From positions 28,328 to 92,327 of the IMG/VR virus record IMGVR_UViG_3300042402_003740: a stretch of DNA of 64,000 nt; one strand, written 5' to 3'. Each line of letters begins with the position of its first letter. Within the stretch, counting starts at the first letter, position 1. This DNA is from a virus. Below the pieces are notes generated by a model. The model was not told where the DNA came from and ran no database searches. It was given only the letters and a program-made list of their open reading frames with translations. Both the position numbers and the translations under genes were made by a program. Positions 1-64,000 of the stretch are shown here, piece by piece.

Positions 1-2
1 AT

Positions 3-3000
3 GGTAATCCAATAGGAAAAGCAAGAGGTGAGACACTTGGTGGACAATTAGACCAAGAGTGGTGGTCGTTCTTCTCTGGACACATTGTTCCTACTTTTGG
101 ACAACATCGCATATATTCTGAAGCAATTCCTGATACTTCTATCATCAATGGTGTAGGAAAACCAAATCCATACATTGGTTTTAATACTATGGGATTTTCT
201 GAATTTATCCGTGCAGGATTTGGAGGAAGAACAAGCGATACCCCATCAACTCCATATCCAACAGATCGTACTCGTTTCCATTATCTACGAGAACTTGGAG
301 AAGTAGAAGTCGTTCACTCCCTTTCATTTGGTGAAGTTCCTTGGGTTGGTATAAGCGGTCCTAATGGGTTTAAACCGGGATACTATTGGTTCTTGGAGAG
401 ATTTGGAAAAACAGAATCAACATCTGGTTCTGGTCTTCCTCCTCTAGGAGCAGGAGAAGTGTATCTTCGGACAACTGTCACTCCAGGCTATGGAGAACAG
501 ATGTATATGGGTTATGTTGTTGCAGACCATTTACAAAAGTACTATACACATAATAATGATCCTACAAAAGTAAACGAAAATAAAACCAAACACATGGTTA
601 TGTTTGCAGCACCAACAAAGAGAAAATTACCAGATGACATACTTGAAGCAGAAAGAGTCAAATATGGAGTGACTCTTGACTTTAACCGCAGATTTCCAAC
701 AATAACTGAATATGCTAATTATATTGGTGCACTGAAGAACACCACACAGTCTCCTGATCCTGCAAATCCAAACTATGGAATACCATCAAGAATTATAGAC
801 ATAGAACCTATTGCTAAAGAATTTGCAGCAGAAGTAAGAGGTATGGAAACGGTTGATGGAATCGGAGGATCTATACTGCTCTATGTTCAGTCATGGGACG
901 CCTTTGCTGGTACCAAACTTTTTGGAATATCTGATGGACAGTTCTATGTTCCACAAGAAGATGTGGACATGGAAGAGACAAAGTTTAGAGATTGGATGGA
1001 TACTGTTATCGCTTCTTGGATAGAGAGGTATGGAACCTATCCAAAGCATATAATATGGAATCTCACAGAATATGGATTCTCTGGAAAAACTGGACCTCTG
1101 TATAACCGAGAGCCTATTGGATTTGAGATGGAGCGATACTTCTTTGATCCAGCAACACTTCCTTTTATTGCATCAGATGAAGGTCGTGGAGAGATAAACT
1201 CCTATAGCACCAGAGGACTTCCCTACTATGGTTTGGATGGTCCTGGAATAACATGGGATTCCAGTCAAAATTCCGAGCGTTTCTACAGCAGAGGATATGA
1301 TATTGCAAGGCTTGAAACAGCGGGAAAAGATCCTGTCGTACCAGCAAATCCACTCTATACAAGATCAAAAGACATTATTCTTGATATGATTGCAAAACTA
1401 AAGAGGTGGAGAACGGACCGTGGGATTCCCGCAAAGGTTGGAGTGTACCATGTACCTTTCATGCCTCGCTATCCATATAATGTGTATAAAGTGGAAGGAG
1501 TAAAGGAGAATTCACAAGCAGTCGTCTATGCTGCTGGTGGGTGGAATGATCTTGTCTGGCCAAAGCAGAGTACAGTACATCCTTATGGTGTTGGTGGGTG
1601 GTATACGCCACAAGAAACAAGCGAACTAAAGAAAGTAGTCAATCTAGAATTTAGAAAAAGATGGGAACCGATTGTTAAAGAGTCTGAAGTGCTTTTTCCT
1701 GAATTGTACAATGACAGTTGCAGAGAGAACATATTTGAAGATGGTAATGTTGAGGGTTGGATAGAGACTCACAGAAAAGTAGTAGATCTTGCAAATGAAT
1801 TCAAGACAATTCCTGCATGGTCAACAGAAGATCCAAATAAGGACAGCAACACAGAGGCTCCAGCAGGAGTGACTGTCGATATTATACCTCTTACTGCCTA
1901 TTCTGTTGTAAGACCTAACTGCGGTAGACTAGGAGAAGACGATCCTGTTGTAAAGAAAAACGGATCTCTCTATGCACACGAAAACCAAGAGTATACTCTT
2001 ACAGATTGGCTCCGTGACGAATATCTAAGACCAAAATTCAGAAGACCAGCAAAGGTTCAGGGACTCTCAATGTGGAGAGGGTTTGAATATAATGCAACAA
2101 ATGCACTGTACACATCTTCTTATACTGGAAAAGAAGAAGACCGTGAATGGGTATTGAAATATATTCAGGCAGAAGACGGAAAGGGAGTAACAATTGACTG
2201 GAATAATCCTGTTGATGTGGACATAAAGTTTAGACGATATCTCCAAATAATCAATGGGCTAACCAGAAGATATCTACACCGCTTTGACAGAGGAATTCCT
2301 CGTCGTGATATCCACCGACCATACTACCATGCTCCTTTTGCAGCAGGATGGAATCCTGGTATTTCCGCAGATGGATCTATGGCTAAACGATATCCAGAAT
2401 CCATAGGTGGAATGCCAATACCTGATGTTGTTCCTCTCCTTTGGGTAGGCTATGGTCCATCAGGTCAGACTTTTAGAAATGCATCAAATACTGGTGGTGT
2501 CTCTAATGAGATACTTGCAGATGTTCGTGAAAGAGCAAGTCTTATACCACCAGGAAAAAGAGTCATTATGCCTTGGTATTGGCAAATCGAATCTCCTGCT
2601 GGTCAGCGTCCAATGATTGACTACTATGAGAATACAACAGATGGAATGGTTTATGGTGGTACAAAATACCGAGCACACGAAACACCAGGTGGCGTTACAT
2701 TCCTCTCTCCTTGGGCTTACAATAATACAAGAGATGCAAAGAGTTCTATAACTGCTTTTCTACAACAGTGTGGTCAAACTGGCATATCTTTTGATGCGAT
2801 TGGTTCTGATTTTGAGAATTGGGGTTGGCTAGGACTTTCTTCCGTTAATCAATCTTTTGATGGTCCTTGGGGTCCAACAGGAGAACCAGCAGCACAAAAA
2901 ACGGTGACAATTGATGGCATTGATCGTAGTGTTGTTGTTCCTTGGAATGAATTGTACTCTTACTTGCAAGAACCAGATAATCGAATAGCATCAACAATTG

Positions 3001-6000
3001 TAAAAGATTCAAGATTTGCAGGACTGACAAACTACACAACAGGTCTGTCAATGGGTGGTGCTATAGAGAAAGTCTATAATCAAATTAGACCATTTATGTC
3101 TACACTTGTTAATGGGTATGGTTATTCTAATCCTGGTAATGAAGATAATGGTTTGACTGCTAGTCAGATAATGACATATTTTATCGTGGAAGGACCAACA
3201 GGAATTTCAGCAGCAACTGGTCCAGCATCAGTTGATGCTTATTATAATCCTGCGCTTCAAAACTGGCAAGCAGCAACAAGAGACAGAGGTCGTGAAATAG
3301 GAAATCCTTGGAGGCCACCATATACAAACAGCACATATCCTTTGGCTGCTGGTAAATCTGTCTCAATAAAACTTGCCTGGTTTGCATGGCAAAGAGCACT
3401 AGAATCTTTAGTACACGAAGACCACACACAGAGAAAGTGGGTTGACACTCTTCGTGGTAGTACAAGTAAAGAGATGAGAAATGTGGAATTTGCAGAATAT
3501 GATGCATTCCCTCTATCAGTTGGGGAAGGTGTATTCATTAGAGATCCGTATACGCATCCATTCTTGGCTTTAGGTGAGCAAGAGAACAGCGAGTACATTA
3601 ACCCAAGTCCAGAACAGTATGGATCTATTTTAGCAGACAGTATAAAGACGGCGGTTTACTATACAAATCCAACAACAGATGAACAAAAGTATATTATTAC
3701 TATTTGTGATGCAGGGCAAAATCCACCAGCAGGAACTGTAAGATTCGCCCCATCTTTTGATATTACAGCAGCCAGAAGTTGGATTTCATTGCTCATGGAA
3801 GTACAGTTGATGAGAGGAATTCTTCGTACTGATCCTAGTGCGTGGTTGAACTATACTCCTTGGGTAAATACTCCTTGGGATAATCCTGATTACAATGGAT
3901 TCTATCATACAATAGATCCTGTGAACACACCAGACATAGAAAGACGAACCTATTCGATTCAGTACTTTAGAGAATTGGTTTTCCATGCTCTACTCCACGG
4001 AGCAAAGTGGTTCCATCTTTTCAATGACATTCCCGGTAATGGTGGACTTGGCCTCTCTGCAAGATATCAAAACTTCTTGCAGGGAGTAACACTCATGCAG
4101 GGTATTTTCAATGAATGGAATTCTCTTACAAACTATAACCGTGTTCGTCCAGCATCGAATCCAACAGGAAACTACAATGCTCTTGTTGAAAGGGTGAATC
4201 TTTCAGACGCAGGAGCAAATCACGAAGGAGCAACAGGAACACTTATAAGCGGTGCTCGTGTTCTGTCCGCAGATTCTTTCGGACTGACAAGTAGTGTGCC
4301 ATTCGGAGCAAATCCAAATGAAACCTACATCTGGAGAATATCTGTTCCTCCACAAGGAGTCGGTTGTACATATGATCGTGTTGATATTCCAGGATTTGGA
4401 TCAGCAACACAGGATCTTCCTCTAACTGTTTATGTGCCAGCAAATGAAACAGGATTCTGGATCAAGAGAACAGGAAATCCATATAAACCCCAATACCGTT
4501 GGAGAAAACCAACAACCGATGGAATGGGCACAGTACTGAAGAACAGGGACTCTAGTGCCATAGGTTTCCCCTCAACAAATCCTAACAGTGTGTTTACTGG
4601 TGGTGATAGTGATGCAACAATTGGAAGCGGTGCTAACTCTGATATTCGTGTCATTGCTGCATGGAAGAGCGATCCAATACCCTTTGATAAGAGTACAGAA
4701 ACAACAGTAACTATATGTGCCTACCATCCATCGGGTATACAGCGTGTAGAGGCTTCTCTTAATGGAGGATTAACCGCATCAATTGTAGGAAACTCTCCTA
4801 TAAATGATCGGTATCAGGAATTCACATTTGGTATTCCCCAAAATCTTCCGCAAACAACAGGGTTCCCAACAGGAACTCTCCATGAGATCCGTGCAAAGAT
4901 ATTCCCTGTTGAAGGAAAGCCCCGTATACTTGGAGGTCAACCGACAGACGCTTCGGTCTACTATACAGCGGCAACATCTCTTATGAGAGTCGCTCCAACA
5001 AAAGAACAGGCAAATGAAACTTCATATTTCTTGTGCAATGAAAATCCACATGAAGTATCAGTTCTTAATAATTCTTGGGTAGTGAATATGGGAACTTCTC
5101 AGTATAGTGATTTGAGAAATGCAATACTTTTTGAATTAGGAAATCGCACAGGTTCCGATGTGTTAACAGAAGGTTCTGGAGGCAATAATTCCAATGGAAA
5201 CTGGACTCCTTTCAACAGAAAGTTTGTAAAGATAAAAGTAAAAAATCAAACGAACTCAAATTTAAATATCCTTGGAGATCCTGGAACAGTTTCTGTTGGT
5301 GGATTTCTCTTTGTTGTGGATAGAAACGGTGCTCCAACTGGTTTATTTGATCCAACATGGAATCTGCTTGCATCTTCATTTGATTTCTCGGGTAAGGCTC
5401 TAGTAATAGAGAGGGACTCTGGATCATCAACAACTCCAACAATGAAGGCGAGCACAACAGGAAACACAAATCCTCCTCCTCGTCCAGCAGGATTTTCCAC
5501 AGCAGTTCCTGGTGCAAATCAACCGTTTAGCAATCCCAATTCTGTATATGCCATACCTCTAGGATTGTTTAATCCTGGAAGTTTCGATGCATATTGCACA
5601 TTTCAAAATAGAATATACAGATTAAATAAGAGCCTTGCGGATAGGAGTGGTTCATTTGAATTTGGTGGAGCAGGATTCACTCCTAATGAATTGTCTGCTC
5701 CAAGCGGGACAGACACAAGTAATTCCACATGGATATTTGAATCAGGTACAGGAGATTACGAAACAGCAGTTGGAACATCCAGAAGTGTTAATTGTCTAGG
5801 AGTAGGAAGAATTAAGTTCAAGAATGTTATAGTAGACCGTGGATCAGTATTGGAATTCTCTGGAAATAACAGGCTTCAATTCGATGGTGTAACTTTTACC
5901 TCATCACTACAGCCTCCAACAGAATCCAGAGTTATTGCAACAACACATATGGCTTCATTCACAGGATGTAACATTGATGCTGATAATCCCACACGACATG

Positions 6001-7457
6001 GATTCAATGGAGCCAGAAGAGTATACGGTTGCAATGCGGCAAATATCTACACTGGAGCATTTATTGATAATCTCATGGTGCAGTCTTCTAGTGCAACAGG
6101 AGCACAACAAAAAGACAACAAGTCTGCTAATCCAATACTAAAGAGTAATTTCTCTCTCAAGAATGCAATCTATAGTGATATCACAATTTCTGGATCTTCA
6201 GGGGAAAAACTACAAGAAGGTGTCTTGATAGGAACAGGTGGTGGGATAATATCTGGTGTACAGGGTGCTTGTGCAGACCATGAGGGATTGGTGTTCCGAA
6301 ACATCTCTCTTGATTATGGGGCAATAAATGTTAGTCTTGATAAAAAGGGAATTCTTATAAACGGAAATGCCCATCAAGTTTTCCTTGATGGATTGAGTTT
6401 CTCTACAGAATCGGTAAATATTGATAACTCCTACAAAGTGGTTGCCGATGCTCTGCGTACAGGTACTCCTCCTATTAGTGGTTTTGGAGCAAAACCACAA
6501 AGAGTCTCTAGTATAGGAGGCACAAGAACTGCCGTGATCTTTGATGATCCTTCTATTCTGCTAAGACCGATTATATTCGGACCAGAAGGCTCAACATTCT
6601 CTTCACGAAATTTTGCTGTTGGGGTCAATTACAACACTAATTTTGGAATAACCATGAGTTCTGTTCAAGAGAGTGTTCCGAATATTTCTGAAGCAAGAGC
6701 ATATATCAGAGGAATACCACAAGTTACTGGAACAGGAGTTATTTCTAACAATAATTTTTCACTCTATATCTCCGGAATGGAGAGCAATGCTGCTAAAATT
6801 GGAGGAGTTGTTGGTTGGACTGCACCGTTTATCCAATCAACACTTTCTAACGGGACTGTTCTTGTAAATGTGAGTAGTGGACTAAATCCTGGAAATGTAA
6901 TCACTGTTGGAGTAACTCTAAGCACATTCTATACACAGAGGTACATTAGTGCAGGACTAACAATTGAACCTGTATCAGGAGCAACATTCCATGTCATGCC
7001 ATCAGTATTTGATTCTACTGGCGTTTGGAGTGTGAGTAATGGAAATATTCCTATATCGCATTGGTTGAAAGTAGGAAATAATGGTGTTTCGTGGATTACA
7101 AATCCAACTACAACTGCCTCAATAAGACTAAAAATACGATCTCCTTTTTCTACAACGCTTACTGGAGATATCGGAAATCTAGTTGTGGGTCCGATACCAA
7201 CTAGTAATACTTTGTTTATATTAGATTGGAATAGTCCAGGAAAAACAGGAGCGATTGTTGTTGGAGGAGAGACATACGGTCTTGGTACTGCTGCTGCCGC
7301 TCAAGAGAATGCAACAACCATAGCAAAAATACCAATACTCTGGACAACAGGACCGTCAGCAGGACAACCAATATGGCCTGGTTCCACGGCAAATTTCCCT
7401 GATTTTAGCCGTGGATCTTGGAAAATCATCTATCCACAAGGTAGTCCTGTAGGATAA
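3..7457 (+). CDS. Giant (>2480 aa, 5'-truncated) putative virion structural/receptor-binding protein
   Basis: The frame of ORF 189..7457 is open back to the window edge (GGT AAT CCA ATA...), so the true start is upstream. Aromatic-rich N-terminal two-thirds; G/S/N/T-rich beta-helix-like C-terminal part. Confidence 0.6.
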   Translation, partial: GNPIGKARGETLGGQLDQEWWSFFSGHIVPTFGQHRIYSEAIPDTSIINGVGKPNPYIGFNTMGFSEFIRAGFGGRTSDTPSTPYPTDRTRFHYLRELGEVEVVHSLSFGEVPWVGISGPNGFKPGYYWFLERFGKTESTSGSGLPPLGAGEVYLRTTVTPGYGEQMYMGYVVADHLQKYYTHNNDPTKVNENKTKHMVMFAAPTKRKLPDDILEAERVKYGVTLDFNRRFPTITEYANYIGALKNTTQSPDPANPNYGIPSRIIDIEPIAKEFAAEVRGMETVDGIGGSILLYVQSWDAFAGTKLFGISDGQFYVPQEDVDMEETKFRDWMDTVIASWIERYGTYPKHIIWNLTEYGFSGKTGPLYNREPIGFEMERYFFDPATLPFIASDEGRGEINSYSTRGLPYYGLDGPGITWDSSQNSERFYSRGYDIARLETAGKDPVVPANPLYTRSKDIILDMIAKLKRWRTDRGIPAKVGVYHVPFMPRYPYNVYKVEGVKENSQAVVYAAGGWNDLVWPKQSTVHPYGVGGWYTPQETSELKKVVNLEFRKRWEPIVKESEVLFPELYNDSCRENIFEDGNVEGWIETHRKVVDLANEFKTIPAWSTEDPNKDSNTEAPAGVTVDIIPLTAYSVVRPNCGRLGEDDPVVKKNGSLYAHENQEYTLTDWLRDEYLRPKFRRPAKVQGLSMWRGFEYNATNALYTSSYTGKEEDREWVLKYIQAEDGKGVTIDWNNPVDVDIKFRRYLQIINGLTRRYLHRFDRGIPRRDIHRPYYHAPFAAGWNPGISADGSMAKRYPESIGGMPIPDVVPLLWVGYGPSGQTFRNASNTGGVSNEILADVRERASLIPPGKRVIMPWYWQIESPAGQRPMIDYYENTTDGMVYGGTKYRAHETPGGVTFLSPWAYNNTRDAKSSITAFLQQCGQTGISFDAIGSDFENWGWLGLSSVNQSFDGPWGPTGEPAAQKTVTIDGIDRSVVVPWNELYSYLQEPDNRIASTIVKDSRFAGLTNYTTGLSMGGAIEKVYNQIRPFMSTLVNGYGYSNPGNEDNGLTASQIMTYFIVEGPTGISAATGPASVDAYYNPALQNWQAATRDRGREIGNPWRPPYTNSTYPLAAGKSVSIKLAWFAWQRALESLVHEDHTQRKWVDTLRGSTSKEMRNVEFAEYDAFPLSVGEGVFIRDPYTHPFLALGEQENSEYINPSPEQYGSILADSIKTAVYYTNPTTDEQKYIITICDAGQNPPAGTVRFAPSFDITAARSWISLLMEVQLMRGILRTDPSAWLNYTPWVNTPWDNPDYNGFYHTIDPVNTPDIERRTYSIQYFRELVFHALLHGAKWFHLFNDIPGNGGLGLSARYQNFLQGVTLMQGIFNEWNSLTNYNRVRPASNPTGNYNALVERVNLSDAGANHEGATGTLISGARVLSADSFGLTSSVPFGANPNETYIWRISVPPQGVGCTYDRVDIPGFGSATQDLPLTVYVPANETGFWIKRTGNPYKPQYRWRKPTTDGMGTVLKNRDSSAIGFPSTNPNSVFTGGDSDATIGSGANSDIRVIAAWKSDPIPFDKSTETTVTICAYHPSGIQRVEASLNGGLTASIVGNSPINDRYQEFTFGIPQNLPQTTGFPTGTLHEIRAKIFPVEGKPRILGGQPTDASVYYTAATSLMRVAPTKEQANETSYFLCNENPHEVSVLNNSWVVNMGTSQYSDLRNAILFELGNRTGSDVLTEGSGGNNSNGNWTPFNRKFVKIKVKNQTNSNLNILGDPGTVSVGGFLFVVDRNGAPTGLFDPTWNLLASSFDFSGKALVIERDSGSSTTPTMKASTTGNTNPPPRPAGFSTAVPGANQPFSNPNSVYAIPLGLFNPGSFDAYCTFQNRIYRLNKSLADRSGSFEFGGAGFTPNELSAPSGTDTSNSTWIFESGTGDYETAVGTSRSVNCLGVGRIKFKNVIVDRGSVLEFSGNNRLQFDGVTFTSSLQPPTESRVIATTHMASFTGCNIDADNPTRHGFNGARRVYGCNAANIYTGAFIDNLMVQSSSATGAQQKDNKSANPILKSNFSLKNAIYSDITISGSSGEKLQEGVLIGTGGGIISGVQGACADHEGLVFRNISLDYGAINVSLDKKGILINGNAHQVFLDGLSFSTESVNIDNSYKVVADALRTGTPPISGFGAKPQRVSSIGGTRTAVIFDDPSILLRPIIFGPEGSTFSSRNFAVGVNYNTNFGITMSSVQESVPNISEARAYIRGIPQVTGTGVISNNNFSLYISGMESNAAKIGGVVGWTAPFIQSTLSNGTVLVNVSSGLNPGNVITVGVTLSTFYTQRYISAGLTIEPVSGATFHVMPSVFDSTGVWSVSNGNIPISHWLKVGNNGVSWITNPTTTASIRLKIRSPFSTTLTGDIGNLVVGPIPTSNTLFILDWNSPGKTGAIVVGGETYGLGTAAAAQENATTIAKIPILWTTGPSAGQPIWPGSTANFPDFSRGSWKIIYPQGSPVG

Positions 7458-7460
7458 ATA
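7454..7460 (+). promoter_or_regulatory. T4-type late promoter-like element (ATAAATA)
   Basis: Matches the TATAAATA core; upstream of AAGGAG SD and ATG 7489. Confidence 0.5.
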
Positions 7461-7488
7461 CATAGAAATAAGATAAAAGGAGAAAATA

Positions 7489-7842
7489 ATGCCATTCAGA
7501 ACAACTAATAGTAACCCCAATCCACCCCTGTTTTTGGGAAATATCACTCCAGGAGTTGGAGGAACAGCACTAGGTGCTGCATTAAGAAATTTGGGGATAA
7601 CAACAGCCAATTTCTTTGGACAAACTAGCAGTAATCCCTCACTCGGGGAAGGACTGTACTTCTCTGTACATGGATCACAGACTTTTAAAGTATTTGGTAA
7701 TTCTGGAGAGTGTGCAGCAAATGCCAATAGACATTTCACTCTGCTTCCAAACTCTTACGAGTTTATGCCTATAAAGAATCCAGAAAATTTATGGATTGTT
7801 GGATCTGCTGCTGGAGCCACTCTATCCGTTCGTGGACACTAA
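7489..7842 (+). CDS. Hypothetical virion-associated protein
   Basis: Good SD; C-terminus (FMPIKNPENLWIV...SVRGH) resembles that of 10473..15068. Confidence 0.7.
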   Translation: MPFRTTNSNPNPPLFLGNITPGVGGTALGAALRNLGITTANFFGQTSSNPSLGEGLYFSVHGSQTFKVFGNSGECAANANRHFTLLPNSYEFMPIKNPENLWIVGSAAGATLSVRGH

Positions 7843-7843
7843 A

Positions 7844-7914
7844 TTCCCTTGCTTGGATTCGAACCAAGAAAAAGAGATCCAAAGTCTCTCGTGTTACCGT
7901 TACACTACAAGGGA
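7844..7914 (-). tRNA. tRNA-Gln(TTG)
   Basis: Cloverleaf; AGAGA-CTTTGGA-TCTCT anticodon arm; GGTTCGAATCC T arm. Confidence 0.93.
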
Positions 7915-7915
7915 A

Positions 7916-8005
7916 AGGAAGAAGTGGGATTCGAACCCACGGTAGACATCGAATGCCTACGCCGGTTTTCAAGACCAGTGCCTTTAACCACTCAGCCATT
8001 CTTCC
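7916..8005 (-). tRNA. tRNA-Ser(TGA)
   Basis: CTGGT-CTTGAAA-ACCGG; long variable arm; GGAAGAA/TTCTTCC acceptor. Confidence 0.93.
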
Positions 8006-8010
8006 ATCAG

Positions 8011-8083
8011 TGGACTGAGGGGGACTTGAACCCCCAACCTCTGCCTTGCAAAGGCAGCGTTCCCCCAGTTGAACTATCAGCCC
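8011..8083 (-). tRNA. tRNA-Ala(TGC)
   Basis: CTGCC-TTTGCAA-GGCAG; G3.U70 in acceptor stem. Confidence 0.93.
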
Positions 8084-8087
8084 AGAA

Positions 8088-8169
8088 TCCGAGAGGCGGG
8101 ACTCGAACCCGCAAGCCGAAAGGCAGCAGATTTTAAGTCTGCCGTGTATGCCAATTCCACCACTCTCAG
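8088..8169 (-). tRNA. tRNA-Leu(TAA)
   Basis: GCAGA-CTTAAAA-TCTGC; variable arm GCCTTTCGGC. Confidence 0.92.
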
Positions 8170-8172
8170 TCA

Positions 8173-8500
8173 TGGAGTCGGGGGGATTTGCACCCCCGTC
8201 CAGAACCACATCAAAGACAAACTTCTACGGAACCTAGTCCGTGTTCTGTACAGCATCGGGACACGGACATCCCTTTGCAGTTTGCGAATCGTTTAGTTCA
8301 ACAGCCTTACGATTCCTATGGCAGTCTATCCGATGGTTTGGGAGGGGTAGATATCGGAGTCTCTACCCCTCCCTTGCCGCTTCAAGCAGCGAGACGAACT
8401 GTGTTAGCAGTTATTGTGTGGTCGATTTTATACAGAGCCGTTCGACCAACTCTGGTGCGCCGTTTGTCTCCTACTTAGCCTGTCGAATCTACTCGACCCC
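8173..8500 (-). ncRNA. ssrA: tmRNA, tag (A)ANTVRLAA
   Basis: 5' GGGGTCGAGTAGATTCGAC; 3' GACGGGGGTGCAAATCCCCCCGACTCCA; resume context ATAACT-GCT AAC ACA GTT CGT CTC GCT GCT TGA. Confidence 0.92.
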
Positions 8501-9421
8501 TTACTCATCATTTCGGGCAAGACGCTCAAAGTATGACATGGCATCTCCCGAAAACTCGTCTTCTTCATTCTCACGCTTGATTTCCTTTGCCGAACGGGAC
8601 TTTGGAGAGGAACCAAACTGCTCCGCTGCCTGTTCAACCTCATCGTCAAGGTCTTCTGCCCGCTTTGGAGCAGACACAGATCCACCAATGACCGAATCAA
8701 ACTTACGCTTGAGTTCATCATATCCCTTGAACTCCTTTGGATTGGTGAAATCCTTCAGCGAATACTGACTCTTCCACAGAGCCTCCAACTTCGCATCGTC
8801 GCCACCAAAGAGAGCCGCAGGATTGGCAAACTCCGACTTGTCGTAGTTGATGTAGCCATCCACCTTGCGAACCTTCAGTTTAAAATCCGCTCCCTTCCAA
8901 AAGTCGAAGGGATTCACAGCCTCTTCATCTTGGAACTGTGGGTGCATCTTCTCTTCAATCTTCTCAAAGATCTTCTTCCCATACTTGTATAGGAATACCT
9001 TGCCCTCGTTCTGTGGTGCAGAGGGATCGGAAATGACAAGAATATTGGAGACATACGCCAACTTGCGCTTGCGGTCACGGGCAATAGACTTGTCCGACTC
9101 CACTCCGCTGTTCCACAACTCGTTGTTTGCCTCGCAGACTGGACACTTCTGACCAATCGTGGTTGGACAATTCTCAATGAACCATCCACCCTTGCCTTGG
9201 AATCCGTGCGAGAACTGGCGCACCCACGGCAGATCCTCTCCATCGCTTGGAGGGAGGAAACGGATTACTGCATAGCCGTTGCTGGACTTGTCAAGGGTGG
9301 GCTTCCAAATGCGGTTGTCCTCATAGGACGATTCCCCGCCACCCTTCTTCAATTTCTCTGCCTCATTGAGCAGACGCTTCATGCTGTCGTTTGAATTCTT
9401 CTTTAGATCTTTAAAACTCAT
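8501..9421 (-). CDS. 32: T4 gp32-like single-stranded DNA-binding protein
   Basis: GYAVIRFLP, WFIENCPTTIGQKCPVCE, NPFDFWKGADFKLKVRKVDGYINYDKSEF, acidic tail; ATG 9421 is 7 nt after AAGGAG. Confidence 0.97.
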   Translation of the reverse strand: MSFKDLKKNSNDSMKRLLNEAEKLKKGGGESSYEDNRIWKPTLDKSSNGYAVIRFLPPSDGEDLPWVRQFSHGFQGKGGWFIENCPTTIGQKCPVCEANNELWNSGVESDKSIARDRKRKLAYVSNILVISDPSAPQNEGKVFLYKYGKKIFEKIEEKMHPQFQDEEAVNPFDFWKGADFKLKVRKVDGYINYDKSEFANPAALFGGDDAKLEALWKSQYSLKDFTNPKEFKGYDELKRKFDSVIGGSVSAPKRAEDLDDEVEQAAEQFGSSPKSRSAKEIKRENEEDEFSGDAMSYFERLARNDE

Positions 9422-9472
9422 ATTCACGCTCCTTTGTTGTGTACGATGTGTACGGTGTGTTCGATGTGTAGA

Positions 9473-9500
9473 AGTATATAGCGTCGAAACGGAAAGTCAA
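9473..9500 (-). promoter_or_regulatory. sigma70-type promoter for gene 32
   Basis: TTGACT-N16-TATACT on the minus strand. Confidence 0.7.
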
Positions 9501-10123
9501 GCACCAATCCCGGAATCTGCCAACTTTTCTCGGAGTACCTTGCGGTGCTTGAGGGTATTTGAAAGAACACCTTTCGACCGTAGAAAGGGACGGTACTTAT
9601 CACAACGCTTTCGTAGAGATTCCCAAAGCGGATCTCCGTCTAGGGCTTTTGTGAAATGGGGAAAGAATCCAAGCATTTCATCCAGTGTTATAAGAGATTC
9701 TGGTGAAATATCTCCACGGACAACGGCTTGTAGTAGGGGAGGATGCCCACCGTCAAGCGGTTTGAAAAGCCAATCAAATCCCTTATCTCCTGCAATGCTA
9801 CAGAGGGTTCCCATGTCCTCCCCAAATTCTTCGGAATAGTTTTGCATACGCCTCTGCCATTGGGAATAGACTTCTTCGTGTCCTCCCTCCATGACTTCTC
9901 CGATCCACTGGTTGGGGTTGTGGGCAAGCAGGGCAAAGAAGAAGTCTACAGGATCACCTTTAAAGGTACGAGACAACCGCTCAAACCAATACTTGTCTTT
10001 TCGCTTAAGATAGGATTCAAAAGAGGTGTTGGTCTTTCCCCGAAAACGGAAGAAATCATATGAATCAGAGGTGAAATGTAGTTTCACTCCAAGATAGATT
10101 TGGAAAAGATCGTAGCCCTTCAT
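9497..10123 (-). CDS. 59: T4 gp59-like helicase loader
   Basis: YLGVKLHFTSDSYDFFRF, RKDKYWFERLS, GHPPLL, ISPESLITLD; located between genes 33 and 32. Confidence 0.9.
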   Translation of the reverse strand: MKGYDLFQIYLGVKLHFTSDSYDFFRFRGKTNTSFESYLKRKDKYWFERLSRTFKGDPVDFFFALLAHNPNQWIGEVMEGGHEEVYSQWQRRMQNYSEEFGEDMGTLCSIAGDKGFDWLFKPLDGGHPPLLQAVVRGDISPESLITLDEMLGFFPHFTKALDGDPLWESLRKRCDKYRPFLRSKGVLSNTLKHRKVLREKLADSGIGA

Positions 10124-10353
10124 AGGGGTAGTTGTGTGGACTTGCCCTTTGGTTTTCCTGGTAGTCGAAAGTGTCTAGTGTCTGCTTCCGCTTTGATTTT
10201 AGCAATCATGGGTTTTGTAAGATATCTGGCAATAGCCGCAGGCTCTATTTCAAATTGTTCACAAATCTCCATGACCGCATCAATATATGAAGAATTCTTT
10301 GTTTTTGTTCTCTTCTCTATCTCTGCTGCAAAGTCTACAGATCCATCAAACAT
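10120..10353 (-). CDS. 33: T4 gp33-like late transcription coactivator
   Basis: FAAEIEK...SYIDAVMEICEQFEIEP...KIKAEA...LPL. Confidence 0.88.
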   Translation of the reverse strand: MFDGSVDFAAEIEKRTKTKNSSYIDAVMEICEQFEIEPAAIARYLTKPMIAKIKAEADTRHFRLPGKPKGKSTQLPL

Positions 10354-10380
10354 GGTTTATGCTTCCTTTCTGATGGGTAA

Positions 10381-10408
10381 AGTATACCCTGTTCATGGTT
10401 AAAGTCAA
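10381..10408 (-). promoter_or_regulatory. sigma70-type promoter for genes 33-59
   Basis: TTGACT-N16-TATACT on the minus strand. Confidence 0.7.
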
Positions 10409-10472
10409 GCCCCAATGTGGTAGTTGTTTATACATATGATAGCAATCGCCATATTCAAGCCTAAACGGATAA

Positions 10473-13400
10473 ATGGGAGCAATTATGTCATCATCTTCAG
10501 GACAGGGATTCACAGGCAGTATAGTAAACGGTTTACCCAATTATGTTCTTGCAGACCGCTCTACCATAGGTATGGGCGATGGCGTGACAGGAGCAATACA
10601 GTATGTGAAAATTCTTTGGGGAGGCAGCGGAGAAGCCAATCTTGTAAGCGATAGCGCATCTGATCCTAGTGCATTGCCTGTCAGTCTCAATACTCCTGAA
10701 AATTATTTCTTAACCGATGCTCTGATTAACGGTATGACCTATACCAATGGTGTGACTGCATTTGCGGTAAAAATACTTGATGCAGCGGGATTGTGTCTAG
10801 GAAGTGTAAGTATAAGCCTTGGAGCAGGGTTTACTCTTGAGGCTGTTCGGAGCGGTCTTACTCTTGGGGTGACATTTGGAGCAATCACTGCTCCTGCTGC
10901 TGGTATTGCAATAAAGAACGCTGTTGTTGGTGGAGCGACACAAGCACTAGGAATCACAGGTTCTGTTTATGTTTTGGGTGGAACTGTTGCTGTAAGTGGA
11001 TTAGACCTTAGTTCTTTGAGTTTTAGTAGTGGGTTAACTATTGCTGGTATATCAGCAGGGGTGACTCTACCTGTTCTCTTTTCTGGAGGAACTCTTGACG
11101 GTATATCAAATACAGTAGGAACTAGAATTAAAGGTATTGATGGGGGGGTTACATTTGCCGCTGTTCTGTACTCACCTGGTGGTACATTCTTGGGAAGTGG
11201 TCTATGTGGATCACTGCTTGTATCTGGTGTGACAGGGGCAATCCCTGTCGGTGTGACTTTTGGAACCTTGACAAGTTTAACAGGTTCTATTAATATTCTA
11301 AACACTCCCACCGTAAAGATAGACTCTACTGATAATACGGTAAAGATAGCCTCTACTGATAATACGGTAAAGATAGCCTCTAGTGATAATACGGTAAAGA
11401 TAGCCTCTACTGATAATACGGTAAAGATAGCCTCTAGTGATAATACGGTAAAGATAGCCTCTACTGATAATACGGTAAAAATCCAACCAACTTTGACCAG
11501 CACAGGCACAGCAGGACAGGCTGGTGGAGGAACAACATTTAACTCTGTATTGACAAATTTCAATGGTGTTCCGATTGGCTATGATGTGTCTGGTGGAGTT
11601 GCAACATTCCGTGGATTCCCTGTGCATGGAGTATCTGGTGCAACTGCCATCCCTGTCCAAATAGTTGGCGGCTTGAGTGGTATTACTATTACGGGATTGG
11701 CATTCCCATCGTCATTTGCTGTGTCAGGTGGAACCTTAGCCGTATCTGGTGGAACACTAGGCTTTGTTCAGATTGGCTCTATCTCTGGTGGAACAGTAAA
11801 CATTGGAAATACTGTAACTGTCGCAGGAAGCGTGTCATTTAGCAATACTTCTCTTGATGTCAATGTGAGTAACACTGATGACGCAAATGCAATTGCAGTA
11901 GCACCTGTTTCTGGCTGGAAAGACTCTTCGAATACATCTCTCAAAAGCCATCTAGATGGTCTTACCGTTGCTGTAAGCGGTTTGAACTTTAGTGGCGGTC
12001 TTTCAATTGTTGGAGCAACGGCCATTCCTGTAGGAATTACAGTTGGATCAGGTGCAAGTGCATATGCCTTGGGAGGACTAGGAGTAACATTTGCCTCTAT
12101 AACCATCTCTGGTACTCCACAAGTCTCTTTGAGTGCGGCTTCATCAATTGAGGTTGAAGGTTCCAGTAATTCTAGATTTACGGCTCCTGTTGGGGTTACG
12201 CTTAATGCTTTGCCGTTAGGTATTACAGCGGTCGGAATTTCTGGAGCAACAAGCAGTACTGTTCTTGGAGTTGGATTATACGGAAGAGGTATAAGTGGCT
12301 TTGTTCCTATTGGAGCGTCTGGTAATGCGCTAAATGTAACAGTTGTTGGCGGCTTAAGTGGAATCACTATTACCGGTTTTGCATTCCCATCATCATTTGC
12401 TGTGTCAGGTGGAACCCTAGCCGTATCTGGTGGAACACTAGGCTTTGTTCAGATTGGCTCTATCTCTGGTGGAACAGTAAACATTGGAAATACGGTAAAT
12501 GTGGGCGGAAGCGTAACTGCTTCTATTAGCAATACCCGTGTTCCAGTATTCCTTGCCGATTCAAGCGGCACGGCGATCAGCAGTATAGATGCAGTTCCTG
12601 TGTTTGGATATGCAGGGGCGACTGCCTTGAGAGTTGTACTATCAGACCAACTTGGAACTCCTCTTGCTTTTGGAGCAAGTGGTGCTTCAGGAACAATCAT
12701 TGGTGTTCCTGTTGTGGGAATCTCTGGAGCAACAGCAGTAGGCGTAACAATAGGGGGACCAATCGGTCTACGGGGAATATCTTTTGGAATGACATCAGGT
12801 GTAACCTCTATTGGTGTCCTCTTTACAAATAACTTTGGGGTTCCTCTTGGCCTATCGGGAGCAACTGTTGTTGGTATGCCTGTGTTTGGAATCTCTGGAG
12901 CAACTGCAATTGATGTGCGAATTGTTGCAGGAACATTCGGAGTAACTCTTAATGCAACTATCAACACTTCAGTAACTTTTGGTGCAACTCTTGGTGTTCG
13001 TATCACAGAGGGTTTCTCAACTGGCGCAACATCAGGTGTAACAGGGATTGGTGTACTCTTCGTGAACAACTTTGGGGTTCCTCTTGGCCTATCGGGAGCA
13101 ACTGTTGTTGGGCTTCCAGTGTTTGGAGTCTCTGGAGCAACAGCAATAGGAGTAACTTTTAGCGGTGTAAGCATCAGACCAGTGCTTGGAAGTAGTGGTA
13201 TTGGAGGTTTGAGTGGTGGAGGAACTACATTCAATACAGTGCTTACAACTGTTGCAGGAGTTCCTATCGGTTATGAGTTAACAGGTGGAGCCGCAATATT
13301 CCGTGGATTACCTGTACACGGAGTATCTGGTGCAACAGCAATTCCTGTTGAAGTTACTGGTGCAGGACTGAAATTCTTTGACGGTATAACTTATAACAAT

Positions 13401-15068
13401 GATGGTGAGGCTTTTATTGGAATATGGAACACAGTAAAGATCACAGGCGATTCTTCATTAAGAATAGGTGTGACTTTTGAAGGAACTGTAAGACTAGAAG
13501 CACAGTTCTCAACAGGAGGCCAAGCCTTCGTGAGAGTCGGAACTACAGACGGTGTCTTTGTAGGAGTTACAGGTACTGTTGCACTACAGACATTAGCAAA
13601 TGGCATCACAAGAGGTGCAACAGGAGTAGCAGTACTCTTCGCAAACAACTTTGGTGTTCCTCTTGGCCTATCGGGAGCAACTGTTGTTGGGCTTCCAGTG
13701 TTTGGAGTCTCTGGAGCAACAGCGATAGGAGTGACCTTTGGTGCTATTACCTTTGGTGCTGCTGGAATGGGCGTGACCTTTGGAGGTATAACATTCAGCA
13801 CAACAAGAACCGTTATCGTTGGGACATCGTTTGCTGGAGGCGGTGGCAATCTAGGACTACCTGTATTTGGAGTCGCTGGTGCGACGGCTGTCCAGGTCAG
13901 TGTTGTTGGAGGAACAGTTAGTGGAATCTTTACAACAGAACCAGGTGGAATAACAGTAACAGCCGTACCAACAGGTATTCCTGTCTTTGGTGTATCTGGT
14001 GCAACAGCAATGGGTGTCACCTTTGCAGGAAGAGTAACGGTTACAGGTGGTGTATATCTCCTTGGAACCGCAGGAATAACATTTGGAGGAATCACAGGTT
14101 CTGTAAGTATTGTTGGCACTCCTAGTGTTAGTATACCCAGTGCTGTAAGTGTACAAAACACCAGCGGTGGTTCCCTAAAGGTAGAACCTTCATCGGCATA
14201 CAGTTCCAATAAAATTGTTTCGGGAAGCACAGCAGACACAGGCTTTATTGTTGTACAAAAGCCTGGAGTAAAGTTTGCCCGTGGTCTGACCCTGAGTACA
14301 GATTTTATCAATGTAACTGTTGTTGGCGGTATAACCGCAGTGTCGATCAATACCTCTCCTGTTTGTGTAACAAAGAACTACACTGGAGAGATAGATGGTG
14401 TAATCAACGGAGAGATCTCTGTTCCTCTAAAGCACGGCTTGTATGTACAGATGACAAAGTGGGATCTTCTTTCCCATGTCTATGTTGGATACACAGCAGC
14501 ATCTCTTTCAGAATTTGATAGACACGCACAGGTTCTGTACCGAGAGTACCAGGTTGCGCCAATCTGGGGAAATGCTATGGAGCAGTTCCGTCAGTTTGCA
14601 GGAAATAGTGGAAACTCTTCTGCATTTGCTAACAACACTATGGCAGATGGGTCAGATCTGTCGGCTAATGTCGAGACACACCCTGTCCAGAAGCAGTTTG
14701 TTGGTGTAATTGAAAAGCCCACACGCATCTTTATACCGTGCCGAAACGCAGGAGAAGTGTACATCAAGGTCGTGGGAGACTACACCAATCACACAATCGG
14801 ATCAGGCTTCTGGAATTTCGAAGGAGGAACGGCAGAATGGTCTGCACACACACTCTATGAGCGTGGCTTCTATGCATCAGATATGAGTGCAATCAATGCT
14901 TTCATAGGAGGAGATACCGATGGAGGAAATCCTGCTTTGAATACAGACGGTAGTCTTGTAGAAGGTCTTCCTGGAATAGTAGTTGCTCAACCTGGTTCAG
15001 GTATAGCAATACAGAAGATACTAGATTCGTATCAGAACAATCCGTTCATACGAATTTGGGGACACTAA
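10473..15068 (+). CDS. Large Gly/Val/Thr-rich repetitive virion (fibre-like) protein
   Basis: 1531 aa; many copies of G(L/M/I)PV(F/H)GVSGATA(I/V)GVT; start may be ATG 10485. Confidence 0.7.
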   Translation: MGAIMSSSSGQGFTGSIVNGLPNYVLADRSTIGMGDGVTGAIQYVKILWGGSGEANLVSDSASDPSALPVSLNTPENYFLTDALINGMTYTNGVTAFAVKILDAAGLCLGSVSISLGAGFTLEAVRSGLTLGVTFGAITAPAAGIAIKNAVVGGATQALGITGSVYVLGGTVAVSGLDLSSLSFSSGLTIAGISAGVTLPVLFSGGTLDGISNTVGTRIKGIDGGVTFAAVLYSPGGTFLGSGLCGSLLVSGVTGAIPVGVTFGTLTSLTGSINILNTPTVKIDSTDNTVKIASTDNTVKIASSDNTVKIASTDNTVKIASSDNTVKIASTDNTVKIQPTLTSTGTAGQAGGGTTFNSVLTNFNGVPIGYDVSGGVATFRGFPVHGVSGATAIPVQIVGGLSGITITGLAFPSSFAVSGGTLAVSGGTLGFVQIGSISGGTVNIGNTVTVAGSVSFSNTSLDVNVSNTDDANAIAVAPVSGWKDSSNTSLKSHLDGLTVAVSGLNFSGGLSIVGATAIPVGITVGSGASAYALGGLGVTFASITISGTPQVSLSAASSIEVEGSSNSRFTAPVGVTLNALPLGITAVGISGATSSTVLGVGLYGRGISGFVPIGASGNALNVTVVGGLSGITITGFAFPSSFAVSGGTLAVSGGTLGFVQIGSISGGTVNIGNTVNVGGSVTASISNTRVPVFLADSSGTAISSIDAVPVFGYAGATALRVVLSDQLGTPLAFGASGASGTIIGVPVVGISGATAVGVTIGGPIGLRGISFGMTSGVTSIGVLFTNNFGVPLGLSGATVVGMPVFGISGATAIDVRIVAGTFGVTLNATINTSVTFGATLGVRITEGFSTGATSGVTGIGVLFVNNFGVPLGLSGATVVGLPVFGVSGATAIGVTFSGVSIRPVLGSSGIGGLSGGGTTFNTVLTTVAGVPIGYELTGGAAIFRGLPVHGVSGATAIPVEVTGAGLKFFDGITYNNDGEAFIGIWNTVKITGDSSLRIGVTFEGTVRLEAQFSTGGQAFVRVGTTDGVFVGVTGTVALQTLANGITRGATGVAVLFANNFGVPLGLSGATVVGLPVFGVSGATAIGVTFGAITFGAAGMGVTFGGITFSTTRTVIVGTSFAGGGGNLGLPVFGVAGATAVQVSVVGGTVSGIFTTEPGGITVTAVPTGIPVFGVSGATAMGVTFAGRVTVTGGVYLLGTAGITFGGITGSVSIVGTPSVSIPSAVSVQNTSGGSLKVEPSSAYSSNKIVSGSTADTGFIVVQKPGVKFARGLTLSTDFINVTVVGGITAVSINTSPVCVTKNYTGEIDGVINGEISVPLKHGLYVQMTKWDLLSHVYVGYTAASLSEFDRHAQVLYREYQVAPIWGNAMEQFRQFAGNSGNSSAFANNTMADGSDLSANVETHPVQKQFVGVIEKPTRIFIPCRNAGEVYIKVVGDYTNHTIGSGFWNFEGGTAEWSAHTLYERGFYASDMSAINAFIGGDTDGGNPALNTDGSLVEGLPGIVVAQPGSGIAIQKILDSYQNNPFIRIWGH
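11313..11474 (+). repeat. Six tandem 27-nt coding repeats (VKIASTDNT)
   Basis: GTAAAGATAGCCTCTA(C/G)TGATAATACG x6 with no spacers. Confidence 0.95.
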
Positions 15069-15079
15069 ACGCTAACCCT

Positions 15080-15517
15080 TTAGGCTTGGGGAGGCGGGGA
15101 GGGCGGCGACTTCTTTGGGGTCAGTCGCCCTTCTGCTATACCCTTCTGTATGTTGGCAAGCAGTTCTTCAATCTGAATCTTACGAGGTTCAGAGTTATTT
15201 CCAGCCTCATAGTTGGAGAATCCAGGCATCTTTCGTGGACAGAGGAGAACAGGGTAGTCAATCTTGGTGTATTCGCCCTCTTTGCCGTTGAGCCACTTGC
15301 CGGGCTTGTCTCCACAACCGCAGTCATTGCAGTAGAACCGACCGTCTTCAACCTTGCTTGGACGAAGGGCAGGACACACAGGAATAGAGTGACCGTCTCC
15401 AAAGCACGAAAGCATACGAACATCTTTGATTGAAGGATCTGCTCGTTTATCATCAAGACCACGAGAAAAACGAGCACGAAGATAAGCCGCCATTTGTCCA
15501 AAAGTAGGAACTGTCAT
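15080..15517 (-). CDS. Cys-rich hypothetical protein (putative Zn-binding)
   Basis: C-x8-C...CNDCGCGD...CP motifs. Confidence 0.7.
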   Translation of the reverse strand: MTVPTFGQMAAYLRARFSRGLDDKRADPSIKDVRMLSCFGDGHSIPVCPALRPSKVEDGRFYCNDCGCGDKPGKWLNGKEGEYTKIDYPVLLCPRKMPGFSNYEAGNNSEPRKIQIEELLANIQKGIAEGRLTPKKSPPSPPPQA

Positions 15518-15519
15518 CT

Positions 15520-16161
15520 TTAACTCCTTTGCTTTTGTGTACGGTCGTAGTGGTCAATAGCCATTTTCAACCTTGGAACATAGTCATTAGTATTGCGAAT
15601 AATCTCCTGCACAATGCCGTCTTCACAGGAGATAAGTATGACAATCTGGGGAACAGCCATTCCTGTGCGCTCTTGCCACATGATTGCATAGGCAGTTGCT
15701 TGGAGGAAATAGTTCTCAATGTCTTCGATACGCTTGGCTTTGGTTGAACCCTTGAAGTCCACCACCGAGAGTTTGCCACGGTATTCCGAAATACAATCGG
15801 TACGCCCTGCAAGACGCAGTAGATCGCTCCACAGGGGAACCTCTTGCCCCCATATTCTGCCAAAGTTCTTTAGATAGGGCTGTAACTGTAGAGCAAGATA
15901 GGTTTCGTCCCGCTGTTCAAGCGTTCCTTTGGAGAGCCAATCTTCCATCAATTTATGAAAATTAGTTCCACGGCGAGTGACCCGTAGGCTCTCTTGTGGA
16001 TTCTCTTCTCTCCACTTGGCGAAGAACTTGTTCTTTTCCCATCCAACAACAGTAGTAACAGAAGGATACACCGCACCGCTAGGCGTGGTATACTGTCGTT
16101 TTCCATTCTCTTCTGTTGTGGATTGTATATCCCAATCTATGGGCAGCGGGTCATAATGCAT
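15520..16161 (-). CDS. Phage PD-(D/E)XK (Cas4-like) exonuclease
   Basis: YPSVTTV, RGTNFH, AGRTDCI...VVDFK, YFLQATAYAIMWQE; typical of T4-like cyanophage exonucleases. Confidence 0.9.
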   Translation of the reverse strand: MHYDPLPIDWDIQSTTEENGKRQYTTPSGAVYPSVTTVVGWEKNKFFAKWREENPQESLRVTRRGTNFHKLMEDWLSKGTLEQRDETYLALQLQPYLKNFGRIWGQEVPLWSDLLRLAGRTDCISEYRGKLSVVDFKGSTKAKRIEDIENYFLQATAYAIMWQERTGMAVPQIVILISCEDGIVQEIIRNTNDYVPRLKMAIDHYDRTQKQRS

Positions 16162-16182
16162 GATTCACGGTATCCTCCGCAG

Positions 16183-16323
16183 TTATTTATGGCGCAAATT
16201 TTTGACTGCTTTGCGTACAAGACTCTCCGTTAGTTCTGCCTTCTTCTGAAGTCCTATTTCGAATTGACGGTCTTCGTTTGTCTTGTTATTTTCTTTTGTT
16301 GGCTTTGGTTGATTCTTCTGCAT
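16183..16323 (-). CDS. Small hypothetical protein (46 aa)
   Basis: MQKNQPK...KNLRHK; tightly packed with neighbours. Confidence 0.5.
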   Translation of the reverse strand: MQKNQPKPTKENNKTNEDRQFEIGLQKKAELTESLVRKAVKNLRHK

Positions 16324-16326
16324 GGC

Positions 16327-16500
16327 TTAATCCTTCTTACCTTTGGCTCGGCTCTTGCTTTTCTTTGGTTCAGGTGGAAGGGTAGTTACAGGAGCCTCTG
16401 CCTTTGGTGCAGGGGTTGTAACAGTTGCCACAGTGTGTGGCTTTTGCCCAAAACCAAAGAGCGACTTTACCCATTCTATTGCTTTTCCTATGAATGCCAT
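16327..16500 (-). CDS. Small hypothetical protein (57 aa)
   Basis: MAFIGKAIEWVKSLFGF...; AAGGA SD. Confidence 0.6.
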   Translation of the reverse strand: MAFIGKAIEWVKSLFGFGQKPHTVATVTTPAPKAEAPVTTLPPEPKKSKSRAKGKKD

Positions 16501-16509
16501 GTTGTTTCC

Positions 16510-16623
16510 TTATGGTAATGACTTGATCCTCTTCAACTGGTCTTGGAGTTCTTTTACCTGTGCCTCAAGCCTTTCAATTCTCTTGAGCAATTCCTGTACC
16601 AGTTCGTTTTCACCATTTTCCAT
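16510..16623 (-). CDS. Small coiled-coil protein (37 aa)
   Basis: MENGENELVQELLKRIERLEAQVKELQ...; preceded by CTAAATA and GGAG. Confidence 0.55.
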   Translation of the reverse strand: MENGENELVQELLKRIERLEAQVKELQDQLKRIKSLP

Positions 16624-16638
16624 AACAATCTCCAGTAT

Positions 16639-17151
16639 TTAGGAGATGAGCAACCTTGCCCACCTCTCCCAGTCCTTCTTTCCCTCAAGAGCCGCATACA
16701 TTATTGCATTTCTTGTGGGAGCAACAGGTCTTTTATGTAGGTGCATTCCTGCTTCTTCGGGTGTGCGATTAGACTTTCTGCGGTTGCAGGGCTTGCAAGC
16801 CGATACGATGTTATCCCAAGAGTTGTCTCCTCCTCGGGATCGTGGCATCACATGGTCAAGGGATGCATTCTTTGAATTGAGATGGCATCCACAGTACTGG
16901 CAACGGTTGCCGTCCCTGCGGTACACATTCCGCTTTGATGGGGACTTTGAGCGGAAAAACGGAACCCGCACATATTCACGAAGAATAATGACCGATGGCA
17001 ACTCAAAGTCGCCACTGGTCGTTTTTATCTTATAGCAGTCGTTGTGGTTGTAGGGTTTTTCTGCTTTTTGGGCAAAAAGCAGTTTGACTGCCTTTACCCA
17101 ATCAATGATATCCAAGACTTCTTCCGAAGCGTTCAGTAGCAATACATCCAT
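16639..17151 (-). CDS. HNH endonuclease (McrA-like)
   Basis: VLLLNAS, RRDGNRCQYCG, SLDHVMPRSRGG, WDNIVSACKPCNRRK. Confidence 0.92.
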   Translation of the reverse strand: MDVLLLNASEEVLDIIDWVKAVKLLFAQKAEKPYNHNDCYKIKTTSGDFELPSVIILREYVRVPFFRSKSPSKRNVYRRDGNRCQYCGCHLNSKNASLDHVMPRSRGGDNSWDNIVSACKPCNRRKSNRTPEEAGMHLHKRPVAPTRNAIMYAALEGKKDWERWARLLIS

Positions 17152-17220
17152 AAGCACCTCTTTCAGAGTAGTTAGGGATACTCTATCTCAAGAACTACAT
17201 GAAGTCAAGATAATAGGTTT

Positions 17221-17577
17221 CTAGAATCTTCTTCTTTTTATTCTCTTGCCTATTCTTCGTGACCTTGCTGTTTTTCTGTTTATTGAGGCTTGCTTTCCTC
17301 TTCGCTTTCTAGCAGCCCTACGGAGTTTCATTTTCTTTCTACGAAGAACAGCGGCAGGAATACGACGAATTTTGCCTTTTACAAGAGTGTACCCTTTTCT
17401 TCCTGCGGTCTTGCCTCTCTTTATCTTTCCACCACGAACACGAATAATTCTTCGGACTCTCTCTAGAAGATACTCACAATCTGCCTCTGCTGCTTCTAGA
17501 GTATCTTCAATGATACATTCATCATCTTTTTGAAGAATTTCTGCCTGTTCGAAAATGAAACTCTTGTATGATTTCAT
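17221..17577 (-). CDS. Highly basic prohead core/internal protein-like
   Basis: MKSYKSFIFE leader, acidic N-part, very Arg/Lys-rich C-part after LLE. Confidence 0.65.
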   Translation of the reverse strand: MKSYKSFIFEQAEILQKDDECIIEDTLEAAEADCEYLLERVRRIIRVRGGKIKRGKTAGRKGYTLVKGKIRRIPAAVLRRKKMKLRRAARKRRGKQASINRKTARSRRIGKRIKRRRF

Positions 17578-19871
17578 CTTTTCAACCGTTTTTCCACTAT
17601 AGATGAAGCGAGTTTTGAGACTTGTTCATTCGTACTACTCTTCTTTCTCCACCCTCCACCTAGCCGTTTGTACAGTTTGGAAGCCCATGCGTTGGAATAT
17701 GCTGATGGGTGGACATCAAAGCCCTTGCCATCGTTTGGACCTGTGATGGTTTCTCCACCGTGTTCCATAGAGGATATGCGTCCCGCCACAAGGTCTTGCA
17801 CTTTGCCCCATAACTCTGGATTTGTTGGCTCGTTTTCTGATGCCTCTCCGAGGATATCGTTAACACTCTTGTCCGAACGCCACATCTGGCAAGACCAGTA
17901 TCGTGCCTTCCACTTTGGACCAACATCATCATCACAAGAGTGACGAGAACGGAAAGCCTTTAGACGGTCGGGATCATCACGCTTGATGCTCATGTTAGGA
18001 TCACCAAACCGAACTTTAACAATATTTCCATTGTCGTTCTTTGTATATACAGCAAACTTCTTCTTTTCTCCTGGTGTACGGAAAGGCTTGTTTAGTGGCT
18101 TGCCCTCACCGTCCTCTTCAGTTATTGTCAATCCTGTTTTATTGTCACGAAGAGCACGCTTTATCATGTCTTGTACAGTTTTGATATCAGCAGAGAACTC
18201 CGCAACAATTCCTCGTTGCTTGTTGTGTTCTTTTTTGTCTCCTGCTTTCTTTGCTTCGTAGGCTAACTTTTCGTGTTTCTTGATGAGGTCTATAAGGTCT
18301 TTGATTGCTTGTTTCATTTCATCAACGGAAACCTCTTTGCCCTCTTGAACCTTGTTAACACCTGTGGATACACGAACTGGCTCTGCTCCACCACCTGGTT
18401 TTCCTTCTCCTTTTTTGCCCATTCCTGCCTCCCTTTGTGCAGAACGCTTGCGACGAACAAACGATGCTATGCCTTCTTTGCCTAATTTTTGTGCTTTTTC
18501 GGGAGATAGGCAAGCGGCATATGCTTCCCCTTCATCCGCATCTCCGCATTTTCCTATTCTTTCACCCTTGCTGTTGTAACGATCCCAACCTGGTGTACCA
18601 TCGGCACTCTGTCGGAACCATTTACCTAGACCAGAGTCACGATAGGTTTCTTCAATCTCTTTTCCTCTGCAATGAGCACGCTGCGAGAAGCCTTTTGGAT
18701 TTTCACAATCAATAGAATCCTTGTACTTCTGTGACCACTTTTCATTCAGAACCTTGTCAACAATGGTCTTGACAGTTTCCACGACCGCAGGATTTTTAGG
18801 AGTTTTCTTTGTGGGTTTCTGCTGTGGTTTCTTCTCTACAGGTTTTCTGTCAGGATTTCTTCTTCTTGGTTGTTCTTGTGTTCCTATACCAGAGAATACC
18901 TTTGCGTCTTGTTCGCTCTTAAAATATCTTACGCCTTTGACATTACCCACAGATCCAGATTGGTTCTTTGCACCAAATCCTGTTTTTGTTTGCCAAACAT
19001 CGCCTGGTTTTGCTTGCATTGCAACCGTTGCCATTCCCTTTTTCTCTTTGTCTGTTGGAGTAGGCGCAGCCGCTCCTGTTGCATCTGTTGCTTTTTTGGT
19101 TTTAGTCGCCCCTGTTACACCTGTGGTTGGTGCAGCGGCTCCGGTACCACCTGAAGGCGATGTAGCCGCCCCTGTAACACCAGTTGTACCAGAGGTGGAT
19201 TTGTCGGTTGTAGGAGCGACAGGCTTGCCTTTACCTTTTTTAGCACCGCTAGATTCCTGTTCTGCTGCGGCCTTTGCCCGGTCACGCATTCCTACCCAAC
19301 CTTTGTCGTTTGCTTCAAGCCATGTTCTGCTCTCTTTTTGAGCGGTATCAACTCTCGCAAGGCGACGATCAAGTGCTTCGATTCTGTCGTAGTCTGGCAT
19401 GGACGATGATTCTGCTTCTGCTTTTCTTGCTTGAAGTCTTTGTCTTGATTGTTCCAAGAACATTGCATGGGCACGCTGATCGTATTTGTTTTCCGATGGC
19501 TTGAACTTTGCAGCATAGTCGGACTCTATGGACTCAAGTTTGCTCATGTTTTCGACGGCAATTTTGCGACGCTCTTTTTGCATATTAAAGCGTGCTTCCA
19601 GTTCTGTTGTGTCTCCCCCTGCTTGCTTTGTCAATTCTATGTCAGAACGAAGAGTCTCCATTTCTGAACGAATCTCTTTTTCATTCGATGCAGCGATCTC
19701 ATGTGCCATTGAGAATCTTTCACGGGCAGCACTAGGGCAATTCTTGTCCAATTGAACACCTGTGACTCTACCAGAGGCATCGCCAACAATCTTTTCTACG
19801 ATAGGCGTTCTTAATAGTCTGCCTACTAGAAACTCTATTTCCTCTATGAGTTCAAGAATTTGTGGTTTCAC
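17574..19871 (-). CDS. Multidomain putative internal head polyprotein
   Basis: Small modules common in T4-like phages (KWSQKYKDSIDCENPKGFSQRAHC; PLNKPFRTPGEKKKFAVY...ARYWSC; PTNPELW...PSAYSNAW) separated by (I/L/V)-x-E sites. Confidence 0.7.
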   Translation of the reverse strand: MKPQILELIEEIEFLVGRLLRTPIVEKIVGDASGRVTGVQLDKNCPSAARERFSMAHEIAASNEKEIRSEMETLRSDIELTKQAGGDTTELEARFNMQKERRKIAVENMSKLESIESDYAAKFKPSENKYDQRAHAMFLEQSRQRLQARKAEAESSSMPDYDRIEALDRRLARVDTAQKESRTWLEANDKGWVGMRDRAKAAAEQESSGAKKGKGKPVAPTTDKSTSGTTGVTGAATSPSGGTGAAAPTTGVTGATKTKKATDATGAAAPTPTDKEKKGMATVAMQAKPGDVWQTKTGFGAKNQSGSVGNVKGVRYFKSEQDAKVFSGIGTQEQPRRRNPDRKPVEKKPQQKPTKKTPKNPAVVETVKTIVDKVLNEKWSQKYKDSIDCENPKGFSQRAHCRGKEIEETYRDSGLGKWFRQSADGTPGWDRYNSKGERIGKCGDADEGEAYAACLSPEKAQKLGKEGIASFVRRKRSAQREAGMGKKGEGKPGGGAEPVRVSTGVNKVQEGKEVSVDEMKQAIKDLIDLIKKHEKLAYEAKKAGDKKEHNKQRGIVAEFSADIKTVQDMIKRALRDNKTGLTITEEDGEGKPLNKPFRTPGEKKKFAVYTKNDNGNIVKVRFGDPNMSIKRDDPDRLKAFRSRHSCDDDVGPKWKARYWSCQMWRSDKSVNDILGEASENEPTNPELWGKVQDLVAGRISSMEHGGETITGPNDGKGFDVHPSAYSNAWASKLYKRLGGGWRKKSSTNEQVSKLASSIVEKRLKR

Positions 19872-20122
19872 TGTCTTCCTTTCAAGTAGTTATGCACAGA
19901 GGAAAGATAATCTGCTGCCTTGGTGATCTTGGACTGTACCCATGCCTCAAGTTCCATATCTGAAGAGAGCATATCCGATATAATACTGGCATGGTCAGAG
20001 ATGTTCTTTAGTTCTCCCTTTGCCATATCTACTTCATCTCCAGGTGCATCACCTGTGGTGCTTGGATTTTCAGTCAGTATTTTGATAATTTGCTCTTGCA
20101 GCCGCTTGTTCTCATCTTGCAT
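19868..20122 (-). CDS. Conserved phage hypothetical protein
   Basis: DMAKGEL...LEAWVQSKITKAADYLSSV; preceded by CTAAATA and GGAG. Confidence 0.75.
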   Translation of the reverse strand: MQDENKRLQEQIIKILTENPSTTGDAPGDEVDMAKGELKNISDHASIISDMLSSDMELEAWVQSKITKAADYLSSVHNYLKGRQ

Positions 20123-20197
20123 AGGAAGCCCTCCGTGTATGTTTATTTAGGCTTTTTGCTAGTGAGGCGAGTTCTGTAATGTATTGGTGAAATGTTT

Positions 20198-20875
20198 TCA
20201 TACTGCTACTTGATCCATTAACCATTGCGTGATGATTCTATCATCGCCGCCAAATTCATCTTTATTGCAAAATATAGTCTTTAGCATTTTAACTGGCTTA
20301 TAGGAGATTATCTCTCTTTGATATGAAAATTGCCCTGCGAGTCTTGGTATGTTTGTATATTTGTCTGGATTCATAAAGAATGAGTTCCGAGAGCGTTCAA
20401 GGTCAGCAATAGCAAGAATATGATAAGACTCTTTGTTTCTGCGATACATCTTACCACCAAAATCTTCCACAAGTTTGGGAAGAGCAGCGAGGTCTACAGT
20501 CCATGAAGAAACTACATTCCTTATGTTCGTATATGTGCCTCCACGGACTATTCCCCTATTTCCGCTAACAGATATATTAAAGTTGCTCTTCATTATGTCC
20601 ACAGGTAAATCAGACATCAAGCGATATGCATATTTGTATGATTTTGGCACACGAAGAATATCAGCGTGTTTTCCTGCTTTTTGTGCTGCAATTAATTTTG
20701 GTAGTTCTTTAACCAAAGCAGCATCTCGCCCTCCAAAGTAGTGCTTTTGGAAAGCCTCCCAAGCATCTTCTTCATCCTTTGTGTTTTTCTCTGGTGGTTG
20801 TACAACATCTGTTCGCTCTGGAGCGAACAGCACATTTCCATAGTCTTCTTTCAACCATCGTTTAAGAGATTTCAT
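20198..20875 (-). CDS. Putative ADP-ribosyltransferase (R-S-E type, QxE) with capsid-targeting leader
   Basis: AYRLM...VSSWTVD...YQREII; leader MKSLKRWLKE. Confidence 0.55.
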   Translation of the reverse strand: MKSLKRWLKEDYGNVLFAPERTDVVQPPEKNTKDEEDAWEAFQKHYFGGRDAALVKELPKLIAAQKAGKHADILRVPKSYKYAYRLMSDLPVDIMKSNFNISVSGNRGIVRGGTYTNIRNVVSSWTVDLAALPKLVEDFGGKMYRRNKESYHILAIADLERSRNSFFMNPDKYTNIPRLAGQFSYQREIISYKPVKMLKTIFCNKDEFGGDDRIITQWLMDQVAV

Positions 20876-21905
20876 CTTTTTCCTTATTTTCGTGCATTAG
20901 GTTCGCATATTTTCCCTGATCTGCGATCCAGTCTTCAATGTCACCCATCTGCTGTCCTGCATCTTTCAGTTTTTTCTTCAACTTTTTCTTTGTCTTTGCT
21001 ATTATTCTAGAAACAGCAGATGCTCCACTTCCAACAAGTTTCTTTACACCCTTGACCAAAGCCGTACTCTCTTCCATAGAGTTTTGTCCATTTAGTGCTT
21101 TGGATAGACCATTAACAGCAGACTCATAATTATCAAGAGAAATAGAAGACTTTGCTCCTGCAAGTTTTAGTCTCCCCTGTACACGATATCCAACAGAACG
21201 ATAGGGCTTACCGCCAGATCCTGCTGGTCCTGGACGCATCTCTATGTCGATGTCTCCCTCAAGCATGGGAACCCCAAGACCCAACACATCATTGCCTGTA
21301 TGGAAGAGTCCCATTCCTCCAATTTGAATGTAATCCACATTCTTCTTCTGATAGTGTTGACGAATCCATTGTGCATTGTATCGTATCTTCTTGTTTGTTG
21401 GAATAATAAGTCCCGCTTTCTTGGCGGCTTCCCAATCCTTGTTCTTTACCTTTAGTGGGAAGCCCAATCCTTCTTCAGTATCGTAAAAAGGATCGCCAAG
21501 AGAAGAGAAGTGGTCCAGGAGTTTGTCAAGATACTTTACAACAGGGATAAGAGCATTAGAGAACATCTTCACATCTTCTTCTTTGATTTTGGTAAAATCA
21601 AAACGGTCTACAAGACGATCAGGGAATGACCCAACGAACCCGTCTGCATCTCGTTCATAGTTAATAGATGTACCGCCCATCTGTGCGTTTCCGTCCATCT
21701 TGATCTCCATGTTAATGGTTTGACCATTGATGGTAAAAGAAGCATCTCCGGATCCAGCAGATGAAAATGCTCCACCAGCACTCTCTATTCTCTTGAAATT
21801 AGGATACTCTTTGGCGAGTCTGTCCATGACAGCCTCTACCTTTTTCTCATAATTCACTCCACCCATTCCTACAGTTTCTGTGATATATTCTTTGAAAAGT
21901 TTCAT
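20862..21905 (-). CDS. PD-(D/E)XK nuclease-like protein with capsid-targeting leader
   Basis: YEKKV...GSGDASF...MEIK; leader MKLFKEYITE. Confidence 0.65.
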   Translation of the reverse strand: MKLFKEYITETVGMGGVNYEKKVEAVMDRLAKEYPNFKRIESAGGAFSSAGSGDASFTINGQTINMEIKMDGNAQMGGTSINYERDADGFVGSFPDRLVDRFDFTKIKEEDVKMFSNALIPVVKYLDKLLDHFSSLGDPFYDTEEGLGFPLKVKNKDWEAAKKAGLIIPTNKKIRYNAQWIRQHYQKKNVDYIQIGGMGLFHTGNDVLGLGVPMLEGDIDIEMRPGPAGSGGKPYRSVGYRVQGRLKLAGAKSSISLDNYESAVNGLSKALNGQNSMEESTALVKGVKKLVGSGASAVSRIIAKTKKKLKKKLKDAGQQMGDIEDWIADQGKYANLMHENKEKDEIS

Positions 21906-22041
21906 CTGTTGCTCCTGAATTGATGTTTATTCAGGAGTATGTAGGCTTGGGCTATTCTATAAAAGGAGGAGATTGCATACCATACCTCCCTGTATGTGTT
22001 TTCTAAATCCTATAATATCTAGGATTATTTGGATTTAGAGA

Positions 22042-22833
22042 TCATTTTATAAGATGAGAGAGTGTTTTCACCGCTGATTCGTAGTCATCAAGAGTGTGTT
22101 CCATTTGCACCATGCTGAACTGTATTCTTCCTTGTACTCTTAATCCAACACCACGAACCAAACCATATCTTGAAGGCTTTGATCCAGAAGCACCTGCTCT
22201 GATTTCAACACGAATATTTCCATTCAAAAGAGGAACAGGAAGATGTAGTGGATTTTTACCAGTATGAAACAATCCACATCCTCCTATCTGAATATAGTCT
22301 ACACCTTTTGAAAGATAGTGGTTTCTTATAAAACTAGCGTTTTCTTCAATAAAAGCATTTATTGGTTTTATTAGACCTCTAGAAGTAGCAATGCTCCATG
22401 CCTCTTTTCCCACTACCATTGGAAACCCTTCTATGTTCTGATGGACCTCAAATGGATAAGATGCTTTTAGTTCTCCAATTAGTTTTTCTATTGCGTCTGA
22501 TTTTGAATTCAAGACTGCACGATATATGTCTATCATTTCTGGTTCTATTCCCTCTGACTTTAGGAAAGAAAATCTTTCTTCCTTGGGAAGGGAAGAACGA
22601 TATCTCACAGAGGTTCCTCCCATCTGTGCCTTTTTGTTCATTTTTATTTCAATATAATATTTCTGCCCATTTATTTTTAGAGTGAGATCTCCTGATCCTG
22701 CACTAGAAAAACCTCCACCCACATCCTCTAGAACAGAAAGTTTTGGAAAGTTTTCTGACACCTTTTCACATACGGATCTAACATCTTTTTCATACGCTAA
22801 AGATTTTTGTGTTTGTTTTGTTTTCTCTTCCAT
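22042..22833 (-). CDS. PD-(D/E)XK nuclease-like protein, paralog of 20862..21905
   Basis: YEKDV...GSGDLTL...IEIKMNKKAQMGGTS; VDYIQIGG.GLFHTG shared with its neighbour. Confidence 0.65.
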   Translation of the reverse strand: MEEKTKQTQKSLAYEKDVRSVCEKVSENFPKLSVLEDVGGGFSSAGSGDLTLKINGQKYYIEIKMNKKAQMGGTSVRYRSSLPKEERFSFLKSEGIEPEMIDIYRAVLNSKSDAIEKLIGELKASYPFEVHQNIEGFPMVVGKEAWSIATSRGLIKPINAFIEENASFIRNHYLSKGVDYIQIGGCGLFHTGKNPLHLPVPLLNGNIRVEIRAGASGSKPSRYGLVRGVGLRVQGRIQFSMVQMEHTLDDYESAVKTLSHLIK

Positions 22834-22839
22834 TTTGTT

Positions 22840-24465
22840 TCATCCATTTGGATTTCCAAGCATTTGCTTTAGGTGTTTCTTTCCACCTATTGCCCGAACA
22901 TATTGTCCGTTGCCTTTCCACTCTATTTCTTTTCCACGAAGTACTCTACGAACAATAGACTCATCGTCTACGACTGGCGCACCACGGGATATAAGTATGT
23001 CGAGTATTTTTCCGCTTGCTTCGCCATAACTCCCCTGTGTCTTGAGAATGTCTACGGCTTTCTTCAGCACCTGTCGCTTGGCTTCGGCTCCACCATCGGA
23101 ACCAATTGTTGTCATCTTCTTGCCGAAAAGTGTGGTCTTTGAGAGTATAGCCGCATCCACATCATCGGGTTCGTCTGTGTCTATGACATCGGTGATATTG
23201 TTGTCCGCAGGAACAGAGTCGGCATTGGGAAAATCAGGATGACCACCGACAGGAGCATAGGCGGCATTGACGATATCAAAGATGTCTCGCTGAACATCAG
23301 TGTTCTTACGAACCTCTGCGGTTGCCAGAGATTTCCACTGGTCTTTATTTCGCACAACACCACGCCCTGCCTCTGCAATGAAAGTCTTGAATGAAACGAT
23401 GCTCTCGCCTATGACATCATAGATGCGGTAGCCCGGATACTTGCGCTTTAGTTCTGCAAATATTCTGTCAAGTCCACTACTAGAGAATTTTGCCCCGTCT
23501 TCGCTTGTGGCACTAATGACCTTGCGCTGGTGGTCAATTCTTCCCTGCACAACAGGAGTAACAGAGCGTTCAATCTTCAGCAACTCTGGAAAGACATCCT
23601 CATGGGTATCACGAACAGGGTCTTTTGGACTGCGTATTGTTACACGGGTCATGCCTTTTGATGGCTTTATTTCTGATGAAGCAATCCACAGTTCAGGAAT
23701 CTTGCCCCCTGTTGATACTCCCCATACCTTTTGACGGATACGCTCCATCTCCTGCTCTTGGTCTTTTTCATATGGTGAAACGGAGTGTCCGTAGTCAAGA
23801 TATGCACCCGCAGTATCAACCATGTCTCCAACAATATCAGGGTGCATTTTCAATACATCACGCACCACTTGTTCTGTTTCCCGTTTTGTCTTCTTTACTG
23901 TATCCCTAGTGGATTTCTTGCGGGCTTCGCTCTCACGACTCCATCCAAGCGCATCGGTAATAATATCCTTGTGATCGAATGCAAGGCGTGGAAGACGCTT
24001 CACAGAAATCCACTTTGCATCAACAGCATCATCCTGTCCACGCACACGCTGACCCATCTCTGCGGGAAGAGTGATGGTGTATGCATACGAGATTGACCAT
24101 GCTGTTTTCGTATCACGGGGATCTCGACCGCCTCCCTTGTATATTCCAACCGAACGCAATTTCGAGCGCATCTCTGCTGGAATCTTCAACCCTGTCTCTT
24201 CCTCTAGTTCACGGAGTGCAGCATCGGCAATGGATTCTGTCTGTCCTGCCTTCCACTCTCCTCCTGCCTTTGCGGTGGTGTTTACGAATCCACCTGGTAT
24301 TGCCCACTTTCCGCCTTCGGTCTTGCCAGGTTTACGCTTGATGAGCAGTACCTCAAGTCCTCCATCTTTTGCAGGACGGAATACCACAAGATCTACCGTT
24401 GGATTTGCTCCTGTATAGCGGTAGCCCTCTTTGGCTTCGGTGATGAAGTGTCTAAAGTCTATCAT
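22840..24465 (-). CDS. Nudix hydrolase (ADP-ribose pyrophosphatase/NrtR-like) fused to further domains
   Basis: Nudix box GGFV...ESIADAALRELEEETGL, GRDPR, DDAVDAKW, LAFDH; start MIDFRHFITE in ATGA overlap. Confidence 0.85.
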   Translation of the reverse strand: MIDFRHFITEAKEGYRYTGANPTVDLVVFRPAKDGGLEVLLIKRKPGKTEGGKWAIPGGFVNTTAKAGGEWKAGQTESIADAALRELEEETGLKIPAEMRSKLRSVGIYKGGGRDPRDTKTAWSISYAYTITLPAEMGQRVRGQDDAVDAKWISVKRLPRLAFDHKDIITDALGWSRESEARKKSTRDTVKKTKRETEQVVRDVLKMHPDIVGDMVDTAGAYLDYGHSVSPYEKDQEQEMERIRQKVWGVSTGGKIPELWIASSEIKPSKGMTRVTIRSPKDPVRDTHEDVFPELLKIERSVTPVVQGRIDHQRKVISATSEDGAKFSSSGLDRIFAELKRKYPGYRIYDVIGESIVSFKTFIAEAGRGVVRNKDQWKSLATAEVRKNTDVQRDIFDIVNAAYAPVGGHPDFPNADSVPADNNITDVIDTDEPDDVDAAILSKTTLFGKKMTTIGSDGGAEAKRQVLKKAVDILKTQGSYGEASGKILDILISRGAPVVDDESIVRRVLRGKEIEWKGNGQYVRAIGGKKHLKQMLGNPNG

Positions 24466-25019
24466 AGTGGGTTTCCTACCATCATCTTTGTCATCCGTTT
24501 TCCACCAGAGAAGGTTCGGGTATACCAGCCATCGCCTTCCCATCCATCCATCTTGCCGTGCCATTCGAACTCTACCTTTGGGTCACTCTTGACGATCTTC
24601 TCTACACGCTTTGGATCGTTGATAGGCTTTACTCCCATGCCCATGAGTATCTGTGCGGGTCTTCCTGATATTTCGGTATAGTTCCCACGAACAGAGAGTA
24701 TATCCTTTACCCGCTTCATCATCTGACGCTTCGCTTCCTGCGAACCGTCTGTTCCCATGCCGTGTATAATTCTACCTTTACCCCTTTGCTGTGTGAGTAT
24801 GACAGCATCAATGGCAGAATCATCATCGGTATCTATGACATCAACATCATCGGTTCCCACAGGATCAGAAGAGGTAAACTGCCTATGTCCCGTAGGAAAC
24901 TGTGAGTATACAGACTGTAGAATCTCTCCAATCTGCTTGGCAACATCGGTGTTTCCCTTTACCTCGTTGTTCGAAAGGGTAGACCATTTTCCCTTGATGT
25001 AGCCTTTAAAACTCTTCAT
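24462..25019 (-). CDS. Hypothetical protein, paralog of the C-terminal domain of the Nudix protein
   Basis: NTDV...DVIDTD...GTDGSQEAKRQ...MVGNP aligns with the last ~165 aa of 22840..24465. Confidence 0.75.
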   Translation of the reverse strand: MKSFKGYIKGKWSTLSNNEVKGNTDVAKQIGEILQSVYSQFPTGHRQFTSSDPVGTDDVDVIDTDDDSAIDAVILTQQRGKGRIIHGMGTDGSQEAKRQMMKRVKDILSVRGNYTEISGRPAQILMGMGVKPINDPKRVEKIVKSDPKVEFEWHGKMDGWEGDGWYTRTFSGGKRMTKMMVGNPL

Positions 25020-26422
25020 TCAATTCTTTCCATTTTTTCAGGCATATCCGAACCCAAGATGTCTTGTAGTTCATCAAATACCTCGTTGTACTTCTTTACA
25101 AGTTCAACCCATGTTTGGTTTACATATGCCTTTGCAGGAGTTTTTGTACCGATCTTTACAACCCGTGTAACTTCTGTTTCTCTTCCAACAGAGTTTTTTG
25201 TTCCTAATTTGTTTGCAAACCATTCAGAAAAGATACAGCCATCATCTGTAGGCATGGTGTAAACAATGGGTACATTCATGCCCTCCATTATTTCTTTGTA
25301 TGCATAATCCATTGTTCTAAGTATGGAGCGGACGATACTCTTTTTCTCGGATTTTGATGCGGCTTTGAAACCATTTGCCTGTTTGAGAATGAACTTAAGT
25401 TCTGGTGATGGGAGTACCGATACCGATCCACCAAACAAACCTTCTTGTGTTGCGAAATTGGCTGCTACTGCTGGTTCTGCTGCCCAACTCTGTATGGCTC
25501 TGTTCGCCTTGTACTCTACAGGAACACCAACATATGTTTTTGCCTTCTTTCCACTACCGATTTCCAATAGGTCTTTGGATTTTAGCAATCTATCCAAGGG
25601 TAGGATTCTTTTTGCAACACTACCGTCAACTCCTATTCCACGCCATACCACACTAACAGTTGGTTCGAATTCGTTTGGATAGTCTTTGACACATTTCTTG
25701 ATAAACTCGAAATCTGCAACCATCTTGTTGTCGGCGTGTCCATCACTGTACATTGCATCTCCACCTACCCAGTCGCTAACACTCATCTCTATTTCGTCTT
25801 CTCTTTTGGTGTTCTGTTCACGGCTTCTGTATTTTCCCTGCTCTATTCCAAATACTAGACGCTGAAACACCTTTGTGCATGGGTTTTTGTTGAATTCTTT
25901 TTCCTTCTCTCTTTTCTCTTTGATTTTACCCTTTTGGCCTTCAAGTTTCTCAATCGAAGTCTCTATGGACTTTCTCATCTTTGTATTCTCTTTTTGCCAC
26001 TTGGCTAGACCTGTCTTTTTTATCTGATTGACTCTGCTTGCAGGAAAGTCCAGAAGAGATCCAGACCTGTCGTCAAATCCCAACTGGCGCACATTATCCT
26101 TAAAGTTGCCAATAAGCGGATAGACTGCTGGTTCCAATCCAATTCCTTCATCAAAGAACAGTCTCACGAGGTCTAGTCCTGACTTCATTACACCTCTAAA
26201 CCACTTACGCTCTTCCTCCTTGGTCATGTCAGAGAACCAAGGAGGAAGATCTCCAATCTTTTTGGATGCCTCTTGGAGTTCTCCAATGGCTTCACGAAGA
26301 GAGCCGCTCCGCTCCCCTGGCGGTTCGCAACCGCAACGGGCAATGGCATCCCGCACGGATTCTCCCGTGTCGGTATCCACTCCACGAAGAACATCAAGAA
26401 CTATGGCTCTCCATGACCGCAT
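25016..26422 (-). CDS. Putative ADP-ribosyltransferase (R-S-E type, ExE)
   Basis: VWRGI...IQSWAAEPAVAANFA...RETEV. Confidence 0.6.
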   Translation of the reverse strand: MRSWRAIVLDVLRGVDTDTGESVRDAIARCGCEPPGERSGSLREAIGELQEASKKIGDLPPWFSDMTKEEERKWFRGVMKSGLDLVRLFFDEGIGLEPAVYPLIGNFKDNVRQLGFDDRSGSLLDFPASRVNQIKKTGLAKWQKENTKMRKSIETSIEKLEGQKGKIKEKREKEKEFNKNPCTKVFQRLVFGIEQGKYRSREQNTKREDEIEMSVSDWVGGDAMYSDGHADNKMVADFEFIKKCVKDYPNEFEPTVSVVWRGIGVDGSVAKRILPLDRLLKSKDLLEIGSGKKAKTYVGVPVEYKANRAIQSWAAEPAVAANFATQEGLFGGSVSVLPSPELKFILKQANGFKAASKSEKKSIVRSILRTMDYAYKEIMEGMNVPIVYTMPTDDGCIFSEWFANKLGTKNSVGRETEVTRVVKIGTKTPAKAYVNQTWVELVKKYNEVFDELQDILGSDMPEKMERIE

Positions 26423-26425
26423 GGG

Positions 26426-26815
26426 TTATCCTCCGTAGGCTACGCCCCGCACAAAGAAGTGGTCTTCGTGACTGGTGAATCCAAAGCACTCCCGTGCATA
26501 CTCTATGACAACTGCTGGATCAAACTTCTTGCAGGAGTACAGGTCGAGGGTAATGAAATGGGTGGGTTCAATCGAATGGATCTGTATGCCACTCTCTATG
26601 AGGGGAACCCATCCGCTCACTCCTGCCTTCTCGGGATACACTTCAACACCGTTTTGTGTTGGTGCATGGATAACCACAGGCTGACTCATGCGTGTCATGC
26701 CGATTCGGTCCACCAGACGCTCAAGAAAGCGATAGGTCAACTCCATGTCATCGGCTGTGCCGGGCTTGCACCCGTACATATCAAGGTAATATGAATACCC
26801 GAAAGGTTTTTTCAT
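26426..26815 (-). CDS. speD: S-adenosylmethionine decarboxylase proenzyme
   Basis: LDMYGC, GVSGWVPLIESGIQIHS (E-S pyruvoyl site), LDLYSCKKFD. Confidence 0.85.
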   Translation of the reverse strand: MKKPFGYSYYLDMYGCKPGTADDMELTYRFLERLVDRIGMTRMSQPVVIHAPTQNGVEVYPEKAGVSGWVPLIESGIQIHSIEPTHFITLDLYSCKKFDPAVVIEYARECFGFTSHEDHFFVRGVAYGG

Positions 26816-27645
26816 TCGAGTGGACTCCCATCCATGTAGAGGTTTCTACAGACCCAGCCGTAGTCGCCTTCTTCCATCTTCTTCTGGGCAGTGTTCATTC
26901 TGTCTTTCATCATTCCGAGACGCTTGTCCTGTAGGAACTTGATGTGGTCTTCAACCATTTTGATGCTTTTCTTCCAACTGTTCATGCATTGGATTGCCTC
27001 ACGCTTTTCGGATGCGCTTTCGTGCATAGTCTCCTCGTATCCCATAAAGGGTCTTGGCTTCTTGTTGCAATCCTTGCCTTTGCATGGCTTTGGCTTTGGT
27101 TTGCCCTTTCCACCCTTCATAGGCTCGACCACGGCATCGTCACCGTACATACGGGAATCTGTTTCGTGGAGAGGGGCTTCTGATTCTTTCAGGGAGTTTC
27201 CTTCCTGAACGGCACGGTATGCCCTTGCCAGTGATTCCAAAAGGTCGGCTTCGGTGCGGTCGGTCTGTACAGAATTTGCAGGAGCGGGTGGAACCCCGCC
27301 TCCAAGAATGGTCTGCACCATCTGTGCTGTTTCGCTCTTTGCTATGCGCTCAAATTCGTTGTTTGTCTCCATCGCTCTACCTTCCTTTATTCCTAGTTTA
27401 TTTAGTGCTGCTTCCCGTTGTCCTATCCCTGCGAGTGCCTCTCTTGGCGACTTGAAGTGTCCTACAGGGACCTGTGAATCGTCTGGAACTCCACGCCCAC
27501 TGGTGTCGCCCTTGTAGAGCAGGAACGCTCCAGGACTAGGCTCATGGAGAAAGTACCAGTTCTTCCCAGAACGGGTCTTCCAGCCCATAACAACACCCAT
27601 GCCCTGGTTTAGTCCTGCAATAACTGATTTTTGCCATTTATTCAT
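26812..27645 (-). CDS. Hypothetical protein (possible second in-frame start at 27372)
   Basis: 277 aa ORF with internal CTAAATA and AAGGAAGG before ATG GAG ACA. Confidence 0.65.
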   Translation of the reverse strand: MNKWQKSVIAGLNQGMGVVMGWKTRSGKNWYFLHEPSPGAFLLYKGDTSGRGVPDDSQVPVGHFKSPREALAGIGQREAALNKLGIKEGRAMETNNEFERIAKSETAQMVQTILGGGVPPAPANSVQTDRTEADLLESLARAYRAVQEGNSLKESEAPLHETDSRMYGDDAVVEPMKGGKGKPKPKPCKGKDCNKKPRPFMGYEETMHESASEKREAIQCMNSWKKSIKMVEDHIKFLQDKRLGMMKDRMNTAQKKMEEGDYGWVCRNLYMDGSPLE

Positions 27646-27646
27646 T

Positions 27647-28621
27647 TCATTTTACTCCGTATTGCTTGTCTATTGATGCCCATTCACCCTTGCAGAAGTC
27701 TACGACTGCCTGTATGTAGGCGGTAATCTCGTTCGGGGTGATCTTGCCCATAGAGGGGTTGAAGCCGCTGCCTTTGCCCAGGCGACCCACACGCTCCATC
27801 TTGCCGATGCTCTTCTTGAAAGCCCTGGCAATGGCATCAACACGGGCAGGATCGAATTGCTCAGAAGTGCCGTCGTTCCTGCCGTAGTACTGGTTTGACC
27901 CGTTCTGTAGACCCGAGAGCACGGACATGACCATCTCTAGGCGGCTCATTGCCATGTCGCCGCTCTTCCAGTCTTTCAAGACCTCTTGTGCATAGACAAG
28001 CCACTCCTTGCGGTTCCTGAAACTCTCTGGCATCATGCGAAAGTGCTTCTGTGCCATTGTCTCGGGCTTGCCTGGTTTCTTCTCGTTTCCCCCAGCCTCG
28101 TCCAGTTCGACCGATTCTCCTACAAACTTCTTGCCCCGACCGCTCTTGAGGAATCCGTGTAGCCATGCCTGTGGATCTTTGCTGCCTGGATAGGTCTGTG
28201 GCAGTGGTTTACCGTGCAGTTCTCCGGTGATGCCCCCAAAGTAGTCTTCGTATTCCATAAAACCCACCTTTTTGCCACCCTTCAGGATGTCATAGTGGGT
28301 TGTGGACTGTGTGCCGTCCTCTGTTTTTTTCTTTTCCACCTTGGTTTTCTTTAGAGAATACTCCCCGACACCTTCGTGCAACCCAAGGGATTCCTTCACC
28401 ACCTGTATCCCCTTGTAACGGCTCCGCACCAATTCTGCACCTGTAAGAACATCCACAAGATCCTCATAGTGGTAGTCTGTTGCAACAGCCTCGCTTGAAT
28501 AGGGTCCCGCTACCTTCATCTTGCCACCAGACTTGTACACGGCATAGTACCCTTCAGGGTCAACCTTGCCTATTCCTCTGGCGGCTTCGTCTAATCTTCT
28601 AATATCCTTGAATCGCTTCAT
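27647..28621 (-). CDS. Putative internal head polyprotein
   Basis: MKRFKDIRRLDE leader; internal VKE/LHE/VGESVELDE linkers. Confidence 0.65.
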   Translation of the reverse strand: MKRFKDIRRLDEAARGIGKVDPEGYYAVYKSGGKMKVAGPYSSEAVATDYHYEDLVDVLTGAELVRSRYKGIQVVKESLGLHEGVGEYSLKKTKVEKKKTEDGTQSTTHYDILKGGKKVGFMEYEDYFGGITGELHGKPLPQTYPGSKDPQAWLHGFLKSGRGKKFVGESVELDEAGGNEKKPGKPETMAQKHFRMMPESFRNRKEWLVYAQEVLKDWKSGDMAMSRLEMVMSVLSGLQNGSNQYYGRNDGTSEQFDPARVDAIARAFKKSIGKMERVGRLGKGSGFNPSMGKITPNEITAYIQAVVDFCKGEWASIDKQYGVK

Positions 28622-29487
28622 CTCTGCTTCTCCTCTAAATATTGGCTGTTGTAATCTTCGAATTTACGCAGTACCGCCTCTCTGCCGTCAAAAACCTGTA
28701 GTTTTTGCTCTGGTGTAAGCAGCCGCCAGGCACCTGGTGACATTAGTGTTTCCCTACCATCGGTTGTTTTTTCTGCTAGTGGAACATAGCAGCGGCACTG
28801 TATTGGGGTCTTCTCTAATCTTACAATTTCAGACTCTGCGGGGTTTCCAAAGTGGACAAGATTAAGGCTTTCGTCCGGGGATATCTTGTACTCTAGAACA
28901 AAGTGTATGCGTTGCTGTTTCATCTGGTCAGACCACCAACTGTCTGTGACCCCTGTAAAGTCGCCTGTTGCAAATCCTAGTGCCACTCTCTGTTCTGTCG
29001 TCCATGACTGTGCAACCGACCGGGCCTCGTAGCGTAGGGTTCCCTCTGCACACTGTAGTGGTCTTTTGCCCCTGTACAGGGTTGTGATTCTTTCAAATTT
29101 GAATGCATTGGCAAATCTCTTCACTCCAAACCCTTCGCCACGGTACACATTCCCGCTGTATCGTAGCCACGATCCAGTCTTTCCACACCCCTGTATCATT
29201 CTCTTTATACGAAGAACAAGATCTTCAGGGGTGTAGTCCCGTTGAGCCTTGAATCCCATCATCCACTTGTTCATGGTGTCTGCAAGCCCTGCAATCTCTT
29301 CGTTCTTTGCCTCTTTTGCTGCCCTCTCTATCCATTGCCAGCCTTTGCCTCTAAAATGGTCAATAGGAGAACCCTGAAACAGAGGAGGATTTGACCCGCC
29401 CAAGAGATGACACAACCCACGGGAGAAATCTATCTCTCCTCCACTCTTTGACTCTAGTATCTCTATGAATTGGCGGTAGCGTTTCAT
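28618..29487 (-). CDS. Putative ADP-ribosyltransferase (R-S-E type, ExE) with capsid-targeting leader
   Basis: VYRGE...AQSWTTEQRVALGFA...AESEIV; leader MKRYRQFIEILE. Confidence 0.62.
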   Translation of the reverse strand: MKRYRQFIEILESKSGGEIDFSRGLCHLLGGSNPPLFQGSPIDHFRGKGWQWIERAAKEAKNEEIAGLADTMNKWMMGFKAQRDYTPEDLVLRIKRMIQGCGKTGSWLRYSGNVYRGEGFGVKRFANAFKFERITTLYRGKRPLQCAEGTLRYEARSVAQSWTTEQRVALGFATGDFTGVTDSWWSDQMKQQRIHFVLEYKISPDESLNLVHFGNPAESEIVRLEKTPIQCRCYVPLAEKTTDGRETLMSPGAWRLLTPEQKLQVFDGREAVLRKFEDYNSQYLEEKQR

Positions 29488-29488
29488 A

Positions 29489-29938
29489 TTAGTCGTCTAC
29501 AGGTTCGTCGTGACCAGAGTGTGGATTGTACCGGGTCAGAGGGGTTCTGCGCCGTGACCGCTCACGCTCACGCTCGTCTCTTTCCCGCTCCCGCTGCCCC
29601 CGATCCCGCTCCTCGGCATCACGGCGGCTCTGGGCTTCACGCCCTGGTCGCTTCTTTCCCTCTACCCAATCGCTTGCATCGCTCCAGTTATCGAAATAGC
29701 GGAATTCGTCCTCCCACCGTGCACGGTATCGGGTTCCCCCACCTGTCTCTACCTCGTCAACCGAGCCGCTTCTCTGCCTTTCCTTCCCCTGGCGGTCTGC
29801 TGACTCCTCACCAGAGGTCTGTGCCCTCTTTGCCTTTTCGATTCCTAACTTGCGTCCAACCCGTATGGCTGTGTCACGGACTATGCCCTCTTTCAGAGTC
29901 TTGTCTACAGTTCTTCTAAATTCGGTGTAGTCTTTCAT
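29489..29938 (-). CDS. Charged hypothetical protein with capsid-targeting-like leader
   Basis: MKDYTEFRR...LKE; AGGAG SD; RE-rich tail. Confidence 0.6.
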   Translation of the reverse strand: MKDYTEFRRTVDKTLKEGIVRDTAIRVGRKLGIEKAKRAQTSGEESADRQGKERQRSGSVDEVETGGGTRYRARWEDEFRYFDNWSDASDWVEGKKRPGREAQSRRDAEERDRGQRERERDERERERSRRRTPLTRYNPHSGHDEPVDD

Positions 29939-30062
29939 CCCGATCTCCTGTGTGTATTGCAGCCTTTTCCTATATGTATGAATACCCATTTTCTCCTCCA
30001 GAAACGGTTAGGGTTCCATTAGGAGGGTTAAAAAAGGCTTAAAAAAGGGGGTTGAGCGTGCA

Positions 30063-30374
30063 CTAACGGGGGGAAGGGGGATTGAATCCACCAGTACCGC
30101 TGTTGTATTCGATTCCTTCAAGTGATTTGCGGAATTCAACGGCTCTTTTCTCGGATTCGATCATCGGTGGTGGTTTGGGTGGGACGAATGGGAATCCCAT
30201 GCGGGTGAGTGCGGGAGGCATACGGACACGGGGACGCTGCTGCCCCCAGCCACCCCAGACAGCGGGAGGCGGGGGATTCATATTAATAGGAAGATGGGGC
30301 TGCACTGCACCATTAAGATGCGCCTTCCGAGCCTCTTCACTCTGTAGCCATTCGTTGTATTTACTGCGGTCCAC
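30063..30374 (-). CDS. Pro-rich hypothetical protein
   Basis: GTG start overlapping the stop of the FmdB-like gene. Confidence 0.45.
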   Translation of the reverse strand: MDRSKYNEWLQSEEARKAHLNGAVQPHLPINMNPPPPAVWGGWGQQRPRVRMPPALTRMGFPFVPPKPPPMIESEKRAVEFRKSLEGIEYNSGTGGFNPPSPR

Positions 30375-30657
30375 TTCGGGTTCCCCTTTGCGAAAGCGAG
30401 CGGTCAATGTTCTCACGGACTCGGGGGTTGTACTTTCCGAGTTTGGAGCGCATGGCTTCCATTCTCTCTTTAAAAGCACCCGAGGGTTTAACGCTGCCAT
30501 CCACACCCATAGTGGGGGAGTGTGACCACCCACGGACCACTTGGGGCTTGCCGCATTGGGGGCAGGGTTCACCGCAGGGCTTCTCTCGGTTTGCTATGGT
30601 TTGGATATCGTCCCACTGGTGGGCGCAATGGCGGCACTCGTATTCATAATTAGGCAT
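30361..30657 (-). CDS. FmdB-family zinc-ribbon protein
   Basis: MPNYEYECRHC...PCPQCG; GAGGAG SD. Confidence 0.85.
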   Translation of the reverse strand: MPNYEYECRHCAHQWDDIQTIANREKPCGEPCPQCGKPQVVRGWSHSPTMGVDGSVKPSGAFKERMEAMRSKLGKYNPRVRENIDRSLSQRGTRSGPQ

Positions 30658-30892
30658 AGGCTTTTGCTCCTCTACGGGTATATAGTGGGGAATGGGGAGG
30701 GGGTAAATTCTCCAGAGTGGGGGGTAAATTGTGGGGGGCAGGGTATTCATAGGTTTTGTGTAGTGTGTGCAGGCTGAACTATTCCGAATGGGATCGAAAG
30801 GGGCAAATGCGGGTGGTTTTGAACCAAAATCACCAGATTCTGGTAAAATCAGCCAAAATTCTTCATTTTTACCATTTCAGGCGTCCTGGGGT

Positions 30893-30937
30893 GACCAGGC
30901 ACGCCCGGTGAGCCCGGTGAGCCCGGTGAACCTGGTC
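30893..30937. repeat. (GCCCGGTGA)x3 inside inverted repeat GACCAGG/CCTGGTC
   Basis: Read directly; lies in the divergent intergenic region. Confidence 0.85.
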
Positions 30938-31094
30938 CAGCGATTTTCGAAATATTGGAATTTCGGCTAAAGTCTGCATTCCGTCCAGTCGATACCAGTA
31001 GAGCGAAGGCAAGAGATAGGGGAGGAATTCCACAGAATCTCGGATACGGATATCCGTGATTACCTGACAGAACCCTAACAGGAGGGGCATTGGG

Positions 31095-31154
31095 GGTCCG
31101 ATAATATCGCCCGCCCCGCCGTTTGCTGTAAGTCCTTATAAGACAGAGATTTAC
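31095..31154 (+). promoter_or_regulatory. Compound element: GGTCCGATAATA-GC box plus 27-bp imperfect palindrome
   Basis: GGTCCGATAATATCGCCCGCCCCGCC then GTAAGTCCTT-N7-AGAGATTTAC. Confidence 0.7.
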
Positions 31155-31173
31155 GCTGTTTTAGGGGTTGGGC

Positions 31174-31201
31174 TTGCATCCTGCGCCCGTTCGGGTATAC
31201 T
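31174..31201 (+). promoter_or_regulatory. Early sigma70-type promoter
   Basis: TTGCAT-N16-TATACT. Confidence 0.7.
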
Positions 31202-31283
31202 TGTGGGACGGGAATTCTACGCCCAGAGGGCATAATTCCTAAAAACTGCCGAATTCTGACTTTTTCTCAAAAAGACCAAAACC

Positions 31284-33629
31284 ATGCGAAACACGAAGAA
31301 TACCGTTAATACCGTCCGTGAGGCTACCGCTCGACTTCTCGCCACCGAGAACATCACGGTCATCGAAGACCCGAAGGCTCCTTCGGCGTACTTCGACCTC
31401 AAGTCTCGTACCCTTGGCCTTCCTGTGTGGAAGGACATCACGCAGGAAATGTACGATATGCTTGTTGGTCACGAAGTCGGCCATGCCCTCTTCACGCCGA
31501 ACGGAAACGGCGGTTGGGTTGAGTCTGCAAAGCGCATCGCTGCGGATGCGGGTTTCGCTGGCGACCGTGAGGCGGAAGCCGCTGCACAGTCGTTCCTCAA
31601 TGTTGTTGAGGATGCCCGTATCGAGCGTCTCATCAAGGAACGCTACCCCGGTCTGCGTCGTGACTTCTTCACTGCGTACACGGAGTTTGCGAAGCGTGAC
31701 ATCTTCAAGATTGGTGGCCGTCCCCTCAGCGGTCTTGGTCTTGCCGACCGCCTGAACATCCACTTCAAGATCGGCTTTACGCAGCCTGTGCCGTTCTCCC
31801 CTTCGGAGCGCCAGTTCGTGGAGCGCATGGAGACGGCTGTGACTTGGGAAGAGGTTGTTGCGATTGCGAACGATCTTTTCGAGTTTGAGTCGAATCCGCA
31901 GGGCAATCAGGGACAGGGCAGCACCCCGTCGAACCCCGGCGAGGGTGAAGAGGGCGAAGAGGGTTCGGCTTCGGCTTCGGGTAAGGGTGAGGGCAACGAG
32001 ATGGGTCAGTCGGGCAAGGGCAAGGCTGACGACCAGACCAGTGGCGAGTCGGGTACTGGTGATGCTGATGGCGAGGGCGAATCGCAGGGCGAATCGCAGG
32101 GCGAATCGCAGTCTGAGGGTACGGACGCTTCGGGTAATGATGGCGACTCGGAGTCGCAGTCGGATGGTGACACTGACATCAACGATACCCGTGATGGTTC
32201 AACCACGGAGCGCACTCGGGGTCATGGCGTGAACACGGCCCCCGTGAAGCCCCGTACCGCACAGACTGCGGGTTCGCTTGACAAGGCTTCGTCTGATCTT
32301 CGTGACCAGAATGCCCGTGGTCGCAACTACCTCTACATTCCTCGGGCGGTGAAGCCTGAAGGCTTCGTCATCCCGTTCGGGGAATTCATTGGTGCGTGTC
32401 GCCAGTGGGAAGCAAGCGGTCTGAAGAATCCTACCTACGGCAGCGACCCGAAGATCCGCAAGCGTTCGATTGAGGCGGTGGACAAGCAGATTCGTGACCT
32501 GGTCGAGGACACCCGTGGTTCGATCCAGGCGTTTGTCCGTGAGTTTGAGATGCTGAAGACTGCGGACGAACACCGCCGCACTGTGGAGTCGAAGAGCGGT
32601 CGCCTTGACATGGATCAGGCGTGGAAGTACCGCATCTCGGAAGACCTCTTCAAGGTTGCTACGACGATGCGTGACGGCAAGAACCACGGCTTTGTTATGT
32701 TTATTGACTGGTCGGGTTCGATGCAGCCGAACATGGAGCAGACGATGCGCCAGTTGTACATCCTCTTCCAGTTCTGCAAGAAGGTTGGCATCCCGTTTGA
32801 TGTCTACGCCTTCGGTATCGGCCTCACGGATCGCTCGATGTTCCCGTCGCTTGAAGAGACGGGACGCAAGGCGAATCGCCTGGTGCTTGACGACAAGCGC
32901 AACGAAGTTCAGCCTGATGTGGAACTCCTCCACATCATGTCGAGCCGTGCGAACGCTCGGGATCTTCAGGATGCGTTCCGCTACTGCCTCTGCGCTACGA
33001 GTTACGGATACGGCGACTACCCGCCCGTGACCCTTGGCGGCTCGACTCCGCTTGACTCGACCGTTGTTGTCGCTCGGGACATTGTGAACGAGTTCCGCAA
33101 GGGGACGAAGGTGCAGATCGTCAACACCGTGTTCCTCACGGACGGCGATGCGACCGATGGCCTCTGCAACTACGGAACGAAGGGACACCAGCACTACGCT
33201 GGTCCGACGATTCTTCGTGACGGCCACCGTGAGTGGGCTTCGGAGAATGCAATGTACAGCGGTGGTACTGCTCTCCTGCTCCAGTGGTTCAAGGCGAACA
33301 CGGGAGCAAATCTTGTGGGCATCTTTGTGGCGGGTCGCTTCGGTCATGCGACTCACCACTTCGACCCGTCGATGAAGCAGGAAGACCGTGCGCTTGCGGA
33401 GAAGCAGTTCAAGAGCGACGGTTGGTGTTCGGTGAAGGGTCTTGGGTTTGACCAGTACTTTGTCCTCCGTGGCAATGTGGTCGATACCGAGAAGGCGATG
33501 GACGAATTCGAGCAGCGTGACGGTGGCACGATGACCGCCACGCAGATCAAGAATGCGTACATGAAGGCGGTCGAGAGCCGTAATGGTGCCCGTGGCATGA
33601 TCCACCGTTTCGTCAAGACGGTGGCCTAA
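31284..33629 (+). CDS. CobT-like metallopeptidase/VWA protein
   Basis: HEVGH, NVVEDARIE, acidic linker, MIDAS DWSGSM, STPL, LTDGD. Confidence 0.9.
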   Translation: MRNTKNTVNTVREATARLLATENITVIEDPKAPSAYFDLKSRTLGLPVWKDITQEMYDMLVGHEVGHALFTPNGNGGWVESAKRIAADAGFAGDREAEAAAQSFLNVVEDARIERLIKERYPGLRRDFFTAYTEFAKRDIFKIGGRPLSGLGLADRLNIHFKIGFTQPVPFSPSERQFVERMETAVTWEEVVAIANDLFEFESNPQGNQGQGSTPSNPGEGEEGEEGSASASGKGEGNEMGQSGKGKADDQTSGESGTGDADGEGESQGESQGESQSEGTDASGNDGDSESQSDGDTDINDTRDGSTTERTRGHGVNTAPVKPRTAQTAGSLDKASSDLRDQNARGRNYLYIPRAVKPEGFVIPFGEFIGACRQWEASGLKNPTYGSDPKIRKRSIEAVDKQIRDLVEDTRGSIQAFVREFEMLKTADEHRRTVESKSGRLDMDQAWKYRISEDLFKVATTMRDGKNHGFVMFIDWSGSMQPNMEQTMRQLYILFQFCKKVGIPFDVYAFGIGLTDRSMFPSLEETGRKANRLVLDDKRNEVQPDVELLHIMSSRANARDLQDAFRYCLCATSYGYGDYPPVTLGGSTPLDSTVVVARDIVNEFRKGTKVQIVNTVFLTDGDATDGLCNYGTKGHQHYAGPTILRDGHREWASENAMYSGGTALLLQWFKANTGANLVGIFVAGRFGHATHHFDPSMKQEDRALAEKQFKSDGWCSVKGLGFDQYFVLRGNVVDTEKAMDEFEQRDGGTMTATQIKNAYMKAVESRNGARGMIHRFVKTVA

Positions 33630-33642
33630 AAGGAGGAATCGC

Positions 33643-34098
33643 ATGGCGCAATCAGGACAGGCTCTGTTGGAGAACGCACGGGTGCAAGAGTTCCTGTCCC
33701 TGGTGCGTTCACAGTGCCGCAAGTGTAATGTCAAATTCGTGCTTGCCGATGCGGAGTTTGTCGGCAGCAAGAAGCAAGGGGAGCAACTGCTTGGGTTCTT
33801 TTGGGAACCCTCGCTACACCGCAGGGCACCAGGCGAACTGCGTGTGGCAACAAAGAACCTGCCTGTAAGCGAGTGGATCGTTACCCTCGCACATGAGTAC
33901 GCACACTTTCTACAGTGGTTCCGAGATGATCCTGTTTACCATTGTGACTCTTATCTGGAGATGGAGATCGCAACAGAGCGTGAAGCATTCGAGATCCTGA
34001 AGCGTTTCAAGATCCCCATCAACTACGAAACGGCGAAGCGCAAGTCAAAGAAGTACATTGCGAAGATTCGTCGTGAGGAAAAGGAAAACACCCTATGA
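33643..34098 (+). CDS. HExxH zinc metallopeptidase (ImmA/IrrE-like)
   Basis: TLAHEYAHFLQW...MEIATEREA. Confidence 0.7.
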   Translation: MAQSGQALLENARVQEFLSLVRSQCRKCNVKFVLADAEFVGSKKQGEQLLGFFWEPSLHRRAPGELRVATKNLPVSEWIVTLAHEYAHFLQWFRDDPVYHCDSYLEMEIATEREAFEILKRFKIPINYETAKRKSKKYIAKIRREEKENTL

Positions 34099-34523
34099 AC
34101 AAGCGCAACATCACCATCATTACTCTCATCGTCCTCGGCATCCTCGCCTCGCTTGCTGCTGCGGTTCCCCCGCCCTCGGGCTACGACACAGATCGGATTC
34201 TCCATGCCATTCGTCTGACAGAGACTGGTGGTGAGCGTGACCCGGCGAATGCAGTGGGCGACGGTGGACGGGCGATTGGACCTTTCCAGATCCACCGTGG
34301 TTACTGGCAGGATGCACTTGAGCATGACCCGAGCATTGGTGGCGTGTATGCCGATTGCAAGAACGAAGAGTATGCTCGTCGGGTCGTGCTGGCGTATATG
34401 TCCCGCTACTGCAAGGTGTGGACGGATGAGCGTGTTGCTCGTATCCACAATGGTGGTCCGGCGGGATGGAAGCGAGAGTCAACGCTAGGGTATTGGTCAA
34501 AGGTGCAGCGGCATCTTGACTAA
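34095..34523 (+). CDS. Secreted lysozyme-fold muramidase (i-type/destabilase-like)
   Basis: Signal/TM N-terminus; IRLTETGG, GPFQIHRGYWQDA, ARIHNGGP, GYWSKV. Confidence 0.75.
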   Translation: MNKRNITIITLIVLGILASLAAAVPPPSGYDTDRILHAIRLTETGGERDPANAVGDGGRAIGPFQIHRGYWQDALEHDPSIGGVYADCKNEEYARRVVLAYMSRYCKVWTDERVARIHNGGPAGWKRESTLGYWSKVQRHLD

Positions 34524-34540
34524 ACAGGGCGTGGCGGGGG

Positions 34541-34600
34541 GGCGGGGGCTGCCGTTATTATCGGACCCTTGGCGTAAGTGCTTGTAGTGTAAGGGTTTGC
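34541..34600. promoter_or_regulatory. Compound element copy 2 (box inverted)
   Basis: GGTCCGATAATAACGGCAGCCCCCGCC on minus; GTAAGTGCTT-N7-AAGGGTTTGC. Confidence 0.7.
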
Positions 34601-34607
34601 GTGGGAC

Positions 34608-34636
34608 TTGACATAATCGCCCTTTTTTGGGACAAT
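34608..34636 (+). promoter_or_regulatory. Early promoter, probably leaderless mRNA
   Basis: TTGACA-N17-GACAAT; ATG 7 nt downstream; no SD. Confidence 0.65.
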
Positions 34637-34643
34637 CTTCGAT

Positions 34644-35831
34644 ATGCCTTGGAATAATCACCGCAACCGCTGGAATCATTCATCCGCCTTCTCTTCCGCT
34701 TACACTTCCGCTTACAATGCGGTTGCTGCTGCGGCTACCGCTGCGCTCTCTGGTTTTCCTCCCGCCGATCTGGTGGCTCGGCGTGTGATCCAGTGTCCCC
34801 ACTCGACCCCGTTCAAGGGACTCGACTCCCGCTCTGATGCCGTGGTGCTTGATGTGCCGTTCGGCAAGCGTGGCTCGATTGAGATCCGCCAGTGGGTGAA
34901 GCACATCGGCGGTCGTTGGGACAAGGCGACGAAGCAGTGGACGCTCTCCCGTGCGAAGTGCACGCCTGATGCGATCAAGATCATCAACGAACTGCGCCTG
35001 TACACGGGCAAGACGGTTGCTGCGCCGAAGGCGGCGTTCCTCCCCCGCATCGCCCGAGCGGGTTCCCGCATCATCCTCAAGGTTCCCTACGAGAGCCGCC
35101 ATGAGGCGAAGTCGGCGGGTGCGGCTTGGAGCGTGTCGGATCAATACTGGTATTTCACCGTTCCGCAGACCCTTGACCAGAAGTTCTCCGAGAAGGTTGC
35201 AGACTTTGAGGTGAAGGGATGGGTTTCGATTGAGCACACCGAGCGTGAGATCATCGAAGTTCTGAAGCGGGTTCACGGTATTCGTGCACCGTACACCACT
35301 ACGGCGCAACTCCAGTTTGCTGTGCCGAAGGATGAGGCGGAAGCCCGTTCCAAGTGCTTTGCCGATCCCCTGCCGTTGATTGTCTCTCCTAGCAGGGTGC
35401 AGCACCAGATTCTCGCTGACGAGAAGCAGTTCATCGAGCAGGTGCTCCAAACGGAGTTTGCACAGGGTGGGCTGCATGACAGCGTGGCTACCCGCTATGC
35501 TCTGAAGAACAGTCATGGCTTGTACCACATTCTCACGCTCGGTCGTGGCGACCGAGTTCGTGTTTCGTTCGTGAAGGGTGTCGGCAGTGCAGACCACTCC
35601 TATATGCCGAAGGAAGACGGTCGGCGTGTGTGGGATGTGCTGGTGAAGCAGGGCTACGAGATGGTCGAGCGGATCGACCTCACTGCTTTCCAGTTGTTGG
35701 AGCATTGTGGTACGAACACCACGGGATCGGGCCACAAGCACAGCGAACTTCAACACCACGCCAACATCGTGGTCGATGCCCGTGAGGTCATCACCAATCG
35801 GTTGCACGGAAGGATTCAGTGCCTTCCGTAA
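34644..35831 (+). CDS. Protein with two DUF5710-like modules and a C-terminal ARxxW-family helix
   Basis: LDVPF...GGRWDKATKQW; LKVPYESRHEAKSAGAAW...WY; DGRRVWDVLVKQGY. Confidence 0.7.
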   Translation: MPWNNHRNRWNHSSAFSSAYTSAYNAVAAAATAALSGFPPADLVARRVIQCPHSTPFKGLDSRSDAVVLDVPFGKRGSIEIRQWVKHIGGRWDKATKQWTLSRAKCTPDAIKIINELRLYTGKTVAAPKAAFLPRIARAGSRIILKVPYESRHEAKSAGAAWSVSDQYWYFTVPQTLDQKFSEKVADFEVKGWVSIEHTEREIIEVLKRVHGIRAPYTTTAQLQFAVPKDEAEARSKCFADPLPLIVSPSRVQHQILADEKQFIEQVLQTEFAQGGLHDSVATRYALKNSHGLYHILTLGRGDRVRVSFVKGVGSADHSYMPKEDGRRVWDVLVKQGYEMVERIDLTAFQLLEHCGTNTTGSGHKHSELQHHANIVVDAREVITNRLHGRIQCLP

Positions 35832-35855
35832 TCGTTGACAAATGGGGGCGGCAGC

Positions 35856-35927
35856 GTCCGATAATAACTGCCGCCCCCGCACCCCTCTGAAAGAATTCTT
35901 GTAAATCCTTATCCCGAAAGGGTTTAC
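35856..35927 (+). promoter_or_regulatory. Compound element copy 3
   Basis: GTCCGATAATAACTGCCGCCCCCGC; GTAAATCCTT-N7-AAGGGTTTAC. Confidence 0.7.
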
Positions 35928-35932
35928 AACGC

Positions 35933-35960
35933 TTGTACTGGTTTCCGATTGTGGTATACT
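35933..35960 (+). promoter_or_regulatory. Early promoter
   Basis: TTGTAC-N16-TATACT with extended TG. Confidence 0.65.
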
Positions 35961-36048
35961 CTGTGAGTAGGGGAGAGTCTACCCCCGTTCGGGTTCTGTT
36001 AGGGTTCATTGGTTTCACACTCGCATTCTTTGAAAGGATTGCACACAC

Positions 36049-37317
36049 ATGGCTACTGCCACCGCATCGTCGTTCAAGTTCGCTTCGCTCTCTCGCAAGC
36101 AGCAGACTTTCGTCCGCACCCTTGTGGATGCGGGCATCACCTCCTCGCCTGTGAGCCGTTCGGCTCTCATCGCCGTGTCGGAGGGGCTTGGCATGGCGTA
36201 TCCCCCGGCGTGGATCGCTCAGGACACCTCTCGCCGTGCTGGTCGTGGCGAGTACCTTGTCCCCGAAGTCGAGGAGATTGCGAAGGGCAAGTCGAACGCC
36301 CCTGCCGCTCCGAAGGCGAAGCCTGTTGCTGCGCCTGTCACTGGTGCGACCGAGGCGGTTGCCCATGCGGCTACGCTTCTCGCTGCGACTGGCGGCGACC
36401 GTGCCGACCTCATTCCCGTCACGGTGAATGAGTATGTGCCGTTCGGCAACTACAAGGATCTCGAAGCGATCATCAAGGCGGGTCTGCCGAAGACGAATGT
36501 GTGGATCACGGGTCTGACCGGCAACGGCAAGACGATGATGGTCGAACAGGTCTGTGCGAAGTTGAAGCGTGAGTGCATTCGTGTGCAGATCACGAACCTC
36601 ACCGATGAGGACGATCTCATCGGTGGCTTCCGCCTTGTCAACGGCGAAACCGTGTGGCAGGATGGTCCGGTCGTGCTTGCTCTCACCCGTGGTGCGGTGC
36701 TGCTCCTTGACGAGATCGACTACGGTACGAGCAAGTTGTCGTGCCTCCAGTCGGTGCTTGAGGGCAACGGCGTGTACATCAAGCAGACGAACCGCAAGGT
36801 CACTGCTGCGAAGGGCTTCATCACCATCGCTACGGCGAACACGAAGGGTCAGGGCGATACCTCGGGCAAGTATGTGGGTACGAACGGCATGAACGAAGCG
36901 TTCCTTGAGCGTTTCGGCGTGACCCTTGAGCAGGACTACGCTCCCGCTGCAACGGAGCGCAAGATCATCGAAAAGAAGATGGCTGCGCTCGGCATCGGGG
37001 AGGATTCCCAGTTCGCTGCGGATCTTGTCCAGTGGGCTGATACCACCCGCAAGACCTATGCGGCGGGTGGCTCGGACTCGCTCATCTCCACTCGTCGTCT
37101 GGTGAACATTGTCGAGTTGTTTGGCGTGTTCAAGGACAAGTCGAAGGCGGTGACGCTCGGTATCGCCCGTTTCGACCGTGAGACGAAGGAATCGTTCTGG
37201 AATCTGTGGACGAAGGTGTGTGCCGATGCGACTCCGGCGGCTGATCCGAAGGCTGCTGCGGCAGCGGCGGGTGCGACTGGCACGAAGTCGAGCGACCCCA
37301 ATGCGTGTCCGTTCTGA
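36049..37317 (+). CDS. cobS: CobS/MoxR-like AAA+ ATPase
   Basis: Walker A GLTGNGKT, TDEDDLIGG, Walker B LLLDEID, TANTKG, EAFLERF, ISTRRL. Confidence 0.92.
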   Translation: MATATASSFKFASLSRKQQTFVRTLVDAGITSSPVSRSALIAVSEGLGMAYPPAWIAQDTSRRAGRGEYLVPEVEEIAKGKSNAPAAPKAKPVAAPVTGATEAVAHAATLLAATGGDRADLIPVTVNEYVPFGNYKDLEAIIKAGLPKTNVWITGLTGNGKTMMVEQVCAKLKRECIRVQITNLTDEDDLIGGFRLVNGETVWQDGPVVLALTRGAVLLLDEIDYGTSKLSCLQSVLEGNGVYIKQTNRKVTAAKGFITIATANTKGQGDTSGKYVGTNGMNEAFLERFGVTLEQDYAPAATERKIIEKKMAALGIGEDSQFAADLVQWADTTRKTYAAGGSDSLISTRRLVNIVELFGVFKDKSKAVTLGIARFDRETKESFWNLWTKVCADATPAADPKAAAAAAGATGTKSSDPNACPF

Positions 37318-37346
37318 TCGGTGAGTGTGTGAGTGTGTGAACCCGT

Positions 37347-37381
37347 GGGTGGCACGGACGAAAGATGCCGTGCCACCCTTT
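37347..37381 (+). terminator. Hairpin, terminator-like
   Basis: GGGTGGCACGG...CCGTGCCACCC-TTT after cobS. Confidence 0.6.
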
Positions 37382-37448
37382 GAGTCGATGATCTAAAGGT
37401 AGGATGCCACCTAGTGCGGCAGTGCGGGTTCGACCCCCGCTCGACTCT
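37382..37448 (+). ncRNA. tRNA-like RNA with truncated anticodon arm
   Basis: GAGTCGA/TCGACTC acceptor, ATCT/GGAT D stem, GCGGG-TTCGACC-CCCGC T arm, 15-nt anticodon arm. Confidence 0.65.
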
Positions 37449-37467
37449 TTCGATTGGAGGCGTTAGT

Positions 37468-37830
37468 ATGGCAACGAGAACCAAACGCACGAAGCGCAAG
37501 GCTTGCACCTACGATCCCCGCACCGAAATCCATCCGGTCATCTGGGATTATCATGGTGCTACACCGTGGTATCTCCAGCGTGTGTTCAAGGAAGGGGTGT
37601 TTGGACACCCTAGTGCGGAGAAAGAAACGGTGGTTCTCACACAGGTCTGGCGGCGTGAGGCGAACCTCATGGTCATGGAGCAGTGGGAACACCACCCCGA
37701 CCAGCGGGGTGCGGAACCCTTCAAGCACCAGGGCGAGTGGGTCTACGAAGACATCACCGAAGCCCGCCAGGTGTGGGAAGAGTTCGTGCGTGAAGGTGCA
37801 GTGCAGATCGAAGACGGCAAGATCAGTTAA
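37468..37830 (+). CDS. ARxxW-family early protein
   Basis: GGAGG SD; ITEARQVWEEFVREG. Confidence 0.75.
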   Translation: MATRTKRTKRKACTYDPRTEIHPVIWDYHGATPWYLQRVFKEGVFGHPSAEKETVVLTQVWRREANLMVMEQWEHHPDQRGAEPFKHQGEWVYEDITEARQVWEEFVREGAVQIEDGKIS

Positions 37831-37852
37831 CCCCAAAAGCAGGAGACACACA

Positions 37853-38131
37853 ATGGCGAACGATTTTGATGACTTTGACACCGAGATCCAGTGCGACGAA
37901 CTCATTCCCGCCCACTACGAGGACGAGGACTGGCGTGGACTGACTGCGGAGGAGCGTGACGAGCGTGGCATCCACTCCCTCTGGCGTGAAGAGTGCTTTG
38001 ACGAATCCACCGACGAAGACGAGGACGAACTCTGCGCCGTGTTTGGTGCAGACGATCCCGACAATTTTCTTGGTTCTGAATACGGAGATACGGATGGGGA
38101 TTTCGAGGATGGAGGTGACGATGACTGGTGA
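37853..38131 (+). CDS. Extremely acidic 92-aa protein
   Basis: AGGAG SD; about 37/92 D+E by hand count, no Lys. Confidence 0.75.
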   Translation: MANDFDDFDTEIQCDELIPAHYEDEDWRGLTAEERDERGIHSLWREECFDESTDEDEDELCAVFGADDPDNFLGSEYGDTDGDFEDGGDDDW

Positions 38132-38138
38132 AAATCCA

Positions 38139-38164
38139 GCGGGGGCGGCTCCTATTATCGGACC
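38139..38164 (-). repeat. GGTCCGATAATA-GC box copy 4
   Basis: GGTCCGATAATAGGAGCCGCCCCCGC on minus. Confidence 0.7.
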
Positions 38165-38441
38165 CTCCTCTGACCCCGACCTCCGTGCGGTTCTCTGCCA
38201 GGTGCGTGATCTTCTCAAATCCCGAGACGGCTCTTCACTCATTCTGGACTACCGTGTGCGCCGTGCAATTTTTCTGGTGGAATCCAGTCTTGGAGGCTTG
38301 CGGCACGAACGGACGACAGATGAGCACGAGCGGGCATCGGTAATGTAAGAATGGCGTGTACTGGTGTCTCTCCACTCCCCTACACTCTGCAAAAGATACG
38401 AAAGAACAAAAAGAAAGAATCGTAAAATCCGCCTAAAGTTA

Positions 38442-38470
38442 TTGACAGAGAGCCGTTCATAGAGTATACT
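38442..38470 (+). promoter_or_regulatory. Early promoter
   Basis: TTGACA-N17-TATACT. Confidence 0.8.
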
Positions 38471-38557
38471 TTAGGCGTACAAGTGAGGTGCAGCACGGGA
38501 CTGCGGTGCTGCGAAGCCTCAAACTTCAGAGCAGTCGATTGAAAGGTTTGGTCTAGC

Positions 38558-38713
38558 ATGGTCAAGGTCAATTCGAAGTCGGATCTCACTGTCGCCAAGC
38601 GCATCGCTCGCAAGACGGGCAACACCGTTGTGTACAAGGCGAAGGGCAAGCGTGGCACGGGTCGCATCGTCCCGTTCTCGGACGGTCGCATCGTTGTGTT
38701 CGGAACCCGCTAA
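38558..38713 (+). CDS. Small basic protein (51 aa; not in ORF track)
   Basis: MVKVNSKSDLTVAKRIARKTGNTVVYKAKGKRGTGRIVPFSDGRIVVFGTR; early-region codon bias; GAAAGG SD. Confidence 0.7.
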   Translation: MVKVNSKSDLTVAKRIARKTGNTVVYKAKGKRGTGRIVPFSDGRIVVFGTR

Positions 38714-38813
38714 TAGAGCGGGACATCCCATCGGGGTGCGGAGGGGGAAACCCCTCCCCTACCCTTTCGTGTGTTTTGTAAGAATTTCAGTCACCAAAAA
38801 GGAAGGCTCCAAA

Positions 38814-39101
38814 ATGGCTCGTACTCGCAAGAACACCGTCTCTCCCTCCACGATCTCGCTCGACTGGAACCACATTGATGCGGCCCTGAAGTCTGGCCAG
38901 CGTGTTTCGCTCTCGCACCTTGCCCAGGCACACAAGGTTTTCCCCATTGATCTCCGCAAGATTTTCGAGTCCCGCTACGGCGACAAGATTATCTTCAAGC
39001 GTGGGCGTACTGGTGGCGTGTTCTGGAAGTCCAGCACTGCGATTGCTGCCGCCGCTGGTACCCAGTCTGCCCCTGACGAAGAGTTCGTGGCGATGGCGTA
39101 A
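38814..39101 (+). CDS. Hypothetical protein (possible winged-helix DNA binder)
   Basis: AAGGAAGG SD; VSLSHLAQAHKV...FKRGRTGGVFW. Confidence 0.7.
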   Translation: MARTRKNTVSPSTISLDWNHIDAALKSGQRVSLSHLAQAHKVFPIDLRKIFESRYGDKIIFKRGRTGGVFWKSSTAIAAAAGTQSAPDEEFVAMA

Positions 39102-39235
39102 TCCCTTGCCCTGAGCGACGATACGGGTTTCCGCATGGTTGCAACCTGTTCTCATGCCCATGCGTACCTTTGCCATGATGCGGTTTCCCCTCCGATTAGG
39201 GTGGAACGAGGCTCGTATCGTCGCTCGGGAGGGGT
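39102..39235 (+). ncRNA. Putative structured RNA (22-bp closing stem, branched interior)
   Basis: 39110-39131 pairs with 39208-39229 including 4 G.U; inner CGCATGG/CCATGCG. Confidence 0.55.
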
Positions 39236-39350
39236 GGAGCGATCAACGATAATTTTCGAAAAAACAGTAAATCAACGATAACCCCCCCGTTCATGTTTTC
39301 GGCGCATGACCTCGGGGGTATTTTCGCTAAATTTAGGTTCAAAGATAAGA

Positions 39351-39518
39351 ATGATCCCAACACCCCCCACTCCTCCCCCTCCCCCAAAGACAAACGGCTT
39401 CACGGGCTTGGGTGATGCCGCCATGCTTTTTGCAATCATCCTCTTCTTCTGCATCTTTCCGCCAGTATCAGTTCTCCTCATCGTTCTCTGGATTATTGAC
39501 GAGATTCGCCAGAAGTAG
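39351..39518 (+). CDS. Small membrane protein
   Basis: Pro-rich N-terminus and hydrophobic hairpin. Confidence 0.5.
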   Translation: MIPTPPTPPPPPKTNGFTGLGDAAMLFAIILFFCIFPPVSVLLIVLWIIDEIRQK

Positions 39519-39526
39519 GAACCCCT

Positions 39527-39916
39527 ATGGCTGCATCCCAATTCCCAACTCTCCAGTTCACCCCTACCCGTGTACTCTCCACTTGGGCAATGCAGGGTGG
39601 CGCAAGCAACTCTACCGTGGTCTTTACCCTTGTTGGTGACGAAAGGGGGAACACGGGCGTTGTCATTCGCCACCATGCCTATGCGAACACAGGGAACCCA
39701 CTAGAGTTCATGCACGAATTCTGCGTATGGGCCGAGAGCGGAGGCAATGTGGCTATTGCCGAAAACCACATCCTCTCACTAGAGACTGCCCGTGGAGTCT
39801 GGAACCGCTTCACCATTACAAAGCCCACGGCATCGTACAGGGCATGGGTGAGTACCTCTCCTGACCCCTATACCATTCCCCCCGACGAATTCCTCACCAG
39901 TTTCGGAGACTTCTGA
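39527..39916 (+). CDS. ARxxW-family early protein
   Basis: LSLETARGVWNRF. Confidence 0.65.
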   Translation: MAASQFPTLQFTPTRVLSTWAMQGGASNSTVVFTLVGDERGNTGVVIRHHAYANTGNPLEFMHEFCVWAESGGNVAIAENHILSLETARGVWNRFTITKPTASYRAWVSTSPDPYTIPPDEFLTSFGDF

Positions 39917-40266
39917 TGAACACACTCTCCCGTCACGAACGCCTGGTCTACGGCTTGGAGAACAGGGACTGGCGGATCCGCTTCTACCTCAACCCTGATC
40001 CACAGGAGCAGGATACCCGTGTCCACTACACCGCCACCCGACTGGAAGAGGGCGACAACCCCCCGCCATTTGGCGACAGGCTCGACATTGCCGATCCCCA
40101 TTGGACAGGGGAAACCTTTGGATGCCCCGAGATTCGGTTGTGGATTGGCGAGTCGCCCAAGCCTATGTCTATTGCCAATGCCCGACTGGTCTGGGAGTGG
40201 TTGAGCCTTATGGGCTTCACCCCCACAACCCCTGAAACCGTGATCCACACACAGAACGCCTTTTAA
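39916..40266 (+). CDS. ARxxW-family early protein
   Basis: MSIANARLVWEWLSLMGF; TGATG coupling. Confidence 0.7.
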   Translation: MNTLSRHERLVYGLENRDWRIRFYLNPDPQEQDTRVHYTATRLEEGDNPPPFGDRLDIADPHWTGETFGCPEIRLWIGESPKPMSIANARLVWEWLSLMGFTPTTPETVIHTQNAF

Positions 40267-40276
40267 GGAGAATCAC

Positions 40277-40564
40277 ATGAAGAAGAAGTGCCACCCCCAT
40301 AACCACAGCGGCGATCCCGCACTTGACCGCTACATCGGCGTGGAATTCGACTGGTGTGAATCGTGGGAGTGGGACGAGGACACCATGCCCCACGACCTGC
40401 TTGACGAAGAGGGGAATCCTCCCGATGAACTCTGCGGTCTGTGGCGGGTCGATTCGGTGAACGAAGACGGCGAAACCGCCTGGGTGCGGTTCGTGCCGAC
40501 CGATGGCGATCAGCAGATGGAGTTGCCCCTGAGCCTTATCCCTGACCCGAAGGAGACTCTGTGA
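40277..40564 (+). CDS. Acidic hypothetical protein
   Basis: AAGGAG SD; D/E-rich. Confidence 0.7.
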   Translation: MKKKCHPHNHSGDPALDRYIGVEFDWCESWEWDEDTMPHDLLDEEGNPPDELCGLWRVDSVNEDGETAWVRFVPTDGDQQMELPLSLIPDPKETL

Positions 40565-40872
40565 ACCACATGAACTACCGTGAGTGGATGAGCCATGCTG
40601 GTGGTCTTTCCCCCATGACAAGCATCCATACCCTACAGCGTCCCGATGGGGGTCGGGTGGATTTTGTTGTCTCGCCGTCTGGCGACGAGGTTGAGGTCTG
40701 GCCTGATGGGGTATGGGGAGGGGAGTGGGATATTCGGTATGCTGCATCCCGCCCTGAGTGGGATCGGGTTCCCCTGCGACAGCCTCTTCCTGTCGAATGG
40801 GTGCGGGAGTTCTGGAGAGAGTTGACCCGAGACGGGGGATTCACCCTTGTCAACCCCTGTGAGAAGCGGTAG
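40561..40872 (+). CDS. ARxxW-family early protein
   Basis: LPVEWVREFWRELTRDGGF; GTGA overlap. Confidence 0.7.
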   Translation: MNHMNYREWMSHAGGLSPMTSIHTLQRPDGGRVDFVVSPSGDEVEVWPDGVWGGEWDIRYAASRPEWDRVPLRQPLPVEWVREFWRELTRDGGFTLVNPCEKR

Positions 40873-40978
40873 GGTCTGGAAAAAAAGCGGAGGGAATGGA
40901 ATGGTTGCAAATGGTGAGAATATCGAATAATCCCAGAATGATTCCAGTGGAATTTCATTCTTTCTAAATACCGCCCAC

Positions 40979-41007
40979 TTGACCACTCACCCCATACGGG
41001 GTATACT
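40979..41007 (+). promoter_or_regulatory. Early promoter, leaderless mRNA
   Basis: TTGACC-N17-TATACT; ATG 6 nt downstream. Confidence 0.75.
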
Positions 41008-41013
41008 CCAACC

Positions 41014-41388
41014 ATGTCGAACGCCACCCGCAAGACCTATACGCTTATATGGAACAACCCCCGTTCCCCGTGGCACAGGAGGCTCTATCTCCACTTTGTC
41101 TTCCACTCCGAAGGGCAAGTTGAACTGGTCTACAAGCGGTGCTTCATTGACCCTGCCGAACCCGAGAAGTACAGAACGCTGCACATGGGGTACGACGATC
41201 CAGCCACGGGTGCAGAGATCCGCCTGGAACTCCATGATGGGAATTCGCACACTCCCATGCACATTACGAGCCTTCCTGTTGACCATGCCCGTGCGCTGTG
41301 GAAGCACATGACCCGACTGCGGGTGCTGTCTGAAGAGGACACTGGTTGGACTCGCACAACCGAATACGAGAGTACCCGATGCCAGTAA
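41014..41388 (+). CDS. ARxxW-family early protein
   Basis: LPVDHARALWKHM. Confidence 0.7.
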   Translation: MSNATRKTYTLIWNNPRSPWHRRLYLHFVFHSEGQVELVYKRCFIDPAEPEKYRTLHMGYDDPATGAEIRLELHDGNSHTPMHITSLPVDHARALWKHMTRLRVLSEEDTGWTRTTEYESTRCQ

Positions 41389-41732
41389 TGCAAAACTCCC
41401 AACCACCAAAGTCATACGCCACCCACTCGCTTGTTTCGGGTTCTGGTGGAAATCCCAATTGGATCTTGGACTTTGCTCCAAAGAAGAGCGGGTCGATCCA
41501 CACCATGTCCATCATCCTACGGGCATCAAACAACACAACAAAGGGTGGCCTGACCATTACGCTCCCCGAAGACTTGGGAAGGGAGTGGGGCTTTCAGAAG
41601 CAGTCCACTGGAGACTACTGGTTCCAGATTGGCACACACCACCCGATGGACAGACTTGCTGTTGCATTTGCCCGACAGTTTTGGGATTTTCTTGTTTCGC
41701 AAGGATGGAAGCCCGTAAAGGAAGAAGCATAA
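41388..41732 (+). CDS. ARxxW-family early protein
   Basis: LAVAFARQFWDFLVSQGW; TAATG coupling. Confidence 0.7.
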   Translation: MQNSQPPKSYATHSLVSGSGGNPNWILDFAPKKSGSIHTMSIILRASNNTTKGGLTITLPEDLGREWGFQKQSTGDYWFQIGTHHPMDRLAVAFARQFWDFLVSQGWKPVKEEA

Positions 41733-41733
41733 G

Positions 41734-42072
41734 ATGGTTGCGTGGAAGCAGACACAGACAACCTTTGGAATCCGAAAAGGACCGCAGCGGATCGTGTTCA
41801 TGGTTTTGGATCCAGACCGTGTTCGTGTGGTCTACCTTAATGACAGTTCCAAGGATTTCCTTGAGGGGTTTTCGGTTCCCTTGGACTGCGATGAGTGGTG
41901 TTTGAAGAAAGGCTTGGAATCGTTTTTTCTTCCCACCTCAATGGAAACCGAAATACCTGTGCAAGTTGCCCGTGCCATCTGGCGGTGGGTGCTGGGTGAG
42001 GGATGGGAGCGGTATCCGTTTCCTGTGTTTCCCACTCCCTACAAGCATTATTATGCAAATGATTTGAACTGA
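41734..42072 (+). CDS. ARxxW-family early protein
   Basis: IPVQVARAIWRWVLGEGW. Confidence 0.7.
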   Translation: MVAWKQTQTTFGIRKGPQRIVFMVLDPDRVRVVYLNDSSKDFLEGFSVPLDCDEWCLKKGLESFFLPTSMETEIPVQVARAIWRWVLGEGWERYPFPVFPTPYKHYYANDLN

Positions 42073-42085
42073 AAGAAAACACACA

Positions 42086-42367
42086 ATGAACGAAAACCAA
42101 AACACTGAAATGGAAGAGAGCGACATCATCATGGAACAACTCGCCCGAGAGAAGCGTGAGCGTGAGAAGCGCAAGCAGGAGGAGGCAATCATCCTTATGC
42201 TACAGAACGAAGTGGACTCGCTTGGCTATCCACCTGATGACGAGGCATACCGCTATGACCTTGGCGGGGAGGAGTGGATCGACTCCATTACAGGTGCAGA
42301 CACTTGGTATCGGCAGAATGAACACCGACTGCCAAAGCGACAGGTCTGGCGAAGTGGAGCGGATTGA
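42086..42367 (+). CDS. Hypothetical protein
   Basis: Charged helical N-terminus; operonic packing. Confidence 0.65.
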   Translation: MNENQNTEMEESDIIMEQLAREKREREKRKQEEAIILMLQNEVDSLGYPPDDEAYRYDLGGEEWIDSITGADTWYRQNEHRLPKRQVWRSGAD

Positions 42368-42476
42368 GAAAATCCAGTTCTCTCTGGAATCTATCCATTT
42401 GGATTCCCTCCAATACCATTTGGAATAATCCCAAAAGATTCTTCGGCTTTCCAAAAAGAAAGAATGCCCCTTCGAC

Positions 42477-42505
42477 TTGACTGCCCCCTACCCTTGAGGT
42501 ATACT
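42477..42505 (+). promoter_or_regulatory. Early promoter, leaderless mRNA
   Basis: TTGACT-N17-TATACT; ATG 6 nt downstream. Confidence 0.75.
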
Positions 42506-42511
42506 TTAGGC

Positions 42512-42868
42512 ATGGACAAGAACTCCCACAAGACCGCCTCGCAGATGCTCCACCCCGAACTCGCCGCCAAGGGCGATACGAGCGTTGAGATTGCCACGCT
42601 CCGTGTGCAGATGAACACGCTTGAATCACGCAACACTCTTCTCCACGAAGAGGTTCTGCGGCTTCGTGCCGAGCGTGACGAGGTTCAGCGTGAACTCAAT
42701 GCGCTGACGAAGCGCATCGGAGATGCGTCGATCCTGCTCTGCGATTGGGATGGGTACTACAATCCCGAAACGGGGAAGGGCAATGTGGAGGAACTGGCGA
42801 AACTCATTGAGGAGGGATACACCACCCTGCAAGGCAGGAGTTGGCGTGACCCCGAGGAGGGGAAGTGA
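42512..42868 (+). CDS. Coiled-coil hypothetical protein
   Basis: RLRAERDEVQRELN...; start set by the promoter position. Confidence 0.65.
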   Translation: MDKNSHKTASQMLHPELAAKGDTSVEIATLRVQMNTLESRNTLLHEEVLRLRAERDEVQRELNALTKRIGDASILLCDWDGYYNPETGKGNVEELAKLIEEGYTTLQGRSWRDPEEGK

Positions 42869-43149
42869 ACGGACACACAAAGGAACTTGTTCAATGGCTT
42901 CGTGACTTTGCAGACGGCAATGGTGACTCCTTTGAAGCAGATCTACTTGCTAGACTGCATGAAGCCGCCGATGCCATCACCGTACTTGACGAAGCCGTTG
43001 ACTCGCTTATCGTTGAGCGTGATGAGGCATACAAGCGCATCGACGCACTGAAGGAAGGCTTTGAGGGCTGCTGTACTGCCTGTGAACCTGTGGCATTGCA
43101 GAACACCAGACTACTCCAAGAACTACAAGCACTGAAGGGAAACCGATGA
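42865..43149 (+). CDS. Coiled-coil hypothetical protein with CCTAC motif
   Basis: HEAADAI...ERDEA...GCCTACEPV; GTGA overlap. Confidence 0.65.
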   Translation: MNGHTKELVQWLRDFADGNGDSFEADLLARLHEAADAITVLDEAVDSLIVERDEAYKRIDALKEGFEGCCTACEPVALQNTRLLQELQALKGNR

Positions 43150-43556
43150 CGAACAAGACGAACGCCGAGCCGAAGATTGACCTGAAGGAGAAGCAGGGCT
43201 TCTCCGTGCGATGCGAAGCCACGGATCTTCCGCCGAGCAGCGGCATGGACATCAACATGGCGTTTCGTGGCTTCCGCATTACCTTTGTGAACGGCTACAC
43301 CATTTCAGTCCAATTCGGAACGGCTAACTACTGCGAAGACTACAGCAAGGATGTGCCGAAGGGTTGGAAGCAGAGAAAGGAATTCCTTGCCGAAGTCTGT
43401 CCTAATGCAGAGATTGCAATCATCTCTCCAGATGGAAATTTTGTGAGTTTCGGGGACGGAAACGCCGTCCGTGGTCATACCGATCCTGACACCTTTGCAA
43501 AGATTGTCGCATGGGTCGCAGGGCAGAACAGCACCGTGAAGGGAGCAGAGGTCTAA
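43146..43556 (+). CDS. Conserved phage hypothetical protein
   Basis: GFRITFVNGYTISVQFGTANYC...AEIAI. Confidence 0.75.
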   Translation: MTNKTNAEPKIDLKEKQGFSVRCEATDLPPSSGMDINMAFRGFRITFVNGYTISVQFGTANYCEDYSKDVPKGWKQRKEFLAEVCPNAEIAIISPDGNFVSFGDGNAVRGHTDPDTFAKIVAWVAGQNSTVKGAEV

Positions 43557-43805
43557 ATGAACGCAGCACAGCACACACATCTTCGTCTTGTCCGTTCGCA
43601 GAAGGCAACGAAGATGGCTTTCTACAAGTCCGTGCAGTCGTTTCTCCAGTTGCACAAGGAGTACACGCTTCTCCAGACTGCCATGAAGGAGAACATGATG
43701 GACGGCAAGCCCATGTCCATGCCTGACCTTGTGGGGAGCATGGAGCGGGTGAATGGGATTCTCCTTGAGATGGTCGCCTTGAAGAAGGAGATGGACTCAG
43801 AATGA
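43557..43805 (+). CDS. Hypothetical protein
   Basis: Abuts neighbours in the operon. Confidence 0.6.
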   Translation: MNAAQHTHLRLVRSQKATKMAFYKSVQSFLQLHKEYTLLQTAMKENMMDGKPMSMPDLVGSMERVNGILLEMVALKKEMDSE

Positions 43806-44083
43806 GCAAGCAGTACGAACCAAAGGGAAGTTGGACTTCCCCATCGTTTCTCTTTCTGCCGTTCGTGGCTCTTGTGCTTGCCAATCTCAAACTCCTTGGG
43901 GTGATTAACTGGTCTTGGTGGTGGGTCTTGAGTCCACTGGTGTTCCATGCGCTTGGGCTTGGGGTGTTTATCTTTGCGGTTCTCCTCATAGGGGTCGCTC
44001 TAGTTCTCCTAACTACTAGTAAGGCAGTCCGCTTCATGGAAGCAAAGTTCAACTCTTTCGTCGGAGGAAACCACAATGAGTGA
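43802..44083 (+). CDS. Membrane protein (LKLLGVINWSWWWVLSPL family)
   Basis: Two TM segments with a WSWWWV motif. Confidence 0.75.
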   Translation: MSKQYEPKGSWTSPSFLFLPFVALVLANLKLLGVINWSWWWVLSPLVFHALGLGVFIFAVLLIGVALVLLTTSKAVRFMEAKFNSFVGGNHNE

Positions 44084-44615
44084 AGGCACAAACAAGGACT
44101 CGTTTGAACACTTTGAAAAGATGCTCAACGAGTATTTCGCATCCCTGATGAAGAACCTCAACAAGGAGCAGAAGCCGATGGAAGAGAAGAACAACGACAA
44201 CAACATGGTCTGGTTTTCTGCAAGCCCGAAGGACTACGAGTTCTTCTCCGCTCCGCAGAATTTCTGGCCCGGTGACAAGACGGTTGACCCCGCCAATCAG
44301 AGCCAGATCTCGCCAGATCTTCAGGACTTCCTCGCCAACGCAGGAACTCTTCTGTATGATGCCCTGTATATGCCGTTCCGTAATCGGACTGGCCGTCTTG
44401 CAGATTTCTTCGTGTGGGTCGAGAGGGCACGGGATCGTATGGAGCAGAGTGACTTCAACGATACGGATCGTCAGGCATTTGCTGCATGGTGCCAGACCAT
44501 TGCAGATGTTCTCCTGAAGGCGCAGAACAAGCACGGTCTGTGGCTTACCGATAGCGAAGAGGATCTTGTCTCGGTGATGAGCGAAGACATCTTTGAGGGA
44601 AACACCGATGAGTAA
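44076..44615 (+). CDS. Hypothetical protein
   Basis: GGAGG SD; 179 aa. Confidence 0.65.
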   Translation: MSEGTNKDSFEHFEKMLNEYFASLMKNLNKEQKPMEEKNNDNNMVWFSASPKDYEFFSAPQNFWPGDKTVDPANQSQISPDLQDFLANAGTLLYDALYMPFRNRTGRLADFFVWVERARDRMEQSDFNDTDRQAFAAWCQTIADVLLKAQNKHGLWLTDSEEDLVSVMSEDIFEGNTDE

Positions 44616-44755
44616 TCGCAACCTCCACAACGGTTGGCACAGATCCGTGAAGTTCCGTCCTTCGCCTTCGTTTCCCCCATCGTATATCGACAGGTGGTGG
44701 AACCGTCGCCTGAAGAATCAACATTCCCTCACCGCATTCTCACAAAGGAATCTCA

Positions 44756-45046
44756 ATGACTGATACCCAAGAAACTGCCATTCCCATGAAGGACATGATT
44801 CTCTACTCTCTGCGAACATTTCCAGAGACTTCAATCACCTTCACAAAGAAGGACGGCACGGAACGGGTACTCCTCTGCACCCTTTTGGAATCTGCTCTTC
44901 CGCAAAGGGAAGATTCGGATGCCCCGAAGCGGGAACACTCTCCTGATGTACAACCTGTCTGGGATCTTGAAGCCAAGGGTTGGCGTTCTTTCAGATGGGA
45001 TTCTATTGTTTCATTTCGATCAATGCCTAACAAGGAGATCATCTAA
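44756..45046 (+). CDS. WYL_2/DUF2693-like SH3-fold protein
   Basis: ITFTKKDGTERVLLCTL...VWDLEAKGWRSFRWDSI. Confidence 0.8.
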   Translation: MTDTQETAIPMKDMILYSLRTFPETSITFTKKDGTERVLLCTLLESALPQREDSDAPKREHSPDVQPVWDLEAKGWRSFRWDSIVSFRSMPNKEII

Positions 45047-45175
45047 TGACTAACGACACATGGCTTTCGCTTCTGTTCATTGTCTGTGTGGGTATCTGCT
45101 ACGGCAGTCTCATATGGCAAGTGAAGCAGATAGACAACACGGTAAAAGAAATCATAGACCAACTGGAGAAACGAA

Positions 45176-45418
45176 ATGAACGAAACAGAAACGACAACTA
45201 ACTTTGGCTGTGGTGAAGTAAAGGTACATATTCACCCATCGCCAGAAAATCCCAAACGCAAGATTGTTTCGATTCGTGGAATTGATGTCCACGAAGCCTG
45301 TGATGGATACACCCATGACGAACTCCGTGCCATCTCCCGATATCTGGAAAATCTCGCAGACAAAATCCAGTACCAGAATGAAAACGCAATTACAGAAACC
45401 CTTTTCCGACTGGATTGA
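45176..45418 (+). CDS. Hypothetical protein
   Basis: GGAG SD; 80 aa. Confidence 0.55.
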   Translation: MNETETTTNFGCGEVKVHIHPSPENPKRKIVSIRGIDVHEACDGYTHDELRAISRYLENLADKIQYQNENAITETLFRLD

Positions 45419-45474
45419 CCACATCTTTCTCCACCTAGAGAAAAACAAAGTTCGAAGTTTCCTTTTAGGGATAC

Positions 45475-45502
45475 TTGACAAGGCAGAATCCCACGGTATA
45501 CT
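45475..45502 (+). promoter_or_regulatory. Early promoter
   Basis: TTGACA-N16-TATACT. Confidence 0.75.
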
Positions 45503-45587
45503 TGTAGCATCGAATGAGGGAAGACCTACGGTGGACGGCGTAGGGAACCCTTCCACAAACAGCCCGTCCAATTTGGAGACATACAGA

Positions 45588-45986
45588 ATGAGCAACAGCA
45601 ATACTGCCAGCCGCAACCGTAGCCGCAACAGCACGAACAACTGGGGTCACGGAACCGCTACGATCGCCGTGGGCGAGAACGAGTACACCTTCACGACTTT
45701 TGAGGGTCGCTTTGTGTTCCAGAACACCTTCAACGGCAAGCACTACGGTCCCGAGGCTACGCAGACTGACCGTATCACGGCTTACATGAGCAATGGCTAT
45801 ACCATCAATCAGGCTGCTGCGATGAAGATGTTTGGTTGCAAGAACCTTCGTGCAGCGATGAGCGTCATCCGTGCGAAGGTTGAGCGTTTCGGAAACTGGC
45901 GCATCCTTGTCAACGACGAGGGTACGGAGTACAGCATGAAGCGTGTCGTTCTCATCGACCCGCAGGATGCTTCGGAGATTCTCTGA
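45588..45986 (+). CDS. Putative helix-turn-helix protein
   Basis: GGAG SD; YMSNGYTINQAAAMKMFGCKNLRAAMSVIR. Confidence 0.7.
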   Translation: MSNSNTASRNRSRNSTNNWGHGTATIAVGENEYTFTTFEGRFVFQNTFNGKHYGPEATQTDRITAYMSNGYTINQAAAMKMFGCKNLRAAMSVIRAKVERFGNWRILVNDEGTEYSMKRVVLIDPQDASEIL

Positions 45987-46332
45987 TTCAGCAATGCTGC
46001 CACTTCACAGGCAGCATGATTCGGGCTTGCATGGGAGAAATCCCATGCAGACCTTTCCATTACGGCGGTGAAAGTTACTCACTGGCAACTACGAACCGTG
46101 GAGGTGTCAAATGCGCTACAGTATTCATTAACCGTCAGTATATGGGTTATATTATTATTCGGTGTCTTGTGGTTGCAAACACAGGACTTGGGGTACGCCG
46201 AGGAGAGAAACTCCGTCCCGCCGATAGAAGGCTTGTCCAAGGTGGTCGAGAACAGCCACCAACATGAATCCCCCTGTGGGCATGGGACAAACTAGTTCTC
46301 TGCACCGAATAGGGTGCAGCGTATATTTGAAG

Positions 46333-46363
46333 AGGCAGTACGGGAAACCGTACTGCCTTTTTT
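46333..46363 (+). terminator. Rho-independent terminator
   Basis: GGCAGTACGG-GAAA-CCGTACTGCC followed by a T-run. Confidence 0.85.
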
Positions 46364-46408
46364 TGTTTTGGTACTCTCCACTTCGCACCATTTGGGGAGA
46401 ACGGGGAA

Positions 46409-46461
46409 GGTCCGATAATATCAGCCGCCCCGACCTAACAGCAGGCTCCATAAGGGTTTAC
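46409..46461 (+). promoter_or_regulatory. Compound element copy 5 (left palindrome arm degenerate)
   Basis: GGTCCGATAATATCAGCCGCCCCG...AAGGGTTTAC, upstream of TTGACT-N16-TACACT at 46515. Confidence 0.6.
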
Positions 46462-46571
46462 GGAGGGAATAATGCGGGGAACCGAAAGCCTAAATCTATT
46501 TGTGAAGCAGAGTCTTGACTCTTGAAAAATGCTGTATACACTATACGGCACACACAGCACAGGAGCATACC

Positions 46572-46787
46572 ATGTCAAAACGGACAATCCTCTTTATCGA
46601 CCCTCCGTCTGGTTGGAAATACGGCTTTCCAAAAGAAGCACCGTCGAATCTCCGATTGATGGAGGCTACCGACCTAAATAACTGGTTGGTTGAAAACGGC
46701 TATCCGCTGAATGAGATCCAGTACTGGACAGATTCTCCAAAATTTGGTGGAGTTCCCTGTAGATTTTTTGAAATGGAGGAAGAGTAA
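46572..46787 (+). CDS. Conserved phage hypothetical protein
   Basis: IDPPSGWKYGFPK...WLVENGYP. Confidence 0.75.
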   Translation: MSKRTILFIDPPSGWKYGFPKEAPSNLRLMEATDLNNWLVENGYPLNEIQYWTDSPKFGGVPCRFFEMEEE

Positions 46788-46790
46788 ATC

Positions 46791-47276
46791 ATGGACGAGA
46801 ACTACGACGACGATCAAGACATCAGAGAATCCATTGAACGCATTTCCCAAAACTATGGACACACTATGCGAAGGCTGTCTCTTTCCGAGTGGCAAGACCG
46901 CATCAAAAAACAGTATCCGTATTTGGACTTTGATGTTGCAGAGTGTGAATGTGGGTGTGGATGGAGTCGTTTACTTGAACCTCTGTTTGCCTACATTGAC
47001 TGTTGGAACAGGGAAGAGTCTAAAGGCGAACACGAAAATCGTATCACCATTGAACAGGTGAAAGAGAAATTTGGGGGACTCCGTTTCTACTTTACTGGTG
47101 GAGATGACCGCTTTGCTGGCATGGTGGACATGGCAGAACTGCTCTCTGTACACACCTGTCAGGTCTGCGGAACTATGGGAGACAACAAGTACACCATGCT
47201 TCGTTGTCCACAGTGCTCTGCAAAAGAGGCTGATGCTTGTAACAACTGGTACAGGAGTTCTATTGATGGAGAGTGA
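46791..47276 (+). CDS. Conserved phage protein with Zn ribbon
   Basis: GCGW...IEQVKEKFGGLRFY...TCQVCG...RCPQC. Confidence 0.8.
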   Translation: MDENYDDDQDIRESIERISQNYGHTMRRLSLSEWQDRIKKQYPYLDFDVAECECGCGWSRLLEPLFAYIDCWNREESKGEHENRITIEQVKEKFGGLRFYFTGGDDRFAGMVDMAELLSVHTCQVCGTMGDNKYTMLRCPQCSAKEADACNNWYRSSIDGE

Positions 47277-47589
47277 TGATTTTGATGCGTTTGAAAATGC
47301 TCTAGATGAAATCGCCAGTATTCAGCAGGAAGCAGAGAGGCAGTACCACTCTGATGCTGAAAATTGGTGGAGTGGACTCTCACGGGAGCAGCAACTACAA
47401 GCCTTCTATTGTATTTCCAAGAGAATGCACCACGGTCTGGCGCAGGGCTTGTCTTACCGAAGTATCCTCTACGGCCTCTTTGGCTTTGGACTGAACTCGT
47501 ATGGTGTTGGAATTTACTCTGGATTCATGGAAATTTACAACCACTGCGATTTGGAAAGCCGAAAATATAGCAATCCATCTGGGGAGTAA
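47266..47589 (+). CDS. Conserved phage hypothetical protein
   Basis: WWSGLSREQQLQAFY...SYRSILYGLFGF. Confidence 0.7.
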   Translation: MESDDFDAFENALDEIASIQQEAERQYHSDAENWWSGLSREQQLQAFYCISKRMHHGLAQGLSYRSILYGLFGFGLNSYGVGIYSGFMEIYNHCDLESRKYSNPSGE

Positions 47590-47668
47590 CCCCCATCTAG
47601 ATACAGAACCGCTTTGGAGTGAGGCGGTAATTTCTCAAATCACTTCGTATCTTTTAGGAGTATAGCGT

Positions 47669-48424
47669 ATGAAGTTAGCAATGGTATATTTGGCAGCAGT
47701 CTTGGCAACTACTGGTGTGGCAGGGGCAGACGATCCTGCTGCTGTGGAGACTGTGGTTGACCCAAAGCCCTTCGCTTTGGATTTCAGTGCAGAGGTTGAT
47801 TACTACAATTTCGATGAGAGTCTTGTTGTTGTGACTCCAACTATTGGATTCACCCTTTTCGAAGTATTGGATGCAACAGTTGCCCTCCCTGTGTACAACA
47901 ACACAACGGAAACAGGCATCGGCAATCTAGACTTTGGAGCAGAGTACAGCATCTTCCAGAACAAGACTGGTTTGCTCTGGGCTGATTCTTCAACTCTTTC
48001 GGTGAATGGAGAAGTGGGCGTTCCTCTTGATGGAGCATTTGCGTCAGACAGTCTTACTTTTACCTTGGGTGGAGCGTTCGGTCTGAACTGGGGAAATGTT
48101 GGATTCAAGCAAACCGTATCATATCTCTTTGATACAAGTGGCGAGATCTATGTTCCTACATTTGGTGGGTTCATTGATGACTCGGTTCTTAATGCAGACT
48201 CTAGCCTTACCCTCACTGTGAGTGATTCGTTTAGCGTGGGAGCAGAGTTCTCACAGAACTATGCTGGCGACAGCAAGTGGCTCTCTGTTGGTCCAACCGT
48301 GGATTGGAAGGTTTGTAGTGCATTCACTCTGGATGTAGGAGTAGCCTTCCCTGTTGTTCAGGAAGATATGCCCTACGGAGACAATGATTTCACTGTTTCC
48401 GCAGGACTTGGATTCCAGTTCTGA
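47669..48424 (+). CDS. Outer-membrane beta-barrel protein
   Basis: Signal peptide, alternating amphipathic strands, C-terminal VSAGLGFQF (BAM-type signal). Confidence 0.75.
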   Translation: MKLAMVYLAAVLATTGVAGADDPAAVETVVDPKPFALDFSAEVDYYNFDESLVVVTPTIGFTLFEVLDATVALPVYNNTTETGIGNLDFGAEYSIFQNKTGLLWADSSTLSVNGEVGVPLDGAFASDSLTFTLGGAFGLNWGNVGFKQTVSYLFDTSGEIYVPTFGGFIDDSVLNADSSLTLTVSDSFSVGAEFSQNYAGDSKWLSVGPTVDWKVCSAFTLDVGVAFPVVQEDMPYGDNDFTVSAGLGFQF

Positions 48425-48466
48425 TATATACAGAATACCCCGCTTGAGATAGCATCTCTTGCCCGA

Positions 48467-48494
48467 CAACCCCCAGAAATGGGGGTTGTTTCTT
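48467..48494 (+). terminator. Rho-independent terminator
   Basis: CAACCCCCA-GAAA-TGGGGGTTG then TTTCTTT. Confidence 0.8.
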
Positions 48495-48590
48495 TATATA
48501 TACTTATACAATTAAGGAATCATATTCTACCGCCACGGAGTGTGCATAGCACAAACCTGAGCGGATTTTCATTGCCATGAGGAGTTGCAA

Positions 48591-48791
48591 ATGGAACAGA
48601 AACCAGGAACAAAAACCACTGAGTTTTGGATAGCACTTGCTCCAGTTTTGATTGGGGTTATTGAAGGACAGCGGGGTGATCCTGAGAATAATCGTTATCT
48701 TATTGTTTGTGGTACAGCACTGGGGTGTATGTATATACTAAGCAGAACATTTCTAAAAATTAAAACAACAAAAACAACAGGAGATCAATAA
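48591..48791 (+). CDS. Small two-TM protein (holin-like)
   Basis: KPGTKTTEFW...YILSR; two hydrophobic segments, basic tail. Confidence 0.55.
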   Translation: MEQKPGTKTTEFWIALAPVLIGVIEGQRGDPENNRYLIVCGTALGCMYILSRTFLKIKTTKTTGDQ

Positions 48792-49552
48792 TGAAAATAC
48801 TTACCGCTATAATGCTTGCACTAGGAATTGCCACATCTATTGAAGCACAAACAGATCCAAACGCAAAAATTGATTTGACGATGATTGCACCAACGAGTGT
48901 AGTCGGTGTAAATGAAGAGATCGAAGTGCAGATCGTCGCTTCAGCACAGACCACACCCCAACGATATCTTGTTGCAGATATTGTATTTGGTTGGAATCCA
49001 ACAGAACTTCAGTTCATCGGACTATCTCACGAAGGTTCACATCCACTCCTTTGGGTTCCTCCTAGCGGTATGCCATGTCCCGCTGGCTATCAGAATTGTG
49101 AAGGAATTGGTGGCGACTACACAGGAATCAACGAATCCATTCCACCAGCAGACGGAAATGCCTTGTACTATGGATATGGAAAGTTGGGGAGTGTGTGGAT
49201 TATTGATGAACCGGTGCAGATCGTAAAACTAAGATTCAAGGTTATTTCATCATTCTCACAAAGTGATGTTTATTTCATACCTGAGATTACTGTAGATGCA
49301 CAACAGAAAACTATAGTTTATGGTAGTTACATACCTGGTCTTCCCACAACGGGCATCCTGACGAATGCAACAGTTATAGGAAATATGAGAGTGGGAGATA
49401 TCGACGGGAACGGTGTTGTCAACTCCTCAGACTTGGCGCAGTTGATCGCTGCTTGGGGTCAATCTTCTTTTAATCAAAATCCATGTGATTTGAATAGAAA
49501 TGGAATAGTTGATTCTGCTGATCTAGGAATTTTGCTGGATAATTGGGGATAA
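48791..49552 (+). CDS. Secreted cohesin-like + dockerin protein
   Basis: Signal peptide; beta-sandwich; GDIDGNGVVNSSDLAQLIAAWG...CDLNRNGIVDSADLGILLDNWG. Confidence 0.8.
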   Translation: MKILTAIMLALGIATSIEAQTDPNAKIDLTMIAPTSVVGVNEEIEVQIVASAQTTPQRYLVADIVFGWNPTELQFIGLSHEGSHPLLWVPPSGMPCPAGYQNCEGIGGDYTGINESIPPADGNALYYGYGKLGSVWIIDEPVQIVKLRFKVISSFSQSDVYFIPEITVDAQQKTIVYGSYIPGLPTTGILTNATVIGNMRVGDIDGNGVVNSSDLAQLIAAWGQSSFNQNPCDLNRNGIVDSADLGILLDNWG

Positions 49553-49579
49553 ATAAATAATTCTTCTATGAATAAAAGC

Positions 49580-49609
49580 AACCTCCAGAAATGGTGGTTG
49601 TTTCTTTTT
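49580..49609 (+). terminator. Rho-independent terminator (near-copy of 48467)
   Basis: CAACCTCCA-GAAA-TGGTGGTTG then TTTCTTTTT. Confidence 0.75.
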
Positions 49610-49797
49610 ATAGGCGTTTTTGTTTCATTTTCCTGCCGCTCTTTGGTGCGTTGAGTTTTGTCTTTTCGATTTTCTCGTCAAAAACAGGCTTTATTACCTT
49701 ACGCTGCCGCAGTTTTCTCATGCAGGAACTCCTTAAGAAATCTACAGTTATTTAGGCAAATCCTGCTCTTTAGAAATCCAAGAAACCCTAAATACAA

Positions 49798-49939
49798 GTG
49801 GTCTTAAAGGACCAATCGCCAGTCGGCGTGGAGACAGTGCTCGGCAAGTGTCATTACGCTATTCATGCGATTGGAATTTCGCTACCTTACGACCATCATA
49901 GTGGGGGAGAACAGTTAACTCTGTTCTCCCCTATTGTTT
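49798..49939 (+). ncRNA. Putative late-expressed rod-shaped ncRNA with its own terminator
   Basis: CTAAATA at 49788; nested stems; terminator GGGGAGAACAG/CTGTTCTCCCC. Confidence 0.55.
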
Positions 49940-50002
49940 CTCCAGATCGTGTTGCCCAAAAGAAAATGAACATACTTTCTTTTGAGAATCCCCCAAGAGG
50001 GG

Positions 50003-50030
50003 TTGACAAGTGGACGATATCGGGTATACT
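50003..50030 (+). promoter_or_regulatory. Promoter of the tRNA cluster
   Basis: TTGACA-N16-TATACT. Confidence 0.75.
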
Positions 50031-50048
50031 TATCCATGTCAAGCGAAC

Positions 50049-50121
50049 GCCCCTATAACTCAGCAGGTAGAGTAGCAGACTTTTAATCTGACAGTCCCAG
50101 GTTCGATCCCTGGTGGGGGCA
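50049..50121 (+). tRNA. tRNA-Lys(TTT)
   Basis: GCAGA-CTTTTAA-TCTGA arm; cloverleaf. Confidence 0.92.
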
Positions 50122-50143
50122 TTGGAAATAGATAGTGTGATAG

Positions 50144-50216
50144 GCTCCCTTAACTCAGCGGCTAGAGTGCTTCCTTTACACGGAAGAAGTCGATGGTTCG
50201 AATCCGTCAGGGAGTA
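50144..50216 (+). tRNA. tRNA-Val(TAC)
   Basis: CTTCC-TTTACAC-GGAAG. Confidence 0.93.
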
Positions 50217-50232
50217 TTGATAGTTTGATTTT

Positions 50233-50303
50233 GCCCCCATAGTATAATGGCATTACCCTTGATTTGTAATCATGAGAACCCAGTTCGATCCTGGGTGGGG
50301 GCT
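50233..50303 (+). tRNA. tRNA-Thr(TGT)
   Basis: CTTGA-TTTGTAA-TCATG; GCCCCCA/TGGGGGC. Confidence 0.88.
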
Positions 50304-50344
50304 TTGAAAGCAGACCAATCCTACATACTAATAGGAGGTCGTCT

Positions 50345-50746
50345 ATGAAAGAATCTAAATGTAGTTATTGTAATAATGTCTTTACATATAAGACAGGATC
50401 ATCGGCTGGTAAATATTGCTCAAATGCTTGCCAACAAACGCAACAACACCAAAAAAGAGTAAATCTCTGGCTTAATGAAGGTCTTACTGTATCATCAAAA
50501 ACAGCAAAACGATACCTGATGGACAAAAATGCAAGTTGTAGTTGTTGTGGTATTTCTGAGTGGAACGGACTACCTTTAGTGTTGGAACTTGAACATAAAG
50601 ACGGAAATGGTGAAAATAACGATCTGAAAAATATATGTCTTCTGTGTCCAAACTGTCATTCTCAAACAGCGACTTATAAAAATAAAAATAAGGGAAATGG
50701 AAGACATTATCGTAGAAAAAGATATTCCGAAGGTAAGTCTTATTAG
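50345..50746 (+). CDS. HNH endonuclease inserted in the tRNA cluster (putative homing endonuclease)
   Basis: CSCCGISEWNG.PLVLELEHKDGN..NN..NICLLCPNCHSQT. Confidence 0.88.
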   Translation: MKESKCSYCNNVFTYKTGSSAGKYCSNACQQTQQHQKRVNLWLNEGLTVSSKTAKRYLMDKNASCSCCGISEWNGLPLVLELEHKDGNGENNDLKNICLLCPNCHSQTATYKNKNKGNGRHYRRKRYSEGKSY

Positions 50747-50755
50747 TTAGATTTT

Positions 50756-50826
50756 GTGGGTGTGATGTAGTGGCAACATAAGAGTTTTCCAAACTTTTCT
50801 CACGGGTTCGAATCCCGTCACCCGCT
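50756..50826 (+). tRNA. tRNA-Gly(TCC)
   Basis: AGAGT-TTTCCAA-ACTTT. Confidence 0.9.
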
Positions 50827-50852
50827 TTAAAGGAAAATGGAAAAATTAGACT

Positions 50853-51293
50853 ATGATGTATAGAAATCAAAACAACTCACAGCAAAATAATGAATTTGAC
50901 CATAAGGCCGCATTGGGAATAGGCATTTGGGTGATTGCCATCCTGACTGTTCTTGGTGGTGGCATCGGTGGTTGTGCGTACATCAAGCCCCGCTACGATG
51001 TCTGGGCTGCACAGATGCGAGGAGAAGCCGAGTATGCTCAAGCCGAACAGAATCGTCGCATCTCCATTCTGGAAGCCGAAGCGGAACTAGAATCGGCTAA
51101 ATCACTAGCCGCCGCCGAAGTCGAGAGAGCGAAGGGAGTGGCCGAAGCCAACGCCATCATCGGACAGAGCCTCAAGGATAATGAGGCATATCTACGATGG
51201 CAATGGATCAAGAATCTAGAGTCTGGTTCAAACTCTGTCATCTATGTGCCTACGGAAGCGGGACTCCCAATCCTTGAAGCGGGGAAGCGATGA
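50853..51293 (+). CDS. Membrane-anchored SPFH/band-7-related coiled-coil protein
   Basis: TM helix; AEVERAKGVAEANAIIGQSL...YLRWQWI...IYVPTEAGLPILEA. Confidence 0.75.
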   Translation: MMYRNQNNSQQNNEFDHKAALGIGIWVIAILTVLGGGIGGCAYIKPRYDVWAAQMRGEAEYAQAEQNRRISILEAEAELESAKSLAAAEVERAKGVAEANAIIGQSLKDNEAYLRWQWIKNLESGSNSVIYVPTEAGLPILEAGKR

Positions 51294-51411
51294 CAGAGGT
51301 TGCTACTGTATTGATAGTTGCAGGAGTTTCATTTCATATAGGGTGGTATCTAGGCAGAGTTCATCTCATGCTAGATGACATGATTAAGCGTGAGGATCAG
51401 AAGAAGTAACA

Positions 51412-51501
51412 GGACAGATGGCAGAGTGGTCTAATGCTGCGGTTTACTAAACCGCCGATGGTTCTAGAAACCATCCGAGGGTTCGAATCCTTCTCTGTCC
51501 G
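51412..51501 (+). tRNA. tRNA-Ser(ACT)
   Basis: GCGGT-TTACTAA-ACCGC; long variable arm; G73. Confidence 0.85.
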
Positions 51502-51515
51502 TTCTACATAAAAGC

Positions 51516-52268
51516 ATGAAGCAAACCCTTTTCATATCAGATATGCACATTGCATCAAACAAGTGCAAAGCAAAATTACTCTCATCCTTTATCAAAAAAG
51601 ATGAGAGTTCTTGCATTTATCTTGTTGGTGATGTCATAGACATTTGGCGTTTCAATCAGGCTTTCAAAATGGATTTGTCCACACAGACATATCATGTGGA
51701 CTGTATCCGCCGTCTGCTTAAGAAAGCAAAGCACGGAGAAGTGCATTATATTTGGGGAAACCACGATGAATTTATGCACAGGTTCTCCGAGTCCAAGTCT
51801 TTTGGTGGAGTCCATCTCCACGAACGCTGCGACTATACTGCATCGGATGGTCGTCGCTACCTTGTCTTGCACGGACACCAGTTTGATCTCGTATGTAAAT
51901 ACAAGATTGGAACACTCTTGTCCAAGATCGGAGATGTTGGCTATGAACTTCTCATAGACATAAATGAGTGGTACAACTGGTGCAGAAAGAAGATGGGTCT
52001 ACGATATGCATCTCTTTCCAAGTATGTGAAGGTAAAACTCAAAAAGGCAACAATGTTTATTGGTAACTTTGAGAAGCACCTTGCACAATACGCAGAACAA
52101 AATGGATATGATGGCGTGATCTGTGGGCATATCCACGAACCAGCAGATAAAATGATTGGAAAGATCCATTATCTCAACTGTGGATGCTGGACTGATGAAG
52201 CAAACTTAAACTATTTGGTTGACAGGGGAGACGGGAAGGGTATAATCTTATGCAGATACGAAGAGTGA
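51516..52268 (+). CDS. Calcineurin-like metallophosphoesterase (LpxH-like family)
   Basis: SDMH, GDVID, GNHD, HGH, CGHIH, NCGCW. Confidence 0.88.
   Translation: MKQTLFISDMHIASNKCKAKLLSSFIKKDESSCIYLVGDVIDIWRFNQAFKMDLSTQTYHVDCIRRLLKKAKHGEVHYIWGNHDEFMHRFSESKSFGGVHLHERCDYTASDGRRYLVLHGHQFDLVCKYKIGTLLSKIGDVGYELLIDINEWYNWCRKKMGLRYASLSKYVKVKLKKATMFIGNFEKHLAQYAEQNGYDGVICGHIHEPADKMIGKIHYLNCGCWTDEANLNYLVDRGDGKGIILCRYEE
52219..52246 (+). promoter_or_regulatory. sigma70-type promoter
   Basis: TTGACA-N16-TATAAT. Confidence 0.7.
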
Positions 52269-52402
52269 AAAACTTTGCAGAGGACTTTCTTGTTTATCCT
52301 GTAGTCTACATTGGATTGTGTGCTGCTGCTGTTGCGGCAAATGTAGCATTTTGGATATGGGATGCCTTTGGATATTTGTTTTCTCTCCTGAAGAAGAAAT
52401 AG
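52250..52402 (+). CDS. Small membrane protein (50 aa)
   Basis: MQIRRVKNFAEDFLVYPVVYIGLCAAAVAANVAFWIW...KKK. Confidence 0.4.
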   Translation: MQIRRVKNFAEDFLVYPVVYIGLCAAAVAANVAFWIWDAFGYLFSLLKKK

Positions 52403-52489
52403 GGAAGGTTGTCCGAGTGGTTGAAGGAGCAGCATTGGAAATGCTGTATAGGAGCAATCCTATCGTGGGTTCGAATCCCACATCTTCCG
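52403..52489 (+). tRNA. tRNA-Ser(GGA)
   Basis: CAGCA-TTGGAAA-TGCTG; long variable arm. Confidence 0.93.
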
Positions 52490-52490
52490 T

Positions 52491-52562
52491 TGATCTGTAG
52501 CACAACGGCAGTGCAATCCGCTGTTAACGGATAGGTTACTGGTTCGAATCCAGTCAGATCAG
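52491..52562 (+). tRNA. tRNA-Asn(GTT)
   Basis: ATCCG-CTGTTAA-CGGAT. Confidence 0.93.
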
Positions 52563-52565
52563 TTT

Positions 52566-52646
52566 GGTTGTGTACTCAAGCGGCAACGAGGGCAGACTGT
52601 AAATCTGCTGCCATAGGCTTCGGGGGTTCGAGTCCCTCCGCAACCA
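52566..52646 (+). tRNA. tRNA-Tyr(GTA)
   Basis: GCAGA-CTGTAAA-TCTGC. Confidence 0.93.
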
Positions 52647-52648
52647 CT

Positions 52649-52894
52649 ATGAAATACTATGCCATTGCAATTCGTGGAGACGAGTCCCATTTGCTCCGAG
52701 ACAATTTCCTCAATGAGAAGAAGGAACCTACAAGTGGGATTCTCTTCTTCAAAAAGAAGCCTGATGCCGAAGCCGAGTGCGATGGAATGAATCGTCTCCG
52801 CAAGAGCATGAAATTGGAAGAGTGCTACTCTGTTGTTCGGGTCGAAGAGGACTGCGGAATCTATGGGAAGATTGTGGACGGCAAACAGGGATAA
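52649..52894 (+). CDS. Hypothetical protein
   Basis: ATG directly after tRNA-Tyr. Confidence 0.55.
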   Translation: MKYYAIAIRGDESHLLRDNFLNEKKEPTSGILFFKKKPDAEAECDGMNRLRKSMKLEECYSVVRVEEDCGIYGKIVDGKQG

Positions 52895-52905
52895 TATATA
52901 CCTGT

Positions 52906-53370
52906 ATGCCTAAATGGATTCGACCAAGACCTGAAGACCTGAAGAAGGAATATGAGATTGAATACCGCAATCACATAGAGCCTGAATATGGTGATATTTT
53001 TCCTACACTAGAGTCTTTTGTTGCAGCAGCCAAAAAAGGGAAGATTAGGAAAATAACACCAGCAATGGACAGGGAAATAGAGAATCGCAGTCAAACAGGT
53101 TCAATGAAAGAACTCCTTTCCCTCATAAAGTCCTACCGATCCTACCCCAAATACAGAAACGAAAAGACACTGGCAGATTTGGAATCCAAGATCAAGGGCA
53201 AGGGGGAGATGTCTGTTCCGATTGTCTTGGAGTTTCCTGATGGATCGCTCCGCATAATGGGAGGCAATACAAGAATGGACATTGCGTTCTGGTATGCGGA
53301 ATCGGTTCCTGTACTCATAGTAAAGATTCCTAAACTAAAGACATTTGGAGAGTGGAATGAGTCTCCCTGA
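52906..53370 (+). CDS. ParB/Srx-like domain protein
   Basis: VPIVLEFPDGSLRIMGGNTRMDIA resembles the ParB-N GxxR motif. Confidence 0.55.
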   Translation: MPKWIRPRPEDLKKEYEIEYRNHIEPEYGDIFPTLESFVAAAKKGKIRKITPAMDREIENRSQTGSMKELLSLIKSYRSYPKYRNEKTLADLESKIKGKGEMSVPIVLEFPDGSLRIMGGNTRMDIAFWYAESVPVLIVKIPKLKTFGEWNESP

Positions 53371-53551
53371 AGAAAAGATACGAGCAGTAACCGCCACAAG
53401 GCAGTTCTTGTATGATTTACTCAATCCAAAGAAGACTCCCCGTGTACCAAAGGCTGTGCGCCTAGAGGCTCGACGGGTGTTGAAGCACTTTCCTTTTGAT
53501 TGTGAAATCCAAATTAGAGACTGGACACGGGAGGAAAGAGATGCCGATTGA
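53357..53551 (+). CDS. BPSL0761-like small protein
   Basis: MSLPEEKIRAV..TRQFLYDL..PRVPKAVR.EARRVLKHFP. Confidence 0.75.
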   Translation: MSLPEEKIRAVTATRQFLYDLLNPKKTPRVPKAVRLEARRVLKHFPFDCEIQIRDWTREERDAD

Positions 53552-53813
53552 ATACGAAATGATGTATCTGAAGAACACTGTTGTTGATGCCATAAAGCAA
53601 TTTTCACAAAACACAGGATCTGCTGCTTGGATCAACAGCATTGAAGATGCCGTTCTTGACATTGTAGAAAACGACCCTGATGCGATGTCTAAATTCAAAG
53701 ACTATCAGGTGCTTGCAATGCGTGAATTGGTTTCCCGTGGCTACTGGATTAAATGGGACGAAGAGATGGGCTGTACTGTACTGCGAAGATTGCCTTATCG
53801 AAATGATAAATAA
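53541..53813 (+). CDS. Hypothetical protein
   Basis: GGAGG SD. Confidence 0.6.
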   Translation: MPIEYEMMYLKNTVVDAIKQFSQNTGSAAWINSIEDAVLDIVENDPDAMSKFKDYQVLAMRELVSRGYWIKWDEEMGCTVLRRLPYRNDK

Positions 53814-53828
53814 GGTTGGAGGAAACCT

Positions 53829-54050
53829 ATGGCAAAAAACAAAGACAGAAAAAGAATGGAAAACGAGGTGTACTATTTTGTTGGACACCTTAGTACCGAT
53901 GGATACTATACTCCTCTTCTGTTAACTGAAAAGGAATATGCTACGGCTAAAGCCCGTGCTGGAAAGAATCCAGAAGATCTCCATTCCACTTGTGTAGTTT
54001 TCCAACAGGTAATTAATGGAAAAGCAGTAGGCGAAAAATACAAATTGTAG
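53829..54050 (+). CDS. Hypothetical protein
   Basis: GGAGG SD; PLLLTEKE..AKARAGKNPED. Confidence 0.7.
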   Translation: MAKNKDRKRMENEVYYFVGHLSTDGYYTPLLLTEKEYATAKARAGKNPEDLHSTCVVFQQVINGKAVGEKYKL

Positions 54051-54054
54051 CCTA

Positions 54055-54083
54055 TTGACTCTACCCCTTGTTGGGTGTATACT
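54055..54083 (+). promoter_or_regulatory. Promoter, leaderless mRNA
   Basis: TTGACT-N17-TATACT; ATG 6 nt downstream. Confidence 0.75.
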
Positions 54084-54089
54084 TTCGCC

Positions 54090-54299
54090 ATGCCTAAACG
54101 ACATATCGACCATCTAGATCTAGCAGCAGAGCGGGAAGGCTCTGCTGTTCGCCGTCATAACGCCACAATCTGCCGTACTATGGGTTGGGGTAAAGGTATC
54201 ACCAAGCAACGCAGGGCGCACATCGACGGAGAGCGAAAGATTGAAGTGCGAATTATCAATAGAGGAAAATGGATAATAGAGGAAGGAGTTAGAGCATGA
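54090..54299 (+). CDS. Small basic hypothetical protein
   Basis: MPKRHIDHLDL... Confidence 0.6.
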   Translation: MPKRHIDHLDLAAEREGSAVRRHNATICRTMGWGKGITKQRRAHIDGERKIEVRIINRGKWIIEEGVRA

Positions 54300-54388
54300 G
54301 CCGTAAAGGTAGACACCGTGGCTTCAGCCGCCGTCGAAAGATTGGTAGCAGCAAGCGTCGAGCAAGAAAACTCAATCGAATGAAGTGA
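54296..54388 (+). CDS. 30-aa Arg/Lys-rich peptide (not in ORF track)
   Basis: MSRKGRHRGFSRRRKIGSSKRRARKLNRMK; AAGGAG SD, ATGA overlap. Confidence 0.65.
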   Translation: MSRKGRHRGFSRRRKIGSSKRRARKLNRMK

Positions 54389-54403
54389 TTTTGGAGATTA
54401 CAG

Positions 54404-54616
54404 ATGAAATTCTGCAAGACTTGTGGTAATGTTATTCCAAAGATTCGTGTGGAAATTGTTCCGCACACAACCACCTGTGTTGGGTGTTCTACCGAATCAA
54501 AGCGTGTAGGGTTTATGGATTGGCATCACAAGACAGCACCAGAACTTGTCGTGGTTTCTGCGGATGACCGTGAGAATCTACGACGAGCACAGCGTGTAAA
54601 CAGCAGGAGTCGCTAA
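54404..54616 (+). CDS. TraR/DksA-type C4 zinc-finger protein
   Basis: CKTCGNVIPKIRVEIVPHTTTCVGC. Confidence 0.8.
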   Translation: MKFCKTCGNVIPKIRVEIVPHTTTCVGCSTESKRVGFMDWHHKTAPELVVVSADDRENLRRAQRVNSRSR

Positions 54617-63684: not shown

Positions 63685-64000
63685 TCAGAATATATCATCT
63701 TCGGTAAGAATGATAAATTCCCATCCTCTCTCTTTGGCAAATGCTCTCGCCGCATCCCATTTTTCTTGATTCACAGCCCATGTTGCAGACTCATATATGT
63801 AGTTTCTTTTCTGATTTTTTGATGGATTTGGATTTATCTTTGGCTCACGGCATTGCTTTTTGGGTTTTATCTCTATAAGAGTTACCTTTTTCACTCCGTT
63901 GGCATCTTTGCTTTCGATAATAAAATCCACAAAATACTTGTGGATTTTTTGATCTATTGGTGATCTATATGGTATTGCAACCTCTTCTGATGCCCACTTT
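63685..64000 (-). CDS. 4: T4 gp4-like head completion nuclease (partial)
   Basis: KWASEEVAIPYRSPIDQKIHKYFVDF...LIEIKPKKQ...VNQEKWDAA...FIILTEDDIF. Confidence 0.92.
   Translation of the reverse strand, partial: KWASEEVAIPYRSPIDQKIHKYFVDFIIESKDANGVKKVTLIEIKPKKQCREPKINPNPSKNQKRNYIYESATWAVNQEKWDAARAFAKERGWEFIILTEDDIF

Follow-up and report, generated by a model that had tools for sequence, protein, structure and literature searches.

The window analysed here is a stretch of 64,000 nucleotides (positions 28,328 to 92,327 of IMG/VR record IMGVR_UViG_3300042402_003740), and its positions 17221 to 29938 hold a block of 14 genes, several of which open, as does a gene at 58329, with a similar short N-terminal leader. 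The features are as follows, with the strand in brackets.

17221..17577 (-), 118-aa protein; strong leader MKSYKSFIFE, then an acidic stretch and a basic tail
17574..19871 (-), 765-aa multi-module protein; GTG start, [IL]xE at residues 7-11
19868..20122 (-), 84-aa conserved acidic module; L8 and E10 only, no aromatic leader
20144..20150 (-), CTAAATA, putative late-promoter-like word 28 nt upstream of the 84-aa gene
20198..20875 (-), 225-aa protein; weak leader MKSLKRWLKE
20862..21905 (-), 347-aa protein; strong leader MKLFKEYITE, PD-(D/E)XK nuclease-like domain, long C-terminal helix
21938..21944 (-), CTACATA, putative late-promoter-like word 39 nt upstream of the 347-aa gene
22042..22833 (-), 263-aa leaderless paralog of the 347-aa nuclease-like protein (42% identity)
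22840..24465 (-), 541-aa protein; strong leader MIDFRHFITE and Nudix domain
23371..23400 (-), internal leader copy IVSFKTFIAE, opening the C-terminal domain of the 541-aa protein
24462..25019 (-), 185-aa protein; leader MKSFKGYIKG, targeting positions kept, no E10
25016..26422 (-), 468-aa protein; residues 206-326 homologous to an ADP-ribosyltransferase (ART)-like family (VWRG, QSWAAE)
26426..26815 (-), 129-aa S-adenosylmethionine decarboxylase family protein; no leader
26812..27645 (-), 277-aa protein; no N-terminal leader
27647..28621 (-), 324-aa protein; variant leader MKRFKDIRRLDE
28618..29487 (-), 289-aa ART-fold protein; leader MKRYRQFIEILE, ILE at residues 10-12
29489..29938 (-), 149-aa R/E-rich protein; weak leader MKDYTEF...LKE17
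58329..58916 (+), 195-aa SAM-lyase-family protein; strong leader MDTFKSFISE

Every N-terminus quoted in a sequence-only reading of this DNA was found where it had been placed, on the minus strand except that at 58329, which is on the plus strand. Leaders were graded strong when they had an aromatic residue at positions 4 and 7, I at 8 and E at 10, as do those at 17577, 21905, 24465 and 58329 and the internal copy at 23400; those at 25019 (without E10) and 29487 (E12) were graded intermediate, and those at 20875, 28621 and 29938 weak. With six of the 14 genes leaderless (those encoding the 765-, 84-, 263-, 468-, 129- and 277-aa proteins) and three further leaders graded weak, the block is mixed, and the earlier statement that most genes carry one went too far: the 14 genes hold four strong, two intermediate and three weak leaders.

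The observation of a leader like the T4 capsid-targeting sequence was itself confirmed, and the motif is enriched. A six-frame regular-expression search of the whole 92-kb contig for the strict motif M-x-x-[FY]-[KRQT]-x-[FYW]-I-x-E returned five matches, four of them at start codons, compared with a mean of 0.14 in 100 shuffles of the contig. When a PSSM derived from these five matches was scored on the N-termini of 114 ORFs, the top eight scores were those of seven genes of the block and the gene at 58329. In addition, 8 of the 14 block genes have an [IL]xE whose E is residue 10-12, versus 5 of 100 other ORFs (Fisher p = 5e-6).

One could argue that both the island and the weaker leaders are over-read, a real tag standing on four or five genes and the others being ordinary genes, early or accessory, with an MK start. 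PSSM scores do drop from about 24 to 12, 6, 4 and 2 in the intermediate and weak leaders, an MK start is common in this contig, and one weak-leader protein (225 aa) lacks homology to the ART family. Nevertheless, block genes still occupy ranks 5 to 8 of all N-terminal scores, the [IL]xE test does not draw on the aromatic positions, and clearer leaders (e.g., MISFKKYIFE and MKTFRQILE) stand on homologs of the 289-aa family, so that we consider over-reading quite unlikely. Late promoters had also been proposed before several genes, and this point is weak: the region holds only the CTAAATA at 20150 and the CTACATA at 21944, the contig lacks TATAAATA, and scans for sigma-70 promoters and terminators gave chance-level results.

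The domains proposed for the cargo were largely borne out, namely Nudix, PD-(D/E)XK, and ART for the 289-aa and, by profile comparison, the 468-aa protein. A third ART proposal, for the 225-aa gene, was not supported by profile comparison, which revealed no homology to the ART family. Within the 289-aa family, R116 and S161-W162 are invariant and E218 and E220 nearly so. T4 Alt is a head-packaged, injected ADP-ribosyltransferase processed by gp21 (PMC9026906), and the 289-aa protein resembles it as an R-S-E-type ART fold behind a predicted cleavable N-terminal segment in a T4-like phage; it also has a nearby paralog (468 aa, beginning with MRSWRAIVLD rather than a canonical leader), comparable to ModA and ModB in T4. 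However, sequence similarity to Alt is undetectable, with no Pfam or PHROG match, the lengths differ (289 versus about 680 aa), and the serine motif here is Q-S-W.

The Nudix domain of the 541-aa protein (PF00293, 6e-16) carries a 160-residue insert that is missing in the related phage L002, and the C-terminal domain of this protein is paralogous to the 185-aa gene. An HhaI-like PD-(D/E)XK nuclease fold is supported for the 347/263-aa pair, and D54, E67 and K69 in the nuclease-like domain of the 347-aa protein are invariant. The 195-aa SAM-lyase-family gene sits between two tRNA genes, and its homologs, from six environmental loci, all bear the leader. The 118-aa protein, whose tail (residues 61-118) is extremely basic (pI ~12), is a candidate DNA-binding internal protein.

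Comparison with other phages revealed that these proteins are modular. Two modules of the 765-aa protein are stand-alone leader-bearing proteins elsewhere: its junction VLNE|KWSQKYK matches MKTFKEFIEE|SWSQKYK of L094, and its residues 585-666 match a 238-aa protein of L085; a third module recurs C-terminally in P0012, a homolog of the 347-aa family. The 84-aa module is found elsewhere fused within leader-bearing proteins or ahead of a nuclease domain via PIEE|S (P0015). The internal junction PLHE|TDSRMYGDD of the 277-aa protein is the start of its L002 homolog, which has its own leader (MKTYSQLIAE|TDSRMYGDD). Likewise, the internal leader IVSFKTFIAE of the 541-aa protein is kept in L002 as IVLFKDFLVE and corresponds to the N-terminal leader of a stand-alone homolog in L046. 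Residues 61-175 of the 324-aa protein are paralogous to a module of an 892-aa cytidylyltransferase polyprotein encoded upstream of the window, and both share the linker ESVELDE|A. Among homologs of the 347-aa family, those that do not carry the leader begin exactly where the mature N-terminus is predicted. Because leader boundaries of other phages fall on internal LHE|, LNE| and IAE| junctions of this phage, some of its proteins look like polyproteins.

An exact DNA pattern encoding MKxFKxFIxE matched at least 120 stretches in IMG/VR. Among the matches listed, 89% were at ORF starts, the leader headed at least 53 unrelated cargo clusters, and at least 30 loci had two to seven leader genes each; a residue-swapped control pattern gave 46 stretches and five clusters. 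The multi-leader loci also encode T4-type replication genes homologous to those of this contig. In L002, the same locus holds different cassettes, with 11 leader-like gene starts, seven of which passed the PSSM/regex filter.

Such starts could conceivably be kept as nucleic acid, serving to initiate or couple translation or to link cassettes that are swapped by recombination, with no role for the peptide. In T-even phages, conserved DNA coding for the capsid targeting sequence (CTS) is thought to aid recombination at the internal-protein locus; here, the block genes are tightly coupled (ATGA overlaps), and cassettes are swapped between relatives at this locus. However, each conserved residue is encoded by freely varying synonymous codons (at position 8, ATA 61, ATT 43 and ATC 25 among the matches listed), positions 3, 6 and 9 vary while 4, 7, 8 and 10 are constant, the peptide is also conserved at internal sites, at which translation does not initiate, and leaders across families do not have extended DNA identity in common, L002 and the window aligning only in patches of 68-88%. 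This makes a purely nucleic-acid role highly improbable.

The reading that we prefer is of a peptide tag of the T4 type. Experiments on T4 IPIII traced targeting and cleavage by gp21 to positions 4, 7, 8 and 10 of the CTS (PMC9026906), and the conserved positions of the leader coincide with these. The CTS of T4 IPI, IPII and IPIII (Mullaney and Black 1996; reviewed in PMC9026906 and PMC3012670) and, as predicted, the marine leader are both 10-residue N-terminal propeptides with aromatics at 4 and 7, I at 8 and E at 10; both stand on otherwise unrelated proteins at a variable locus in phages of the T4 superfamily. The contig is T4-like, encoding gp2, gp59 and the gp26 hub as well as a gp32 55% identical to that of a cyanophage. 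T-even internal-protein loci have already been described as holding diverse cargo under one conserved CTS (PMC3012670), and the proposal of an undescribed system did not hold, the locus matching the T4 CTS/internal-protein system in another lineage. T4 internal proteins are small basic inhibitors, whereas enzymes and multi-module proteins make up most of the cargo here, several more genes are tagged, polyproteins are suggested by the internal leader copies and LxE junctions, and the lineage, known here from sequence alone, is marine and close to Kyanoviridae.

In the virions of the T4-like cyanophage S-CREM2, mass spectrometry by others detected the gp6 SAM hydrolase, gp13, the gp14 kinase and the gp154 cytidylyltransferase (PMC10665884, Table 3), and we found that the N-termini of all four read M/V-K-x-[FL]-x-x-F-L-x-E. 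KxFxxFLxE has three matches in the 175-kb S-CREM2 genome, one opening each of gp6, gp14 and gp154, and a control pattern has none; gp13, with L at position 4, was found separately. Two small leader-like ORFs were undetected in these virions, and in S-SCSM1 the sole leader-bearing protein (106 aa) has no virion-protein annotation. The SAM-lyase-family gene and the neighbouring cytidylyltransferase of our phage are of the same kinds as the S-CREM2 virion enzymes; however, the S-CREM2 leader has F-L-x-E rather than F-I-x-E, and its five leader genes are scattered across the genome rather than set in a 13-kb block. A leader or targeting signal goes unmentioned in that paper (PMC10665884).

The S-CREM2 proteome gives presence in the virion, not position within it, which leaves room for a tag that docks onto a partner outside the capsid interior (tail or baseplate, an enzyme modifying N-termini, or a phage-made compartment), with the block encoding its clients. 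Some shared N-terminal tags of other phages do serve other partners. Yet the pattern fits the T4 CTS at all four mapped positions, down to MKTYQEFISE in one environmental relative (MKTYQEFIAE in T4), the boundary at E10 is equivalent to the internal LxE sites, as in a protease junction, and no conserved partner enzyme gene adjoins the leader genes across loci. Docking elsewhere is thus unlikely, and we reasoned that the block and the 58329 gene probably form a variable locus for head-internal proteins in a marine T4-like phage, loaded by a T4-type CTS.

We infer that the proteins of this phage are packaged, cleaved and injected, and that each acts, in the following way. Each cargo protein or polyprotein module would be preceded by an IPIII-type CTS of about ten residues, M-K-x-[FY]-x-x-[FY]-[IL]-x-E, whose residues 4 and 7 would dock it onto the scaffolding core during prohead assembly. 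A gp21-type prohead protease would then process both leaders and internal LxE junctions, cutting after the Glu of [IL]-x-E and releasing mature proteins within the head. Such a protease was assumed from the T4 core-genome rule; prohead protease, scaffold and capsid genes are absent from the 92-kb fragment (~43% complete) and its two close relatives, and G003, a relative that is complete, encodes gp21, gp22 and gp23 and, 6-9 kb downstream of these, leader-bearing genes of which one is ART-like. At infection, the cargo would exit with the DNA and act ahead of any phage gene expression. It would comprise the ADP-ribosyltransferase as counterpart of T4 Alt and its paralog, a Nudix hydrolase, the restriction-endonuclease-like nuclease, the SAM-lyase-family enzyme, the very basic DNA-binding-type protein and several modules with no assigned function. 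Since a T4 head-loading tag stands on a block of unrelated enzymes, the protein cargo injected by this phage can probably be read from its sequence.

Inner-body and ejection proteins of phiKZ-like giant phages (201phi2-1 and SPN3US) offer a further likeness, with many head-internal proteins in paralog families and a gp21-related protease that cuts after Glu in a short motif at several sites per precursor (PMC9026906, PMC5694885), although these phages belong to another group and have long, varied propeptides in place of the T4-type 10-residue N-terminal CTS. The 129-aa AdoMet decarboxylase is probably a metabolic gene lodged in the block, not cargo.

Fourteen tightly coupled genes occupy the minus strand from 29938 to 17221, and the N-termini quoted for them in the sequence-only reading were all present. 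Using the strict regular expression [MVLI]-x-x-[FY]-[KRQT]-x-[FYW]-I-x-E in six frames of the whole contig, we obtained 5 matches, compared with 0.14 in shuffled sequences. Four of them lay at start codons (17577, 21905, 24465, and 58329), each an ATG with translational coupling or a ribosome-binding site, and one was internal (23400). When a position matrix derived from these five matches was applied to the N-termini of 114 ORFs, the top eight were seven cluster genes and the gene at 58329. In an independent test, [IL]-x-E with Glu at residue 10 to 12 was found in 8/14 cluster genes versus 5/100 other ORFs (p = 5e-6). Chance origin was rejected by both the comparison with shuffles and the [IL]-x-E statistics, and the leader, a motif of about 10 residues, is a real, non-chance feature. 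The leaders differ in grade and in the residues that they keep, as summarized in the table below; in the AlphaFold model of the 347-aa protein, residues 1 to 11 are disordered and precede the folded domain.

Leader-bearing starts in the window. "4/7 kept" denotes F/Y at residue 4 with F/Y/W at residue 7; "8/10 exact" denotes I/L at residue 8 with Glu at residue 10. The remaining six cluster genes have no leader.
17577 (-); 118-aa protein; strong; 4/7 kept; 8/10 exact
20875 (-); 225-aa protein; weak; L4/W7; 8/10 exact
21905 (-); 347-aa protein; strong; 4/7 kept; 8/10 exact
23400 (-); internal copy within the Nudix protein; 4/7 kept; 8/10 exact
24465 (-); 541-aa Nudix protein; strong; 4/7 kept; 8/10 exact
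25019 (-); 185-aa protein; intermediate; 4/7 kept; putative cleavage-site Glu absent
28621 (-); 324-aa protein; weak; F4/I7; putative cleavage-site Glu at residue 12
29487 (-); 289-aa protein; intermediate; 4/7 kept; putative cleavage-site Glu at residue 12
29938 (-); 149-aa protein; weak; 4/7 kept; putative cleavage-site Glu at residue 17
58329 (+); 195-aa SAM-lyase-family protein; strong; 4/7 kept; 8/10 exact

The first ten residues of the T4 internal protein IPIII (MKTYQEFIAE) are enough for prohead loading, with residues 4 and 7 responsible for targeting and residues 8 and 10 for processing by gp21 (PMC9026906). The window leaders conserve the same four positions of this capsid targeting sequence (CTS) and vary at positions 3, 6, and 9, and one environmental leader, MKTYQEFISE, is a single residue off that of T4. 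The T-even internal proteins form a diverse set in which the CTS alone is conserved (PMC3012670); the cluster proteins are mostly without pairwise similarity to each other, and the 118-aa protein has a terminal tail of pI ~12, in which it resembles the basic T4 internal proteins. A literature search, in which coverage of subscription journals was low, gave the weak negative that no paper tied the CTS to cyanophages or marine T4-like phages. The feature had been put forward as an undescribed system; it is best read as the known T4 CTS/internal-protein system, varied in a marine lineage so that the cargo is expanded, enzymatic, and in part polyprotein. We infer packaging, cleavage, and injection of this cargo in the window phage.

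By its gene content, the window phage is a member of the T4 superfamily. Its gp32 was 53-55% identical to that of the cyanophages P-TIM40, S-BM3, and S-PM2, and PHROGs matches on the contig comprised gp59, the gp26 baseplate hub, a tail-tube-like protein, the gp2 DNA end protector, and a CobT/CobS pair, the last of which is frequent in marine myoviruses. The window covers positions 28328-92327 of an IMG/VR contig of 92,327 bp, with an estimated completeness of ~43% (CheckV). No head genes were found on this fragment, and a search for the T4 prohead protease family PF03420 (Peptidase_S77) gave no match on it or on those contigs that contain its close relatives L002 and L003. The family was found in the clade relatives G003 and G005 and in cyanophage S-CREM2, and gp21 belongs to the T4 core genome (PMC9026906). 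In G003, a complete relative of 168.5 kb with terminal repeats, gp21, gp22, and gp23 are present, and three leader genes, among them a match to an ADP-ribosyltransferase (ART) family, lie within 6-9 kb downstream.

Six non-structural proteins, including a SAM hydrolase, a kinase, and a cytidylyltransferase, are listed for virions of S-CREM2, a T4-like cyanophage, in a proteome paper that does not mention a leader (PMC10665884). The N-termini of these three enzymes read MKDFDSFLEE, VKRFDAFLTE, and MKNFSSFLTE, respectively; MKDLHSFLTE is the start of gp13, a small virion protein, and gp12 carries LRFASFMAE at residues 17-25. Among ~25 neighboring non-virion genes, the motif was absent from all except one 55-aa ORF. 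The 175-kb genome contains three matches to KxFxxFLxE, which mark the starts of gp6, gp14, and gp154 and no other site; the control pattern had no match. The stretch SSLSRIKSK.DKGG that follows the leader of gp6 also follows the leader in the environmental homologs of the 58329 protein (SAM-lyase family, PF23780), all of which are leader-bearing. The 58329 gene itself is remote from the cluster; in the interval 58228-58996 it is flanked by tRNA-Leu and tRNA-Pro, within a tRNA array.

We then scanned IMG/VR for DNA encoding exactly MKxFKxFIxE, and more than 120 stretches were retrieved. Among the matches listed, 89% lie at the start of an ORF, and they head proteins of at least 53 unrelated clusters; a control pattern in which residues 8 and 10 were swapped gave 46 stretches and five clusters. 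The control scan (loci L164-L208) caught a 115-aa family starting MKTFKEFENIDE, with I-D-E at residues 10-12, which may be a leader variant two residues longer and not a true negative. At least 30 loci among the matches listed carry two to seven leader genes, the maximum being seven in 14 kb (L051). The leader loci encode T4-type gp43, gp41, gp61, gp32, and gp59, homologs of those of the window contig, which indicated that the leader is a trait of one clade of marine T4-like phages. Among the matches listed, synonymous codon variation is found at the conserved leader residues; conservation at the DNA level was thereby rejected, and selection acts on the peptide.

Against 50,697 GenBank phage records, neither megablast of the 13-kb block nor tblastn of the 347-, 289-, and 185-aa proteins gave a match. 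The cyanophage S-SCSM1 has one leader gene and no array, and its single leader protein is without a virion-protein annotation; the degenerate leader pattern did not match in this phage because that leader reads F-M-S-E. A 106-aa leader family, MK[ST]FKQF[IM]SESVNI[AS]GDF.GNLY, occurs in S-SCSM1 (L124:6001-6321) and in ~40 IMG/VR loci among the matches listed. In 137 cyanophage records this family belongs to the structural module, where it directly precedes the gene for the large terminase subunit, and it is annotated as hypothetical only.

Comparison of relatives revealed that leaders and the proteins behind them are modular. In the L002 relative, the cluster locus lies between the same flanking genes with different cassettes, and 7 of its 11 leader-like gene starts pass the matrix/regular expression filter. 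Within the 347-aa family (35 members), MKxFKE[YF]..ET is the start in close relatives and M-E-N-W-R-x-F-x-x-E that in more distant members, and others begin exactly at the predicted mature end (M-T-V-G-S-G-G), so that the leader is present or absent within one family. In one member, the 84-aa cluster protein is joined to the front by PIEE|S (the bar marks the junction), and the C-terminal end of another is a module of the 765-aa cluster protein. Three boundary equivalences were found: MKTYSQLIAE|TDSRMYGDD of L002 aligns with internal PLHE|TDSRMYGDD of the 277-aa cluster protein, MKTFKEFIEE|SWSQKYK of locus L094 with VLNE|KWSQKYK inside the 765-aa protein, and the start of a stand-alone protein of locus L046, MKTFKSFIVE|, with internal SFKTFIAE| of the Nudix protein. 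These results indicated that the leader end and the LxE junction are interchangeable between relatives, which, on these alignments, is how a protease site would be expected to look.

The same kind of junction extends beyond the cluster. An 892-aa cytidylyltransferase-like polyprotein encoded just upstream of the window (22687-25365 (-) of the whole contig) has one module and an ESVELDE| linker in common with the 324-aa protein, and each of its modules is linked to the next through L-[NDK]-E and then G, A, or S. A 417-aa ligase-like protein with a K-x-D-G motif, starting MLSFTKFGETLLLQE, is encoded next to it (25492-26745 (-) of the whole contig); its gene is conserved in 466 cyanophage records. 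Homologs of both the 892-aa and the 417-aa proteins bear clear leaders in many environmental phages (listed with locus L148). An HNH endonuclease gene (PF14279, 1e-16) at window 16639-17157 (-) adjoins the cluster, is found at the same place in L002, and may contribute to cassette turnover.

Pfam and PHROGs gave no match for most cluster proteins. Three enzyme classes had been proposed as cargo: ART-like, Nudix, and PD-(D/E)XK. The Nudix assignment was confirmed by PF00293 (6e-16, 59 bits against a cut-off of 21), and the Nudix box E-x7-R-E-L-E-E-E-T-G-L is readable in the 541-aa translation. The PD-(D/E)XK assignment also held and falls on the 347-aa protein, whose model (pLDDT 81.8) matched HhaI endonuclease best (Z 9.9, 183 residues, rmsd 4.1) and, next in rank, the PD-(D/E)XK enzymes Hjc, I-Ssp6803I, RecU, MspI, and HinP1I; D54, E67, and K69 are invariant in 35 sequences. 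With this modeled fold and catalytic motif, the 347-aa protein is a predicted nuclease.

The ART proposal stood for two proteins and failed for a third. A full HMMER scan recovered 18 homologs of the 289-aa protein (a word-indexed search found only the protein itself), all with leader-like starts; Y-R116-G and Q-S161-W (R116, S161, and W162) are invariant in them, and at least 90% retain E218 and E220. For its model (pLDDT 87.9), the Foldseek and VIA lists consisted almost entirely of ADP-ribosyltransferases, among them Vis (Z 7.2, 138-145 residues), TreX/TreTu, pertussis S1, cholera A1, and C3. Since these Z values are middling, the call rests on the consistency of the match list together with the motifs, and the 289-aa protein is modeled as an ART fold with Arg, Ser, and Glu-x-Glu motifs of the R-S-E type. 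The 468-aa protein is its paralog (hhalign probability 90%) and has the R and S motifs in common with it. The 225-aa protein was rejected from the family, with no significant match (probability 0.3%). Searches by phmmer against PDB sequences gave chance-level matches only for the 289-, 468-, 225-, and 347-aa proteins, and the leads from the ESM Atlas were only weak: the 289-aa protein matched DRAT (0.90), and the 185-aa protein yielded nothing usable. The AdoMet decarboxylase gene in the cluster lacks a leader, and its product is probably not cargo.

Late promoters had been proposed in front of several cluster genes. This was not borne out, as only two late-promoter-like words occur in the block and the T4 late-promoter word TATAAATA is absent from the contig. 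Scans of the block for sigma-70 promoters and terminators were at shuffle level.

T4-like myoviruses are among the most abundant viruses of the sea. If the leader works as in T4, genomes and metagenomes alone would suffice to predict packaged cargo, a loading mechanism would be at hand for the puzzling enzymes of cyanophage virion proteomes, and the locus would be a catalogue of candidate first-strike effectors, acting by protein ADP-ribosylation, hydrolysis of nucleotides or signals, SAM depletion, and DNA cleavage. Cassette turnover between close relatives would then point to an arms race with host defenses, and the natural leader variants could serve protein-delivery tools on T4-like capsids. 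We put at about even the broader proposal that a large and rapidly changing "injectome", legible from sequence, is common to marine T4-like phages as a group. On this proposal, every protein or polyprotein module that follows M-K-x-[FY]-x-x-[FY]-[IL]-x-E or an internal LxE junction would be packaged in the head, set free by the prohead protease, and brought in with the DNA in finished form, and the cargo would comprise ADP-ribosyltransferases, Nudix hydrolases, restriction-like nucleases, SAM-degrading and RNA-ligase-like enzymes, and nucleotidyltransferases. If true, this would account for unexplained "non-structural" enzymes in cyanophage virion proteomes and would make first-minute host takeover and anti-defense directly testable in the ocean's most abundant myoviruses.

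Several other features of the window were observed. GC content rises from 0.37-0.46 to 0.55-0.59 across 30000-46000 (~16 kb), a shift that starts inside the cluster at ~26 kb; this transition is not an assembly chimera at the cluster end, since the independent L003 contig (97.7% identical) covers 11589-31733. Two giant ORFs, of 2869 aa (1-7457 (+), including a part before the window) and 1531 aa (10473-15068 (+)), had no Pfam or PHROGs match. The window holds 16 tRNA genes in total, four of which (7843-8169) adjoin a tmRNA identified by ARAGORN at 8173-8500 (-), with the tag peptide ANTVRLAA.
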